Source: Oculina patagonica
Lineage: Eukaryota
Length of the DNA stretch: 64,000 nt
Reading direction: 5' to 3'
Assembly (NCBI RefSeq): GCF_052425735.1
Contig: NC_135760.1
Coordinates: 25,606,001-25,670,000 of the forward strand
Under the pieces are notes generated by a model, which saw nothing but the letters and a program-made list of their open reading frames with translations, was not told the DNA's origin and did not search any database. This document shows, piece after piece, positions 1 to 64,000 of the stretch. Within the stretch, counting starts at the first letter, position 1, and each line of letters begins with the position of its first letter. Both the position numbers and the translations under genes were made by a program.

Positions 1-415
1 AGGTTTTCTGTTAATATTTTCTGCCCCCAGTTTTGACGTGGACCAACTCAAACTTATTAAAACATAAGCTATGGAAAACCCCTTTAAACAAGAGAAATTA
101 AAATCTTGATCATCTTTTAATCCTGGGTTAGCGTTAATCGTCTTTCGAACAACCCGGCCTTGATCTATAAACTGAACACTGACAAAATCGCGAAATTGAA
201 TGCACTTTTCCTCTAATTTTTCTTGCAATCGCGAAAAGTATTACTCGCAAAATTTGGCTCTCGAATTTTCGCGAAATTTTGAACGCACGAAAATTAGTAA
301 TAATAAGGTAGACCTTAAAAACATGGGTCCTTCTCTAATAGTGTGATTAGGCTGGCAACTAACCAAGCTGAAAAACAGACGACTTTTTTAAACTGAGGTG
401 TACAAAAATACGTAC

Positions 416-1397
416 GTCAATGTCTTCTTCCTCTTGCAGTAAGGTTACAGCAGTCGTTCTGAAAAATTACCAGGAAAAGAAAGTTTATGACAATATTTTT
501 AGATCAGTTGGGTTGCGTTGTAATACACGGAATGTAGATAAGAGCATAGGAGACGGTTAATCCGCTTTCCTAGTCACATCCGAGGCAAATCCGAGCCTGA
601 GTCGAAGGCGAGTCCGAGTTAAATGTTCAAGTTATTGCTGATTGGCTAGTGGTATATCCCAGCTCCTCTTGATTTTGGACGTGGCAAATAGTCGGATGGT
701 GGGCAGGAGGCGAGCGGCTAAGTACAGGAGTTGCTCTTAACTAACTAACATTCTGGTTAGCTCTTAACTAGTTTTTAGACTCGGACATTTGTTTCGGACT
801 CGGATTGGCACGGTCAACGGATAAACTCGATCGTTTACAATAATAACAAAAATGTATTTTCTACCTCTCTTCCTCTTTCTTCTCTTCTTTTTTGTCGATG
901 CCGTCGATGTCGTGAAGTTCATATGATCCATGTTGGGGGACGACTTCATCAAGCTGCAGTTATAATTCGGGTAAAGCACTATTCACTGAGGTAATACAGT
1001 GAGTAAAACACGGAATTTGATCGCAGGATACACCTGACCCGGTAAAACACACATTTCTGTTCTCTTCACACTGTAACCTGTGATCAATCATCTCAAGTCA
1101 GAGAAGTCCGTTGTTGAACTGACATAGTGACTGACCGAGCAACTGAGCTTATGACCAGCGACTGACTGACTGACTGACTGACTGACTGACTGACTGCCTG
1201 CCTGTCTATTTGCCTGCCTGCCTACCTGCCTGTCTGCCTGATTGATTGAATGACTGACTGGACTTGACTTGACTTGTCTGCCTGCCTGCCTACCTACCTG
1301 CTTGCCTGCTTGCCTGCCTGCCTGACTGTTTGACTGATTGACTGATTGACAGCCTGACTGCCTGCCTGATTGCTTGCCAGACTGACTGCCTGCCTGA

Positions 1398-1464
<67 letters not shown>

Positions 1465-1533
1465 ACTGTTTGACTGATTGACTGATTGACAGCCTGACTG
1501 CCTGCCTGCCTGCCTGATTGCTTGCCAGACTGA

Positions 1534-1572
<39 letters not shown>

Positions 1573-4360
1573 ACTGTTTGACTGATTGACTGATTAACAG
1601 CCTGACTGCCTGCCTGCCTGCCTGATTNNNNNNNNNNNNNNNNNNNNNNNNNNNNNNNNNNNNNNNNNNNNNNNNNNNNNNNNNNNNNNNNNNNNNNNNN
1701 NNNNNNNNNNNNNNNNNNNNNNNNNNNNNNNNNNNNNNNNNNNNNNNNNNNNNNNNNNNNNNNNNNNNNNNNNNNNNNNNNNNNNNNNNNNNNNNNNNTG
1801 ACTGATTGACTGACTGATTGACTGCCCGCCTACCTGCCCGCCTGTCTGCCTGCCTGACTGACCGACTGACTAACTGACTGGCTTGACTTGACTTAATGAC
1901 TGACTGACTGACTGACTGACTGACTGACTGACTGCCTGCCTGCATGCCTGAATGACCGGACTCGTCTGGCTGACTGACAGAGTGGCACGTTAAGAACTCG
2001 AGGACCTTGCCAGATAAACTGATTGTCTGATAGACTGGTCTGCTTATTCGAAATATCACTGAAATTTGCGATAAAATCAAACTAAGCTTCCCACCTCATC
2101 TGCTTGACTGTTGCCCTCGTTGTTTTTCTCAAGTTGATTCGAAATATTGTCGTTCTTTATTTCGCCCAACACTGCCTCAACAATTGGCACCATCATGGCG
2201 GTTGTAGCTGTGTTGCTTATCCACATGGACAGAAAAGATGTGGTCAGCATGACGCCAAGTAACAAACTGTGGAAAATGATCGGAAAAAAGCTTTCAAAGA
2301 AGCTAATTATAAAGAGAATTAATGTCAACTCCTGACTGCAATTTTGGTATTAAGCGCTATGTACTTTAGTTCGGAATATTTGTCGGCCGTGTAGGCAACA
2401 ACAAGGACCTTGCTCTTTAATTTTCTTTCAAGCTTGCACTCACTTTCGAGCACTTTTACTTTGATTGTCAATACTACCACTCTCCTTAGCAACAGTAAAA
2501 TCTTAAAAAAAAAACACCCCTAACTTTAGCTTTAGATGCTGATTACCTCCAAAACAAGCTCGAATATTTAAGCCGACTGTCAACCCCTTTCCCATCAGGA
2601 ACACAAACGTTTTTCGTAGGCTGTTTTCCTTCACAATTAAACTAATTAAGATGGGGAAAATATGAAGAAAACAAAGGACTACTTCTCTGGGCTATAGTAC
2701 AGTACGGACATTTTACACAAATAAAAAAGCCAAGAAAAATATGTATTTGGCGATCTGGAATCGAGATTTACGTCGATCTTCACTTCCCCAGCCCCCTCCC
2801 CTCGACTTACCGTCGTGGTTGAGCCCCAACTAACAAGAGAACTCGAAGAGCGATTCGTTTGTGTAAGTTCCACGTCTCTACAGCTACAGCCACGATCAAC
2901 CCGCCAAGAAAGAGCACGTTAGTGTCCTTGAAGTAAGGATACGCGACTTGTTTAGATCCCAGGACCCCAAGCAACGGAAAGAGAACCAATGGAAGAAGAG
3001 CTGTGACGGCCAACTCCACAACCTCAGTCACCCAGTACACCGCCATAATCAGAATACAGTACGCACAACGGGCTTCCTGGTGAAATGTAAGTATTATTTA
3101 TAAACATCGAAAAACGAGGCGTTTAAGATTCAATTCGAAAAACAATAATAAGTATGGTAATGGGTTCAAGCTCGATCCATAGATCATCATCATCATCATC
3201 ATCATTTATTTGCCACTTCAGAATTAAACATACAAATTAAAATAACTTTAAAAAATAGGGCGAGGAGACCTCCAAGAAACCACAAGGCTTATGGGGGAGG
3301 CCACCTCGGGTTAGCAATAAGTTTGTAATTTCGCTGTGAATGTGCAGCTAGGCCAATTTCAGACTCATTGCTAGATCAAATGAGCCCGCGGTTTTTGGTC
3401 AGTTAGGTTGCCATGCGACCAAATTTAAGTTCTATAATTATTAATAAACGGGACATCACCACAATACGTTTGTGTTGCAAACGATGGAAGCAATTAATTC
3501 GTTTTCCCTATTCACAAGGCAACAGCAAATTCACGAGTTTATCTCGTACCCAGATCTTCAGTCGGTTTTGGCGTATGCAAATATGACAAAGGTTAGCACG
3601 GTCACGGGGACCGTGACATTCTCGTCCTCATAGCCCTTCCGTTTCTCTTAGCCGGCTGGGCCTTGGCACGAGGAAACGAAGGGCTCTGGGACACAGAATT
3701 TCCAGTCCTAGATTCTAGGACTTCCGGTCTTCATGTATGCAGTCATGACGTTTCAAAATAATGTATGAGAGAGTCGTTACGTTTTTTACTTCCGTTTAGG
3801 AATTCTTTGTTCCAAACAGCCAATCAAAAAAATTCGAATTAATTCAAAAATTCTATGTCCCCAGAGCCCTCCGTTTTCTCGTGCCAAGCCGGCTAAGAGA
3901 AACGAAAGGGCTATGGGGACGAGAATGGGACCGTGACTGAATGGTAACACTACACTATAGAAGTTGATTTTACAAATAACTAGCTATAGAATATCTTGGC
4001 GTGGATATTTGAGATGCTCGTTTCGCGCGTAAATCAATTAACAATAAAAATTTGAACGCACCGTGCTATAACACAAAGACAATTATAAGGTAGCTGTTCT
4101 TATAGAAGCCTTACATAACAAAGTTTTCTTACCGTTCCTCCGACAGCTATGGGTATGGGCATCAGAAGTATCGGTGTCAAAATCAGTATTAGGTATTTCC
4201 TCCATCTCAAAATTCGCTTGAGAAGCGAAGTCTTTTTCACTTGAAGCGGCTCGCGATCGCCGCGATAAGATAGGTTAGGGGAGCCAGTTTCGGTTGGTTG
4301 GTGTTTTGCTTCCGTATCTTCTAAATGACTATACCCTCTTTCTCGCTCGAATTCAGTCAT
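416..4360 (-). CDS. SLC13: SLC13-family Na+/sulfate-(di/tri)carboxylate cotransporter, copy 1, exons 1-5 (4360-4133, 3076-2811, 2266-2095, 953-865, 458-416); continues off the left edge
   Basis: Phase-compatible GT-AG exons. Family-typical segments include [42 protein letters not shown] and [19 protein letters not shown]. Confidence 0.9.
1160..1950. repeat. Compound tetranucleotide microsatellite (CTGA/CTGC/TTGA)n in an SLC13 intron, spanning an N-gap
   Basis: Seen directly. A shorter version occurs at ~19918-20355. Confidence 0.95.
3187..3372 (-). mobile_element. 5'-truncated LINE (L2/CR1-like) 3' end with (ATG)n tail
   Basis: On the minus strand AATAAA is followed by a (TGA)n tail. It is flanked by TAGATCA repeats (3180-3186, 3373-3379) and absent from the homologous site at ~21550. 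Confidence 0.55.
3617..3927. mobile_element. MITE, 311 bp, CATTCTCGTC...GACGAGAATG TIRs, 9-bp TSD GGACCGTGA (Academ/Mutator-like)
   Basis: TIRs and TSD (3608-3616, 3928-3936) seen directly. The empty site is at ~21785. Confidence 0.9.
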
Positions 4361-5429
4361 CTTCCTTCCAGATCTGCGGTATTAAGGGATCAAGAGAACA
4401 CATTCATGGAATGTTATCTGCACGCAAGAAATATACAGCAAATAGAAAGAAGGAGGGTTTCTAGAAGGTCATTATTAAGGAGTTTTAAATCTTATATTCA
4501 CCGTCACCTACCTTGATTTCAATCCAGATGATTCAGTCTATTAACACAAAGGCAGCTGTGATAGTTTTGTTTGCAGACAACAGTATTTTGTCAGACAGAC
4601 AAAGCGGCTCAAATCGCACAGTTGCTAAGTTGTTGCAGTCACACCATTTGCCTCTTGTCACGAGCCCTGGATCACGCGATCGAAGCTGATACTGTCGATT
4701 GCGAAATCACGAAGACTCGCGAAAAAATCTGCGGTATTTTTTGACTATACATCGAATTAGGTTTATAATTCACGCTTTCAAGGACAATGTCTATTTTTTG
4801 ACATCTTTCCTACTTTATCTCGCACCTGATGGTAAAGAAGATGTCGGTTCGAGATTTCAGTAGTTCCCTACTCTGAGCTATATCTTCGAATATAATTCCA
4901 CTCAAAATAAGTCCTATAGACTGTGTAGACAATCTGGCACATGAAAAGTAAGCGTCAACAGAACCAAGAGATTAGTTTCTCTTGATCTCTACCAATGTCG
5001 TTTTTCGATCGACAGAAGAGCGTGCAAGTCGAACGTTACGGTGGGTTTCATTAGCGCGGCAACGAAAGTGAATTTTACACTCGCATCCAGAATACAGTTT
5101 GCAGGGTTGCCAAAAAAATCAGGAAAAATGGTTCGGGAAAATAACAATTCTTAAAGGTCAGGGAATTAAAAGTAAGGGAAAATTGAAATTATAACACCGC
5201 TGATTTAATACCACTGATGGTGTAAGAAAGATTTCGGGTCAATGTGTTCTCAGCGATGCATATGTGTGTTTTTTTCTTTTTGGAAGCGGAGGCTGGGGAC
5301 CGCTAGTATATCAGACATTTTGCATTTATTTGTCTGTGGCAACCGCATGGTTGATCGCGTTCATACAGTGACTTGTCTTAGCTTGTTTTTTGTTGCATTA
5401 GATTAACTGCACAATATTAATTTAAGTCA

Positions 5430-6945
5430 CGCGAAATGAACTGGAATGAGCCGGAATGGACCGGAATAAGACCAGAATGAACCGGAATGGACCGGAATGA
5501 ACCGGAATGGGCCGGAATGAACTGGAATGAGCCGGAATGAACCGAAATGAACTGGAATGAGCCAGAATGAACCGAAATGGACCGGAATGAGCCGGAATGA
5601 ACCGAAATGGACCGGAATGAGCCGGAATGGACCAGAATAAGTCGGAATGAGACCTGACTGGACCGGAATGAGACGGAATGAGTCCAGAATGGGCCGAAAT
5701 GGAACTAAATGAGACTCAGTTTCTTTTTTTCTAAATTCTTTGTTGCGGGTTGGGAGGAATTAAGTCGCTTTTGCATTGTTTGACACCAAAATCTACAGCG
5801 AGAATTGCCTGTTCTAACGCCGTGTTAATACCAGGGATGCATACAAACCAGCTAACTACTTCAAAATATTTCGCGTTCTAACATGACAGTTGCGGTATTC
5901 AGGCCAAAAAAAATCGTAGCTTCGAGTTTCTAGAAGCTGACTTTGAGCCTTTGACGTTCCGAACATTTCTACTAGTAAGAGTATATTTATTACTTTTTTA
6001 AAGCTTTTTTTTTTCAAAATAGAACGGGCATATTGTCTTCCAAAAAAATTGCCGATGCCGTCTGTGACAGACGACATAAAATTTGAGCGTGAAAAACTTG
6101 ATAACGAAGCTCAGCTAAAGAAGCTTAGCTCGTCACCGCGAAAAACAAAAGCGCAAGTGAGGGAAATTTGGAGACTAAATTAATTTGAATGACTTAATTT
6201 TTTTTTGTTTGTTTCGGAACACTGTACATAAGGAGAAAGTTGCCGATGCCAAACAGCCGTGTTTTTCAAGATCAAGAGTTTAAAAAGCTTGTTGATATAA
6301 AAAATTAGGTCAATTATTTAGATTATCGAGTTCACCTAAAGAATAAGCGATTTTATAGAATCGCTTTCTAATTCTGTAACATTATGCACCACAGTTTCAT
6401 TATACCCAAGCCCACCGCGGACACTTCCTCAATGAAGTGGTTACTTGCTCATCGAACGGATACTCAGGCAGTAATGACTGGGAAATAATCAGGAACATCC
6501 TGGCATAATCCCACCTGACCCACAACAAAAATATTAGAAAACAAATTCACTGACATATGCGAGTCTATTTTAGTTCTATTCCGGTCCATTCTTTCTTTCC
6601 AGCAAATTCTGGCCTATTTCTGGAGTCTTGTTCCTGTCCATTCCGGTCTCATTCCCGTTCATTCCGGCTCATTCCGGTCCATTCCGGTCCATTCCGGTCC
6701 ATTCGGCTCATTCTGGCTCATTCCGGTCCATTCCGGTCCATTCCGGTCTCATTCCGGTTCATTCCTACTCATTCCAGTCCATTCCGGTCCATTTCGGCTC
6801 ATTCCGGTTCATTCTGGTCTCATTCCGGATCATTTCGGTCTCATTCCGGCCCATTCCGGTCTCATTCCGGTTTATTTCGGCTCATTCCGGTTCATTTCGC
6901 TCCATTCTGGTCCATTCCGTTCCGTTCTGGTGTTTAGTAACGCCC
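5430..6945. repeat. Two oppositely oriented arrays of a 10-bp minisatellite (CCGGAATGAR) around a spacer; probable degenerate TIR element
   Basis: Arrays at ~5430-5720 and ~6570-6930 are reverse complements. A homologous, internally deleted copy lies at ~23265-23970. Confidence 0.8.
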
Positions 6946-7784
6946 ATCAAGTGAGTCAAAGCACTGTACGACCGTCTCCGTTTTTATCTCCGGATACCGT
7001 CATCCGACAACAACAACAACAACATCAAAAACTTCTGGATGTTGGCAGATTGCAAAGACGCGTTAATTCATCTTTTGTCGCTTTTCTCGGCTTATTTTAA
7101 CCACGACATCGATCTTTTCTTCCTCCATTGCCGCCATGTTTCGTTTCATTGTTTCCAGCTTCCACGGCAATGATTATTCCAGTGGATCACTTAGTGCCCC
7201 TGATTTAATTTTGGACATTTTTTCAGGCTTTTTGTTTTTTATCCGACTGACCGTTCCAAACTTAGGAAAAGCATTCGACGGTAAACGGAGAAAAAAAGGG
7301 GGACGGCCTCATAGTCATTTGTGCCAGATTAAATGTCTTCGTTAGTGTACATGTAGAGACGAAACCACCGCGAAAACGCATGTTGTCTCTCTTGTATCAG
7401 GCGTATCAGGCTTGGGAAGGGCGAGAGTAGTGGCACTAGGGGAGGGATTCAGAGAAGTAACAATGATAATTAATATTTATTAAAAAGCCATACGTCACAA
7501 AGTGGTCCTCTATTAAGATTAAAGAAATGTAAAAAATCTAGGGAAAATAACTAAGTTTAAAAATGCTGATTTGAGAATACATAAAGCTACAAGTTTATAC
7601 TAATCGCTTACATAGCACACTACAGCTAATCACTTGCACATCTAATATTAAATAGATAATAAAGGATAAAAAGGAAATAAAATAAAAAAACCTATGCACA
7701 ATGCTTACTACAATTTAGTAGTAGAGTAACTTGTGTCATTCACAGATTAAACGTTTGTCATATTTATATCAATATCATGAACTA

Positions 7785-7915
7785 TGATCATCATCGTCAT
7801 CATCATCATCATCATCATCATCATCACGTTATCGTTATTACCATCATTTTTTTATTATCGTCAGCACTGACATCATCATCATCGTCGTCATCATCATCAT
7901 CATCATCATCGTCAT
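7785..7915. repeat. (CAT)n microsatellite downstream of tachylectin A; second copy at ~29935-30068
   Basis: Seen directly. Confidence 0.9.
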
Positions 7916-7980
7916 TTTTACAATTTAATCCAATCTGTGTTCCCATCTGTGGACTGCACTGTTGCTGGGACGCCTGGTTC

Positions 7981-8767
7981 TCACTTAAGAGGAGACATCA
8001 GAAACTTAAACTTAGACCAGCCAACTGAGCCAATCGTTTCAGTCTCCGCAGAGCCCAACCAGTTGTCACTACTTCCGGAACCATGAGTTGGGGGTGGTCC
8101 TTTGTAGAACTTGTCTTTGTAGACACCATACAATTCACCATCCGGCCTATCCGTGGCCGGCATGAAGATAAAGCAACTGAAAATCATTCCAGCCCCCAGT
8201 GCCAATGAGCGTGGATGATCCTAACCAGTTGTCAGTTGGATCTGTGGGAGGTATCCTCCTATGGAACTTTCCAGATTCGTTTTCTACGCCGTATAAGATT
8301 CCCGAAGTATCGAAGAAAAGGAATTTGTAGTTACACCATCCGCCTGATCCCAGAAGAGTTGCGTTTCCAATCCAGTCAGGGTCACTGCCCGGAGTTCCTG
8401 CTGGCGGGCACCGTTTGTAAAATTTATCGGTGGTGTTGTGAACGCCATACAGCACTCCGTCAGGATCAAAGAAAAGGAATTTGAAGTCCTTCCATCCCAC
8501 GTTTCCGATAAGGGAAGCCTTGGTCTTCCAATCAAAAGCCGAAGAGCCTTCAGGTGGTGGTCCTTTGTAGAACTTGTCATCCCATACTCCATATAAGGTA
8601 CCGTCTGGGTGAAAGAACAGATGGTTGAAGTCGTTCCAGCCACCTATCCCTATTGGTTTGGCAGTCCCAAGCCAGTTGGGGCTGCCACATTGGGGAGGAG
8701 TTCTCTTGTAGAAGTTTCCAGCGAATCTTCCATCGTTAACGACACCAAAGAGTTCATGGCATGCCAT
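7981..8767 (-). pseudogene. Tachylectin-2-like lectin A, frameshifted copy
   Basis: Near-identical to 30135-30920 but has one extra base at ~8167 (catgaaGataaag vs catgaaataaag). The ORF stops after 206 aa and loses the last repeat. Confidence 0.8.
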
Positions 8768-11292
8768 GGCGCTGAAAAAGAAAAAAAAGACGGAACTTGT
8801 CTCTTCCTACTAACTACCAGTGCATGGGTGTCATTTACGTTGCCTTGTCGTTACTTTATTGTACGAAGACTCTCACCAAGTTCAAGTTTTATTGTGTTTC
8901 ACCAGGGAATAGACGTGTATTATACGTACTCATTTACTCACTTTGGGTTCCTGTTTCTTAAACTACCATGTTGTATAATTAGTGTATAATAATGAAAACA
9001 ATATTGCATGAGGCTGAGAATGAGTGTGGAAATTATGAAAGCCAAAGGTTTTACTTGACACAGTAAGGAACTTGCAAGACGCATGCCTGAATTGCCTATA
9101 CACTAACTAAACAGGACTATTGAAAAACGATGGATATGGCAATGCTAAACCGTAGAAAACTCGTTAAAATATACGAAATAACTGCGACAGCTCAGATATT
9201 GAATTCAGGATCATTCCGCTCCTATTTGGAATTCCATTTGCCATTTCTAGGCACTAAAAAAGATAAAATCATTTCTTACACTAACAGCAACTACGATGAA
9301 CCAGCAGTATATGGCCAACAAAGGATCATCATTCTCGATCAACAGTGATCATATGGAAACAGAAGACCATTTCGATCGACGGATTCAGTAACTTTGATGA
9401 CTTTCAAATGAAAAACAATATATTTCTTCACTGCGTGTTTCCGGTGAACGAGATCATTCGCTGCAATCAGGAGCCCTCCTGCGACAATAAGGTACGTTAA
9501 TTTTATAGTGATGCAAAGTTGCATCACCAGGAATGGCTTACCTTAGCTCCCGATAGAGCAAACAAAATACCCTGCAAAATGATCACTAACTCTCTTGATG
9601 CACGAAAAATCTGAGTTATATATATTCGGAAAATTTACGTTACGGATATTGGCCTCAATAACTGCAGAAAACTATGTTAATTCAGGCTTTCGAGCACGAC
9701 GTCTATTGTTTTACATGTTTCAAGACCACTCTGACCTATTTCTTCGAATTTGGGCAGGTTTTTACCCTCAGCTTAAGAAATTTTTCTCACTTATGTGATG
9801 TTCAGTGATTATATTTTGGTCTATTAGCCGAATATCAACAGTTGATGGAAACGTGACAAGATTTTATTTCTGGTTTTGCTCTGCTGCGCAAACCCTTTTG
9901 AGACCCTCTTGACGTTTACTGTTCTTAAATTTAGCATATTTTGGCTGTGCGATGAATGTTGCACTGAGACGATTAACTTGGAACTTCCGAATTAGCCCAA
10001 ATCATGAAAAAGCACCATTGCGCACTTTCAGTGACACTCTAATTCGGCCGAAAACCGGTCAAGAAAATTTTGGTTGTAGTGTTCTACAAAATAAATAGGT
10101 CGAACTTGTAACTAACAGTAATAGTGCAACATTTGGCAAGAATACTCATGGCGAAGTATCTTTTTGTGAAGAAGGGTGAAACCAAACTATGCCTTCTGCT
10201 GTACAAAGATATGCACTCCATAAACAAACGCTACTCACTTCATTACAGTTCGTTTTGCACTTCCAAAGCTAACACGCTCTTGTATGTATTGCTGCCTCAG
10301 AACACAAACTATCGGTATAGCTCACTTTGAAAACGATCATGGTGGGCCTGGAACCCAAGTGGCTGCGCGGGCGCTTATGGGATACATTGGGGACCCAGTA
10401 AACAAATATGGCGGAACAAAGCGCAAGCTTAGCACTTTTGTAGTTACAGATCAAATGTCTTCGGCGCGAGCACTCAAGCTGTCTCTGATGTATCAGGCTT
10501 GTGAAGAAAAAGAGGTCATATTTCAGTTAGGGCCTGTTTACATAGAGGAAGGCCGCCATGACTAACCGCCCCTTTATAGACGCGCCAACTTTTATATACG
10601 ATTCTTTTCAAAACGCATTGAAGCGTTTAGATACGAAACAGGGTACCCCAGCCTAACCGAAGCACCCTGTCTACTTGCCATGGAAATCCTTTTAAGCGGG
10701 CTATCTTTTCTGCTTGTTAACGGTCGCACCGGGATCATCCCGCCTTGCCGGGGCAAGTTTTCGTGCGTGTTTTAACTGAAACGTAAACAAAATGGCGATA
10801 ACATCTATGAATCTGAACCCAAACTGTCCTATTATGTTCAAATTAGTTAAGTCTTTTAATTAATCGGAAAAACGTGTATATATTTTGAGCAAAAGAATAT
10901 TCAAAGAGGGTTTTCGCTGGAAGCCGGGCAATGGTAAACTAAGCACCTGACGACAAATATTATTTTAGTGTGGCGTTGGAAGACTGATTCAAGCGGTAAG
11001 AAACTGTGTTTGGTAAATTTATAAAAACTTGCATATCAAGAGATAATTGCCTTGAGGACGGATGACTCCTTATAATGGCTTAAAACTTTATATCTGGTTC
11101 TATGTTTTGCCTCTTCTAGGCTGGTAACTCGGTTAACCGGGTCACTCTCCTTTTATGTAAACGGACCCTTTGTTAGATAGGTGGATGAGAAGTGATTTCA
11201 TTCCTTCGGGAGGTGGCGGTGGGGGCTATGTCCGACTATTTGTAATATTGAATTCATTTTGTAACCCCACTTGATATCGAGTGGTAGTTTTT

Positions 11293-11792
11293 NNNNNNNN
11301 NNNNNNNNNNNNNNNNNNNNNNNNNNNNNNNNNNNNNNNNNNNNNNNNNNNNNNNNNNNNNNNNNNNNNNNNNNNNNNNNNNNNNNNNNNNNNNNNNNNN
11401 NNNNNNNNNNNNNNNNNNNNNNNNNNNNNNNNNNNNNNNNNNNNNNNNNNNNNNNNNNNNNNNNNNNNNNNNNNNNNNNNNNNNNNNNNNNNNNNNNNNN
11501 NNNNNNNNNNNNNNNNNNNNNNNNNNNNNNNNNNNNNNNNNNNNNNNNNNNNNNNNNNNNNNNNNNNNNNNNNNNNNNNNNNNNNNNNNNNNNNNNNNNN
11601 NNNNNNNNNNNNNNNNNNNNNNNNNNNNNNNNNNNNNNNNNNNNNNNNNNNNNNNNNNNNNNNNNNNNNNNNNNNNNNNNNNNNNNNNNNNNNNNNNNNN
11701 NNNNNNNNNNNNNNNNNNNNNNNNNNNNNNNNNNNNNNNNNNNNNNNNNNNNNNNNNNNNNNNNNNNNNNNNNNNNNNNNNNNNNNNNNNNN
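11293..11792. other. 500-N scaffold gap (a second 500-N gap is at 38910-39409)
   Basis: Fixed-size N runs. Confidence 0.99.
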
Positions 11793-12274
11793 GTAGGTAT
11801 CCGTTGTTGCAATTTCCTTTTCTTTGCTACTTTGGTCGTAATTGCGCAAATGCTAATATCTGGTTGGCTAGAATTCAATGACGTCAAAAGTAATAAAACC
11901 AATCAGAAGGTACGGTGAAGTTGCATGATTGAAATGGGAAAACGAGCGGGAAATGGCGACGGGATCAACGGCAGATGGATTCGCGAGAGTCATTTTTGCA
12001 TATAATTCTTATTTGCTGGGTTTCTCGTCCAAACAAATTTGTTTACAGCAATAAGATTCCTGAAGTATTAAGCAAGCTTTAAAAAATCTTTGGCGTTGTC
12101 GCGTGTAACCAGCTTAGGAAATGACAAACGTTTTGCATGTAACATTCATCAACATATCAAAAATAACTCTAAATCTTCGGCCTAAGAATTTTGGTTGGGT
12201 TCGCTCAAAAAGATCTTTCGTTGCATGCAAACTATGTTTTAGGGGCAAGACTTCTGGTGTTATATTGCCCTCAC

Positions 12275-15200
12275 CTTACAAGCTTCTGCCAAAGCAAATC
12301 CGCTGCCGAGCAAGACAACAAGGTGCCATGGAAACCTCTTTGACATCGACTTGAAGTGCAAAAGGCCGGGTGGTGGTTTGTTCACTGTGTAATGATAACA
12401 ATCGGGACATTTTGAGGTTTTAGAGACATTATTTAAAAGTGCACCTTGAAAATTTGGCCTAAAATTTTCAACTCGTCCTTCTTAATCCATTTTAATCTTC
12501 CCCAGCCTTAACCCTCCTTGTCTATTTTGTCTGATTATTTCTAAATTGAAACGCTATGATTTTGAGATACCTGGGAAAATTCAGTGTAAGGTACGAATTA
12601 TGACTGTGGTATGACTCTAGTATGGCTAAGGTATATGCATGGGCATCGCTATGTCTGCGGTACATGTACAGTTGGGGGTACGACTCGTGACAGGTTCGAT
12701 TCCGCCCTTGGGATTATATTACTCAATCCGAACTCATTATCGTCAACATACCTGAACCATCAGGAGCATAGATCCTCGGCATTCGTGAGGGGAACACAAA
12801 CAAAGAGAACGCAATAAACATGGCTGCTGTTGCATCTCGAACGTAACTGAAAGTAAAGCAACATATTTTTGGAGTGAAACTTTTTAAGCATGAGAGTGAA
12901 AGATGAACTAAACAAATTTCGAGTTAGTCTGATTCAATAAGACATCTCTTGGCACTACGTTAAAAGCGCGGTATGCAGCACTTTTTTCTATCAAAGAATC
13001 GCTCAGCAATACTCTGTCTTTATTGATCTCAACGTTTGTTGTAAGAAGCAAGAGAATATCGAAAGAGAATAGTGAGTATGCCCTGATGTCAAACATACGC
13101 AGGTACGCTCCCAATTTGAGATACAGTAAAACCCCACGTATAAGAATCTAGGTTTTTCAAACTTAGGCTATATAGGTTCTTATAGAATGGTATTACGTGG
13201 GATTTAAGGCTACTTAGGTATATAGGTTCTTAATTTGATGGGGGCACTATCTATCAGTAGAGATAACTACTTCAAGGCAGATAACTTCTAAAGGGCAAAT
13301 GTGATGTGGAATGTATAAAACCATACAGTACATTTATCTTTCCAAAGTATACTAGCATGCATGTCTAGACTAAAATTAGTTTTTGGTATTTTCATCCGTG
13401 TCTTCATTTTTGTAAAAGAGAACCTATTGAAAATTTTAGGCTAAATAGGTTTTAATGAAAAGGGGGTTTAAAATACATGTTAAAATGAAAATTTTAGCCT
13501 AACAGGTTCTTAAATTTCAGGTCTTTATACGTGGGTTTTTACTGTAGTGCGGAAAAAGCGCTTCTGATCCGCACACGTAAGCTATCATGTCGTTTGCACT
13601 GACCAACAAGAAACAAACCTGGGTAGGGCGGTTCGTTTAAATGTATAAAATAACCTCTTAAAACAGTGAAGGGATATTTGAGTAACACACCAAATGCGAA
13701 AAAACTGTACGGATGGCCAAAAGTGTCGAAGATTAATTGAAACAGATTGCGATATGGGTTTTTGAAATACCGTATGGTCCGGCGGAACAGTTTTCAAAGT
13801 TAATCTTGTCTTCTTGTATTATTAAACTTTAAATTATAACATTTAGTTTCATAGCGAACATTTGACAAAATTAAATAACATAAAATGTCCAAAATGACCC
13901 ACTGAAAATCATTGCCAGTTCTAGTGTACCTGTGCAAAACTTACCCCTTCTCGAATATTATGGACCATCCTTCCATAAATTTGGGATCGCGAAACAACCA
14001 TAGCAAAGCCAACAAGATGAAATGACCAAGGACTGCTTTCTCGGCAAACCTGGATTGCGAGAAAAAAAATATGAGTAGCTTGGGTATAAACCGGTGTCTC
14101 TTTTCGGCGTCGGTTTCTGAGCAGAAAGAAAGACATCTGATAATTGAACTGAAAATTTTCTTAACAGTGGTCCGTGAAGTGTCTCTGATTGTAAGGATGG
14201 GCCGATACTCGATACCAAATATTCGATACATCGATATTTTGACAATTTTGGAAAGTATCGATACTTTCGAAAAATATCGCACTTTCGATACGTTTTCGAT
14301 ACTGCACACGTGACCTGAGCCTGCGCTCCTCTGGTCAGCACCTGAGGTTTAAAAATGCACTTTTGCGCAAACAAATATTGATTTTCTTGTCAATATTTGA
14401 ATTTTTCTATTGCCTTGACTTGATCTAGTCCACAGTAAAACAAAAAGACCAAAAATCAACATTCCTGGCTAAAATTTATAATGCCAGACAAATCACGTGA
14501 CATAACAATGACGTCAGTACGGAAATGACGTCATAATATTGATATTGATATCGATATCGAGAAAAAAGGCAAATATCATATCGATATCGTATAGTTTGAA
14601 AAACCTGTATCGGCCAATCCTTACTGATCTGTAACCGACAATCACCAATCCGAGAAACTAAGCTGATCTCATTCTCGTTCCCAGAGCCGCTTGTTCCTCT
14701 TAGTCAGCAGAGCCTGGGGCACGAGGAACAAGTGGCACTGGAGACACATGATTTGATTGGCTAGATGTTCAACAAGTGAAATTTAAAGTTAGCAAATCAA
14801 ATCAACTGTTTTAAAATTCCTTTGTTGTAAGAGATTTTAGTATGGTTGATTTGATACGCTAGATTTAAAACTCCTTTTGTTCAAATCCGGCCAATCAAAT
14901 CATGTTTACCCAGAGCCACTTGCTCCTCGTGCCCAGGCTCTGCTGGTTATGACAGACATGCGGCTCTGGGGACGAGAATGTGCTGATCTCTGCTTAGCAC
15001 GTCATAAGCCTGAAATAAGTCGGTTCCAGGCTTTGCGCGAAGAACTGCGAGTGCAAAATAAGACGATAACGTCAATGTCTGATTACTCGGCCCAAATTGT
15101 GCGACTTCGTGAGAACGTTTTAAAAAGTTCAAATCAAATTATGAATGATTCTGAGAAGTTATTTCCCGCGCAGTTTGTTCTCAACCGTTTTTTCAAGCGT

Positions 15201-18200
15201 AACGTGCGCGAGGATCTAAATGGCAGGCGAAGTTTCGACTGTTAGTCTTTCATCGGAGCTAACTTTTGAAACTTAAGGTGGATTTCCACTGACGCGTAAA
15301 TATTTACGTACGTAAAACGCGCGTAAAAAAAGATACGTAGGCAAATTTCCACTGTCGCGTAAAAAGTAATAAAAAGCGTTTCCTTTTTACGCGCGTTGAA
15401 CGTGCGTAAATGCCCGCCATACTGAATTATCAAGTTGGTGAATAGAGTGCGTGATTGTCGGCCATATTGGAGGAGTGAAACAATAAATTGTTTTTCCTTT
15501 GGGACAAAATCATTAACATTTTTATGCAAATATCTTGTTGTTTGACTCTTCCAACATGGCTGCCATGAAAACACTTTGTACCACACGCTAGAAAAAGAAA
15601 TGCGTAAATATGACCAAGAGGCATTTTATAAATACTTCCGAAAGACACCATCAATTAAAAGAAGATTTGAGGCGACCTTCCCGGATTCTCGGTTCAAAGC
15701 CTACGTGACCTGACGCCAGGCGTTTTCTTTCACTACTGCGTTCGTGTAATTTGGTTCTGTAGCCAGTTCTATAGATTATTTCTTGAAATGTTAAGACTTT
15801 CTCGATGAGAAGTGTTTCTACATCTGAATGTTTTCCCAAGTAAATCGATGGGTGATTTAAAACAAAATGGTTTTCCACATGGTAAGTAGTGTCATGTGAC
15901 GAAATCCAAAAGTATGATTGGGTAAATCATTGCGTAACCACAGACAGCCGCGAAAAAAGTTGAACTCGGTTCAACTTTTTTCAAAACCCCCAAAATCGCT
16001 ACGTGCGTAAACGTGCGAGTCACGTGCGTAAATACCTGGAAAAAAACGTGGCATTGGAAATTGGACAACGTAAATTCGACGCACGTAATCGCGCGCGTAA
16101 AATTTCATTTTACGTACGTTAATAATTTTTACGCGCGTTAACGTGCGTAAACAAAAACGCGACAGTGGAAATCCACCTTTAAGCTCTTCTTACGTTGCCT
16201 CAGCTAATTCACTTCAAAGTTTCTTTACAGCTTTTGGTGTTAAAATCTCTGATAGGTAAAACTTATTAACGTTGATTTTGTTAAATATTATAAAATCTTA
16301 CGTCATGGGTCCAAGTGCTCTGTACTGATCCACCAAAACCTGTCTGATGGCCTGTGTTGATTGGTTGTCCTTCTGCTCTGATCTTGGCGACTTGTTGAAA
16401 CACTTTCGGAAACTTAATAGAAAAAAGCTTTGAGTTAGTTATCCAGGTTTCCGTTGCATGAAGCGACTAGGAGAGTTACCAATCCCACTTGAAACGTTAG
16501 GGTAATGCAGCCTAGTACCAAGGCGTTCCCTTCCCGCTTATCGATTTGGCGCGAAATTTCGTGACGTCACCGAATAGGAGCAGAACGCCTAGTGACTAGG
16601 CTGAGTGTAATGTAGAATCTTGCTAAAAACTTGCCCCCGTTTGAACTGAAAATCCTTTTGTTGGCGGCTCCAGCTACAGGTGGATGATAAACTAAGCGTT
16701 TCATATAAAATACTAAAGGTTTTTGAGAGGCGCTGTGGGCCAATGGTTAGTGGACTTCGGATCGAGCAGTCCGGGTTCGAGCCCTGGCCGGGGATGTTGT
16801 TGTTGTGTGTTCCTGGGCAAGACACTTTACTCTCACAGTGCCTCTCTCCACCCAGTTGTATAAATAGGTACATGTACCGGCGAATTTAATGCTGGGGAGT
16901 CGCGCTGCGATTGACAAACATCCCATCCAGGGGGAAGGGAGTAGAAATACTCCTAGTCGCCTTGTGCTACTGAAACTGATGGACCCCTAAGCTCGAACGC
17001 AAACGTCACCTTACCTACCGTCAAGTAAAATACTTAATAAGTTAGATAAGTTTGCTTTGTGGCTCTGTTCATAAAAAAATAATTTCTGCTTGCATGAACT
17101 ACGCAAGCAAGGTTGCTAGTGCCTAGAAAAGTGACAAACGTATCGAGATTTAAACAGCATAAACTTTGGTCAAAGCAGTTGCTATCGCTATATGAGTAGA
17201 CTGAGTATAAACAGGTGTCTTTCTTCAGCGCCGGTTTCTGAAAACCGAGAAACATCTGATAATTGAACTGAAAAATTTCTTGATAGAGGTCCGTGAAGTG
17301 CCGCTGATCTGTAACCGACAAAAAACATTCTGCAAAACTAGGCGGATCTCAGTTTATATCGCCTTTGGAATAAATAGTGTACGAACAATGAGACATACTT
17401 AAATTTGAGGAACAATAACTGAATCCAGATCCATGCAATAAACAGAAGCACCAGCATTTGAGGGAAAGCATAACCAAACCAGGTGGCAAAGCTAAATCCT
17501 GGGCTCTTGGGAAAGAGGCTGAAATCAAATAGGAAATAAAAATTACTGTATGACCTGTATGTTAGCATGATAAGTAACTAAGACCATGCGCTCAGCTGTG
17601 TCTGAAATTACAATTGCCCTTATTCTGGAAACCGGAATAGCTCTCTCGTTGCGCATCAAAATGGCAACCGTAAAGCGTCACAACATCCAAAATGGCGCGC
17701 GAAAAATTCACAACGAACAATGGCAGAGATTTGTATCCACTGCTTTCCCAAACGCTGAAAAAAGTGTTCTTCTGCTGTCACCGATATTCCGTTTTGACTG
17801 TTATTAAATCAGTTTAACGGCAAACTTGGTGTATTCGTGTATTCCGCTTTATAGGGAGCTTTTCTTTGTTGAATTATTTTGCTGCAATAAAGCCATTTAG
17901 TCATTCAAGGTACTTGCCTGTTAACTTGTCCACCAAATACAAGATTTGGACCAGTTCCCGTCAGGGTAGCCGTGCCGCCAATGTTCGCAGCGTACGCAAC
18001 AGCTAACATCATAGCCTTGCAGAGTCTGTTGTAATACCGAGTCTCTTCTTCCTACAGATTAAATCATCAAAATTACGTACAAAATAATTACTGAAGAGGA
18101 TTTCAGATTTTCGGGATTTGATTGGGTACAGTGCAGACCAGTACAAGGTTAATTAGCTAATAAACAGTAGCAGTTGGTAATGTTTTTTTTTTCCAAGCCT

Positions 18201-20159
18201 GTATGCAGATTTCGCATCTTTAATTCACTGTAAGTTCATGTAAGGGAAACGCCCAATACAAAGATCTCCAAGTTAAACGGAATTTTTTGGTTCTTGGCCA
18301 GCACACGAATTTGCCAACAGACATAATTACCTTATTTTTACTTACTTACGCGTGTACTAATTTTCGCAATTTCAAAGTAATCGTAATTGAAAAAAAAAAC
18401 AATGCGCGCAATTCAAAAACGCAAAAATTAATACCAAATTATATATCAAAACAATAAAAATTTAGAATGTTTGGAACTGCAACTATCTACCTTTAAAAAT
18501 ATCATTCCGTTTTGTTTTGGACTAGCGCCCTTCCTCTGATTACAGTTTCGAGCTTGTAAATTGGTTTAAATTCTCTTTTTTAGTACAGTCACTAAAGTCT
18601 CCGTTTGCAGGCTCCTTGTAGTTACATTAAGCCAGACCATTTGTGTGTCCATTGGGTCCTTAGTCTTTGACGACTGGGCCGGGTTGTTCATAGCACGATT
18701 AAGCTAATCCAGGATTAGTGTGAAATTTGATTTCAATTTTATAACATTTCGTTGAGGTTTTCTGTTAATATTTTCTGCCCCCAGTTTTGACGTGGACCAA
18801 TCTCAAACTTATTAAAACATTATCTATGGAAAACCTCTTTAAACAAGAGAAATTAAAATCTTGATCATCTTTTAATCCTGGGTTAACATTAATCGTCTTT
18901 CGAACAACCCGGCCTTGATCTATTAACTGAACACTGACAAAATCGCGAAATTGAATGCACTTTTCCTCTAATTTTTCTTGCAACCGCGAAAAGTATTACT
19001 CGCAAAATTTGGCTCTCGAATTTTCGCGAAATTTTGAACGCACGAAAATTAGTAATAATAAGGTAGACCTTAAAAACATGGGTCCTTCTCTAATAGTGTG
19101 ATTAGGCTGGCAACGAACCAAGCTGAAAAACAGACGACTTTTTTAAACTGAGGTGTACAAAAATACGTACGTCAATGTCTTCTTCCTCTTGCAGTAAGGT
19201 TACAGCAGTCGTTCTGAAAAAATTACCAGGAAAAGAAAGTTTATGACAATATTTTTAGATCAGTTGGGTTGCGTTGTAATACACGGAATGTAGATAAGAG
19301 CATAGGAGACGGACGGTTAATCTGCTTTCCTAGTCACATCCGAGGCAAATCCGAGCCTGAGTCGAAGGCGAGTCCGAGTTAAATGTTCAAGTTATTGCTG
19401 ATTGGCTAGTGGTATATCCCAGCTCCTCTTGATTTTGGACGTGGCAAATAGTCGGATGGTGGGCAGGAGGCGAGCGGCTAAGTACAGGAGTTGCTCTTAA
19501 CTAACTAACATTCTGGTTAGCTCTTAACTAGTTTTTAGACTCGGACATGTTTCGGACTCGGATTGGCACGGTCAACGGATAAACTCGATCGTTTACAATA
19601 ATGACAAAAATGTATTTTCTACCTCTCTTCCTCTTTCTTCTCTTCTTTTTTGTCGATGCCGTCGATGTCGTGAAGTTCATATGATCCATGTTGGGGGACG
19701 ACTTCATCAATCTGCAGTTATAATTCGGGTAAAGCACGATTCACTGAGGTAATACAGTGAGTAAAACACGGAATTTGATCGCAGGATACACCTGACCCGG
19801 TAAAACACACATTTCTGTTCTCTTCACACTGTAACCTGTGATCAATCATCTCAAGTCAAAGAAGTCCCTTGTTGAACTGACATAGTGACTGACCGAGCAA
19901 CTGAGCTTATGACCAGCGACTGACTGACTGACTGACTGCCTGTCTATTTGCCTGCCTACCTGCCTGTCTGACTGATTGATTGAATGACTGACTGGACTTG
20001 ACTTGACATGTCTGCCTGCCTACCTACCTGCTTGCCTGCTTACCTGCCTGCCTGACTGTTTGACTGATGACTGATTGACAGCCTGACTGCCTGCCTGCCT
20101 GCCTGATTGCTTGCCAGACTGACTGCCTGCCTGCCTGACTGACTGATTGACTGATTGAC

Positions 20160-20194
<35 letters not shown>

Positions 20195-22215
20195 CTGCCC
20201 GCCTACCTGCCCGCCTACCTGCCCGCCTGCCTGACTGACCGACTGACGTACTGACTGGCTTGACTTGACTTGACTGACTGACTGACTGACTGACTGACTG
20301 ACTGACTGACTGACTGACTGACTGCATGCCAGAATGACCGGACTGGCTGACTGACAGAATGGCACGTTAAGAACGCGAGGACCTTGCCAGATAAACTGAT
20401 TGTCTGATAGACTGGTCTGTTTATTCGAAATATCACTGAAATTTGCAATAAAATCAAACTAAGCTTCCCACCTCATCTGCTTGACTGTTGCCCTCGTTGT
20501 TTTTCTCAAGTTGATTCGAAATATTGTCGTTCTTTATTTCGCCCAACACTGCCTCAACAATTGGCACCATCATGGCGGTTGTAGCTGTGTTGCTTATCCA
20601 CATGGACAGAAAAGATGTGGTCAGCATAACGCCAAGTAACAAACTGTGGAGAATGATCAGAAAAAAGCTTTGAAAGAAGCTAATTATAAAGAGAATTAAT
20701 GTCAACTTCTGACTGAAATTTTGGTATTAAGCGCTATGTGCTTTAGTTCGGAATATTTGTCGGCCGTGTAGGCAACAACAAGGACCTTGCTCTTTAATTT
20801 TCTTTCAAGCTTGCACTCACTTTCCAGCACTTTTACTTTGATTGTCAATACTACCACTCTCCTTAGCAACAGGAAAATCTTAATAACCTCCAAAACAAGC
20901 TCGAATATTTAAGCCGACTGTCAACCCTTTTCCCATCAGGAACACAAACGTTTTTCGTAGGCTGTTTTCCTTCACAATTAAACTAATTAAGATGGGGAAA
21001 TTATAAAGGAAACAAAGGACTACTTCTCTGGGCTATGGTACAGTATCTACTCCAGACCCGCTCATGCTCTGCACGGACATTTTACACAAATAATAAAGCC
21101 AAGACAAATATGTATTTGGCGATCTGGAATTGAGATTTACGTCGATCTTCACTTTCCCAGCCCCCTCCCCTCGACTTACCGTCGTGGTTGAGCCCCAACT
21201 AACAAGAGAACTCGAAGAGCGATTCGTTTGTGTAAGTTCCACGTCTCTACAGCTACAGCCACGATCAACCCGCCAAGAAAGAGCACGTTAGTGTCCTTGA
21301 AGTAAGGATACGCGACTTGTTTAGATCCCAGGACCCCAAGCAACGGAAAGAGAACCAATGGAAGAAGAGCTGTGACGGCTAACTCCACAACCTCGGTCAC
21401 CCAGTACACCGCCATGATCAAAATACAGTACGCACATCGGGCTTCCTGGTGAAATGTAAGTATTATTTATAAACATCGAAAAACGAGGCGTTTAAGATTC
21501 AATTCGAAAAACAATGATAAGTATAGTAATGGGATCAAGCTCGATTCATAGATCAAATGAGCCCGCGGTTTTTGGCCAGTTAGGTTGCCATGCGACCAAA
21601 TTTAAGCTCTATAATTATTAATAAACGGGACATCACCACAATACGTTTGTGTTGCAAACGATGGAAGCAATTAATTCGTTTTCCCTATTCACAAGACAAC
21701 AGCAAATTCACGAGTTTATCTCGTACCCAGATCTTCAGTCGGTTTTGGCGTATGCAAATATGACAAAGGTTAGCACGGTCACGGGGACCGAGACTGAATG
21801 GTAACACTACACTATAGAAGTTGATTTTACAAATAACTAGCTATAGAATATCTTGGCGTGGATATTTGAGATGCTCGTTTCGCGCGTAAATCAATTAACA
21901 ATAAAAATTTGAACGCACCGTGCTATAACACAAAGACAATTAAGGTAGCTGTTCTTATAGAAGCCTTACATAACAAAGTTTTCTTACCGTTCCTCCGACA
22001 GCTATGGGTATGGGCATCAGCAGTATAGGTGTCAAAATCAGTATTAGGTATTTTCTCCATCTTAAGATTCGCTTGAGAAGCGAAGTCTTTTTCACTTGAA
22101 GCGGCTCGCGATCGCCGCGATAAGATAGGTTAGGGGAGCCAGTTTCGGTTGGTTGGTGTTTTGCTTCAGTATCTTCCAAATGACTATATCCCCTTTCTCG
22201 CTCGAATTCAGTCAT
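12275..22215 (-). CDS. SLC13: SLC13-family cotransporter, copy 2, 11 exons, ~491 aa traced (22215-21988, 21445-21180, 20643-20472, 19711-19623, 19213-19171, 18051-17918, 17518-17399, 16412-16302, 14049-13945, 12846-12752, 12384-12275); C-terminal exons not seen before the gap
   Basis: All junctions are phase-compatible (intron 6 is GC-AG). Motifs include [35 protein letters not shown] and [15 protein letters not shown]. Confidence 0.9.
13124..13544. mobile_element. Tc1/pogo-type MITE (CAGTAAAA...TTTTACTG, TA TSD)
   Basis: ~20-bp TIRs flanked by TA on both sides. Confidence 0.8.
14192..14623. mobile_element. hAT-like MITE (TAAGGATGGGCCGATAC...GTATCGGCCAATCCTTA) with ATCGAT-rich subtermini
   Basis: TIRs and an imperfect CTGAT(C)TG TSD. 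It interrupts a sequence found uninterrupted at ~17190-17320. Confidence 0.7.
14670..14980. mobile_element. MITE, CATTCTCG...CGAGAATG TIRs, 9-bp TSD (A/T)GCTGATCT
   Basis: TIRs and an 8/9-identical TSD. Same terminal family as 3617-3927. Confidence 0.8.
15276..16178. mobile_element. PIF/Harbinger-like non-autonomous element (AGGTGGATTTCCACTG TIRs, TTA TSD)
   Basis: TIRs, 3-bp TTA flanks and repeated CGCGTAAA subterminal motifs. Confidence 0.75.
16726..17015 (+). mobile_element. tRNA-derived SINE with Nin/Deu-like central domain
   Basis: B-box GGTTCGAGCCC followed by GGGCAAGACACTTTACTCTCACAGTGCCTCTCTCCACCCAG, with an (ACCTT)n-like tail. Confidence 0.75.
18677..18914. mobile_element. Harbinger-like MITE (GGCCGGGTTGTTC...GAACAACCCGGCC); right part also at 1-158
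   Basis: Terminal inverted repeats seen directly. Confidence 0.7.
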
Positions 22216-24054
22216 CTTCCTTCCAGATCTGCGGTATTAAGGGATCAAGAGAACACATTCATGGAATGTTATCTGCACGCAAGAAATATACAGCAAATAG
22301 AAAGAAGGAGGGTTTCTAGAAGGTCATTATTAAGGAGTTTTAAATCTTATATTCACCGTCACCTACCTTGATTTCAATCCAGATGATTCAGTCTATTAAC
22401 ACAAAGGCAGCTGTGATAGTATTGTTTGCAGACAACAGTATTTTGTCAGACAGACAAAGCGGCTCAAATCGCACAGTTGCTAAGTTGTTGCAGTCACACC
22501 ATTTGCCTCTTGTCACGAGTCCTGGATCACGCGAAGCTGATACTGTCGATTGCGAAATCACGTAGACTCGCGAAAAAATCTGCGGTATTTTTTTACTATA
22601 CATCGAATTAGGTTTATAATTCACGCTTTCAAGGACAATGTCTATTTTTTGACATCTTTCCTACTTTATCTCGCACCTGATGGTAAAGAAGATGTCGGTT
22701 CGAGATTTCAGTAGTTCCCTACTCTGAGCTATATCTTCGAATATAATTCCACTCAAAATAAGTCCTATAGACTGTGTAGACAATCTGGCACATGAAAAGT
22801 AAGCGTCAACAGAACCAAGAGATTAGTTTCTCTTGACCTCTACCAATGTCGTTTTTCGATCGACAGAAGAGCGTGCAGGTCGAACGTTACGGTGGGTTTC
22901 ATTAGCGCGGCAACGAAAGTGAATTTTACACATCCAGAATACAGTTTGCAGGGTTGCCAAAAAATCAGGAAATGGTTCGGGAAAATAAAAATTCTTAAAG
23001 GTCAGGGAAAAATAAGGGAAAATTGAAATTATAACACCGCTGATTTAATACCACTGATGGAGTAAGAAAGATTTCGGGTCAATGAGTTCTCAGCTCTGTG
23101 TGTTTTTTTCTTTTTGGAAGCGGGGGCTGGGGACCGCTAGTATATCAGACATTTTGTATTTATTTGTCTGTGGCAACCACATGGTTTATTGCGTTCATAC
23201 AGTGACATGTCTTAGCTTGTTATTTTGTTGCATTAGATTAACTGCACAATATTAATTTAAGTCACGCGAAATGAACTGGAATGAGCCGGAATGAGACCAG
23301 AATGGACCGGAATAAGACCAGAATGAGCCGGAATGAACCGAAATGAACTGGAATGAGCCAGAATGAACCGAAATGAACCGGAATGAGCACAAATGAACCG
23401 AAATGGACCGGAATGAGCCGGAATGGACCAGAATAAGTCGGAATGAGACCTGACTGGACCGGAATGAGAAAAGACTGATCAATAATGGACAGGAATGAGA
23501 CGGAATGAGTCCAGAATGGGCCGAAATGGAACTAAATGAGACCCACAATTTCAGTTTCTTTTTTCTAAATTCTTTGTTGCGGGTTGGGAGGAATTAAGTC
23601 GCTTTTGCAAGGGTGTTGTTTGACACCAAAATCTGCAGCGAGAATTGGGTGTTCTAACGTCATTCATTCCCGTTCATTCCGGCTCATTCCGGTCCATTTC
23701 CGGTCCATTCGGCTCATTCTGGCTCATTCCGGTTCATTCCGGTCTCATTCCGGTTCATTCCCACTCATTCCAGTCCAGTCCGATCCATTTCGGCTCATTC
23801 CGGTTCATTCTGGTCTCATTCCGGTTCATTCCCACTCATTCCAGTCCAGTCCGATCCATTTCGGCTCATTCCGGTTCATTCTGGTCTCATTCCGGTTTAT
23901 TTCGGCTCATTCCGGTTCATTTTGCTCCATTCCGGTCCATTCCGTTCCGTTCTGGTGTTTAGTAACGCCCATCAAGTGAGTCAAAGCACTGTACGACCGT
24001 CTCCGTTTTTATCTACGGGTACCGTCATCCGACCTAGCTACCCATGGCCACAAC

Positions 24055-27000
24055 TAGGCTTTTATAGATTGTGCTAGCATAATTTTTGGCATAATTGGAG
24101 CTAAAAAGCATAATTTGTGAAACGAGCACTGCCACGGCATAATTAGCAATTTTTAGCACTTTTTGGAGCATAAATTCATAAAATGTAGTAAATATGGTGT
24201 ACTTTCTACAGAAATAAATGAAATTTAGGTAGTTTGTTCTTGCAATGCGTTTTTTAGCTATATAATTTTGATTGTTAACTGTCATGGTCAGAAAAAATCA
24301 AAGAAATTTTGGCCACAGCCAAAAACTCATACTTTGTCAGTTTGAGGGCCTAGGTATGTAACTGAAAGATATGAAGTTAGTTTTTCGAAATATTCAAATT
24401 TACGGCAGAAAACCACGAATAACGGTAATCGTACCGGAAGCTCAAATTTCACTTCTCGACAATCCGAAATTTCACGCTTTTCAGCTTCTTACTACCCAGA
24501 CGTTTCAACCGCTGTAAACCTTTCCTTACCTTAGTTGCATAGATTGACTCTTCCTTTATTGAAATATAGTTAGTATTTTTATCTCTGATTATTTCTGAGC
24601 CAGCTGAGCCTCGATTAAGTAGACACATTTTTCTCATTTAGGAAAAAGGCTAAAATAATCCAAATTCAGTGAGGAAAAAAGCTGACCGGTAGTGCTTCAA
24701 ATCTTCTGATATTTTAGGCAAAGAGAGTCCAGTCGTTGAATTTTAGGTTTATGGTTTCAAAAGTGTAGGATCTAGTAGCAGTTTTTAACAAAGGTCGATC
24801 AAAGGTCGACAAAATTACAATTCCGCGGCTTTGAAAAGAACAACTGAAACACGTGACACGAAACACGCAATAGAGTAATTTGTATATTTTTTGGGCAAAG
24901 ACAACACGGTAAAATTAGCTTTGAAGTTTTATACGTTTGAGACTTTAGAAAAATAGTATTTATCCTAAAGATTGCCTACAATAGAAGAAATACCAAAAAT
25001 AACAGCACTTGAACTCTCCCTGATGTTCGTCACGCACGAGCGACTTGGAGCGGCGAATGACAAAAATATTTTCCATTGATTCAAAGTAAGTCATATTCTG
25101 AAATAAGAAAAATCTATTTTCTTTAAACTTTGCCCACCAATCTGTCTTAACTAAAAAACGAAACAGCTTTCATATTTGCAAATATCGCAAGAAATATTTT
25201 TTTAAGAATTACATTCAATTGGACCACGACCGGCGGCCTATTTTTAGCAATGGCGACAACTAAAAATAGGAAAAAACGTCGAGTCACCGCTTCGAAAATT
25301 TATGCTCCAATTTTAGGAATTGTCTTAACTCTCCTGGAATAAATTGGACCTTTATCTGTATAAAGCACGCAATTTTGGTTCGTTAAAAAGAAACAAACAA
25401 TACGGAATATTTTTGATTTGAAGTGTACTTGGCCATCTGACGCCAACGGCTCAAAAAAATTGCACATTTTCAACGGGTCATTGCGCAAAAGTCCAACTAC
25501 TTCCGCATTACATTTGTTTCCATACCAACTAAAAAGAAGTCAAAGAGTATGGAAATGGAAAAATATGTTGTGGTTTAAGCGAGCTTTTAGTGCAACCAGG
25601 CGGCAACTTGGCTTATGTTGCGAACATGTTTTGTTTACATTGCAACAGCGGGCAGTTGCTCACGCGAAACCAATTTAGCATAAACAACACAATATTTCGT
25701 AAACATTGTAACCTTACAAAACTTTATATCCGCTCACATAATAAAACATCATTTAAAACTCGAAAACCTTAGCAGCTAGCGAGTCAGCAAAAAAAATACT
25801 GTCGCCTACCTGCAAGCCGGTGAGACAACAAAATTCATTGTCAGGTCCGCCATGGCCATGTTATTGGATTCCACATTTCTTTCTGGTTTTCGTCAACCAT
25901 AGTATCCGCAAAAAGATTCAAACGGTAAACATAACACACATAACATAACATTGAACATACCACATGATTGTGATAACTGAAACAAATGAAAGAAAGTTGC
26001 GGGCAACACATCCCAAGAAATCAATCGATCACAACAGATCGGCTTGAACAGTTGATTGAAAGTTGCGTCACGCAATCTAACCTGAATCCAACTGCCTTAT
26101 GGGCGAACTGAATAATTATTGTCCAAGAATCGGACTGTCCAAAATATCGGCTCTAAATATTTTTAACAGATGTATATGTCCTCGTGTGCACCATTTTGGT
26201 ATGTTTATTAGAAACGAAGCTTACGTATTAAGCTGAAAACGTATTTAGCTGAAAGAAAACTCAAACAGTCCTATTCGCGGACGGGTTTTTTCATTTCCCG
26301 GTTGGGCGGGTTCGTTAAGGGGGGGGGGAGGTGGGGGGGGGGTGTAATAGAGCTCAATTGACCTCATCATCTATTCCTTCTTACGGAGAAAGAAGTAGGG
26401 TGGAAATTATCAGAAGGATAGAAAAACCCTGCACATTTTCTGGCCACACTAAAAATATAGCCAACGAAAAAGTGAACAAGACATTTTTGCCTAGAAAAAT
26501 TTTCCACTCAGCCATTAAAGGAAATCTATAAGCTTATACTACCGTAATGTGAGATACGTTTACAAACCTGATCTTGTCGGCCATGTGCACATTTAGCACA
26601 TCTCTGCTTCTAATGGCTTTTTTATCACCACGGTGAGTGGGATATTAGAAAGGCCCGTGCTGTTTTGAATATTTCCTATGAAAAACTAGAATGGCGATGC
26701 TTGGGACTTATATAATTTCGCCTTTCTTTGATGAAGACAATCCAAATACACCTGCTCTTGCAAAAACTAGTTCGTGCTCTAACAGAAATGCCACGAAATT
26801 AAATGGTTTGCTATAAGATCATTGCAGTCTCCAAGACGAACGAGCTCGGTTATCCCCCTCGATTGCCGCAACTTCCTCTATACTTTGAAGTGTGAAACAA
26901 AAAGCGCATCTCCTCCATTTGTTTTGTAAGTTGATAATGCTTCGCGAGAACAACAACGAAGTATGAATGACAAGTGCGTGGCGGCGTGGTTTGTAAAGAC

Positions 27001-29376
27001 TTATTTGTGTTCCACTTTTTATTTCTTTCTTACTTACCTTTATCGTTTACTAGAACAATTTATTATTTTGAAAAAGCGGGTTTTTTTGTATTTGAAAAGC
27101 GAGCCTAAAATTTCAAATTTGGAAGCATCCAGATGTAGATGTACAGGAAGTGGTCGAAAACAAGAAATCAAACAAATACGTCGGTCAAAAATATTTACAG
27201 CCCATATTTTGGACAGTCCGATTCTTGGACAATAATTATTCAGTTCGCCCATAAGGCAGTTGGATTCAGGTTAGATTGCGTGACGCAACTTTCAATCAAC
27301 TGTTCAAGCCGATCTGTTGTGATCGCTTGATTTCTTGGGATGTGTTGCCCGCAACTTTCTTTTATTTGTTTCAGTTATCACAATCATGTGGTATGTTCAA
27401 TGTTATGTTATGTGTGTTATGTTTACCGTTTGAAACTTTCTGCGGATACTATGGTTGACGAAAACCAGAAAGAAATGTGAAATCCAATAACATGGCCATG
27501 GCGGACCTGACAATGAATTTTGTTGTCTCACCGGCTTGCAGGTAGGCGACAGTATTTTTTTTTTGCTGACTCGCTAGCTGCTAAGGTTTTCGAGTTTTAA
27601 ATGATGTTTTATTGTGTGAGCTGATATAAAGTTTTGTAAAGTTACAATGTTTACGAAATATTGTGTTGTTTATGCTAAATTCTTTTCGCTTGAGCAACTG
27701 CCCGCTGTTGCAATGTAAACAAAACATGTTCGCAACATAAGCCAAGTTGCCGCCTGGTTGCACTAAAAGCTCGCTTAAACCACAACATATTTTTCCATTT
27801 CCATACTCTTTGACTTCTTCTTAGTTGGTATGGAAACAAATGTAATGCGGAAGTAGTTGGACTTTTGCGCAGTGATCCGTTGAAAATGTGCCATTTTTTC
27901 GAACCGTTCGCGTCAATGGCCAAGTAGACTTCAAATCAAAAATATTTCGTATTAATAGTTTCTTTTAAACGAATCAAAATTGTGTGCTTTATACAGATAA
28001 AGGTCCCCAATTTATTCCAGGAGAGTTAAGACAATTTCTAAAGTTAGCGCATAAATTTTTGAAGCGGTGACTCGATTTTCACTTGTCGCCATTGCTAAAA
28101 ATAGGCCGGTTGTGGTCTAAATGAATAAAATATTAAAACATATATCTTACGATACTTGCAAATATGAAAGCTGTTTCGTTTTTTAGTTAAGACAGATTTG
28201 TGGGCAAAGTTTAAAGAAAATAGATTTTTCTTTTTTCAGAATATAGCTTACTTTGAATCAATGGAAAATATTTTTGTCATTCGCCGCTCCAAGTCGCTCG
28301 TGCGTGACGAACATCAGGGAGAGTTCAAGTGCTGTTATTTTTGGTATTTCTTCTATTGTAGGCAATCTTTAGGATAAATACTATTTTTCTAAAGTCTCAA
28401 ACGTATAAAACTTCAAAGCTAATTTTACCGTGTTGTCTTTGCCCAAAAAATATACAAATTACTCTATTGCGTGTTTCGTGTCATGTGTTTCAGTTGTTCT
28501 TTTCAAAGCCGCGGAATTGTAATTTTGTCGACCTTTGATCGACCTTTGTTAAAAACTGCTACTAGATCCTACACTTTTGAAACCATAAACCTAAAATTCA
28601 ACGACTGGACTCTCTTTGCCTAAAATATCAGAAGATTTGAAGCACTACCGGTCAGCTTTTTTCCTCACTGAATTTGGATTATTTTAGCCTTTTTCCTAAA
28701 TGAGAAAAATGTGTCTACTTAATCGAGGCTCAGCTGGCTCAGAAATAATCAGAGATAAAAATACTAACTATATTTCAATAAAGGAAGAGTCAATCTATGC
28801 AACTAAGGTAAGGAAAGGTTTACAGCGGTTGAAACGTCTGGGTAGTAAGAATTTGAAAAGCGTGAAATTTCGGATTGTCGAGAAGTGAAATTTGAGCTTC
28901 CGGTACGATTACCGTTATTCGTGGTTTTCTGCCGTAAATTTGAATATTTCGAAAAACTAACTTCATATCTTTCAGTTACATACCTAGGCCCTCAAACTGA
29001 CAAAGTATGAGTTTTTGGCTGTGGCCAAAATTTCTTTGATTTCTTTGATTTTTTCTGACCATGACACTTAAGTCGTTGGAGGCATTTTACAAACGGTTTA
29101 GAGATGCGAGCAGCTAATTTGGACAGCTGACGGCCGTGATAAACTGCCATAAACACAAATAAATTTACAACAACAGTTTATTTAAAAAACATCATAATTT
29201 GGTGTCGTTATTGCGCGCCTCTATGTATAGAATCTACGTCATTTTGTGAGCATAATTTCGGAAATCAGAAGCATAATTTGGGAATTCAGGCATAATTTTT
29301 GCATAATTTGGCAAGATTTTGAGCACTGCTAGTAGCATAATATGCCACTTTTAGGAGCACAATCTATAAAAGCCTA
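24055..29376. mobile_element. Non-autonomous TIR element (TAGGCTTTTATAGATTGTGCT termini, GCATAATT subterminal repeats) hosting a nested foldback element
   Basis: 21-bp TIRs. The whole block is absent from the homologous site at ~7005. Confidence 0.8.
24279..29067. mobile_element. 4.8-kb foldback element, ~1.9-kb inverted arms, ~1-kb spacer, TTAA TSD
   Basis: 24279-~26179 is the reverse complement of ~27172-29067. TTAA lies at 24275-24278 and 29068-29071. The ORF track shows mirror ORFs. Confidence 0.9.
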
Positions 29377-29949
29377 CCAACAACAACAGCAGCAAAAACG
29401 TCTGGATGTTGGCAGATTGCAAAGACGCGTTAATTCATCTTTTGTCTTATTTTAACCACGACATCGATCTTTTCTTCCTCTATTGCCGCCATGTTTCATT
29501 TTGTTGTTTCCAGCTTCCACGGCAATGATTATTCCAGTGGATTGCCCTTGATTTTTGGACATTTTTTTAGGCTTTTTGTTTTTTATCCGACTGACCGTTC
29601 CAAACTTAGGAAAAGCATTCTACGGTAAACGGAGAAAAAAAGAAAAAAGGGGACGGCCTCATAGTCATTCGTGCCAGATTAAATGTCTTCGCTAGTGTAC
29701 ATGTAGAGACGAAACCACCGCGAAAACGCATGTTGTCTCTCTTGTATCAGACGTATCAGGCTTGGGAAGGGCGAGAGTAGTGGCACTAGGGGAGGGATTC
29801 AGAGAAGTAACAATGATAATTAATATTTAATAAAATAAAAAAACCTATGCACAATGCTTACTACAATTTAGTAGTAGAGTAACTTGTGTCATTCACAGAT
29901 TAAACGTTTGTCATATTTATATCAATATCATGAACTATGATCATCATCG

Positions 29950-29985
<36 letters not shown>

Positions 29986-30134
29986 CGTTATCGTTATTAC
30001 CATCATTATTATCGTCAGCACTGACATCATCATCATCGTCGTCATCATCATCATCATCATCATCGTCATTTTTACAATTTAATCCAATCTGTGTTCCCAT
30101 CTGTGGACTGCACTGTTGCTGGGACGCCTGGTTC

Positions 30135-30920
30135 TCACTTTAGAGGAGACATCAGAAACTTAAACTTAGACCAGCCAACTGAGCCAATCGTTTCAGTCTC
30201 CGCAGAGCCCAACCAGTTGTCACTACTTCCGGAACCATGAGTTGGGGGTGGTCCTTTGTAGAACTTGTCTTTGTAGACACCATACAATTCACCATCCGGC
30301 CTATCCGTGGCCGGCATGAAATAAAGCAACTGAAAATCATTCCAGCCCCCAGTGCCAATGAGCGTGGATGATCCTAACCAGTTGTCAGTTGGATCTGTGG
30401 GAGGTATCCTCCTATGGAACTTTCCAGATTCGTTTTCTACGCCGTATAAGATTCCTGAAGTATCGAAGAAAAGGAATTTGTAGTTACACCATCCGCCTGA
30501 TCCCAAAAGAGTTGCGTTTCCAATCCAGTCAGGGTCACTGCCCGGAGTTCCTGCTGGCGGGCACCGTTTGTAAAATTTATCGGTGGTGTTGTGAACGCCA
30601 TACAGCACTCCGTCAGGATCAAAGAAAAGGAATTTGAAGTCCTTCCATCCCACGTTTCCGATAAGGGAAGCCTTGGTCTTCCAATCAAAAGCCGAAGAGC
30701 CTTCAGGTGGTGGTCCTTTGTAGAACTTGTCATCCCATACTCCATATAAGGTACCGTCTGGGTGAAAGAACAGATGGTTAAAGTCGTTCCAGCCACCTAT
30801 CCCTATTGGTTTGGCAGTCCCAAGCCAGTTGGGGCTGCCACATTGGGGAGGAGTTCTCTTGTAGAAGTTTCCAGCGAATCTTCCATCGTTAACGACACCA
30901 AAGAGTTCATGGCATGCCAT
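30135..30920 (-). CDS. Tachylectin-2-like five-repeat beta-propeller lectin A, 261 aa, intact
   Basis: ~47-50-aa tandem repeats of type GW..FKFLFFDP.G.LYGV..DKFYK..PP....DNWLG.A.LIG. A splice acceptor lies 4 nt upstream of the ATG. Confidence 0.9.
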   Translation of the reverse strand: MACHELFGVVNDGRFAGNFYKRTPPQCGSPNWLGTAKPIGIGGWNDFNHLFFHPDGTLYGVWDDKFYKGPPPEGSSAFDWKTKASLIGNVGWKDFKFLFFDPDGVLYGVHNTTDKFYKRCPPAGTPGSDPDWIGNATLLGSGGWCNYKFLFFDTSGILYGVENESGKFHRRIPPTDPTDNWLGSSTLIGTGGWNDFQLLYFMPATDRPDGELYGVYKDKFYKGPPPTHGSGSSDNWLGSAETETIGSVGWSKFKFLMSPLK

Positions 30921-33419
30921 GGCGCTGAAAAAGAAACAAAAGACGGAACTTGTCTCTTCCTACTAACTACCACGGGTGTCATTTTGCCTTGCTTTTATGT
31001 AAAACTCTCACCAAGTTCAAGTATTGTGTTTCACCAGGGAATAGACGTGTATTATACGTACTCATTTACTCACTTTGGGTTCCTGTTTCTTAAACTACCA
31101 TGTTGTATAATTAGTGTATAATAATGAAAACAATATTGCATGAGTGAGAATGAGTGTGGAAATTATGAAAGCCAAAGGTTTTACTTGACACAGTAAGGAA
31201 CTTGCAAGACGCATGCCTGAATTGCCTATACACTAACTAAACAGGACTATTGAAAAAACGATGGATATCGCAATGCTAAACCGTAGAAAACTCGTTAAAA
31301 TATACGAAATAACTGCGACAGCTCAGATATTGAATTCAGGATCATTCCGCTCCTATTTGGAATTCCATTTGCCATTTCTAGGCACTAAAGAAGATATAAT
31401 CATTTCTTACACTAACAGCAACTACGATGAACCAGCAGTATATAGCCAACAAAGGACCATCATTCTCGATCAACAGTGATCATATGGAAACAGAAGACCA
31501 TTTCGATCGACGGATTCAGTAACTTTGATGACTTTCAAATGAAAAACAATATATTTCTTCACTGCGTGTTTCCGGTGAACGAGATCATTCGCTGCAATCA
31601 GGAGCCCTCCTGCGACAATAAGGTACGTTTAGTGATGCAAAGTTGCATCACCAGGAATGGCTTACCTTAGCTCCCGATAGAGCAAACAAAATACCCTGCA
31701 AAATGATCACTAACTCTCTTGATGCACGAAAAATCTGAGTTATATATATTCGGAAAATTTACGTTACGGATATTGGCTTCAATAACTGCAGAAAACTTGT
31801 TAATTCAGGCTTTCGAGCACGACGTCTATTGTTTTACATGTTTCAAGACCACTCTGACCTATTTCTTCGAATTTGGGCAGGTTTTTACCCTCAGCTTAAG
31901 AAATTTTTCTCACTATGTGATGTTCAGTGATTATATTTTGGTCTATTAGCCGAATATCAACAGTTGATGGAAACGTGACAAGATTTTATTTCTGGTTTTG
32001 CTCTGCTGCGCAAACCCTTTTGAGACCCTCTTGACGTTTACTGTTCTTAAATTTAGCATATTTTGGCTGTGCGTTGAATGTTGCACTGAGACGATTAACT
32101 TGGAACTTCCGAATTAGCCCAAATCATGAAAAAGCACCATTGCGCACTTTCAGTGACACTCTAATTCGGCCGAAAACCGGTCAAGAAAATTTTAGTGTTC
32201 TACAAAATAAATAGGTCGAACTTGTAACTAACAGTAATAGTGCAACATTTGGCAAGAATACTCATGGCGAAGTATCTTTTTTTGAAGAAGGGTGAAACCA
32301 AACTATGCCTTCTGCTGTACAAAGATATGCACTCCATAAACAAACGCTACTCACTTCATTACAGTTCGTTTTGCACTTCCAAAGCTAACACGCTCTTGTA
32401 TGTATTGCTGCCTCAGAACACAAACTATCGGTATAGCTCACTTTGAAAACGATCATGGTGGGCCTGGAACCCAAGTGGCTGCGCGGGCGCTTATGGGATA
32501 CATTGGGGACCCAGTAAACAAATATGGCGGAACAAAGCGCAACTTAGCACTTTTGTAGTTACAGATCAAATGTCTTCGGCGCGAGCACTCAAGCTGTCTC
32601 TGATGTATCAGGCTTGTGAAGGAAAAGACGTCATATTTCAGTTAGGGCCTGTTTACATAGAGGAAGGCCGCCATGACTAACCGCCCTTTATAGACGCGCC
32701 AACTTTTATATACGATTCTTTTCAAAACGCATTGAAGCGTTTAGATACGAAACAGGGTACCCCAGCCTAACCGAAGCACCCTGTCTACTTGCCATGGAAA
32801 TCCTTTTAAGCGGGCTATCTTTTCTGCTTGTTAACGGTCGCACCGGGATCATCCCGCCTTGCCGGGGCAAGTTTTCGTGCGTGTTTTAACTGAAACGTAA
32901 ACAAAATGGCGATAACATCTATGAATCTGAACCCAAACTGTCCTATTATGTTCAAATTAGTTAAGTCTTTTAATCGGAAAAACGTGTATATATTTTGAGC
33001 AAAAGAATATTCAAAGAGGGTTTTCGCTGGAAGCCGGGCAATGGTAAACTAAGCACCTGACGACAAATATTATTTTAGTGTGGCGTTGGAAGACTGATTC
33101 AAGCGGTAAGAAACTGTGTTTGGTAAATTTATAAAAACTTGCATATCAAGAGATAATTGCCTTGAGGACGGATGACTCCTTATAATGGCTTAAAACTTTA
33201 TATCTGGTTCTATGTTTTGCCTCTTCTAGGCTGGTAACTCGGTTAACCGGGTCACTCTCCTTTTATGTAAACGGACCCTTAGATAGGTGGATGAGAAGTG
33301 ATTTCATTCCTTCGGGAGGTGGCGGTGGGGGCTATGTCCGACTATTTGTAATATTGAATTCATTTTGTAACCCCACTTGATATCGAGTGGTAGTTTTTCT
33401 AGTGGTTGTACTAAATACA

Positions 33420-33858
33420 TACTAGTTATGCAGCACTTTCTAGTGGTATACCGTGGAATATCCCACGAATCACTAGCCTACGTGGCAGGCGTAAAAAGGG
33501 GAGGGAAAGGTAGACCTGTCCGTTTTTTCCCTCTCTCTCTCTCTTCTTTTCCAACTCCCCCTCCCTTCCCTTTCGACGCCTGCTACGCAGGCTAACGAGT
33601 CACTTGCATTTTCGCGGTATACACACAAGCCTCGAGTGTGTATACGAAGAAAATACAAGTGACAAGTGGGATATTCCATTGTATACCGCGAGAAACTGTT
33701 GTGTAACTATTTTATACCATGCCATAGAAAATATGCTGACTAAATTTCGCCGGGACAAAAAGTCGCAGTGCATGATGGAAAGGTTGAGTTGAATACCGTC
33801 GAATATACAACGGCTTTTCTGTACTCTGATTGGCTCTATTTTTTATGGCATGGTATAA
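33420..33858. mobile_element. MITE-like insertion containing a nested 121-bp TAG...CTA MITE (33474-33594, 9-bp TSD ACGA(A/G)TCAC)
   Basis: Absent from the homologous site at ~39424. The inner TIRs and TSD are seen directly. Confidence 0.7.
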
Positions 33859-34088
33859 AAGGCGGGTGTTCCACTGTGTGTGTCAGATCTGTATGTTGAT
33901 CATCAGTAAAGAAAGAACTCAAAATTGTTCGTCATCACCCTTTTATTCCTTACTATTACATCATGTTATGAAGGACACCCTTATAGTCTTTGTTATCGTT
34001 TACCATTACAGTTAAGCTTGACAGTCCACATTTTCATCCAATCTGTGTTCCCATCTGTGGACTGCATTGTTGCTGTGACACCTGGTTC

Positions 34089-34821
34089 TCACTTAAGAGG
34101 AGACATCAGGAATTTGAACAGGTGCCAGCCTGCTGAACCAATCTTCTTCGAGGAGCCCAACCAGGCATCACGTCCATGAGTTGGGGGTGATCGCTTAAAG
34201 AACTTGCCATCGAAGACGCCATACAAGTCACCATCCGCCATGAAGAAAAGCTTCTGAAAACGGTTCCAACCAGTCGTGCCAATGAGCGTGGATGATCCGA
34301 GCCAGTTGTCATTCCCAGCTGTGGGAGGGCTTCTTTTATGAAACTTGCCGTTTTTAAAGACGCCGTACAAGATTCCCTCTGGATCGAAAAAAAGAAATTT
34401 AAAGAGAGACCATCCACGCGATCCTACCAGTGTGGCAGATCCAATCCAGTTGTCACTACCGTATGCTGGCGGGAGCCTCTTGTAAAACTTGTCGTTGTAA
34501 ACGCCATAGAGCATTCCTTCAGGATCAAAGAAAAGGAACTGGAAGCCATTCCATCCAGACGTTCCGACAATCGTGGCTTTGGCGACCCAATCCGCAGCCG
34601 AAGAGCCATCGGGGGGAGGTCCTTTGTAGAACTTGCCATTCAGCAGCACTCCATATAAGGTACCATCTGGGTGGAAGAACAGAAACTTGAAGTCGTCCCA
34701 ACCTTTTGACCCTAGGACTGTGGCTGATCCAATCCAGTTGTCGCTGGCATACTTGGGAGGAGTTCTCGCGTAAAGTTTACCACCAAAAACTCCAAACAAC
34801 AGATTCTCGCCAACTGAGGAG
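34089..34821 (-). CDS. Tachylectin-2-like lectin B, main coding exon, open (~243 codons); no ATG at the exon start, so an upstream exon is needed
   Basis: Five regular ~47-aa tachylectin repeats. Acceptor TTCTTTCAG at 34830-34822. Confidence 0.85.
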
Positions 34822-35019
34822 CTGAAAGAAACAATTCAAGCAGGAAATATTACATATGAAAACTAATTGACCACCACTGTACTGATATTATTAAAAATTT
34901 GGAAGAATGGGGACTACTTTCTTCTTAACCAGATTTCGGTAAATCACTAGATGAATCTAAATTTCGAAATTAATTAAAGAAATAATTTAAAAAGGCTAAA
35001 AAGTTATTAAAGTTATTCA

Positions 35020-35440
35020 AATGAAAACGTTTTCGATTCTAGTTTATCATCAGTGATAAATGATCATCTGTATTCAACTTGGTTTTGTGTTGTTATAATT
35101 GCCGAGGGGAACAGCTTGGCGATAAAACAGTGCACCTGTTTGTTTAATGTTGGTTTCTCGCAAGCAATCAACACGCTTTCCATTATTTTGCGTCAAAAAG
35201 TCTTTTTTTTCGTGAACGCGATGTTCCATGTGTATCGATGATCAGTTTTTTGCGAGGTGGCAGGCTGGCTCCGAGTTATGGGTCTTATTCTCGTGCTCTG
35301 CTTTTCGCACTGCGAAATTACGTTTTGTTTCGCTAATACAAGTTTTGCCACATTTGCAAACGGCACGATAGATTACATTTGATTTGTGCCCGTTTTTGTC
35401 TTTGAGGTTAAAAAAACTTTTGATCTTTCGGGTTTGCCAT
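35020..35440 (-). mobile_element. Penelope-like element remnant (GIY-YIG fragment); second copy at ~56985-57420
   Basis: NVIYRAVCKCGKTCIGETKRNFAVRKAEH, with a downstream CTGATGA...GAAAACGTT hammerhead-like motif. Confidence 0.75.
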
Positions 35441-36177
35441 ACAATAATAATAATGAAGCGCCAATCCGTAAAGATGTTCAGTTTGTTTATGAACCGTTTA
35501 CTGATTCATTCAATCTTTCAGTGTGGTACCTACCAGGTAATAGTTCCAAAAACACTCACCAAAATGCACAATTGAAACATGATGCTCATGATTAAACTGA
35601 AAAAAATAAACATACAACATCAGTTACATCTCAGTGCTGACAAAAAATAGCATGCTAATAGAGTGAATTCGTGTAACCCGTTTTTTAAATGCTAATGAGC
35701 CGCAAAATATTCCAATGTTTGAGTACAATAAAACAATACACGAATGGTCAGAAAACCTTAAAGAAATCAGTTTAATTGTTTTACAGAAAATAATCAAGAA
35801 GTGCTTTTTCCTTCTTTGAACAGTTTCAACATGTTCAACTCCCTTTGCTATAAACCTATAGCGAAATAAAACGGACGTTGGTTCAAAACACACAGAATTT
35901 AATATTTTCTCGTTGTTGTTTTTCAGAAGACGGCAAACAAATTTGCCAAGAAAACGTGCACAGCTATTTTCCTGCTCATTAAACCTTTTGATTGTATAAT
36001 AAAATTGAACGCTAAGAAATTTGAACGACGTTTCGACCTTTCGACGGTCATTTTCAAGTTAGGTGTTTGAATAAAATATAGTAAAAGCGCTAAAATATGT
36101 ACATACAAACAATAGACAATAAGAATAAAAAGGCTAAAAATGGCTAAAAAAATAACTTTGTGAAAATGGCATGCATA

Positions 36178-36646
36178 CCTTTTATTATAGGAAATTAACG
36201 CGTCATAAAATTAACGCGAATTTCACATTTTCGCGTTAATTTTTGTAAACGTTAATTTCCGCGCCGTTAATTAAGTGGAGCGTTAATTTCCATGACGTTA
36301 ATTTCCATTATTTTGGCCCCAATTTTTCGTTACAGTCCAGATGTTCTTGACTCCAAGGAAAAAGCATAATTTTATCTTGCCACTATCATTGATACTGCGA
36401 AGAACGCTCAAAGTGGGAAAAGTACCACGAACATTGTTTTCGTTTAAGATTATACGCCTAGAAGTGTTGAAATAAACTTGTCCCTGTTATGTACGTCGCG
36501 TTAATTTCCTTTATTTTGAAATGTTACCCCCTCTTTCACGTTAATTTCCTTTATTGGGAAGTAATTTTTTCTTCAATTCGCGTTAATTTAAGTCGCGTTA
36601 ATTTCAAATACCTTAATTAACACAAGCGTTAATTTCCTATAATAAG
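36178..36646. mobile_element. TA-flanked MITE with many CGTTAATTT repeats
   Basis: TTATTATAGGAAATTAACG inverted termini and a TA TSD. The empty site is at ~58147. Confidence 0.8.
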
Positions 36647-37109
36647 TAGTTGTAAAAGATATAATTAAGAACGTAAAGCAAGCGAATAAGACGACGAGAA
36701 TAAGAACATTAAAGTACCTCATTGCTAGATCAAATGAGCCCGCGGTTCTTGGTCAGTTAGGTTGCCATGCGACCAAATTTAAGCTCTATAATTATTAATA
36801 AACGGGACATCACCACAATACGTTTGTGTTGCAAACGATGGAAGCAATTAATTCGTTTTCCCTATTCACAAGGCAACAGCAAATTCACGAGTTTATCCCG
36901 TACCCAGATCTTCTATCTAGTGGTAACACTACACTATAGAAGTTGATTTTACAAAAAACTAGCTATAGAATATCTTGGCGTGGATATTTGAGATGCTCGT
37001 TTCGCGTTTAAATCAATTAACAATAAAAATTTGAACGCACCGTGCTATAACACAAAGACAATTAAGGTAGCTGTTCTTATAGAAGCCTTACATAACAAAG
37101 TTTTCTTAC

Positions 37110-37337
37110 CGTTCCTCCGACAGCTATGGGTATGGGCATCAGCAGTATAGGTGTCAAAATCAGTATTAGGTATTTTCTCCATCTTAAGATTCGCTTGAGA
37201 AGCGAAGTCTTTTTCACTTGAAGCGGCTCGCGATCGCCGCGATAAGATAAGTTAGGGGAGCCAGTTTCGGTTGGTTGGTGTTTTGCTTCAGTATCTTCCA
37301 AATGACTATACCCTCTTTCTCGCTCGAATTCAGTCAT
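37110..37337 (-). CDS. SLC13: SLC13 exon 1, third copy (orphan; intron 1 is broken at ~36718)
   Basis: Same 76 aa and GT donor as the other two copies. No exon 2 follows. Confidence 0.8.
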
Positions 37338-37545
37338 CTTTCTTCCAAATCTGCGGTATTAAGGGATCAAGAGAACACATTCATGGAATGTTATCTGCAC
37401 GCAAGAAATATACAGCAAATAGAAAGAAGGAGGGTTTCTAGAAGGTCATTATTAAGGAGTTTTAAATCTCATATTCACCGTCACCTACCTTGATTTCAAT
37501 CCAGATGATTCAGTCTATTAACACAAAGGCAGCTGTGATAGTATT

Positions 37546-37945
37546 CAGGGGCACCCAACGGAATATTTCGTTAAAATATCTGTTCGGAAGACGATTTGAG
37601 ATCTAGAATTTTCGGAACATTCATTTTAAATTTTTTTGCTTGCCTGCCTTTCCTAGGATTTTCGAACATCTAAAAAATGGTATAATTGTTCATTTTTAAC
37701 GGATTTTTACTCTAAAAAGGTCACCTAGAATTTTCGGGAGCCCTTCTCTGGCTGTAATTTTTTCGAAAAGGTAAGTTTTGATCCCTATAACTTTCGGATC
37801 ACTAGACTTTCAGCTAGGAAATCTGAACAGATAAAAAAAATTTAGGGGATAAAAATATGCCTACATCTACCGTTTAAATACTAAAATACGTTGAACGGTG
37901 CTATCTTTAAGTGGTTTTGAACTATATTCTCGATGGGTGCCCCTG
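37546..37945. mobile_element. hAT-like MITE (CAGGGGCACCCA...TGGGTGCCCCTG), 6-bp TSD AGTATT
   Basis: TIRs and TSD seen. The empty site is at ~22420. Confidence 0.85.
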
Positions 37946-38061
37946 AGTATTGTTTGCAGACAACCGGTATTTTGTCAGACAGACAAAGCGGCTCAAATCG
38001 CACAGTTGCTAAGTTGTTGCAGTCACACCATTTGCCTCTTGTCACGAGCCCTGGATCACGC

Positions 38062-38904
38062 CAGGGGCGGATCCAGGGGGGTGGATTGGGTGGCTAGCCA
38101 CCCCCTTGATCCACCAGAAAAATTAAAATAAACATATTAAATAGAAAATAAGGACAATTTCCATCCACCTTTCATAGTCAGGCGGCCGTTCAAAGTTAAG
38201 AAAGGCTATTTTTCCAAAAAGGAGATTTTCGACAGCCTGTTTTACAAACTTCTGGCTTAATGTAGCAAAACATGTGTGTTTAATTTTAAAAAGTTAGATT
38301 CTTTTTGACTTTCAAGAGTTGTTCTAGCCTTGCTGGAACGATTTCGTCTTCATTTACATCCTTTTTAAGCGAGTTTTCGTACCGTTTATACGCATCGAAG
38401 CGATTTCACAAGCAAACGAAGTCGCCAAAGTTGCCCCCAGGCCACTTTGCCAAGGGCTAAAAATTTTTCACGCACGTGGGTTAGCAAAAAAACGCATATC
38501 TGTTCTTTCCTGTAAGTTCGTGGCTTGTCAACTTTAAATTTCAATCACTGTTCATGTCATAAGAACTAGACTTTTTCTCCAAAATATAACTCACGGTAAG
38601 TTAAAGAAGGAAAAACAGTGGTTTAATAACTTAATTGACAGCTGTATAAAGCTGCTCAGAATGACGGAAATCGCGTCTAAGAGGCTTCAACTTTTCAAAA
38701 TTTTCTAAAGGGGGCATGCCCCCAGACCCCCCTAGGGGGATGGAGCCTTCGCCTCCATTAAATATGAGCCTCGGACACAAAATCATCTGCACTCCCACTT
38801 CAAAAAACTGCCTGAAAGCCCGAAAGCCCACTCATAAAAAACAAACTGGTATAGTAAACAAAAAAACAGCCACCCCCGTTTGAAAAATCCTGGATCCGCC
38901 CCTG
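38062..38904. mobile_element. hAT-like MITE (CAGGGGCGGATCCAGG TIRs), 5-bp TSD CACGC
   Basis: TIRs and TSD seen. Empty sites are at ~4678 and ~22532. Confidence 0.85.
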
Positions 38905-39638
38905 CACGCNNNNNNNNNNNNNNNNNNNNNNNNNNNNNNNNNNNNNNNNNNNNNNNNNNNNNNNNNNNNNNNNNNNNNNNNNNNNNNNNNNNNNNNNNNN
39001 NNNNNNNNNNNNNNNNNNNNNNNNNNNNNNNNNNNNNNNNNNNNNNNNNNNNNNNNNNNNNNNNNNNNNNNNNNNNNNNNNNNNNNNNNNNNNNNNNNNN
39101 NNNNNNNNNNNNNNNNNNNNNNNNNNNNNNNNNNNNNNNNNNNNNNNNNNNNNNNNNNNNNNNNNNNNNNNNNNNNNNNNNNNNNNNNNNNNNNNNNNNN
39201 NNNNNNNNNNNNNNNNNNNNNNNNNNNNNNNNNNNNNNNNNNNNNNNNNNNNNNNNNNNNNNNNNNNNNNNNNNNNNNNNNNNNNNNNNNNNNNNNNNNN
39301 NNNNNNNNNNNNNNNNNNNNNNNNNNNNNNNNNNNNNNNNNNNNNNNNNNNNNNNNNNNNNNNNNNNNNNNNNNNNNNNNNNNNNNNNNNNNNNNNNNNN
39401 NNNNNNNNNGTTGTACTAAATACAAGGCGGGGTTCCACTGTATGTGTCAGAACTGTATGTTGATTATCAGTAAAGAAAGAACTCAAAATTGTTCGTCATC
39501 ACCCTTTTATTCCTCACTATAACAACAGTAATAGAACACCCTTATAGCCTTATCATTACAGTTAAGCTTAACAGTCCACAATTTCATCCAATCTGTGTTC
39601 CTATCTGCGGACTGCATTGTTGCTGCGACACTTGGCTC

Positions 39639-40750
39639 TCACTTAAGAGCAGACATCAGGAATTTGAACAGGTGCCAGCCTGCTGAACCAATCTTCTTCG
39701 AGGAGCCCAACCAGTCATCCCTTTCATGAGTTGGGGAAGATCGCTTAAAGAACTTGCCATCGAAGACGCCATACAAATCACCATCCGCCATGAAGAAAAG
39801 CTTATGAAAACGGTTCCAACCAGTCGCGCCAATGAGCGTGGATGATCCGAGCCAGTTATCATTCCCAGCTGTGGGAGGGCTTCTTTTATGAAACTTGCCG
39901 TTTTTAAAGACGCCGTATAAGATTCCCTCTGGATCGAAGAAAAGGAATTTGAAGAAAGACCATCCATGCGTTCCCACCAGTGTGGCAGTTCCAATCCAGT
40001 TGTCACTACCGTATGCTGGCGGGAGCCTCTTGTAAAACTTGTCGTTGTAAACGCCATAGAGCATTCCTTCAGGATCAAAGAAAAGGAACTGGAAGCCATT
40101 CCATCCAGTATAAGTATAATCCTCTTCGCGCCTAGGAGGCACATAAGGCTGAGACCAGAGATTTCCATTGCTCCCTTTCCATGGCTACCTTCTCAAGTTC
40201 TTTCCACGTCTTCCCTGCTGTTTTCATTTCTGCCTCGATCGTCCTCCTCCAAGTCTCCCGTGGACGTCCTTTCTTCCTTCTTCCACTATCCGGTGTCCAT
40301 CTTAATGCAGTTCGTGTTATGCTATCTCGGCCTTTCCTGATGACATGCCCTAGCCACCTCCATCTTCTTTGCTTTATTACCATGGCGATGTCCCGTTGTC
40401 CTGTCCTTTGATAGAGTTCCTTGTTTGTGATCTTCTGGGGCCAGTATATCCTGCATATCTTTCTCAGGCATGAAGTGTGGAAACCTGACGTTCCGACAAT
40501 CGTGGCTTTGGCGACCCAATCCGCAGCCGAAGAGCCATCGGGGGGAGGTCCTTTGTAGAACTTGCCATTCAGCAGCACTCCATGTAAGGTACCATCTGGG
40601 TGGAAGAACAGAAACTTGAAGTCGTCCCAACCTTTTGACCCTAGGACTGTGGCTGATCCAATCCAGTTGTCGCTGGCATACTTGGGAGGAGTTCTCGCGT
40701 AAAGTTTACCACCAAAAACTCCAAACAACAGATTCTCGCCAACTGAGGAG
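39639..40750 (-). pseudogene. Tachylectin-2-like lectin B, copy disrupted by a LINE insertion
   Basis: Colinear with 34089-34821 except for a 379-bp insert at 40108-40486. Confidence 0.9.
40108..40486 (-). mobile_element. 5'-truncated RTE-clade LINE (ORF C-terminus, short 3' UTR, (TTATAC)2 tail)
   Basis: CLRKICRIYW...RRWRWLGHVIR...GRPRETWRR...QWKSLVSALCAS is typical of RTE ORF ends. No TSD longer than 1 bp. Confidence 0.85.
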
Positions 40751-40813
40751 CTGAAAGAAACAATTCAAGCAGGAAATATTACATATGAAAACTAATTGAC
40801 CTCCACTGTACTG

Positions 40814-41176
40814 TATGGTGGCCTAGGCGTGCCACAGAAGAATTGTACATTATTTTAAGACTTCTTTAATGATTTTCTAATTTGATTCAATGTGTTGCAT
40901 ATTTTATTGTCTATTTATTATTATTTTTGTTATATATTGTTTGCTTTTCAGTTTTTGATATAGTTTTGTTTTGTAAATTATTGTTATTCGATTTCAGTAT
41001 TAATTGCTTTTCAGTTTTTGATATAGTTTTGTTTTGTAAATTATTGTTATTCAATTTCAGTTTCAATTCAATTTCAGTTCAAAACGAGTTTTATTTTGTT
41101 TTATTTCGTCTCAGTTTTGTTTTTCAAAAGAAAACTGAACTGCATCATGGCCTATGAGTGCCATAGCCCACAATGC
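40814..41176 (+). repeat. 363-bp terminal inverted repeat (also 43477-43839 and 46137-46499; inverted at 52455-52817 and 56479-56841)
   Basis: One left/right mismatch noticed. Contains two ~63-bp tandem units and an inner imperfect palindrome (41142-41176). Confidence 0.95.
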
Positions 41177-41227
41177 CAAGCACGCATGTTGAGGTGCTTC
41201 CCCAAAAGGCATCGCGCGTAATTCAAA

Positions 41228-43476
41228 ATGGCTGAGCGTATTAGGAACGCCGAATGGCAGAATGACGATGCTTTAAGACAAGATCTGGAGAAGTATGTTC
41301 GCAGGAATCTGAGAAGAAATGAAATTCTAGATTTTGTAAGTTTAGACTATCCAATGTATGCGTGGAGTTTAAGAAGCCTTTGTAGAAGGCTCCAGTATTT
41401 TGACCTCAAGTACACAGACTATGGAGTAGAAGTTAGCGATGTGCAAGAAGCTGTTAAAAAGGAGTTGCAAGGTCCTGGTATGCTTTTAGGTTACCGAGCA
41501 ATGCAACAGAAGGTGCGTGAGGTTCATGGTCTAAATGTTCCTCGTGATTTGGTGTACGCGGCGATGGGAGAAGCTGACCCGGATGGACTCAAATCAAGAG
41601 GCGGAGTGGGGCAATCAAATAGACCACAACGATTGAATGCATTTGTCACAGGTGTAAGTTGCCATTAGTTTCATATCGTGCAACCTATTATTTACAGGTG
41701 GGGGGGGGGGGGGGGGGGCTATGAAAAATTGGGGGTGGGCCACTATTTTTCCACATTACAAAAAAGGTGGGTCTGGAAAATTAACGACCGCATTAGGGGT
41801 GGGTCATGGTCAAAATAAATTATTCATTTAACAGCATCTATAACAGTGCAAACATATTCAATCAGGATGCCTAAAGCAGCATTTCTGAGGTGCTAAAAAT
41901 CTAAATTTTCCTGGGGAACATCCTCCAAACCCCCTACTTTGTCATGTACAATCATTATTAACTCAAAACCACCACCTATTGTTATCCCTTTAAACTGCAG
42001 AGACTACATCTACAATGGTTAAAATAATTCCACCTGAATGCCTAAAATAGTATTTAGGAGTTTCTAGAAAATCTAAATTTTCCCGGGGACCATCCAGGCC
42101 CCGAACCCCTCTACTTTGCATGGGCTCCTGACTTTGCTTTGTACAGACATCAAAACCACCAACTATTAGTGTCCTTTTAAACTGCAGAGAATATATCTGC
42201 AACAAAAATTGTACCATAATGCCCTAAAATTCATTTCAAGGACTCTAACACTGTTATGATCCAAACTTTGATCTCGAAATGTTTCTGGAGATTCTGACTA
42301 AAATGATAAGCCAGTGTTTCCTGTAAACATATCTACATTTATTTACTGATGTTGGTTGGTGGGTGGGCCACTAGGTTTTTCTGTGTCACTCCAGGGGTGG
42401 GCCACCCCTATTTTGTTCAAATAATTCATAGCCCACCTCCCCACCCTGTACTTTTTGACTGGTCCCTAAGAGACCAAAAAATTAAAGGAGCAATTTTCTT
42501 AACATATTTGCTGTGTGCTTTTTTCAATAATAACGACCTGACTGTACTATGTCATGTGATGGACATGATAAACTTTGTGGGTACCAAAAGTCAATGTTTC
42601 CTTTGTGTATTTACGGAGGATTAGATACCTACAGTGGAAGAGTTAATTTCCTGCGAGTGTGGACCTCAAACAACAACCCCAAGGTTATAGGAAGGTTCTA
42701 TTTTGAATATCTGTTTGAATCTAGAGGTAAGGGGCAACATTGTAGAAGGCAAATCATGTCTCAGTTAAACTTGTCAACCCTCTAAAAATTCAATTTGGTG
42801 TCATGATGTTTATCAGAAACCTGGAATATTAGTTTCAAATAACAGTGAACAAAATGCAAACACATAAAATAGTATTCTATAGATCTATATTAATCCTTTG
42901 TGTGCTTGAAAGTTGAATGAAAATTTTACCAGTTATAAGAATGTGTTTTTTAGAACATGTCATTTACTGCCAGTGAGTTCCATGTAGTGAAAAACTGTGA
43001 ACAAGGTCTTGAAAATGCTTCCCCCAGGTGCAAAAATTATGCTAGTGAACTAATCTGTCCCCCTCCCCCTAAGCAGTGTCGCGTTTTGACAGTGGAATGC
43101 ATATTAGTACACAAACAAATCTTTACCTTTGTTTTTCAACATTGTTTGGGTTGGGGGGGGAGAGGTTCGCCCAATTTGCAGGAATAATTGAGTTTAGAGT
43201 AATACTACATTGTTAATGTTCTTTTATTTACTGTTTATGTACATTTTCCTGCAGTTCTGCCCGAGACATTACGGATAGACAGGGGTACCGAAACTGATGT
43301 TATGGCAACAATCCATTGCTTTCTTAGAGAAAAACAAGGCGATTTAGAGAAATCTACAGATGCGGTACTATATGGGCCCTCAACCCAAAATAAAATAGAA
43401 AGGTGGTGGCGGGAGCTTTTGGAAAGAATGGAGAGATATTTTAAAGATCAGCTAAAATCATTAGTAGAATGTGGTG
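41228..43476 (+). pseudogene. Transposase exons 1-3 of the outer copy, interrupted in exon 3; the remainder resumes at 52824-53506
   Basis: ...LVECG reads into the next TIR (VWWPRR...stop). The matching EYDASDQTDR sequence resumes after 52817. Confidence 0.85.
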
Positions 43477-46136
43477 TATGGTGGCCTAGGCGTGCCACAG
43501 AAGAATTGTACATTATTTTAAGACTTCTTTAATGATTTTCTAATTTGATTCAATGTGTTGCATATTTTATTGTCTATTTATTATTATTTTTGTTATATAT
43601 TGTTTGCTTTTCAGTTTTTGATATAGTTTTGTTTTGTAAATTATTGTTATTCGATTTCAGTATTAATTGCTTTTCAGTTTTTGATATAGTTTTGTTTTGT
43701 AAATTATTGTTATTCAATTTCAGTTTCAATTCAATTTCAGTTCAAAACGAGTTTTATTTTGTTTTATTTCGTCTCAGTTTTGTTTTTCAAAAGAAAACTG
43801 AACTGCATCATGGCCTATGAGTGCCATAGCCCACAATGCCAAGCACGCATGTTGAGGTGCTTCCCCAAAAGGCATCGCGCGTAATTCAAAATGGCTGAGC
43901 GTATTAGGAACGCCGAATGGCAGAATGACGATGCTTTAAGACAAGATCTGGAGAAGTATGTTCGCAGGAATCTGAGAAGAAATGAAATTCTAGATTTTGT
44001 AAGTTTAGACTATCCAATGTATGCGTGGAGTTTAAGAAGCCTTTGTAGAAGGCTCCAGTATTTTGACCTCAAGTACACAGACTATGGAGTAGAAGTTAGC
44101 GATGTGCAAGAAGCTGTTAAAAAGGAGTTGCAAGGTCCTGGTATGCTTTTAGGTTACCGAGCAATGCAACAGAAGGTGCGTGAGGTTCATGGTCTAAATG
44201 TTCCTCGTGATTTGGTGTACGCGGCGATGGGAGAAGCTGACCCGGATGGACTCAAATCAAGAGGCGGAGTGGGGCAATCAAATAGACCACAACGATTGAA
44301 TGCATTTGTCACAGGTGTAAGTTGCCATTAGTTTCATATCGTGCAACCTATTATTTACAGGTGGGGGGGGGGGGGGGGCTATGAAAAATTGGGGGTGGGC
44401 CACTATTTTTCCACATTACAAAAAAGGTGGGTCTGGAAAATTAACGACCGCATTAGGGGTGGGTCATGGTCAAAATAAATTATTCATTTAACAGCATCTA
44501 TAACAGTGCAAACATATTCAATCAGGATGCCTAAAGCAGCATTTCTGAGGTGCTAAAAATCTAAATTTTCCTGGGGAACATCCTCCAAACCCCCTACTTT
44601 GTCATGTACAATCATTATTAACTCAAAACCACCACCTATTGTTATCCCTTTAAACTGCAGAGACTACATCTACAATGGTTAAAATAATTCCACCTGAATG
44701 CCTAAAATAGTATTTAGGAGTTTCTAGAAAATCTAAATTTTCCCGGGGACCATCCAGGCCCCGAACCCCTCTACTTTGCATGGGCTCCTGACTTTGCTTT
44801 GTACAGACATCAAAACCACCAACTATTAGTGTCCTTTTAAACTGCAGAGAATATATCTGCAACAAAAATTGTACCATAATGCCCTAAAATTCATTTCAAG
44901 GACTCTAACACTGTTATGATCCAAACTTTGATCTCGAAATGTTTCTGGAGATTCTGACTAAAATGATAAGCCAGTGTTTCCTGTAAACATATCTACATTT
45001 ATTTACTGATGTTGGTTGGTGGGTGGGCCACTAGGTTTTTCTGTGTCACTCCAGGGGTGGGCCACCCCTATTTTGTTCAAATAATTCATAGCCCACCTCC
45101 CCACCCTGTACTTTTTGACTGGTCCCTAAGAGACCAAAAAATTAAAGGAGCAATTTTCTTAACATATTTGCTGTGTGCTTTTTTCAATAATAACGACCTG
45201 ACTGTACTATGTCATGTGATGGACATGATAAACTTTGTGGGTACCAAAAGTCAATGTTTCCTTTGTGTATTTACGGAGGATTAGATACCTACAGTGGAAG
45301 AGTTAATTTCCTGCGAGTGTGGACCTCAAACAACAACCCCAAGGTTATAGGAAGGTTCTATTTTGAATATCTGTTTGAATCTAGAGGTAAGGGGCAACAT
45401 TGTAGAAGGCAAATCATGTCTCAGTTAAACTTGTCAACCCTCTAAAAATTCAATTTGGTGTCATGATGTTTATCAGAAACCTGGAATATTAGTTTCAAAT
45501 AACAGTGAACAAAATGCAAACACATAAAATAGTATTCTATAGATCTATATTAATCCTTTGTGTGCTTGAAAGTTGAATGAAAATTTTACCAGTTATAAGA
45601 ATGTGTTTTTTAGAACATGTCATTTACTGCCAGTGAGTTCCATGTAGTGAAAAACTGTGAACAAGGTCTTGAAAATGCTTCCCCCAGGTGCAAAAATTAT
45701 GCTAGTGAACTAATCTGTCCCCCTCCCCCTAAGCAGTGTCGCGTTTTGACAGTGGAATGCATATTAGTACACAAACAAATCTTTACCTTTGTTTTTCAAC
45801 ATTGTTTGGGTTGGGGGGGGAGAGGTTCGCCCAATTTGCAGGAATAATTGAGTTTAGAGTAATACTACATTGTTAATGTTCTTTTATTTACTGTTTATGT
45901 ACATTTTCCTGCAGTTCTGCCCGAGACATTACGGATAGACAGGGGTACCGAAACTGATGTTATGGCAACAATCCATTGCTTTCTTAGAGAAAAACAAGGC
46001 GATTTAGAGAAATCTACAGATGCGGTACTATATGGGCCCTCAACCCAAAATAAAATAGAAAGGTGGTGGCGGGAGCTTTTGGAAAGAATGGAGAGATATT
46101 TTAAAGATCAGCTAAAATCATTAGTAGAATGTGGTG
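43477..46136 (+). mobile_element. Extra left half of the element (TIR plus transposase exons 1-3) with no matching right half
   Basis: 2,660-bp near-perfect tandem repeat of 40814-43476, ending in the same GTGGTG. Confidence 0.85.
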
Positions 46137-46550
46137 TATGGTGGCCTAGGCGTGCCACAGAAGAATTGTACATTATTTTAAGACTTCTTTAATGATTTTC
46201 TAATTTGATTCAATGTGTTGCATATTTTATTGTCTATTTATTATTATTTTTGTTATATATTGTTTGCTTTTCAGTTTTTGATATAGTTTTGTTTTGTAAA
46301 TTATTGTTATTCGATTTCAGTATTAATTGCTTTTCAGTTTTTGATATAGTTTTGTTTTGTAAATTATTGTTATTCAATTTCAGTTTCAATTCAATTTCAG
46401 TTCAAAACGAGTTTTATTTTGTTTTATTTCGTCTCAGTTTTGTTTTTCAAAAGAAAACTGAACTGCATCATGGCCTATGAGTGCCATAGCCCACAATGCC
46501 AAGCACGCATGTTGAGGTGCTTCCCCAAAAGGCATCGCGCGTAATTCAAA

Positions 46551-49481
46551 ATGGCTGAGCGTATTAGGAACGCCGAATGGCAGAATGACGATGCTTTAAG
46601 ACAAGATCTGGAGAAGTATGTTCGCAGGAATCTGAGAAGAAATGAAATTCTAGATTTTGTAAGTTTAGACTATCCAATGTATGCGTGGAGTTTAAGAAGC
46701 CTTTGTAGAAGGCTCCAGTATTTTGACCTCAAGTACACAGACTATGGAGTAGAAGTTAGCGATGTGCAAGAAGCTGTTAAAAAGGAGTTGCAAGGTCCTG
46801 GTATGCTTTTAGGTTACCGAGCAATGCAACAGAAGGTGCGTGAGGTTCATGGTCTAAATGTTCCTCGTGATTTGGTGTACGCGGCGATGGGAGAAGCTGA
46901 CCCGGATGGACTCAAATCAAGAGGCGGAGTGGGGCAATCAAATAGACCACAACGATTGAATGCATTTGTCACAGGTGTAAGTTGCCATTAGTTTCATATC
47001 GTGCAACCTATTATTTACAGGTGGGGGGGGGGGGGGGCTATGAAAAATTGGGGGTGGGCCACTATTTTTCCACATTACAAAAAAGGTGGGTCTGGAAAAT
47101 TAACGACCGCATTAGGGGTGGGTCATGGTCAAAATAAATTATTCATTTAACAGCATCTATAACAGTGCAAACATATTCAATCAGGATGCCTAAAGCAGCA
47201 TTTCTGAGGTGCTAAAAATCTAAATTTTCCTGGGGAACATCCTCCAAACCCCCTACTTTGTCATGTACAATCATTATTAACTCAAAACCACCACCTATTG
47301 TTATCCCTTTAAACTGCAGAGACTACATCTACAATGGTTAAAATAATTCCACCTGAATGCCTAAAATAGTATTTAGGAGTTTCTAGAAAATCTAAATTTT
47401 CCCGGGGACCATCCAGGCCCCGAACCCCTCTACTTTGCATGGGCTCCTGACTTTGCTTTGTACAGACATCAAAACCACCAACTATTAGTGTCCTTTTAAA
47501 CTGCAGAGAATATATCTGCAACAAAAATTGTACCATAATGCCCTAAAATTCATTTCAAGGACTCTAACACTGTTATGATCCAAACTTTGATCTCGAAATG
47601 TTTCTGGAGATTCTGACTAAAATGATAAGCCAGTGTTTCCTGTAAACATATCTACATTTATTTACTGATGTTGGTTGGTGGGTGGGCCACTAGGTTTTTC
47701 TGTGTCACTCCAGGGGTGGGCCACCCCTATTTTGTTCAAATAATTCATAGCCCACCTCCCCACCCTGTACTTTTTGACTGGTCCCTAAGAGACCAAAAAA
47801 TTAAAGGAGCAATTTTCTTAACATATTTGCTGTGTGCTTTTTTCAATAATAACGACCTGACTGTACTATGTCATGTGATGGACATGATAAACTTTGTGGG
47901 TACCAAAAGTCAATGTTTCCTTTGTGTATTTACGGAGGATTAGATACCTACAGTGGAAGAGTTAATTTCCTGCGAGTGTGGACCTCAAACAACAACCCCA
48001 AGGTTATAGGAAGGTTCTATTTTGAATATCTGTTTGAATCTAGAGGTAAGGGGCAACATTGTAGAAGGCAAATCATGTCTCAGTTAAACTTGTCAACCCT
48101 CTAAAAATTCAATTTGGTGTCATGATGTTTATCAGAAACCTGGAATATTAGTTTCAAATAACAGTGAACAAAATGCAAACACATAAAATAGTATTCTATA
48201 GATCTATATTAATCCTTTGTGTGCTTGAAAGTTGAATGAAAATTTTACCAGTTATAAGAATGTGTTTTTTAGAACATGTCATTTACTGCCAGTGAGTTCC
48301 ATGTAGTGAAAAACTGTGAACAAGGTCTTGAAAATGCTTCCCCCAGGTGCAAAAATTATGCTAGTGAACTAATCTGTCCCCCTCCCCCTAAGCAGTGTCG
48401 TGTTTTGACAGTGGAATGCATATTAGTACACAAACAAATCTTTACCTTTGTTTTTCAACATTGTTTGGGTTGGGGGGGGGGGAGAGGTTCGCCCAATTTG
48501 CAGGAATAATTGAGTTTAGAGTAATACTACATTGTTAATGTTCTTTTATTTACTGTTTATGTACATTTTCCTGCAGTTCTGCCCGAGACATTACGGATAG
48601 ACAGGGGTACCGAAACTGATGTTATGGCAACAATCCATTGCTTTCTTAGAGAAAAACAAGGCGATTTAGAGAAATCTACAGATGCGGTACTATATGGGCC
48701 CTCAACCCAAAATAAAATAGAAAGGTGGTGGCGGGAGCTTTTGGAAAGAATGGAGAGATATTTTAAAGATCAGCTAAAATCATTAGTAGAATGTGGTGAA
48801 TATGATGCTAGTGATCAAACAGACAGGTATGTACATGTATGTATTTCATAGTGAACTTACTTACAATTCTAACATGGTACTAGAGAGAATTTCATAAAGG
48901 TGTGAAAACCTAGTAACCAATTAGAAGTAAGCTTCCATGCCAAATAGGAAATAGTAATGCATGAAAGGATTCCAGAGGTTTCACTAGCCTTTGAAACAAG
49001 CAGTCTTTGGTACCTTCAAATTCTTGAAACTGAGGTTTCCTTTTGATTTTGGGAGTACTGGAGGCCAAACTTGTATTTTTTGTAACTGTTTGTATACTTT
49101 ACATCTACCCTTAGGGACCTTCTAGCATATGTCTATATCCCTGTCATTCAAAAGGAGCTCGATGTTTTCAGAAAGTGTGTGTGGAATAACCACAGGAGCA
49201 GGAAGCAGAGGGGAAAAGAACTTCCATCAGGAGTGCCTGAGCATATTTACCACTTCCCTGAACAATATGGTGGACAAAAATGTGGCATCAAGGTCACAGA
49301 AGAACAGTTACTTGAAGTTGCTGAGTTTTCTAAAGTTCTTGAGGAAAATGATGATTATCTAAAGCCATCCGTCCGACAAGAGTGTCAGCGACATGTACCA
49401 GATGCCAATGACATAGATCCAGAAGATGCAAAGGTTGCTTACCTTTTTCTACGATCTCATATCAATAAAAATGCATTTTAA
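46551..49481 (+). CDS. DDE integrase-family (IS3/IS481-like) transposase, ~410 aa, 4 exons (46551-46976, ~47853-48045, 48577-48826, 49115-49481)
   Basis: Motifs GPGMLLGYRAM, SCDGHDKL (D1), LRIDRGTE (D2), STQNKIERWW (E) and WNNHR. Introns 2 and 3 are canonical and in phase. The intron 1 acceptor lacks AG. Confidence 0.85.
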
Positions 49482-50029
49482 AACTGCTATATGAATTGGT
49501 CAAAATGTCCATAATTTTAAATTGGTTTGATAATATGATGTAATCCCACATCAGTTGGAGAGTTCATAGAAGGTCTGTGTTAAATTAGCCTGTATAGCTG
49601 CCCTAAAGGGGAGGGGAAAAGGGGTATTTTCCTCCCTCCCCCTCCCCTATGAGCTTGCTATGATGGCTAGTGCTAAATATACAGGTAAACGTTCAAAGTA
49701 CCTACTGGTAACTTATATGACCTCATGCAGTGACAGGGAATTGTTAAGACATCAATGGAAATAGTGTATAAGGAAATAAACAATGCTGGAATTAGTAAAT
49801 GTTATATTAAAACCCCATCATATACACTGACAATTATATTCAGTAATTCTTGAAGTTGCTGAACTATCCCATGTCCTTGAAGACTGATGATTTTTTGAAT
49901 CCAAGTGAACAAAGAGAGTGTCAGCAACATTTGCCAGATATCAATAACATACCTCTTTTTAAAATCGCATGTCAATAAACATGTATTTTGAAATTGCTGT
50001 CTTGAGTTAAAGATAAGGCCCAGTAACAA

Positions 50030-50205
50030 CAGTGGAACCCCGATATAACGATCTTCGATATAACGATATTCCCGATATAACGATGAATATGTTATGTCCC
50101 GGCAATAGTAAAATGTATGGGATGGAACCCCGATATAACGATTTCTCGATATAACGATATAATTTTACTGCCCCCTTGGCATATCGTTATATCGGGGTTC
50201 CACTG
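50030..50205. mobile_element. 176-bp pogo/Tigger-like MITE (CAGTGGAACCCCGATATAACG TIRs) carried inside the transposon; second copy at 54055-54230
   Basis: Perfect >20-bp TIRs, internal CGATATAACGA repeats and AA flanks. Confidence 0.85.
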
Positions 50206-51149
50206 AATTAACCTATTGTAGCTGATCACTTCCAACCAAGCTAGCACTCAGGTGTATGGTACCTGTGGCAGGTTATATAATTGTTTTCATGGTTACTAAT
50301 CCATTTTCACATCAAATTCTGTTGAAGTTGAGGAAGATTTTCATAACAAAGACTCTAGAACTTGCTTGAACTCTACTTTTGTCATCTTAGGTTGTTCAAC
50401 AGACCAGCATTTCATGACTTGCACATTGTATAAGAATTGTCTGTTGTTTTTTTTTTTTTTTTTGGCATCGAAAAATAACCCAACTGCTCAGTAATAGTTC
50501 TTTTTCAGGAAACATTGCTTATTTGTAAACCTACATCCTCATGCATGACAAGGATGAAGATATGGTAAAAAAAATCAGATCATTCAATCAGGCTTCTTTC
50601 ATAACTCCTATATAACCGTTTTTATTACATGCAATATACTTACAAAAGTGGCTTATTCAAAATTATCTGGATGATGTTTAGTGTCCTTTAACCAAGCTGT
50701 AGGCTAACATTATCTTGACAGTTTTTGACATGTCTTATAACTGGCCATGCAATCAGGTATATTGCTTGTTAAATTATCATAACTATAAACTATAAACTCT
50801 AACATGTAACGCATTAACAAGCTATAACAATTAAAAGCTGAGATTTGATTTTTACTACAAGTCTACAAGTCCTTCCTTTCTTTTAACTTGTAGGTACATC
50901 AAAAAAATTCCAGCCTGTGTATATATATACCTAACAGTTCTTTTATACGTAACAATTTAAATCTCGAAAGGAAAACAATAACTCAACACCAAATAGAAAA
51001 ACTTATGGCCTTTTCCGAAAAATAGGCAATGTGTGAAAACAATATTTTCTTTGCATGCACAGTTCACTTACAAAGCACATTAAAAAATACTTGTATAAAA
51101 GATAGACAGTTCGCAACAGCATAATCAGTACTTCAGTTACTTACTGTTT

Positions 51150-52367
51150 TCACAATTTGTCTAGTTTAAGTAGATCACAGAACTTGTTGCATATGTGCTC
51201 GGTCTTGAATTTTTCTATGGCCTGTGATGAGAGGTTTCCGCAACAGAAAAAGATGGATTGGTCTGCATTGTCCAGAAGTTCAGAAGTTGCTATTTCCGGA
51301 TCAAATAGGGTATAATCGACCCCTTGAATGTCGACGACCATGAGCTGCTTTCCTGATTTACAATAGGTATAATGCGAAAATGTCTCCGCCTTGCAGCTTA
51401 CCTCGCCACCGTCGCCACACACTTCTCCAGTGTTATTCACATGCTTCTCAAACGCGCCCTCGATATAGGGCTCTACTGTAACACATTGGCCATAAAGCTT
51501 TCCAAAGTAAACTTTGGTGTAACGAAGGGTGGACCCATACTCAACTGGGGCTTCTGCAGCAAGCGCTAGCCGTAATGCAAAGTTCCTTGCAAGCGCGTTC
51601 ATCTGGACCACTTTTCTGGTGTGGGTTTCCATCGAAGTAAATAACCTTTCGATCTCTTGTACTTGATCTTCTTTAAACTTTTTGAGCACGTATTTGCCAG
51701 GACTGAGCTCAGAAAGAGCGGTAGCATGGTATGCATCTCTAAACGCGCCACTGGCAAATTTTTGCTTCGACAAAGAAAACTTTGCTTCGCAGGGCTGACG
51801 CCATGATTTCTCGCCCAGGTCAAACTCTTCGAGTTGCACCGAAACAATGTCTGCTGTCGGTTGGATAAGCTTGCCGACCTTCAGCATGGCACTAAGGGGT
51901 ACAGACGCCGCAGCTTTCGTTGCCATCGGCCGGGCAGGCTTTTCTGGAGTTAGTTGTGATTTTGTTTCCCTTACCGACTCGAGCTCGGACATTTCGCTTT
52001 CACCATCACTTTTCTCGATGAAACGCACGTGGATAGCCTTCCAGTTAGTGATCTGGCTACTTTCTGTCCACGAGGGTCCCCTCTCGCCGGCTAAAATATC
52101 ACATTCCATGTGCTCAGCTTTAAAGAAGCGCTTACACGCCTCCTTTATGTTTGAAATCGTTGGTTCACATCCAAGGGGAACCATGGTTAGCGCGCCGATC
52201 CTGGCATATTTTTGATATCGTCCCTCAACATTCGAAGAGAGCCGTTGCACTGTTATGTAATCCATATCGCCACTGCCTGTCGATTCGTCCTTCCCCATTC
52301 TCTTTTTAGCGATTTTCGCCTTAAATGCACGGAATTCGTCGTTGGTTCGCCTTCCTCTTTTTGACAT
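51150..52367 (-). CDS. Intronless alpha-kinase (eEF2K/MHCK/TRPM7/ALPK catalytic family), ~405 aa, transposon cargo
   Basis: FASGAFRDAY, YVLKKF, VEPYIEGAFEKHVNNTG, FSHYTY, VVDIQGV, LFDPEI, GNLS and the HICNKFC zinc motif. ATG in AAAATG context at 52367. Confidence 0.92.
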   Translation of the reverse strand: MSKRGRRTNDEFRAFKAKIAKKRMGKDESTGSGDMDYITVQRLSSNVEGRYQKYARIGALTMVPLGCEPTISNIKEACKRFFKAEHMECDILAGERGPSWTESSQITNWKAIHVRFIEKSDGESEMSELESVRETKSQLTPEKPARPMATKAAASVPLSAMLKVGKLIQPTADIVSVQLEEFDLGEKSWRQPCEAKFSLSKQKFASGAFRDAYHATALSELSPGKYVLKKFKEDQVQEIERLFTSMETHTRKVVQMNALARNFALRLALAAEAPVEYGSTLRYTKVYFGKLYGQCVTVEPYIEGAFEKHVNNTGEVCGDGGEVSCKAETFSHYTYCKSGKQLMVVDIQGVDYTLFDPEIATSELLDNADQSIFFCCGNLSSQAIEKFKTEHICNKFCDLLKLDKL

Positions 52368-55173
52368 TTTGCCGGTCAGAACCACGTGCGATTGTAAACA
52401 GAACCAAGCTTCCAGGTTCTTTCAAGCCGATGGCGTGACAAGAATGCAACCGTTGCATTGTGGGCTATGGCACTCATAGGCCATGATGCAGTTCAGTTTT
52501 CTTTTGAAAAACAAAACTGAGACGAAATAAAACAAAATAAAACTCGTTTTGAACTGAAATTGAATTGAAACTGAAATTGAATAACAATAATTTACAAAAC
52601 AAAACTATATCAAAAACTGAAAAGCAGTTAATACTGAAATCGAATAACAATAATTTACAAAACAAAACTATATCAAAAACTGAAAAGCAAACAATATATA
52701 ACAAAAATAATAATAAATAGACAATAAAATATGCAACACATTGAATCAAATTAGAAAATCATTAAAGAAGTCTTAAAATAATGTACAATTCTTCTGTGGC
52801 ACGCCTAGGCCACCATAGTGGTGAATATGATGCTAGTGATCAAACAGACAGGTATGTACATGTATGTATTTCATAGTGAACTTACTTACAATTCTAACAT
52901 GGTACTAGAGAGAATTTCATAAAGGTGTGAAAACCTAGTAACCAATTAGAAGTAAGCTTCCATGCCAAATAGGAAATAGTAATGCATGAAAGGATTCCAG
53001 AGGTTTCACTAGCCTTTGAAACAAGCAGTCTTTGGTACCTTCAAATTCTTGAAACTGAGGTTTCCTTTTGATTTTGGGAGTACTGGAGGCCAAACTTGTA
53101 TTTTTTGTAACTGTTTGTATACTTTACATCTACCCTTAGGGACCTTCTAGCATATGTCTATATCCCTGTCATTCAAAAGGAGCTCGATGTTTTCAGAAAG
53201 TGTGTGTGGAATAACCACAGGAGCAGGAAGCAGAGGGGAAAAGAACTTCCATCAGGAGTGCCTGAGCATATTTACCACTTCCCTGAACAATATGGTGGAC
53301 AAAAATGTGGCATCAAGGTCACAGAAGAACAGTTACTTGAAGTTGCTGAGTTTTCTAAAGTTCTTGAGGAAAATGATGATTATCTAAAGCCATCCGTCCG
53401 ACAAGAGTGTCAGCGACATGTACCAGATGCCAATGACATAGATCCAGAAGATGCAAAGGTTGCTTACCTTTTTCTACGATCTCATATCAATAAAAATGCA
53501 TTTTAAAACTGCTATATGAATTGGTCAAAATGTCCATAATTTTAAATTGGTTTGATAATATGATGTAATCCCACATCAGTTGGAGAGTTCATAGAAGGTC
53601 TGTGTTAAATTAGCCTGTATAGCTGCCCTAAAGGGGAGGGGAAAAGGGGTATTTTCCTCCCTCCCCCTCCCCTATGAGCTTGCTATGATGGCTAGTGCTA
53701 AATATACAGGTAAACGTTCAAAGTACCTACTGGTAACTTATATGACCTCATGCAGTGACAGGGAATTGTTAAGACATCAATGGAAATAGTGTATAAGGAA
53801 ATAAACAATGCTGGAATTAGTAAATGTTATATTAAAACCCCATCATATACACTGACAATTATATTCAGTAATTCTTGAAGTTGCTGAACTATCCCATGTC
53901 CTTGAAGACTGATGATTTTTTGAATCCAAGTGAACAAAGAGAGTGTCAGCAACATTTGCCAGATATCAATAACATACCTCTTTTTAAAATCGCATGTCAA
54001 TAAACATGTATTTTGAAATTGCTGTCTTGAGTTAAAGATAAGGCCCAGTAACAACAGTGGAACCCCGATATAACGATCTTCGATATAACGATATTCCCGA
54101 TATAACGATGAATATGTTATGTCCCGGCAATAGTAAAATGTATGGGATGGAACCCCGATATAACGATTTCTCGATATAACGATATAATTTTACTGCCCCC
54201 TTGGCATATCGTTATATCGGGGTTCCACTGAATTAACCTATTGTAGCTGATCACTTCCAACCAAGCTAGCACTCAGGTGTATGGTACCTGTGGCAGGTTA
54301 TATAATTGTTTTCATGGTTACTAATCCATTTTCACATCAAATTCTGTTGAAGTTGAGGAAGATTTTCATAACAAAGACTCTAGAACTTGCTTGAACTCTA
54401 CTTTTGTCATCTTAGGTTGTTCAACAGACCAGCATTTCATGACTTGCACATTGTATAAGAATTGTCTGTTGTTTTTTTTTTTTTTTGGCATCGAAAAATA
54501 ACCCAACTGCTCAGTAATAGTTCTTTTTCAGGAAACATTGCTTATTTGTAAACCTACATCCTCATGCATGACAAGGATGAAGATATGGTAAAAAAAATCA
54601 GATCATTCAATCAGGCTTCTTTCATAACTCCTATATAACCGTTTTTATTACATGCAATATACTTACAAAAGTGGCTTATTCAAAATTATCTGGATGATGT
54701 TTAGTGTCCTTTAACCAAGCTGTAGGCTAACATTATCTTGACAGTTTTTGACATGTCTTATAACTGGCCATGCAATCAGGTATATTGCTTGTTAAATTAT
54801 CATAACTATAAACTATAAACTCTAACATGTAACGCATTAACAAGCTATAACAATTAAAAGCTGAGATTTGATTTTTACTACAAGTCTACAAGTCCTTCCT
54901 TTCTTTTAACTTGTAGGTACATCAAAAAAAATTCCAGCCTGTGTATATATATACCTAACAGTTCTTTTATACGTAACAATTTAAATCTCGAAAGGAAAAC
55001 AATAACTCAACACCAAATAGAAAAACTTATGGCCTTTTCCGAAAAATAGGCAATGTGTGAAAACAATATTTTCTTTGCATGCACAGTTCACTTACAAAGC
55101 ACATTAAAAAATACTTGTATAAAAGATAGACAGTTCGCAACAGCATAATCAGTACTTCAGTTACTTACTGTTT

Positions 55174-56391
55174 TCACAATTTGTCTAGTTTAAGTAGATC
55201 ACAGAACTTGTTGCATATGTGCTCGGTCTTGAATTTTTCTATGGCCTGTGATGAGAGGTTTCCGCAACAGAAAAAGATGGATTGGTCTGCATTGTCCAGA
55301 AGTTCAGAAGTTGCTATTTCCGGATCAAATAGGGTATAATCGACCCCTTGAATGTCGACGACCATGAGCTGCTTTCCTGATTTACAATAGGTATAATGCG
55401 AAAATGTCTCCGCCTTGCAGCTTACCTCGCCACCGTCGCCACACACTTCTCCAGTGTTATTCACATGCTTCTCAAACGCGCCCTCGATATAGGGCTCTAC
55501 TGTAACACATTGGCCATAAAGCTTTCCAAAGTAAACTTTGGTGTAACGAAGGGTGGACCCATACTCAACTGGGGCTTCTGCAGCAAGCGCTAGCCGTAAT
55601 GCAAAGTTCCTTGCAAGCGCGTTCATCTGGACCACTTTTCTGGTGTGGGTTTCCATCGAAGTAAATAACCTTTCGATCTCTTGTACTTGATCTTCTTTAA
55701 ACTTTTTGAGCACGTATTTGCCAGGACTGAGCTCAGAAAGAGCGGTAGCATGGTATGCATCTCTAAACGCGCCACTGGCAAATTTTTGCTTCGACAAAGA
55801 AAACTTTGCTTCGCAGGGCTGACGCCATGATTTCTCGCCCAGGTCAAACTCTTCGAGTTGCACCGAAACAATGTCTGCTGTCGGTTGGATAAGCTTGCCG
55901 ACCTTCAGCATGGCACTAAGGGGTACAGACGCCGCAGCTTTCGTTGCCATCGGCCGGGCAGGCTTTTCTGGAGTTAGTTGTGATTTTGTTTCCCTTACCG
56001 ACTCGAGCTCGGACATTTCGCTTTCACCATCACTTTTCTCGATGAAACGCACGTGGATAGCCTTCCAGTTAGTGATCTGGCTACTTTCTGTCCACGAGGG
56101 TCCCCTCTCGCCGGCTAAAATATCACATTCCATGTGCTCAGCTTTAAAGAAGCGCTTACACGCCTCCTTTATGTTTGAAATCGTTGGTTCACATCCAAGG
56201 GGAACCATGGTTAGCGCGCCGATCCTGGCATATTTTTGATATCGTCCCTCAACATTCGAAGAGAGCCGTTGCACTGTTATGTAATCCATATCGCCACTGC
56301 CTGTCGATTCGTCCTTCCCCATTCTCTTTTTAGCGATTTTCGCCTTAAATGCACGGAATTCGTCGTTGGTTCGCCTTCCTCTTTTTGACAT
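55174..56391 (-). CDS. Alpha-kinase, second copy with identical protein (outer element)
   Basis: ORF-track translation is identical to 51150-52385. Confidence 0.92.
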   Translation of the reverse strand: MSKRGRRTNDEFRAFKAKIAKKRMGKDESTGSGDMDYITVQRLSSNVEGRYQKYARIGALTMVPLGCEPTISNIKEACKRFFKAEHMECDILAGERGPSWTESSQITNWKAIHVRFIEKSDGESEMSELESVRETKSQLTPEKPARPMATKAAASVPLSAMLKVGKLIQPTADIVSVQLEEFDLGEKSWRQPCEAKFSLSKQKFASGAFRDAYHATALSELSPGKYVLKKFKEDQVQEIERLFTSMETHTRKVVQMNALARNFALRLALAAEAPVEYGSTLRYTKVYFGKLYGQCVTVEPYIEGAFEKHVNNTGEVCGDGGEVSCKAETFSHYTYCKSGKQLMVVDIQGVDYTLFDPEIATSELLDNADQSIFFCCGNLSSQAIEKFKTEHICNKFCDLLKLDKL

Positions 56392-58819
56392 TTTGCCGGT
56401 CAGAACCACGTGCGATTGTAAACAGAACCAAGCTTCCAGGTTCTTTCAAGCCGATGGCGTGACAAGAATGCAACCGTTGCATTGTGGGCTATGGCACTCA
56501 TAGGCCATGATGCAGTTCAGTTTTCTTTTGAAAAACAAAACTGAGACGAAATAAAACAAAATAAAACTCGTTTTGAACTGAAATTGAATTGAAACTGAAA
56601 TTGAATAACAATAATTTACAAAACAAAACTATATCAAAAACTGAAAAGCAGTTAATACTGAAATCGAATAACAATAATTTACAAAACAAAACTATATCAA
56701 AAACTGAAAAGCAAACAATATATAACAAAAATAATAATAAATAGACAATAAAATATGCAACACATTGAATCAAATTAGAAAATCATTAAAGAAGTCTTAA
56801 AATAATGTACAATTCTTCTGTGGCACGCCTAGGCCACCATAGTACTGATATCATTAAAAATTTGGAAGAATGGGGACTACTTTCTTCTTAACCACATTTC
56901 GGTAAATCACTAGATGAATCTAAATTTCGAAATTAATTAAAGAAATAATTTAAAAAGGCTAAAAAGTTATTAAAGTTATTCAAATGAAAACGTTTTCGAT
57001 TCTAGTTTATCATCAGTGATAAATGATCATCTGTATTCAACTTGGTTTTGTGTTGTTATAATTGCCGAGGGGAACAGCTTGGCGATAAAACAGTGCACCT
57101 GTTTGTTTAATGTTGGTTTCTCGCAAGCAATCAACACGCTTTCCATTATTTTGCGTCAAAAAGTCTTTTTTTTCGTGAACGCGATGTTCCATGTGTATCG
57201 ATGATCAGTTTTTTGCGAGGTGGCAGGCTGGCTCCGAGTTATGGGTCTTATTCTCGTGCTCTGCTTTTCGCACTGCGAAATTACGTTTTGTTTCGCCAAT
57301 ACAAGTTTTGCCACATTTGCAAACGGCACGATAGATTACATTTGATTTGTGCCCGTTTTTGTCTTTGAGGTTAAAAAAACTTTTGATCTTTCGGGTTTGC
57401 CATAGAATAATAAACATGAAGCGTCAATCCGTAAAGATGTTCAGTTTGTTTATGAACCGTTTACTGATTCATTCAATCTTTCAGTGTGGTACTTACCAGG
57501 TAATAGTTCCAAAAACACTCAACAAAATGCACAATTGATCCATGAAACATGATGCTCATGATTAAACTGAAAAAAATAAACATACAACATCAGTTACATC
57601 TCAGTGCTGACAAAAAAAAGCATGCTAATAGAGTGAATTCGTGTAACCCGTTTTTTAAAATGCTAATGAGCCGCAAAATATTCCAATGTTTGAGTACAAT
57701 AAAACAATACACGAATGGTCAGAAAACCTTAAAGAAATCAGTTTAATTGTTTTACAGAAAATAAACAAGAAGTGCTTTTTCCTTCTTTGAACAATTTCAA
57801 CATGTTCAACTCCCTTTGCTATAAACCTATAGCGAAATAAAACGGACGTTGGTTCAAAACACACAGAATTTAATATTTTCGCGTTGTTGTTTTTCAGAAG
57901 ACGGCAAACAAATTTGCCAAGAAAACGTGCAAAGCTATTTTCCTGCTCATTAAACCTTTTGATTGTATAATAAAATTGAACGCTAAGAAATTTGAACGAC
58001 GTTTCGACCTTTCGACGGTCATTTTCAAGTTAGGTGTTTGAATAAAATATAGTAAAAGCGCTAAAATATGTACATACAAACAATAGACAATAAGAATAAA
58101 AAGGCTAAAAATGGCTAAAAAAATAACTTTGTGAAAATGGCATGCATAGTTGTAAAAGATATAATTAAGAACGTAAAGCAAGCGAATAAGACGACGAGAA
58201 TAAGAACATTAAAATACCTAAAAATATCTAAACACCCCTTTCACGAGCACCAAGGATCCAGCACTTTTTCTAAACAAATCATTTGTTGTGTATAAATTTA
58301 ACTGTTCCGGCTGCAATGCAATTACAATGAAAATAACAGAAAGAACTTTGTTTGAAAGAACTGAACACTAGAACAAAGCCGTGACAAAGACAGCGCTGTA
58401 TTCTGCCAACTGAACGACTTTCCGAACTTCCAACACGTCAAAGGTTTATTAGAGATGGAACACCTTAGGCACATAAAGCCAAGAAAATTGTTTACGTCTG
58501 TCTGGCCGTACGTGTTTAGCCAATTAAAGCACCCGTTCCAGTATTTGAACAAAGCGGCAGAGGCTGCGGATGATTTTGATAAACGTTTTCCGGCTGTGTT
58601 TTTTCGGAGGAGTGTAGACAAAAAACAAAAAGGCACAAGCGTGGGCTCGAGTATCGAAAGTTGCCGAGTGAAAGGAGTCGAGAACAAAGCTTTCTAACTA
58701 GTAAACATCGTGTTCTTATGCCTGAGTTGATGCTTATGTTGACGTTCGTTTTCACTTGGCAAATACCATTTTAATATGCTTGCGTTTGTGCTTGCGTCGC
58801 TAGTAAAAGCAAGGCTTAA

Positions 58820-59213
58820 GCCTGGTTTTCACTAGCAACACAAGGGCAAACACAAGCGCAAGTAGTTTGTGCCAAGTCAAAACGAACGTCGACATTGGCA
58901 TAAGCAAAATCATATATAAGAACGCGATTTTAACTAACCACAAGGCTCAAATGCTCAGACGCAGGAAATCTGGAACGAGTGTTTTTAAAAAATGGCCAGA
59001 GACGACCAGACGTCGTAAATTTCCTTGTGCTTATGCGGTGTTTCGTTGTCACACGGCATAACGCGAATGCAAGCACAAGCACAACAAAAAGTAAAAAAAA
59101 TCAATATTTGTGTTTGTGCTTGCATCGAGGCCATTTTCACGGTAAAACAAGAGCTGTTATGTGTTTGCGTCTGTGCTTGCGCTTGTGCTTGTGTCGCTAA
59201 TGAAAACCAGGCT
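58820..59213. mobile_element. Harbinger-like MITE (GCCTGGTTTTCA...TGAAAACCAGGC)
   Basis: TIRs, TAA/TTA flanks and GCACAA/TGTGCT subterminal repeats. Confidence 0.7.
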
Positions 59214-59217
59214 TTAA

Positions 59218-60173
59218 GGTCGCGGGGGATACCAACAGCATGAATAAATTCATGAAGGGAAATTTTGCTTGACCTGCATCTTTTAAAACGCTTATTTCTA
59301 TGCTGTTAGGGTGCGATTAAGCTCAAAATTTACAGAGACATAACGAAATGATGAATGATTGTGAATGTCATCTTTTATTTGGTAGATTGCATTTTACGGC
59401 GATGTTATAGCCTCGTTAGTGCCAAATTGGGAAAAACATGATTTTGTGGCAGAGTTTGCGGAACGAGTAGAAGACAGCACACTGCGATTTTGTCAAAAAC
59501 TAATCAGTCAATACCTCTAGAGTGTCATAACAGAAGCGGATTTTTTAATTTAAAGTTTGCCAGCAAGTTATGGCGGTTTAAGTGCGCAAATTTGAATTTA
59601 ATGTCTTCTACCTCTTTCTAAAAGCGCTCTTTTAAAATTCCGCTTCTGTTATGACACACTACAGTATTCATAGTTTACCTATCTGCAGTGGCAAGTCATG
59701 AAGTTCTGTATCCGCGCTGTATTCTCTGCCACAAAATTGTCGGAAAAGTCCAAACTTTGAGATTTCCGAAGGTGTCCCGACCTAAATACGATCATTTTGC
59801 CAAGGAGAGATGTAATTATGGTAATTATATTCCACGCTTTTATGGTGAGAACAATGCGTTTTCAAAAAGAACACGATTGTTTATGCCGAATATTTTTGTG
59901 ATTACTCTGAGTACACTAGTTGCAAAAATAGTCACATTTAAATAAAAATAAGCTCAAAGACTTCCTACAATCTATATGAACGTATATCGCTAAGTGTTGT
60001 GTTAAATTGGTTAAAATATCAAAGAAACAGGGATTTTTTACAAATCACGCGCACGCGCCCATATTTTTCTCCAGTCATAAATATCTCGTAAAGCTGTCGA
60101 TGTCAGTCGTTGTACTTCGTGCATACGCTTTAAATAGATGCATAATGATGAGCCTAAGGTGTCCCCCGCGACC
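59218..60173 (+). mobile_element. Kolobok-like non-autonomous element, 956 bp, GG...CC termini, TTAA TSD
   Basis: TTAA|GGTCGCGGGGGATACC ... GGTGTCCCCCGCGACC|TTAA. Confidence 0.8.
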
Positions 60174-60189
60174 TTAATGATTTCTTCCT

Positions 60190-60420
60190 GGAAAATATTC
60201 GTAATTAACAACACCTTTATCATTGACATTGATCCTAACTGGAATCTACTATTGTTTAAAGAGGCATTGTACATCAAAACCAAGTAGCGGCCTTAGAGCG
60301 AGCTGTGAATCTGTTCTTATTTAAATTATCTCACCTCTAGCATATTAATCTCTACCTTTATTCTGTACTTAACACCTGATGATGTTTTTTGTAATGAAAC
60401 CGAAATATTGTGTTTCCCCC
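60190..60420 (+). mobile_element. Penelope-like 3' remnant with minimal hammerhead-like motif (60371-60414)
   Basis: NWNLLLFKEALYIK-type C-terminus, then AACAC-CTGATGA-stem-GAAATATT-GTGTT. Confidence 0.6.
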
Positions 60421-62230
60421 CTAGGTTTATTTTATTGGCCTGAATATCTAGTCATTTCGGATTTTCCTTCATATTAAACAACTTCAAACCCATGCAAAAG
60501 TAGGTTACCAATGAAAAAATCCTAAGGTCAGACAGACAATTAACACTGAAACAACGCCCTAACAATCATTACCAGCGCATTTCAAAATAAGCACTTCCCA
60601 GGCGAAAAACACGTCTCACAGTAATGTACGTTTATCAAAAAATCTTCGGTTATTTCTGTTATTTTAAAGCATTAACCGCTAACGGCGGTCTATAAATTGG
60701 TAAAACTGACATACTGGCATTCTCCCTGCCTACCTTGGATAGTCGTGAAGAGAATGTTTCAGCGTTTCCTACAGATGGACAAAATAGCGTCTTAACTCAA
60801 GCGATGAAAACCTGCAGAAAATAAATGCATGTGAATTAACTGTTGGCCTTTCAGTATTTGAGTTCAAGAGGGACAAACTGGAAAAACTACTAAGTCTTGT
60901 AAACTGCTCCTACCTGTCTTCCTGTGACAAACCGACAGCCTGACTGAAACGAAGAGAACGATTAAAACTTCTTATGAGGGGTCCAACAGTAACTCAGTGA
61001 GCGTCTCACATGATTGGTCGTGAAAACAATAGGTATCGGCAGGAACAATGCACCTATCCCTATAAAGACAAAAGGCATATTGTTTTACAAGGCCACTGAA
61101 AATAAGAGCTCAGTTCGCACGAGGAACTGCTGTGCTGCTTGTGGGCGTGGAGTGCGTTGAAATGTGCTCTTTCTATTGGTTGTTGATGACATAATGTGTA
61201 AGGTGATTGACAACCGGTCACTGCTCTCATAAAAATTACGATGGCGATCAAGATATAAAATTTCCATATATATTAGTTTAGATGCAATTAAACAGAAATA
61301 AACGAATCTTACTTTCTTTCTTTCTTTCGAATTTATATTTATATAACAGGGCGTGGTCAATTTTCACAGGACGGCTCGATATTCGTAGAAAAAGTGTAGA
61401 AACTGTCAGAAATTATTAAAATAATTTTTACAGTACGATTATACCACTTTGCCCGAATTTCTGGATCTATTTAAATTAAAATTATCAAGGGAAAGGAACC
61501 CCTCATTTGGACAACGACAATTTTAAGGTATTTCAATTCCTAAAATTTCCAAGCGCTATTTTAATGACAATTAAAAATACCCCAAACATCATCTTAACAC
61601 AAGAATTGAGCTCGGCTACAATAATCTTCGGAAATCAGCGTACTCCAGTTAGTAAAACAGCTGTGTTTACAAAACTCAGACAAAAATTCCTGTGCGTAAC
61701 ACATTTTGGGCTCCTCTCGTTTTTCTGACAAGATCACTCCACACGCAAGGATTCTTGATATTCTTGTGGATGATACGTACATAAAAAATATTCATGAGCA
61801 TATGAGCATAAATTACACATAGATTTGATCATGAATATTGAATTATTAAGTGGCAGTTTCTCTTAAAGCGGTCCATCACATTTCGGGTTGGAAGATAGTT
61901 TTCCCTCAAACTATGCCCAGTGAACTATCTTAGGTTGTAAGTAAATTCAACGACTTTAGTTTTTGGAAATACGTTAAAATATATTTTTTAGAGCTATCGA
62001 CAGTGAAGGCTGCAAAAGGCCTAATTTTGAGCTTGGCCAGAACGAGAAATTTCATAAGTTAACGAGCTTGCCGCTCAAAAAGCTGCGTGTTAGTTGCTAT
62101 TTATGTAAACTAACGGCAACATTCAAACACATTCAAGTTACCAAACTACCCCTAACATTGCTAGCATTGCGCACATTGCAAAAAAAAAAAACGAGAAAAA
62201 ACGAGAAACAACGCATTATTAATGACTTAA

Positions 62231-63183
62231 GGTAGCGGGACACCTTGGGCTCATCATTATGCATTTATTTAAAGCGTATGCACGAAGTACAACGACTTAC
62301 ATCGACAACTTTACGAGATATTTATGACTGGAGAAAAATATGGGCGCGTGCGCGTGATTTGTAAAAAATCCCTGTTTCTTTGATATTTTAACCAATTTAA
62401 CACAACACTTAGCGATATACGTTCATATAGATTGTAGGAAGTCTTTGAGCTTATTTTTATTTAAATTTGACTATTTCTGCAACTAGTGTACTCAAAGTAA
62501 TCACAAAATTATTCGGCATAAACAATCGTGTCCTTTTTGAAAACGCATTGTTCTCACCATAAAAGCGTGGAATATAATTACCATAATTACATCTCTCCTT
62601 GGCAAAATGATCGTATTTAGGTCGGGACACCTTCGGAAATCTCAAAGTTTGGACTTTTCCGACAATTTTGTGGCAGAGAATACAGCGCGGATACAGAACT
62701 TCATGACTTGCCACTGCAGATAGGTAAACTATGAATACTGTAGTGTGTCATAACAGAAGCGGAATTTTAAAAGAGCGCTTTTAGAAAGAGGTAGAAGACA
62801 TTAAATTCAAATTTGCGCACTTAAACCGCCATAACTTGCTGGCAAACTTTAAATTAAAAAATCCGCTTCTGTTATGACACTCTAGAGGTATTGACTGATT
62901 AGTTTTTGACAAAATCGCAGTGTGCTGTCTTCTACTCGTTCCGCAAACTCTGCCACAAAATCATGTTTTTCCCAATTTGGCACTAACGAGGCTATAACAT
63001 CGCCGTAAAATGCAATCTACCAAATAAAAGATGACATTCACAATCTTTCATCATTTCGTTGTCTCTGTAAATTTTGAGCTTAATCGCACCCTAACAGCAT
63101 AGAAATAAGCGTTTTTAAAAGATGCAGGTCAAGCAAAATTTCCCTTCATGAATTTATTCATGCTGTTGGTATCCTCCGCGACC
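62231..63183 (-). mobile_element. Second, inverted copy of the Kolobok-like element
   Basis: Reverse complement of 59218-60173 with TTAA on both sides. Confidence 0.8.
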
Positions 63184-63187
63184 TTAA

Positions 63188-63830
63188 GAGCTAACGGTTA
63201 TCCCAAGAGCTTCATTAAGTCAGCTGGCGAGTCAAACAAAACAAACACGCAACCAAGAACCCAGGAGAATCCGAAGGCATACACGTCCATCCCGTATGTG
63301 AAAGGAGTGTCGGAGCGCGTTCGATGGATTTTGAGCCGCGAAAACATCAAGACAACGTTCAAACCAGTACGAACGTTAGGAAATATCTTCAAAAAGCCCA
63401 AGGACCGACCGAATAAAGAGCGGTTGAAAGGAATTGTATACAAATTGGCTTGCAGGACATGCTCATTTGCATACGTTGGGGAAAGCAAAAGAAGCTGGAA
63501 ATCGCGAGGAGCCGAACACAAGCCCGGAACAAACGGAAATATCAACTCCGCAATTAAACATCATGCAGAAATCGGCCACGACATACATCCAAGTTACGCC
63601 GAAGTTCTTGAAACAGGTGTAATCAGCAAGAACAAAAGACTGTTTCTGGAGTCTTTACATGGCGCCCTTCCCAAGGGTTTACGCATCGCTAGTTGCTCCC
63701 CAGGGGGCGCAACGAACAATAACGTCAATGCAACTTATTTGAATTCTGCGAACCTTGCAAAATCCATCATTCTCTGAAGTAGACCGCAGAAGGCGATCGA
63801 AAATTTTTAGTATCCTTTTATATCTTTTTT
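63188..63830 (+). mobile_element. Penelope-like element 3' part (end of RT region plus GIY-YIG endonuclease), 5'-truncated
   Basis: NGYPKSFI...IPYVKGVSE...GIVYKLACRTCSFAYVGESKR...EH...SAIKHH...RLFLES, followed by a CTGAAG..GAAA motif at 63774-63803. Confidence 0.85.
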
Positions 63831-64000
63831 TTAGACTAGTTTTTAGACTAGTTTTTTTTTATACTTTAAGCTATGACCACAGATCGCTCCATCTTTCTCC
63901 AGGAAAATGTAGAATGGCAAATCCTTGATATTTTTGGCAGCCGCACTGAAAGGAACTTCCATATGACGCTTTTCAAAGAGGTTAGTTGATTAGTTTAAGA

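Follow-up and report, generated by a model that had tools for sequence, protein, structure and literature searches.

Evidence for a self-nested IS3EU/GingerRoot transposon in the genome assembly of the stony coral Oculina patagonica

The double Ds of maize is a nest in which the elements lie in inverted orientation. Double Ds and nested Ds elements of maize have been tied to chromosome breakage (PMC3260210). In Drosophila mutagenesis screens, self-insertions of P{lacW} have been found, and multimers arise in this way (PMC4744444). Furthermore, tandem dimers of transposable elements expand by unequal exchange, as for example in the hobo array of a Drosophila line (McGurk and Barbash 2018, PMC5932611). 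The Repbase superfamily IS3EU/GingerRoot comprises transposons with 6-bp TSDs, long TIRs, and an integrase-type DDE transposase (PMC10045372, PMC12730594). Their termini are of the TA..TA type, which read TAYGG..CCRTA in the characterised fungal families (Kojima, PMC10045372, PMC12730594), and an alpha-kinase gene in opposite orientation has been described for the fungal IS3EU families that carry TET (PMC10045372, PMC12730594).

Here, we analysed a window of 64,000 nucleotides from contig NC_135760.1 of the Oculina patagonica assembly GCF_052425735.1, in which three left halves (L1, L2, and L3) and two right halves (R1 and R2) of one transposon occupy positions 40814-56841 (Table 1; all positions are those of the window). 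This arrangement had been claimed in a sequence-only reading of the same DNA and was reproduced in the assembly at these coordinates. The inner copy has the same orientation as the outer copy and is inserted at GTGGTG in transposase exon 3. The nest junctions read GTGGTG/TATGGTGG and CCACCATA/GTGGTGAATATG, whereby the junctions L1/L2 and L2/L3 are identical. Sequence identity amounts to 99.7-99.85% among the left halves (2.66 kb compared) and to 99.93% between the right halves (4.03 kb compared), which is far beyond chance. Differences between R1 and R2 are confined to one T-run and one A-run. As described before, L1 and L2 share a C (43082 and 45742) and a G8 run, where L3 has T (48401) and G11. 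The C/T difference is private to L3, and G8 is the derived state, all other copies having G11-13. A second variable run, absent from the earlier description, is G19 in L1 (41700), G16 in L2 (44363), and G15 in L3 (47023). L2 shows no substitution compared to L1 and one compared to L3; L1 and L2 differ in homopolymer lengths only. It is well supported that the locus represents a self-nested transposon, in which an inner copy with complete termini and TSD lies inside an outer copy of the same lineage.

Table 1. Positions of the nest and its parts in the analysed window.
Feature	Position	Strand	Details
Outer TSD, left copy	40808-40813	.	GTACTG
L1 (left half 1, outer copy)	40814-43476	+	3' end is GTGGTG; left TIR 40814-41187, transposase exons 1-2, most of exon 3
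Intron-1 acceptor, AAC change, L1	42532-42534
L2 (extra left half)	43477-46136	+	stops at same GTGGTG as L1
Intron-1 acceptor, AAC change, L2	45192-45194
Complete inner IS3EU copy (L3 + R1)	46137-52817	+	6,681 bp
L3 (left half of inner copy)	46137-48798
Inner-copy TIRs	46137-46510 and 52444-52817
Transposase gene, inner copy (rva_4)	46551-49481	+	exons 46551-46976, 47853-48045, 48577-48826, 49115-49481
Intron-1 acceptor destroyed, inner copy	47851-47853	+	AAC vs AG/G elsewhere
Uninterrupted GTGGTG in inner-copy exon 3	48793-48798	+	codons E-C-G-E
MITE in element	50028-50205	.	178 bp; second copy 54053-54230 in R2
Alpha-kinase ORF, inner copy	51150-52385	-	PF02816, E = 1e-34
R1 (right half, inner copy)	ends 52817
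R2 (right half 2, outer copy)	52818-56841	+	starts with second GTGGTG of inner TSD; remainder of exon 3, exon 4, MITE, kinase, right TIR 56468-56841
Second alpha-kinase ORF	55174-56409	-	identical to first
Outer TSD, right copy	56842-56847	.	GTACTG

Like double Ds and nested Ds of maize, the nest would represent a cut-and-paste element inside its own copy, with extra termini that make abnormal pairing possible. In contrast to double Ds, it is in direct orientation, and the resulting direct repeats in tandem are liable to exchange unequally. Chromosome breakage has been tied to the maize elements, whereas no breakage phenotype is known for the Oculina nest. With P{lacW} it shares that a mobilised copy strikes a resident copy of the same element; P{lacW}, however, is an artificial construct with self-insertions observed experimentally, whereas the Oculina element is natural and its self-insertion is deduced from one assembly. 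As in the hobo tandem array, transposition would have made adjacent direct repeats with a TSD at the junction, and homologous exchange would alter the number of units while the junctions stay identical. The hobo units, however, are whole elements that result from double insertion at one site, whereas the Oculina unit would be a left half resulting from nested self-insertion, and there is a single extra unit.

The outer GTACTG duplication is real because an empty-site paralogue at 34879-34884, with flanks of 98-99% identity, has a single GTACTG. The same holds for the inner GTGGTG duplication, since the inner copy and three further copies in the genome have this site uninterrupted. It might be that the supposed paralogue is instead the second haplotype, put in tandem by mistake, but this is less likely because identity falls to 92.6% in part of the duplicated segment and because the homology ends at 36177/58148 while both contigs extend further. 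Public contigs with the empty site (X1, X15, X16) were considered as an empty allele of the nest site, but match the paralogue at 34885 exactly instead. Perfect 6-bp TSDs were found at all seven sites, of which six are from Oculina and one is from Exaiptasia, whereby those outside the nest read GAGTAG, GACATG, CAGGTC, and CTGCAC, as well as CATGAA in Exaiptasia. The seven TSDs have no common sequence, and the target motif GTnnTG that had been proposed earlier was rejected. Target-sequence specificity is absent across the seven insertion sites. Recurrent insertion at GTGGTG was likewise not found among the three other full copies, none of which is interrupted there.

On the basis of its structure and predicted gene products, the element is assigned to the IS3EU/GingerRoot DNA transposons. 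The termini are TATGG..CCATA and read TATGGTGGCC...GGCCACCATA, so that they are of the TA..TA type of the superfamily, and the 6-bp TSDs, the long TIRs, and the opposite-strand alpha-kinase are equally IS3EU-like. The putative transposase may likewise be of the integrase-type DDE kind. The Pfam search was carried out exon by exon and gave collinear matches to rva_4 (PF24764, integrase core) in exons 2, 3, and 4 with E = 0.13, 8.6e-5, and 9.3e-4, respectively, which amounts to a summed score of ~55 bits over the exons compared to a cut-off of 26. The D, D, and E motifs can be made out in the transposase exons, and the homologous Exaiptasia gene product matches PF24764 outright. No match to IS3/IS481 models was obtained when the transposase exons were scanned with NCBIfam. 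The first 13 bases of the Exaiptasia relative are identical to those of the Oculina element, and a scan of JGI metagenomes with the 24-nt terminus yielded 0 matches. One difference to the known IS3EU/GingerRoot transposons is the host, a stony coral. Further differences are the TIRs of 374 bp (98% complementary), which contain 63-bp subrepeats, and the loss of one splice acceptor in the nest lineage.

For the transposase gene, a four-exon model with computed splice phases was obtained, each exon of which matches the annotated 413-aa Exaiptasia homologue in tblastn. The insertion point lies 30 bp upstream of the exon-3 donor. Counted from the catalytic E in IERWW, the GTGGTG codons follow after ~30 residues, and in L1 the reading frame of exon 3 continues for 18 codons in the TIR of the next unit until a stop at 43530. 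According to the sequence-only reading, the insertion knocks out a transposase. This question is moot, since the AG of the intron-1 acceptor is already changed to AA in all three left halves, whereas four other Oculina copies and the Exaiptasia relative (ttag/ggaccc) have kept it. A cryptic AG is present at 47908-47909, but splicing at this site would cost the transposase its first catalytic Asp. Because three of three left halves carry this change at a conserved acceptor, the nest lineage was probably transposase-defective before nesting. In the copies from chromosome 4 (C4), the exons are open and the six splice sites are canonical. A probably transposase-defective lineage would therefore probably have been moved in trans by the transposase of these intact C4 copies.

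The alpha-kinase gene is convergent with the transposase gene, and both genes are likewise paired in Exaiptasia and on a coral metagenome contig from ENA. The alpha-kinase is a recurrent, though not a defining, second gene of IS3EU and does not constitute cargo. Of the earlier statement that the nest doubles the kinase dose, the two identical kinase ORFs stand, but dose means no more than ORF count here and the kinase is the usual second gene of IS3EU. Exact-protein look-ups of the 405-aa kinase, a 76-aa ORF at the junction of two left halves, and P0001 gave no match, whereby records of the window's own genome were possibly excluded. For the MITE, at least 1,436 candidate copies were found genome-wide, and the scored matches are 97-99% identical.

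Between the inner and the outer copy, a single substitution was counted over 6,676 bp (0.015%), and the nest copies diverge by 0.19-0.37% from the other loci, which agrees with the very recent activity suggested previously. Both copies share nine private substitutions, the 178-bp MITE, and a 6-bp insertion in the kinase, all of which are absent from the three chromosome-4 copies, and the own-genome search found the MITE-bearing version of the element at this locus only. Sites that tell the chromosome-4 copies apart from this lineage are element positions 546, 1716-1717, 2210, 2731, and 3513. The private markers, present in no other genomic copy, bear out the proposed self-insertion in the same orientation. 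The four full-length loci are at least 99.6% identical in substitutions. A 1.9-kb internal-deletion derivative of the element lies on C6.

For the origin of the nest, we lean with some caution towards one self-insertion followed by the homology-driven gain of the third left half. A young, low-copy IS3EU/GingerRoot element that already carried the MITE and the dinucleotide change destroying the intron-1 acceptor would have inserted at GTACTG on the chromosome piece C3, probably driven by transposase from the intact C4 copies. Subsequently, a copy of the same element, coming from the sister chromatid or the homologue, would have entered GTGGTG of the resident exon 3 in direct orientation and made the usual 6-bp TSD of the family, resulting in L[LR]R. 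The two left halves would then have been perfect 2.66-kb tandem direct repeats, and one homology-driven event, either an unequal sister-chromatid exchange or a template switch in repair synthesis or replication, might have added the third unit to give L-L-[L-R]-R. Whereas the structure, the TSDs, the markers common to both copies, and the altered acceptor are directly seen in the assembly, the mobilisation in trans, the source of the inner copy, and the reality and the mechanism of the third left half are what we infer from the present arrangement. Identical unit junctions are expected if one unit is copied by homology. L2 has the C and the G8 run of L1, whereas its first G-run (G16) is close to that of L3 (G15) and not to that of L1 (G19), a mosaic that is consistent with an L3/L1 recombinant and that rests on homopolymer lengths and the one L3-private SNP. 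Apart from this C/T site, all markers that separate the left halves are lengths of long homopolymers. Such runs are error-prone in long-read assemblies. It might also be, although we consider it improbable, that IS3EU transposes by a donor-retaining (copy-out, paste-in) route like its bacterial IS3/IS481 relatives. In this case, landing inside the still-resident donor would be a direct by-product, and the nest, with its single-locus lineage and preserved donor, would be a natural footprint of copy-out, paste-in transposition in an animal. The evidence does not favour this route over post-replicative cut-and-paste from the sister chromatid, and the 1.9-kb derivative on C6 rather resembles the outcome of abortive gap repair following an excision.

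Alternatively, only the self-insertion L[LR]R would be real, and the assembly would have over-expanded its two-unit tandem repeat by a third left half, which we regard as doubtful but still a serious possibility. The lack of any substitution between L2 and L1, which differ solely in homopolymer lengths, fits such an artefact. Moreover, assemblies are least reliable at contig ends, and the nest-bearing contig starts at 39410, directly behind a scaffold gap of 500 N, which leaves 1.4 kb between its start and L1. Flank, TIR, and MITE-junction searches of the genome found no second assembly or haplotig of the locus for a cross-check. On the other hand, the three-unit array with its anchors measures only ~8 kb and is thus within reach of single long reads, and an assembly that separates near-identical nested copies of 6.7 kb was very probably built from long reads. 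In addition, L2 is no blend, as it matches L1 exactly at the C/T site and the second G-run and differs at the first. More remote is that two transpositions hit the same base, either as a triple nest L[L[LR]R]R that then lost one right half, or by a composite L-L-R macro-transposon (outer left and inner right end) that entered GTGGTG of a simple copy. The two left and two right termini of the nest could indeed pair in alternative ways, and by reasoning both versions yield the observed junctions exactly. Two hits at one base are, however, improbable because no target specificity exists: the same base would have been struck twice, although the seven sites have no motif and three other full copies are uninterrupted there. 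More events than a single exchange would be needed, and the derived G8 common to L1 and L2 is better explained by copying of L1. A single self-insertion with a gain by homology is thus the more parsimonious history, as had been argued before.

That the nest as a whole is a chimera which the assembly made from several dispersed copies is hardly credible. In favour of this view, four public contig sets (including X1, X4, and X16) have contigs that continue past GTGGTG along the uninterrupted element, and none of the listed contigs bridges 40813/40814, 43476/43477, or 46136/46137. These data are de Bruijn (Logan) contigs of 24 runs, none known to derive from the assembled colony, and such sets drop minor branches, so that the missing bridges are not evidence of absence. 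Furthermore, mis-joins do not give terminus-exact junctions with a perfect 6-bp TSD of the length typical for the family, and the lineage markers of R1 and R2 are missing from every other copy in the genome, so that these right halves cannot have been borrowed from the C4 loci.

Overall, the nest is a neat rearrangement of an ordinary kind, which leaves the current understanding of transposons unchanged. For genome annotation, it means that the three transposase 5' parts at this locus, which are truncated or defective, and the two kinase ORFs should not be taken for host genes. The locus is a record of an IS3EU family that is mobile in a stony coral now or was so until very recently, and it provides a clear case of a splice-defective, probably non-autonomous copy that was probably moved in trans. 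It also illustrates that a same-orientation self-insertion at once makes kilobase-sized tandem repeats which are able to vary in number, and such repeats are the first step of a known route from transposon to tandem array.

A repeat scan combined with junction reading exactly reproduced the three left halves (L1, L2, and L3) and two right halves (R1 and R2) which the sequence-only reading had described, and the observation of a nested structure is confirmed. L1, L2, and the left part of the complete inner copy (L3 plus R1) end at the same base with GTGGTG, and a second GTGGTG is found by junction reading at the start of R2. The element termini are 374-bp inverted repeats. In self-BLAST, the left halves are 99.7–99.85% identical to each other and the right halves 99.93%, differences between R1 and R2 being confined to the length of one T-run and one A-run. 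For L1/L2/L3, the single-base difference (C/C/T at one site) and the second G-run (G8/G8/G11) had been read correctly before, whereas the first G-run (G19/G16/G15) had been overlooked.

Coordinates of the nest, the inserted MITE and related elements
Feature	Position	Size	Remarks
L1	40814-43476		preceded by GTACTG, which ends the left flank
L2	43477-46136		
Complete copy	46137-52817	6,681 bp	
R2	52818-56841		followed by GTACTG
MITE	50028-50205 and 54053-54230	178 bp	within the IS3EU element; termini CAGTGGAACCCCGATATAACGAT...
Exaiptasia diaphana IS3EU element, complete	L005:7548-14675 (LJWW01000404.1)	7,128 bp	353-bp perfect TIRs; 6-bp duplication CATGAA
C6 derivative	L004:501-2392 (G000 C6:27.70 Mb)	1.9 kb	internal deletion; both ends and exon 1 kept

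The element has a four-exon gene on its plus strand. Searched singly, exons 2–4 of this gene give collinear matches to the integrase-core family PF24764 (rva_4); on the minus strand lies an alpha-kinase gene without introns (PF02816, E = 1e-34). The exon model was checked against the homologous element of Exaiptasia diaphana, where every Oculina exon aligns in order to an annotated 413-aa PF24764 gene, which is convergent with an alpha-kinase 63% identical to that of Oculina. The first 13 terminal bases are common to both elements. In the public annotation, the Exaiptasia kinase is named ‘TRPM6’ and the transposase is entered as an ordinary gene. IS3EU elements are recognized by TA..TA termini (TAYGG..CCRTA) and 6-bp duplications, and fungal TET-carrying IS3EU families have an alpha-kinase on the opposite strand (PMC10045372; PMC12730594). 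Since the Oculina element shows all of these features, the alpha-kinase is the usual second gene of the superfamily and not captured cargo. The nested lineage has a private 6-bp in-frame kinase insertion (51562-51567 and the equivalent in R2), giving a length of 405 aa compared to 403 aa in the copies on chromosome piece C4 and the closest relatives.

An empty-site paralogue lies inside the window at 33855-36177 and matches the flanks 39420-40816 and 56834-58148, with 98–99% identity (up to 98.8%) adjoining the insertion site and 92.6% farther out. It contains a single GTACTG (34879-34884), which confirms the outer duplication. The two regions represent a local segmental duplication and are more likely paralogues than mis-placed haplotypes; the second copy starts ~10 bp past a 500-N scaffold gap (38910-39409), and homology stops at 36177/58148. 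An insertion of ~375 bp at about 40109-40483 is missing from the paralogue at 34558, and for a 289-bp part of it about 40 genomic matches (87–100% identity) were listed. It resembles a short interspersed repeat that inserted immediately upstream before the IS3EU element arrived.

Inner and outer copy are separated by a single substitution over 6,676 bp, compared to 0.19–0.37% divergence of each from the C4 copies. Both share nine substitutions, the kinase insertion, and the 178-bp MITE, which are absent from all three C4 copies. The MITE belongs to a very young, high-copy family in Oculina, with no fewer than 1,436 candidate copies genome-wide, of which the scored matches are 97–99% identical; the element-plus-MITE version was found by genome search at this locus only. 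Judging from these private markers, the inner copy derives from the resident copy itself, its sister or its homologue, and not from another locus. Self-insertion is therefore highly probable.

Besides the nest, the genome contains three full-length copies, all on C4, and the derivative on C6. All four are flanked by perfect 6-bp duplications (GAGTAG, GACATG, CAGGTC, and CTGCAC). The previously suggested GTnnTG motif does not hold over these sites, GTACTG, GTGGTG, and the Exaiptasia CATGAA, and no other obvious motif is present. A search for recurrent insertion at GTGGTG, as had been proposed, found none of the other genomic copies interrupted there. A short imperfect microhomology (ACTGTA/ACTATA) at the deletion junction of the C6 derivative is what abortive gap repair following excision would be expected to leave; the first G-run of this derivative is ~33 long. 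One C4 copy (L002, G000 C4:31.48 Mb) has a 135-bp insertion after element position 3426, apparently a tandem duplication, and one extra 63-bp TIR subrepeat; thus, the family shows other slippage-type length changes.

The third left half could have arisen by a single unequal exchange between tandem left halves, which would convert L[LR]R into L-L-[LR]-R and leave the junctions identical; the same outcome would follow from a template switch in repair synthesis or replication. The middle unit would then have its 5′ part from L3 and its 3′ part from L1. L2 fits such a recombinant, as its first G-run is closer to L3 than to L1, while its C and G8 are those of L1, although these markers are weak and all but one are long homopolymers. 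G8 is derived, because all other copies have G11–13, and the T of L3 is a private derived change. Two hits at one base would need more events than one exchange and are at odds with the lacking target specificity of the family, so that the earlier preference for a single self-insertion over two hits is supported in this part. A serious alternative is assembly over-expansion: the nest-bearing contig begins at 39410, right after the 500-N gap and 1.4 kb ahead of L1, and no haplotig giving a second view of the locus was found in the genome. On balance, we lean slightly towards a real third unit produced by homologous exchange.

Four sequencing runs were aligned over 40500-46499 as de Bruijn contigs, which drop minority branches and variants and may not stem from the assembled colony. 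They are thus silent on the nest and unit number: none of the listed contigs bridges the flank or nest junction, and contigs of three runs continue through GTGGTG into uninterrupted element, with only C4-type letters at lineage-diagnostic sites. The IS3EU family is present in several labelled organisms. Among contigs from other labelled organisms, at least one (X16, record 23) joins an element terminus to a flank matching no insertion site of this assembly, and an X15 contig with a loose end at 46131 leaves the element exactly at GTGGTG and continues into unrelated sequence, which suggests that insertions are polymorphic, or copies rearranged, in relatives.

Among the private changes common to inner and outer copy, one replaces GG by AC at 47852-47853 (equivalents 42533-42534 and 45193-45194). 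At the exon-2 start, the C4 and C6 copies read ...CAATAATAG directly followed by GGACCTGAC, which forms a canonical acceptor whose phase agrees with that of the strong donor at 46976 (GGT/GTAAGT), and the homologous Exaiptasia position reads CCTTAG/GGACCC; in the C4 copies, the exons are open and the six splice sites canonical. The window has AATAA/CGACC in each of its three left halves, so that the acceptor AG is gone. In-frame stops lie directly upstream, and use of the next in-phase AG (47908-47909) would delete the segment with the first catalytic Asp. Since the loss is present in all three left halves, the nested lineage was likely transposase-defective before nesting and mobilised in trans. 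The nest does split the outer gene, as the exon-3 frame in L1 and L2 enters the next TIR for 18 codons before a stop; however, the knock-out of a transposase claimed from the sequence alone probably disabled nothing still working.

Cut-and-paste elements inserting into themselves have already been described (PMC4744444), as have transposition-made direct repeats expanding via unequal exchange (PMC5932611), and nested Ds elements are rare and chromosome-breaking (PMC3260210). The nest is a clean example from nature, in a superfamily and host that have received little study, and no new kind of event.

What the first reader, a model, noticed from the sequence alone, without database searches (positions are those of the whole stretch)
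46137..52817. Young IS3EU-type DNA transposon carrying an intact alpha-kinase as its second gene
Seen: a self-contained 6,681-bp unit with 363-bp TIRs, TAT..ATA ends and exact 6-bp TSDs at two independent insertions. It holds a spliced DDE transposase and a convergent, intronless ~405-aa protein with all alpha-kinase catalytic and Zn-binding motifs. Established: TAY..RTA termini, a 6-bp TSD and an IS3/IS481-like DDE core match IS3EU. As I recall, the described accessory gene of IS3EU is a YqaJ-type exonuclease, not a kinase. Inference: the kinase occupies the accessory-gene slot and has moved with the element at least twice, so this may be an undescribed kinase-bearing transposon family. It could modify host translation, immune or silencing proteins, or the transposase itself, and could seed lineage-specific alpha-kinase expansions.
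Basis: partly seen in the sequence, partly recalled or inferred. Interest (0 to 1): 0.92.

Follow-up and report, generated by a model that had tools for sequence, protein, structure and literature searches.

The report
Kinase-carrying IS3EU transposon, nested in itself
This is a young two-gene "cut-and-paste" transposon in the coral Oculina patagonica, and its second gene, an alpha-kinase, is a conserved core gene of this transposon lineage from corals to sea squirts, already noted in passing for fungal relatives, so it is a well-documented member of a known kind.

Summary
Window 46137-52817 is a 6,681-bp element with 363-374-bp inverted ends, TATGG..CCATA termini and an exact 6-bp target duplication. 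It sits inside another copy of itself. A third, independent copy lies elsewhere in the Oculina patagonica genome.

It carries a four-exon, 411-aa integrase-core (Pfam rva_4) transposase. Convergent to it is an intronless 405-aa protein with a full alpha-kinase domain.

The "one-off capture" reading is refuted:
- The same kinase/transposase pair occurs in 11 of 12 loci examined. These come from stony coral, sea anemone, soft coral, hydrozoan, acorn worm and sea squirt.
- Six of the nine non-Oculina pairs showed long inverted ends, and five of those a 6-bp duplication.
- Kinase dN/dS is 0.10-0.18, and the catalytic residues are invariant.
- RNA contigs show both genes transcribed and the transposase spliced.

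The "undescribed family" reading is not supported. Kojima 2025 (PMC12730594) states that fungal IS3EU elements carry transposase and alpha-kinase genes in opposite orientations.

Two details are new. The window's transposase copies have lost the intron-1 splice acceptor, so they probably depend on other copies. The kinase also has a conserved N-terminal beta-grasp domain. What the kinase phosphorylates is unknown.

The scan had noted the self-nesting of this same stretch before (s1-310775), not on other DNA.

The parts
40808..40813 (.). Left copy of the outer 6-bp target duplication (GTACTG)
40814..43476 (+). Left half (element positions 1-2662) of the outer copy, first of two tandem left halves
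   Evidence: 99.7% identical to the inner element. Differences are homopolymer lengths plus one SNP.
43477..46136 (+). Second tandem left half (positions 1-2662). It ends in GTGGTG, the left copy of the inner target duplication (46131-46136).
46137..52817 (+). Complete inner element, 6,681 bp, with TATGG..CCATA ends
46137..46510 (+). Left terminal inverted repeat. It holds a 63-bp tandem repeat and short GAAAT/TGAAA-type sub-repeats. RNA contigs of the transposase extend into it.
46551..46976 (+). Transposase exon 1 (aa 1-142), the N-terminal region, without an HHCC motif
   Evidence: RNA joint
47851..47852 (+). Lost intron-1 splice acceptor. The window has AA where the sister copy L005, Exaiptasia and the RNA contigs have AG. 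The next base makes G143R.
47853..48045 (+). Transposase exon 2, with the first catalytic D (DGHDKL)
   Evidence: Pfam rva_4 profile positions 22-56
48577..48826 (+). Transposase exon 3, with the second D (RIDRGTE) and the E (NKIERWW). It also contains the self-insertion target 48793-48798.
   Evidence: GT..AG RNA joints
49115..49481 (+). Transposase exon 4 (C-terminal domain, stop included)
50030..50205 (.). 176-bp miniature element with 23-bp perfect inverted ends, inserted between the two genes. It is absent from copy L005 and from all RNA contigs of the element.
51150..52367 (-). Alpha-kinase gene, intronless, 405 aa. Layout: basic N-terminus, beta-grasp domain (about aa 35-118), disordered linker, alpha-kinase domain (about aa 195-403).
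52444..52817 (-). Right terminal inverted repeat. Kinase RNA contigs extend into its inner part.
52818..56841 (+). Right part (positions 2657-6681) of the outer copy. It begins with the second GTGGTG and includes an identical second kinase ORF at 55174-56391 (-).
56842..56847 (.). Right copy of the outer target duplication (GTACTG)

Best explanation
It is a recently active member of the IS3EU (= GingerRoot) superfamily of cut-and-paste DNA transposons in Oculina patagonica. Its standard gene set is two convergent genes between long inverted ends: an integrase-core DDE transposase and an alpha-kinase with an N-terminal beta-grasp domain.

Shown here:
- The element has inserted at least three times in this genome, with exact 6-bp duplications. 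One insertion went into exon 3 of the transposase of another copy.
- The kinase has been inherited together with the transposase across cnidarians, a hemichordate and tunicates.
- The kinase is under purifying selection and keeps every catalytic and zinc-binding residue.
- Both genes are transcribed, with transcripts reaching into the inverted ends.

Inferred:
- The kinase is an active Ser/Thr kinase that serves the transposon rather than the host.
- It most likely phosphorylates either the transposase or a very conserved nuclear host protein (chromatin, repair or silencing), to permit or regulate transposition.
- The beta-grasp domain acts as a docking or oligomerisation module, and the basic N-terminus acts as a nuclear signal.
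- The window's copies carry a destroyed intron-1 acceptor in the transposase, so they probably now depend on transposase from intact copies such as L005.
- The extra left half is best explained by unequal crossing-over between the adjacent direct left halves.
For: Structure of the element:
- Ends and duplications.
- Gene model of 411 aa, equal to the length of NCBI's rva_4 product for the sister copy.

Expression:
- RNA contigs carry all three intron joints, two of them GT..AG.
- One 1,296-nt contig is fully spliced.
- Exon depth is 5-20 times intron depth.
- A 2,118-nt contig covers most of the kinase ORF.

Linkage in other species:
- A convergent kinase plus rva_4 pair occurs in Exaiptasia (353-bp ends, duplication TTCATG), Dendronephthya (265-bp ends), Acropora, Saccoglossus (about 600-bp ends, GAGGAG) and Ciona (CTATAG).
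- It also occurs in an unnamed ENA eukaryote (CAGGTG), Clytia and two coral-metagenome contigs.
- The terminal 10 bases TATGGTGGCC are the same in cnidarians and the acorn worm.
- Identities of kinase and transposase to the Oculina proteins co-vary (Spearman 0.92).

Kinase:
- dN/dS is 0.10-0.18 overall and 0.07-0.15 in the N-terminal domain.
- D346, Q348, D356, H332, H391, C393 and C397 are invariant or nearly so in 43 sequences. They align to the catalytic and zinc residues of myosin heavy chain kinase A.
- The fold matches TRPM7 and MHCK A, with TM 0.71-0.76.

Literature:
- IS3EU has TA..TA ends, a 6-bp duplication and no HHCC (PMC10045372).
- Fungal IS3EU end in TAYGG..CCRTA and carry transposase and alpha-kinase genes in opposite orientations (PMC12730594).
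Against: - No experiment or computation here shows what the kinase phosphorylates, or that it is needed for transposition.
- The transposase could not be placed in a tree with Repbase IS3EU or GingerRoot proteins. Sequence links to bacterial IS3/IS481 are only sub-threshold: HTH_21 at E 0.007 and rve at E 0.06, and no NCBIfam hit.
- The RNA evidence comes from assembled contigs of runs whose RNA nature is guessed, and from other copies than the window's. Those contigs lack the window's 6-bp insert and its 176-bp miniature element.
- The third left half could be an assembly artefact.
- In Pycnogonum only a transposase fragment lies near the kinase. In Acropora no inverted ends were found.
Confidence: 0.85

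Rival explanations
1. The kinase is a host gene captured once by one young Oculina element family and carried passively.
For: Within Oculina the copies are 99.3-99.9% identical, so they say nothing about selection by themselves. DNA transposons do capture host genes.
Against: - The same convergent pair lies inside inverted ends in sea anemone, soft coral, acorn worm, sea squirt and an unnamed eukaryote, and next to the transposase in Clytia.
- dN/dS is 0.10-0.18 between diverged families.
- Kinase and transposase divergences co-vary.
- Fungal IS3EU carry an alpha-kinase too (PMC12730594).
Confidence: 0.02
2. The kinase benefits the host (for example in immunity or stress signalling), and its association with the transposon is a domestication in progress. 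The element is only its vehicle.
For: - Gene annotators name these proteins as host genes, such as myosin heavy chain kinase-like, TRPM6-like and eEF2 kinase.
- The Pycnogonum homologue has a 6.5-kb gene range and only a transposase fragment nearby.
- ALPK1 is an innate immune sensor (general knowledge).
Against: - In 11 of 12 loci the kinase sits beside a transposase, and in several of them within intact inverted ends flanked by target duplications.
- It is multi-copy, and copies are polymorphic in position.
- Conservation follows the transposase rather than host phylogeny: Oculina is closer to Exaiptasia (63%) than to Acropora (57%).
Confidence: 0.08
3. The three-left-halves arrangement, or even the nesting, is an assembly artefact of a repeated element rather than a real locus.
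For: - Three left halves and two right halves are odd.
- The copies differ mostly in homopolymer lengths, which is typical of long-read error.
- Two insertions at the very same 6 bases would otherwise be needed to explain the extra half by nesting.
Against: - The nest has a clean 6-bp duplication (GTGGTG), and the outer copy has its own (GTACTG).
- The two upstream left halves share an SNP (element position 2265) that the inner copy lacks. This fits a real outer and inner pair plus unequal crossing-over.
Confidence: 0.2

Closest known systems
[quoted passage not shown] 2019, PMC6839031)
   Same: - TA..TA termini and a 6-bp target duplication.
- Long inverted ends.
- A DDE transposase with an integrase-like core and no HHCC finger, and the first catalytic D about 150 residues from the N-terminus.
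- Families are reported from cnidarians, acorn worm, fish and corals.
   Different: The inverted ends here (363-374 bp) are longer than the 100-150 bp given for Selaginella GingerRoot. The published descriptions of animal and plant members that I could read do not mention a kinase gene.
TET+ IS3EU families of rust fungi and Tuber (Kojima 2025, PMC12730594)
   Same: - They end in TAYGG..CCRTA and make 6-bp duplications.
- They carry a transposase and an alpha-kinase gene in opposite orientations.
   Different: The fungal elements have a third gene, a TET/JBP dioxygenase, between the two. The Oculina element has only non-coding DNA and a miniature element there. No sequence comparison with the fungal kinases was possible with the tools.
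ISL2EU transposons with a YqaJ exonuclease second ORF (PMC4482050)
   Same: A two-ORF DNA transposon whose second protein has no known role in transposition.
   Different: It is a different superfamily (PHIS), with a different transposase and a different second gene.
Cellular alpha-kinases: Dictyostelium myosin heavy chain kinase A, TRPM7 kinase domain, eEF2 kinase
   Same: - Full Pfam Alpha_kinase domain and the same fold (TM 0.71-0.76).
- The catalytic D..Q, the second D, the Lys and the H/H/C/C zinc site are conserved.
   Different: - The protein is small (about 400 aa).
- It has a family-specific N-terminal beta-grasp domain in place of WD40, channel or calmodulin-binding parts.
- It is encoded inside a mobile element.
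- Its glycine-rich loop reads FCCGNLS rather than FGLGNLG.

Membership tests
IS3EU / GingerRoot DNA transposons | Termini 5'-TA..TA-3' (TAYGG..CCRTA in the fungal families) | tested here: met
   TATGG..CCATA at 46137 and 52817, at the outer ends and in L005. Definition from PMC10045372 and PMC12730594.
IS3EU / GingerRoot DNA transposons | 6-bp target site duplication | tested here: met
   In Oculina: GTGGTG, GTACTG and CTACTC. In relatives: TTCATG, GAGGAG, CTATAG and CAGGTG.
IS3EU / GingerRoot DNA transposons | DDD/E transposase that clusters with Repbase IS3EU and GingerRoot proteins | not testable with these tools
   - No Repbase or Dfam sequences were available.
- Indirect support: Pfam PF24764 rva_4 (integrase core) on the sister copy's product and on relatives, at E about 1e-19 to 1e-20.
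- D, D and E were located.
- Only sub-threshold HTH_21 and rve hits were found.
IS3EU / GingerRoot DNA transposons | No HHCC zinc finger upstream of the core; first catalytic D 100-300 residues from the N-terminus | tested here: met
   The 142-aa N-terminal exon has one Cys and one His. The first D (DGHDKL) lies near residue 152.
IS3EU / GingerRoot DNA transposons | Autonomous copy: a complete, expressible transposase gene | tested here: not met
   The reading frame of all four exons is open, but the intron-1 acceptor is AA in all three window copies. Copy L005 and the RNA contigs have AG. The family is autonomous; this copy probably is not.
Alpha-kinase family (Pfam PF02816) | Full-length match above Pfam's gathering score | tested here: met
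   120.4 bits against a cutoff of 21.3, over profile positions 1-185 of 185.
Alpha-kinase family (Pfam PF02816) | Catalytic Lys, D-x-Q, second Asp and the His/His/Cys/Cys zinc site | tested here: met
   K229, D346, Q348, D356, H332, H391, C393 and C397 are invariant or at least 90% conserved in 43 family members. They align with MHCK A. The D756A and D766A mutants of MHCK A are deposited as inactive (titles).
Alpha-kinase family (Pfam PF02816) | Alpha-kinase fold | tested here: met
   AlphaFold model with pLDDT 87.7. Foldseek gives E 9e-20 to TRPM7 kinase and 2e-18 to MHCK A, with TM by target 0.71-0.76.
Alpha-kinase family (Pfam PF02816) | Protein kinase activity | not testable with these tools
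   Needs recombinant protein.

The most novel reading that the evidence does not exclude
The alpha-kinase is an obligatory, ancestral co-factor of IS3EU transposition, conserved from fungi to chordates. It phosphorylates the transposase or a universal chromatin or repair protein, and its beta-grasp domain docks it to that target. If so, many "lineage-specific alpha-kinase expansions" annotated in corals, anemones, tunicates and rust fungi would simply be copies of this transposon.
Probability: 0.4. Interest if true: 0.6.

Novelty: new member of a known kind. Interest (0 to 1): 0.45.

Why it matters
- Very few DNA transposon superfamilies carry a conserved enzyme other than the transposase, and none is known to need a protein kinase.
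- The kinase stays linked to the transposase across several animal phyla, under purifying selection and with an added conserved beta-grasp domain. That makes "what does the IS3EU kinase do?" a question that can now be tested.
- There is a practical annotation consequence. These genes are now named myosin-heavy-chain-kinase-like, TRPM6-like or eEF2 kinase in coral, anemone, acorn worm and tunicate genomes. They inflate kinome counts, and they are probably behind the alpha-kinase "expansion" reported in rust fungi.
- The finding itself is not a new kind of element, because the architecture is mentioned in the 2025 literature on fungal IS3EU.

Tried and rejected
- Pfam on single transposase exons of the window gave only weak rva_4 hits (E 0.01-0.19). 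I relied on NCBI's product for copy L005 and on intronless relatives.
- NCBIfam and PDB sequence searches with the Ciona transposase found nothing. A direct sequence link to bacterial IS3/IS481 was therefore not shown.
- Fold searches with the N-terminal domain gave only weak beta-grasp matches of the ubiquitin-like or PB1 type (E 0.015-0.2, TM 0.4-0.55). No specific family can be named.
- No inverted ends were found around the Acropora digitifera pair or the Pycnogonum gene.
- dN/dS beyond about 77% protein identity was unusable because synonymous sites are saturated.
- The scan's notebook had nothing under the words alpha-kinase or IS3EU.
- I considered that the two nested copies might record a target preference for GTGGTG. 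The seven duplications seen share no motif, so I dropped that idea.
- I considered a U12 or AT-AC intron as an explanation for the missing AG. I rejected it because the sister copy and Exaiptasia have ordinary AG acceptors, and the donor is GTAAGT.


Full report
**Observation**

- The repeat finder gives inverted arms 46137-46510 and 52444-52817, 374 nt at 98%. blastn gives 363 nt at 99.7%.
- The element reads TATGG at its start and CCATA at its end. It is flanked on both sides by GTGGTG.
- BLAST of the 6,681-bp unit against the window shows it lies inside another copy of itself:
  - 40814-43476 and 43477-46136 each equal element positions 1-2662.
  - 52818-56841 equals positions 2657-6681.
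  - The outermost flanks are both GTACTG.
- The copies differ only in homopolymer lengths and one SNP, at element position 2265. That SNP is shared by the two upstream left halves.
- So there are three left halves and two right halves. The simplest account is one self-insertion followed by unequal crossing-over between the two adjacent direct left halves. An assembly artefact for the extra half cannot be excluded.

**Source genome and a third insertion**

- A protein search with the kinase found a 99%-identical NCBI protein of Oculina patagonica.
- Its locus, L005, is another copy of the element: 99.3% identical, at a different place, with flanks CTACTC on both sides.
- That copy lacks 176 bp found in the window (50030-50205). 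This stretch is a miniature element with 23-bp perfect inverted ends.
- The element has therefore inserted at least three times, each time with an exact 6-bp duplication.

**Transposase**

- tblastx against the Exaiptasia and Dendronephthya elements showed four conserved coding blocks.
- With splice sites placed, the exons are 46551-46976, 47853-48045, 48577-48826 and 49115-49481. They give 411 aa.
- This is the product length NCBI calls for the L005 copy, which carries Pfam PF24764 rva_4, "Integrase core domain".
- The catalytic residues lie in DGHDKL, RIDRGTE and NKIERWW.
- The N-terminal 142 aa have one Cys and one His, so there is no HHCC finger.
- In all three window copies the intron-1 acceptor is AA. 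L005 and Exaiptasia have AG there, and the first codon of exon 2 is changed (G143R).
- The next AG downstream would remove the first catalytic D. The window's copies are therefore probably unable to make transposase and would depend on copies like L005.
- The self-insertion site 48793-48798 lies in exon 3 of the outer copy.

**Kinase**

- ORF 51150-52367 (-) gives 405 aa from the first ATG. An identical second copy lies at 55174-56391.
- Pfam Alpha_kinase matches over its whole length at 120 bits.
- phmmer against PDB aligns it to myosin heavy chain kinase A, TRPM7 and eEF2 kinase. The motifs FSHYTY, VVDIQG, DPEI, GNL and HxCNxxC are in register.
- In a 43-sequence family alignment, D346, Q348, G349, D356, H332, E299, K308, N311 and N378 are invariant. 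K229, H391, C393 and C397 are at least 90% conserved.
- The AlphaFold model (pLDDT 87.7) matches TRPM7 and MHCK A kinase structures, with E about 1e-19 and TM by target 0.71-0.76.
- Residues 35-118 form a separate, very confident beta-grasp domain (pLDDT 92.6 when modelled alone).
  - It has its own invariant residues: Q41, D90, G97-P98-S99 and R115.
  - Only weak ubiquitin-like and PB1-type matches were found.
- Residues 8-23 are basic and helical, and residues 120-150 are disordered.
- The window's copy has a 6-bp in-frame insertion (two residues) that L005 and all RNA contigs lack.

**Expression**

- Contigs of four runs listed as RNA were laid on 46450-52449.
- They carry joints at all three introns. 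Introns 2 and 3 are GT..AG. At intron 1 the joined contigs continue with the intact copies' base rather than the window's C at 47853, and unspliced contigs of two runs read G at 47852, restoring the AG acceptor.
- One 1,296-nt contig is fully spliced.
- Exon depth is 5-20 times intron depth.
- A 2,118-nt contig covers most of the kinase ORF (to 52245) and about 950 nt downstream of it.
- Contigs run on into the inner parts of both inverted ends, so both promoters probably lie there.
- These are assembled contigs from other copies of the family. They show that the family is expressed, not that this copy is.

**Is the kinase a passenger?**

- Starting from kinase homologues, a convergent rva_4 gene lies next to the kinase in:
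  - Exaiptasia (353-bp perfect ends, TATGGTGGCCTAG termini, duplication TTCATG);
  - Acropora digitifera;
  - Dendronephthya (265-bp ends);
  - two coral-metagenome contigs;
  - Saccoglossus (about 600-bp ends, TATGGTGGCCTA, duplication GAGGAG);
  - Ciona (TATGG..CCATA, duplication CTATAG).

- Actinostola keeps only exon 1 of the transposase, and Pycnogonum only a fragment.
- Starting instead from the transposase, both loci looked at have a convergent kinase: an unnamed ENA eukaryote (duplication CAGGTG) and Clytia, where the kinase is unannotated.
- Identities of kinase and transposase to the Oculina proteins fall together (Spearman 0.92, n = 9).
- Nei-Gojobori dN/dS for the kinase is 0.13, 0.10 and 0.18 between families with dS of 0.66-1.27. 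It is lower still in the N-terminal domain.
- The representative search counts 153 clusters at E below 1e-30.

**Is it known?**

- IS3EU is defined by TA..TA termini, 6-bp duplications and a DDD/E transposase without HHCC. It is one lineage with GingerRoot (PMC10045372). GingerRoot relatives were reported in coral and sea anemone (PMC6839031), with no mention of a kinase.
- Kojima 2025 (PMC12730594) says fungal IS3EU end in TAYGG..CCRTA. [quoted passage not shown] - The architecture is thus already recorded, if only in passing.
- The YqaJ second ORF belongs to ISL2EU (PMC4482050).
- A 2015 paper lists 79 and 39 alpha-kinase genes in two rust genomes and none in Microbotryomycetes (PMC4469406). 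Given the fungal IS3EU, these are plausibly transposon copies; this is an inference.

**Mechanism**

- Shown: the kinase has co-inherited with the transposase over very long times, is constrained, looks catalytically competent and is transcribed.
- Inferred: it works for the element.
  - Its partner must exist in fungi and animals alike. The most economical candidates are therefore the transposase itself or a universally conserved nuclear protein.
  - The beta-grasp domain would then be the docking module.
- No tool result bears on the substrate.

**Verdict**

It is a new member of a known kind rather than a new kind.

New detail added here:
- the cross-phylum linkage with conserved termini;
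- selection on the kinase and its extra domain;
- expression and the splice model;
- the splice-site defect of the window's copies.

Noticed in passing
window 50030-50205: A 176-bp miniature inverted-repeat element (23-bp perfect ends, flanked by AA) sits inside the transposon. Word depth in RNA-run contigs is in the thousands, so it is an abundant, transcribed family elsewhere in the genome.
   Followed up: partly
window 47023-47765: Intron 1 of the transposase contains a stretch of about 740 bp bounded by an imperfect inverted repeat (G-run + CTATGAA.. / ..TTCATAG + C-rich). It is probably another small nested element. A second long G-run lies near 48472. Both G-runs vary in length between copies.
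   Followed up: no
window 46238-46420 and 52535-52677; L003 9637-9753; L008 9267-9553; L009 9018-9515: The inverted ends of the Oculina, Dendronephthya, Saccoglossus and Ciona elements all hold arrays of short AT-rich sub-repeats of the GAAAT/TGAAA/CAAAAT type. These may be transposase binding sites conserved in kind across phyla.
   Followed up: no
window 49482-51149: RNA contigs cover the whole 1.7-kb spacer between the two convergent genes. The two transcripts may overlap tail to tail and could form double-stranded RNA. Contigs carry no direction, so this is not shown.
   Followed up: no
L004 11869-14414 (Actinostola): A unit of about 2.5 kb lies next to a 507-aa kinase gene model. It has 204-213-bp inverted ends beginning TATGGTGGCCTAC and holds only exon 1 of the transposase (81% identical). 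It looks like a deletion derivative of the same family.
   Followed up: partly
L011 12465-13120: The right inverted end is present twice in tandem in this unnamed eukaryote's element. The 6-bp duplication CAGGTG pairs the left end with the outer of the two.
   Followed up: no
window 24292-29045 and 59336-63066: There are two further pairs of long inverted repeats (911-nt arms at 99% and 830-nt arms at 99%), with more inverted pairs nested inside the first. They are probably other young elements with inverted ends.
   Followed up: no
window 3367-11159 vs 21544-22831, 30006-33269 and 36721-37362: Large direct repeats of 97-100% identity lie about 15, 18 and 22 kb apart. This points to segmental duplication of the host region upstream of the transposon nest. 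Assembly gaps (N runs) lie at 1628-1798, 11293-11792 and 38910-39409.
   Followed up: no
database annotation (P0001, P0008, P0022, P0098, P0124, P0132, P0142): The element-borne kinases are annotated in public genomes as myosin heavy chain kinase A/B/D-like, TRPM6(-like) or eEF2 kinase. The transposases are annotated as uncharacterized proteins. Kinome and gene-family counts in these species include transposon copies.
   Followed up: partly
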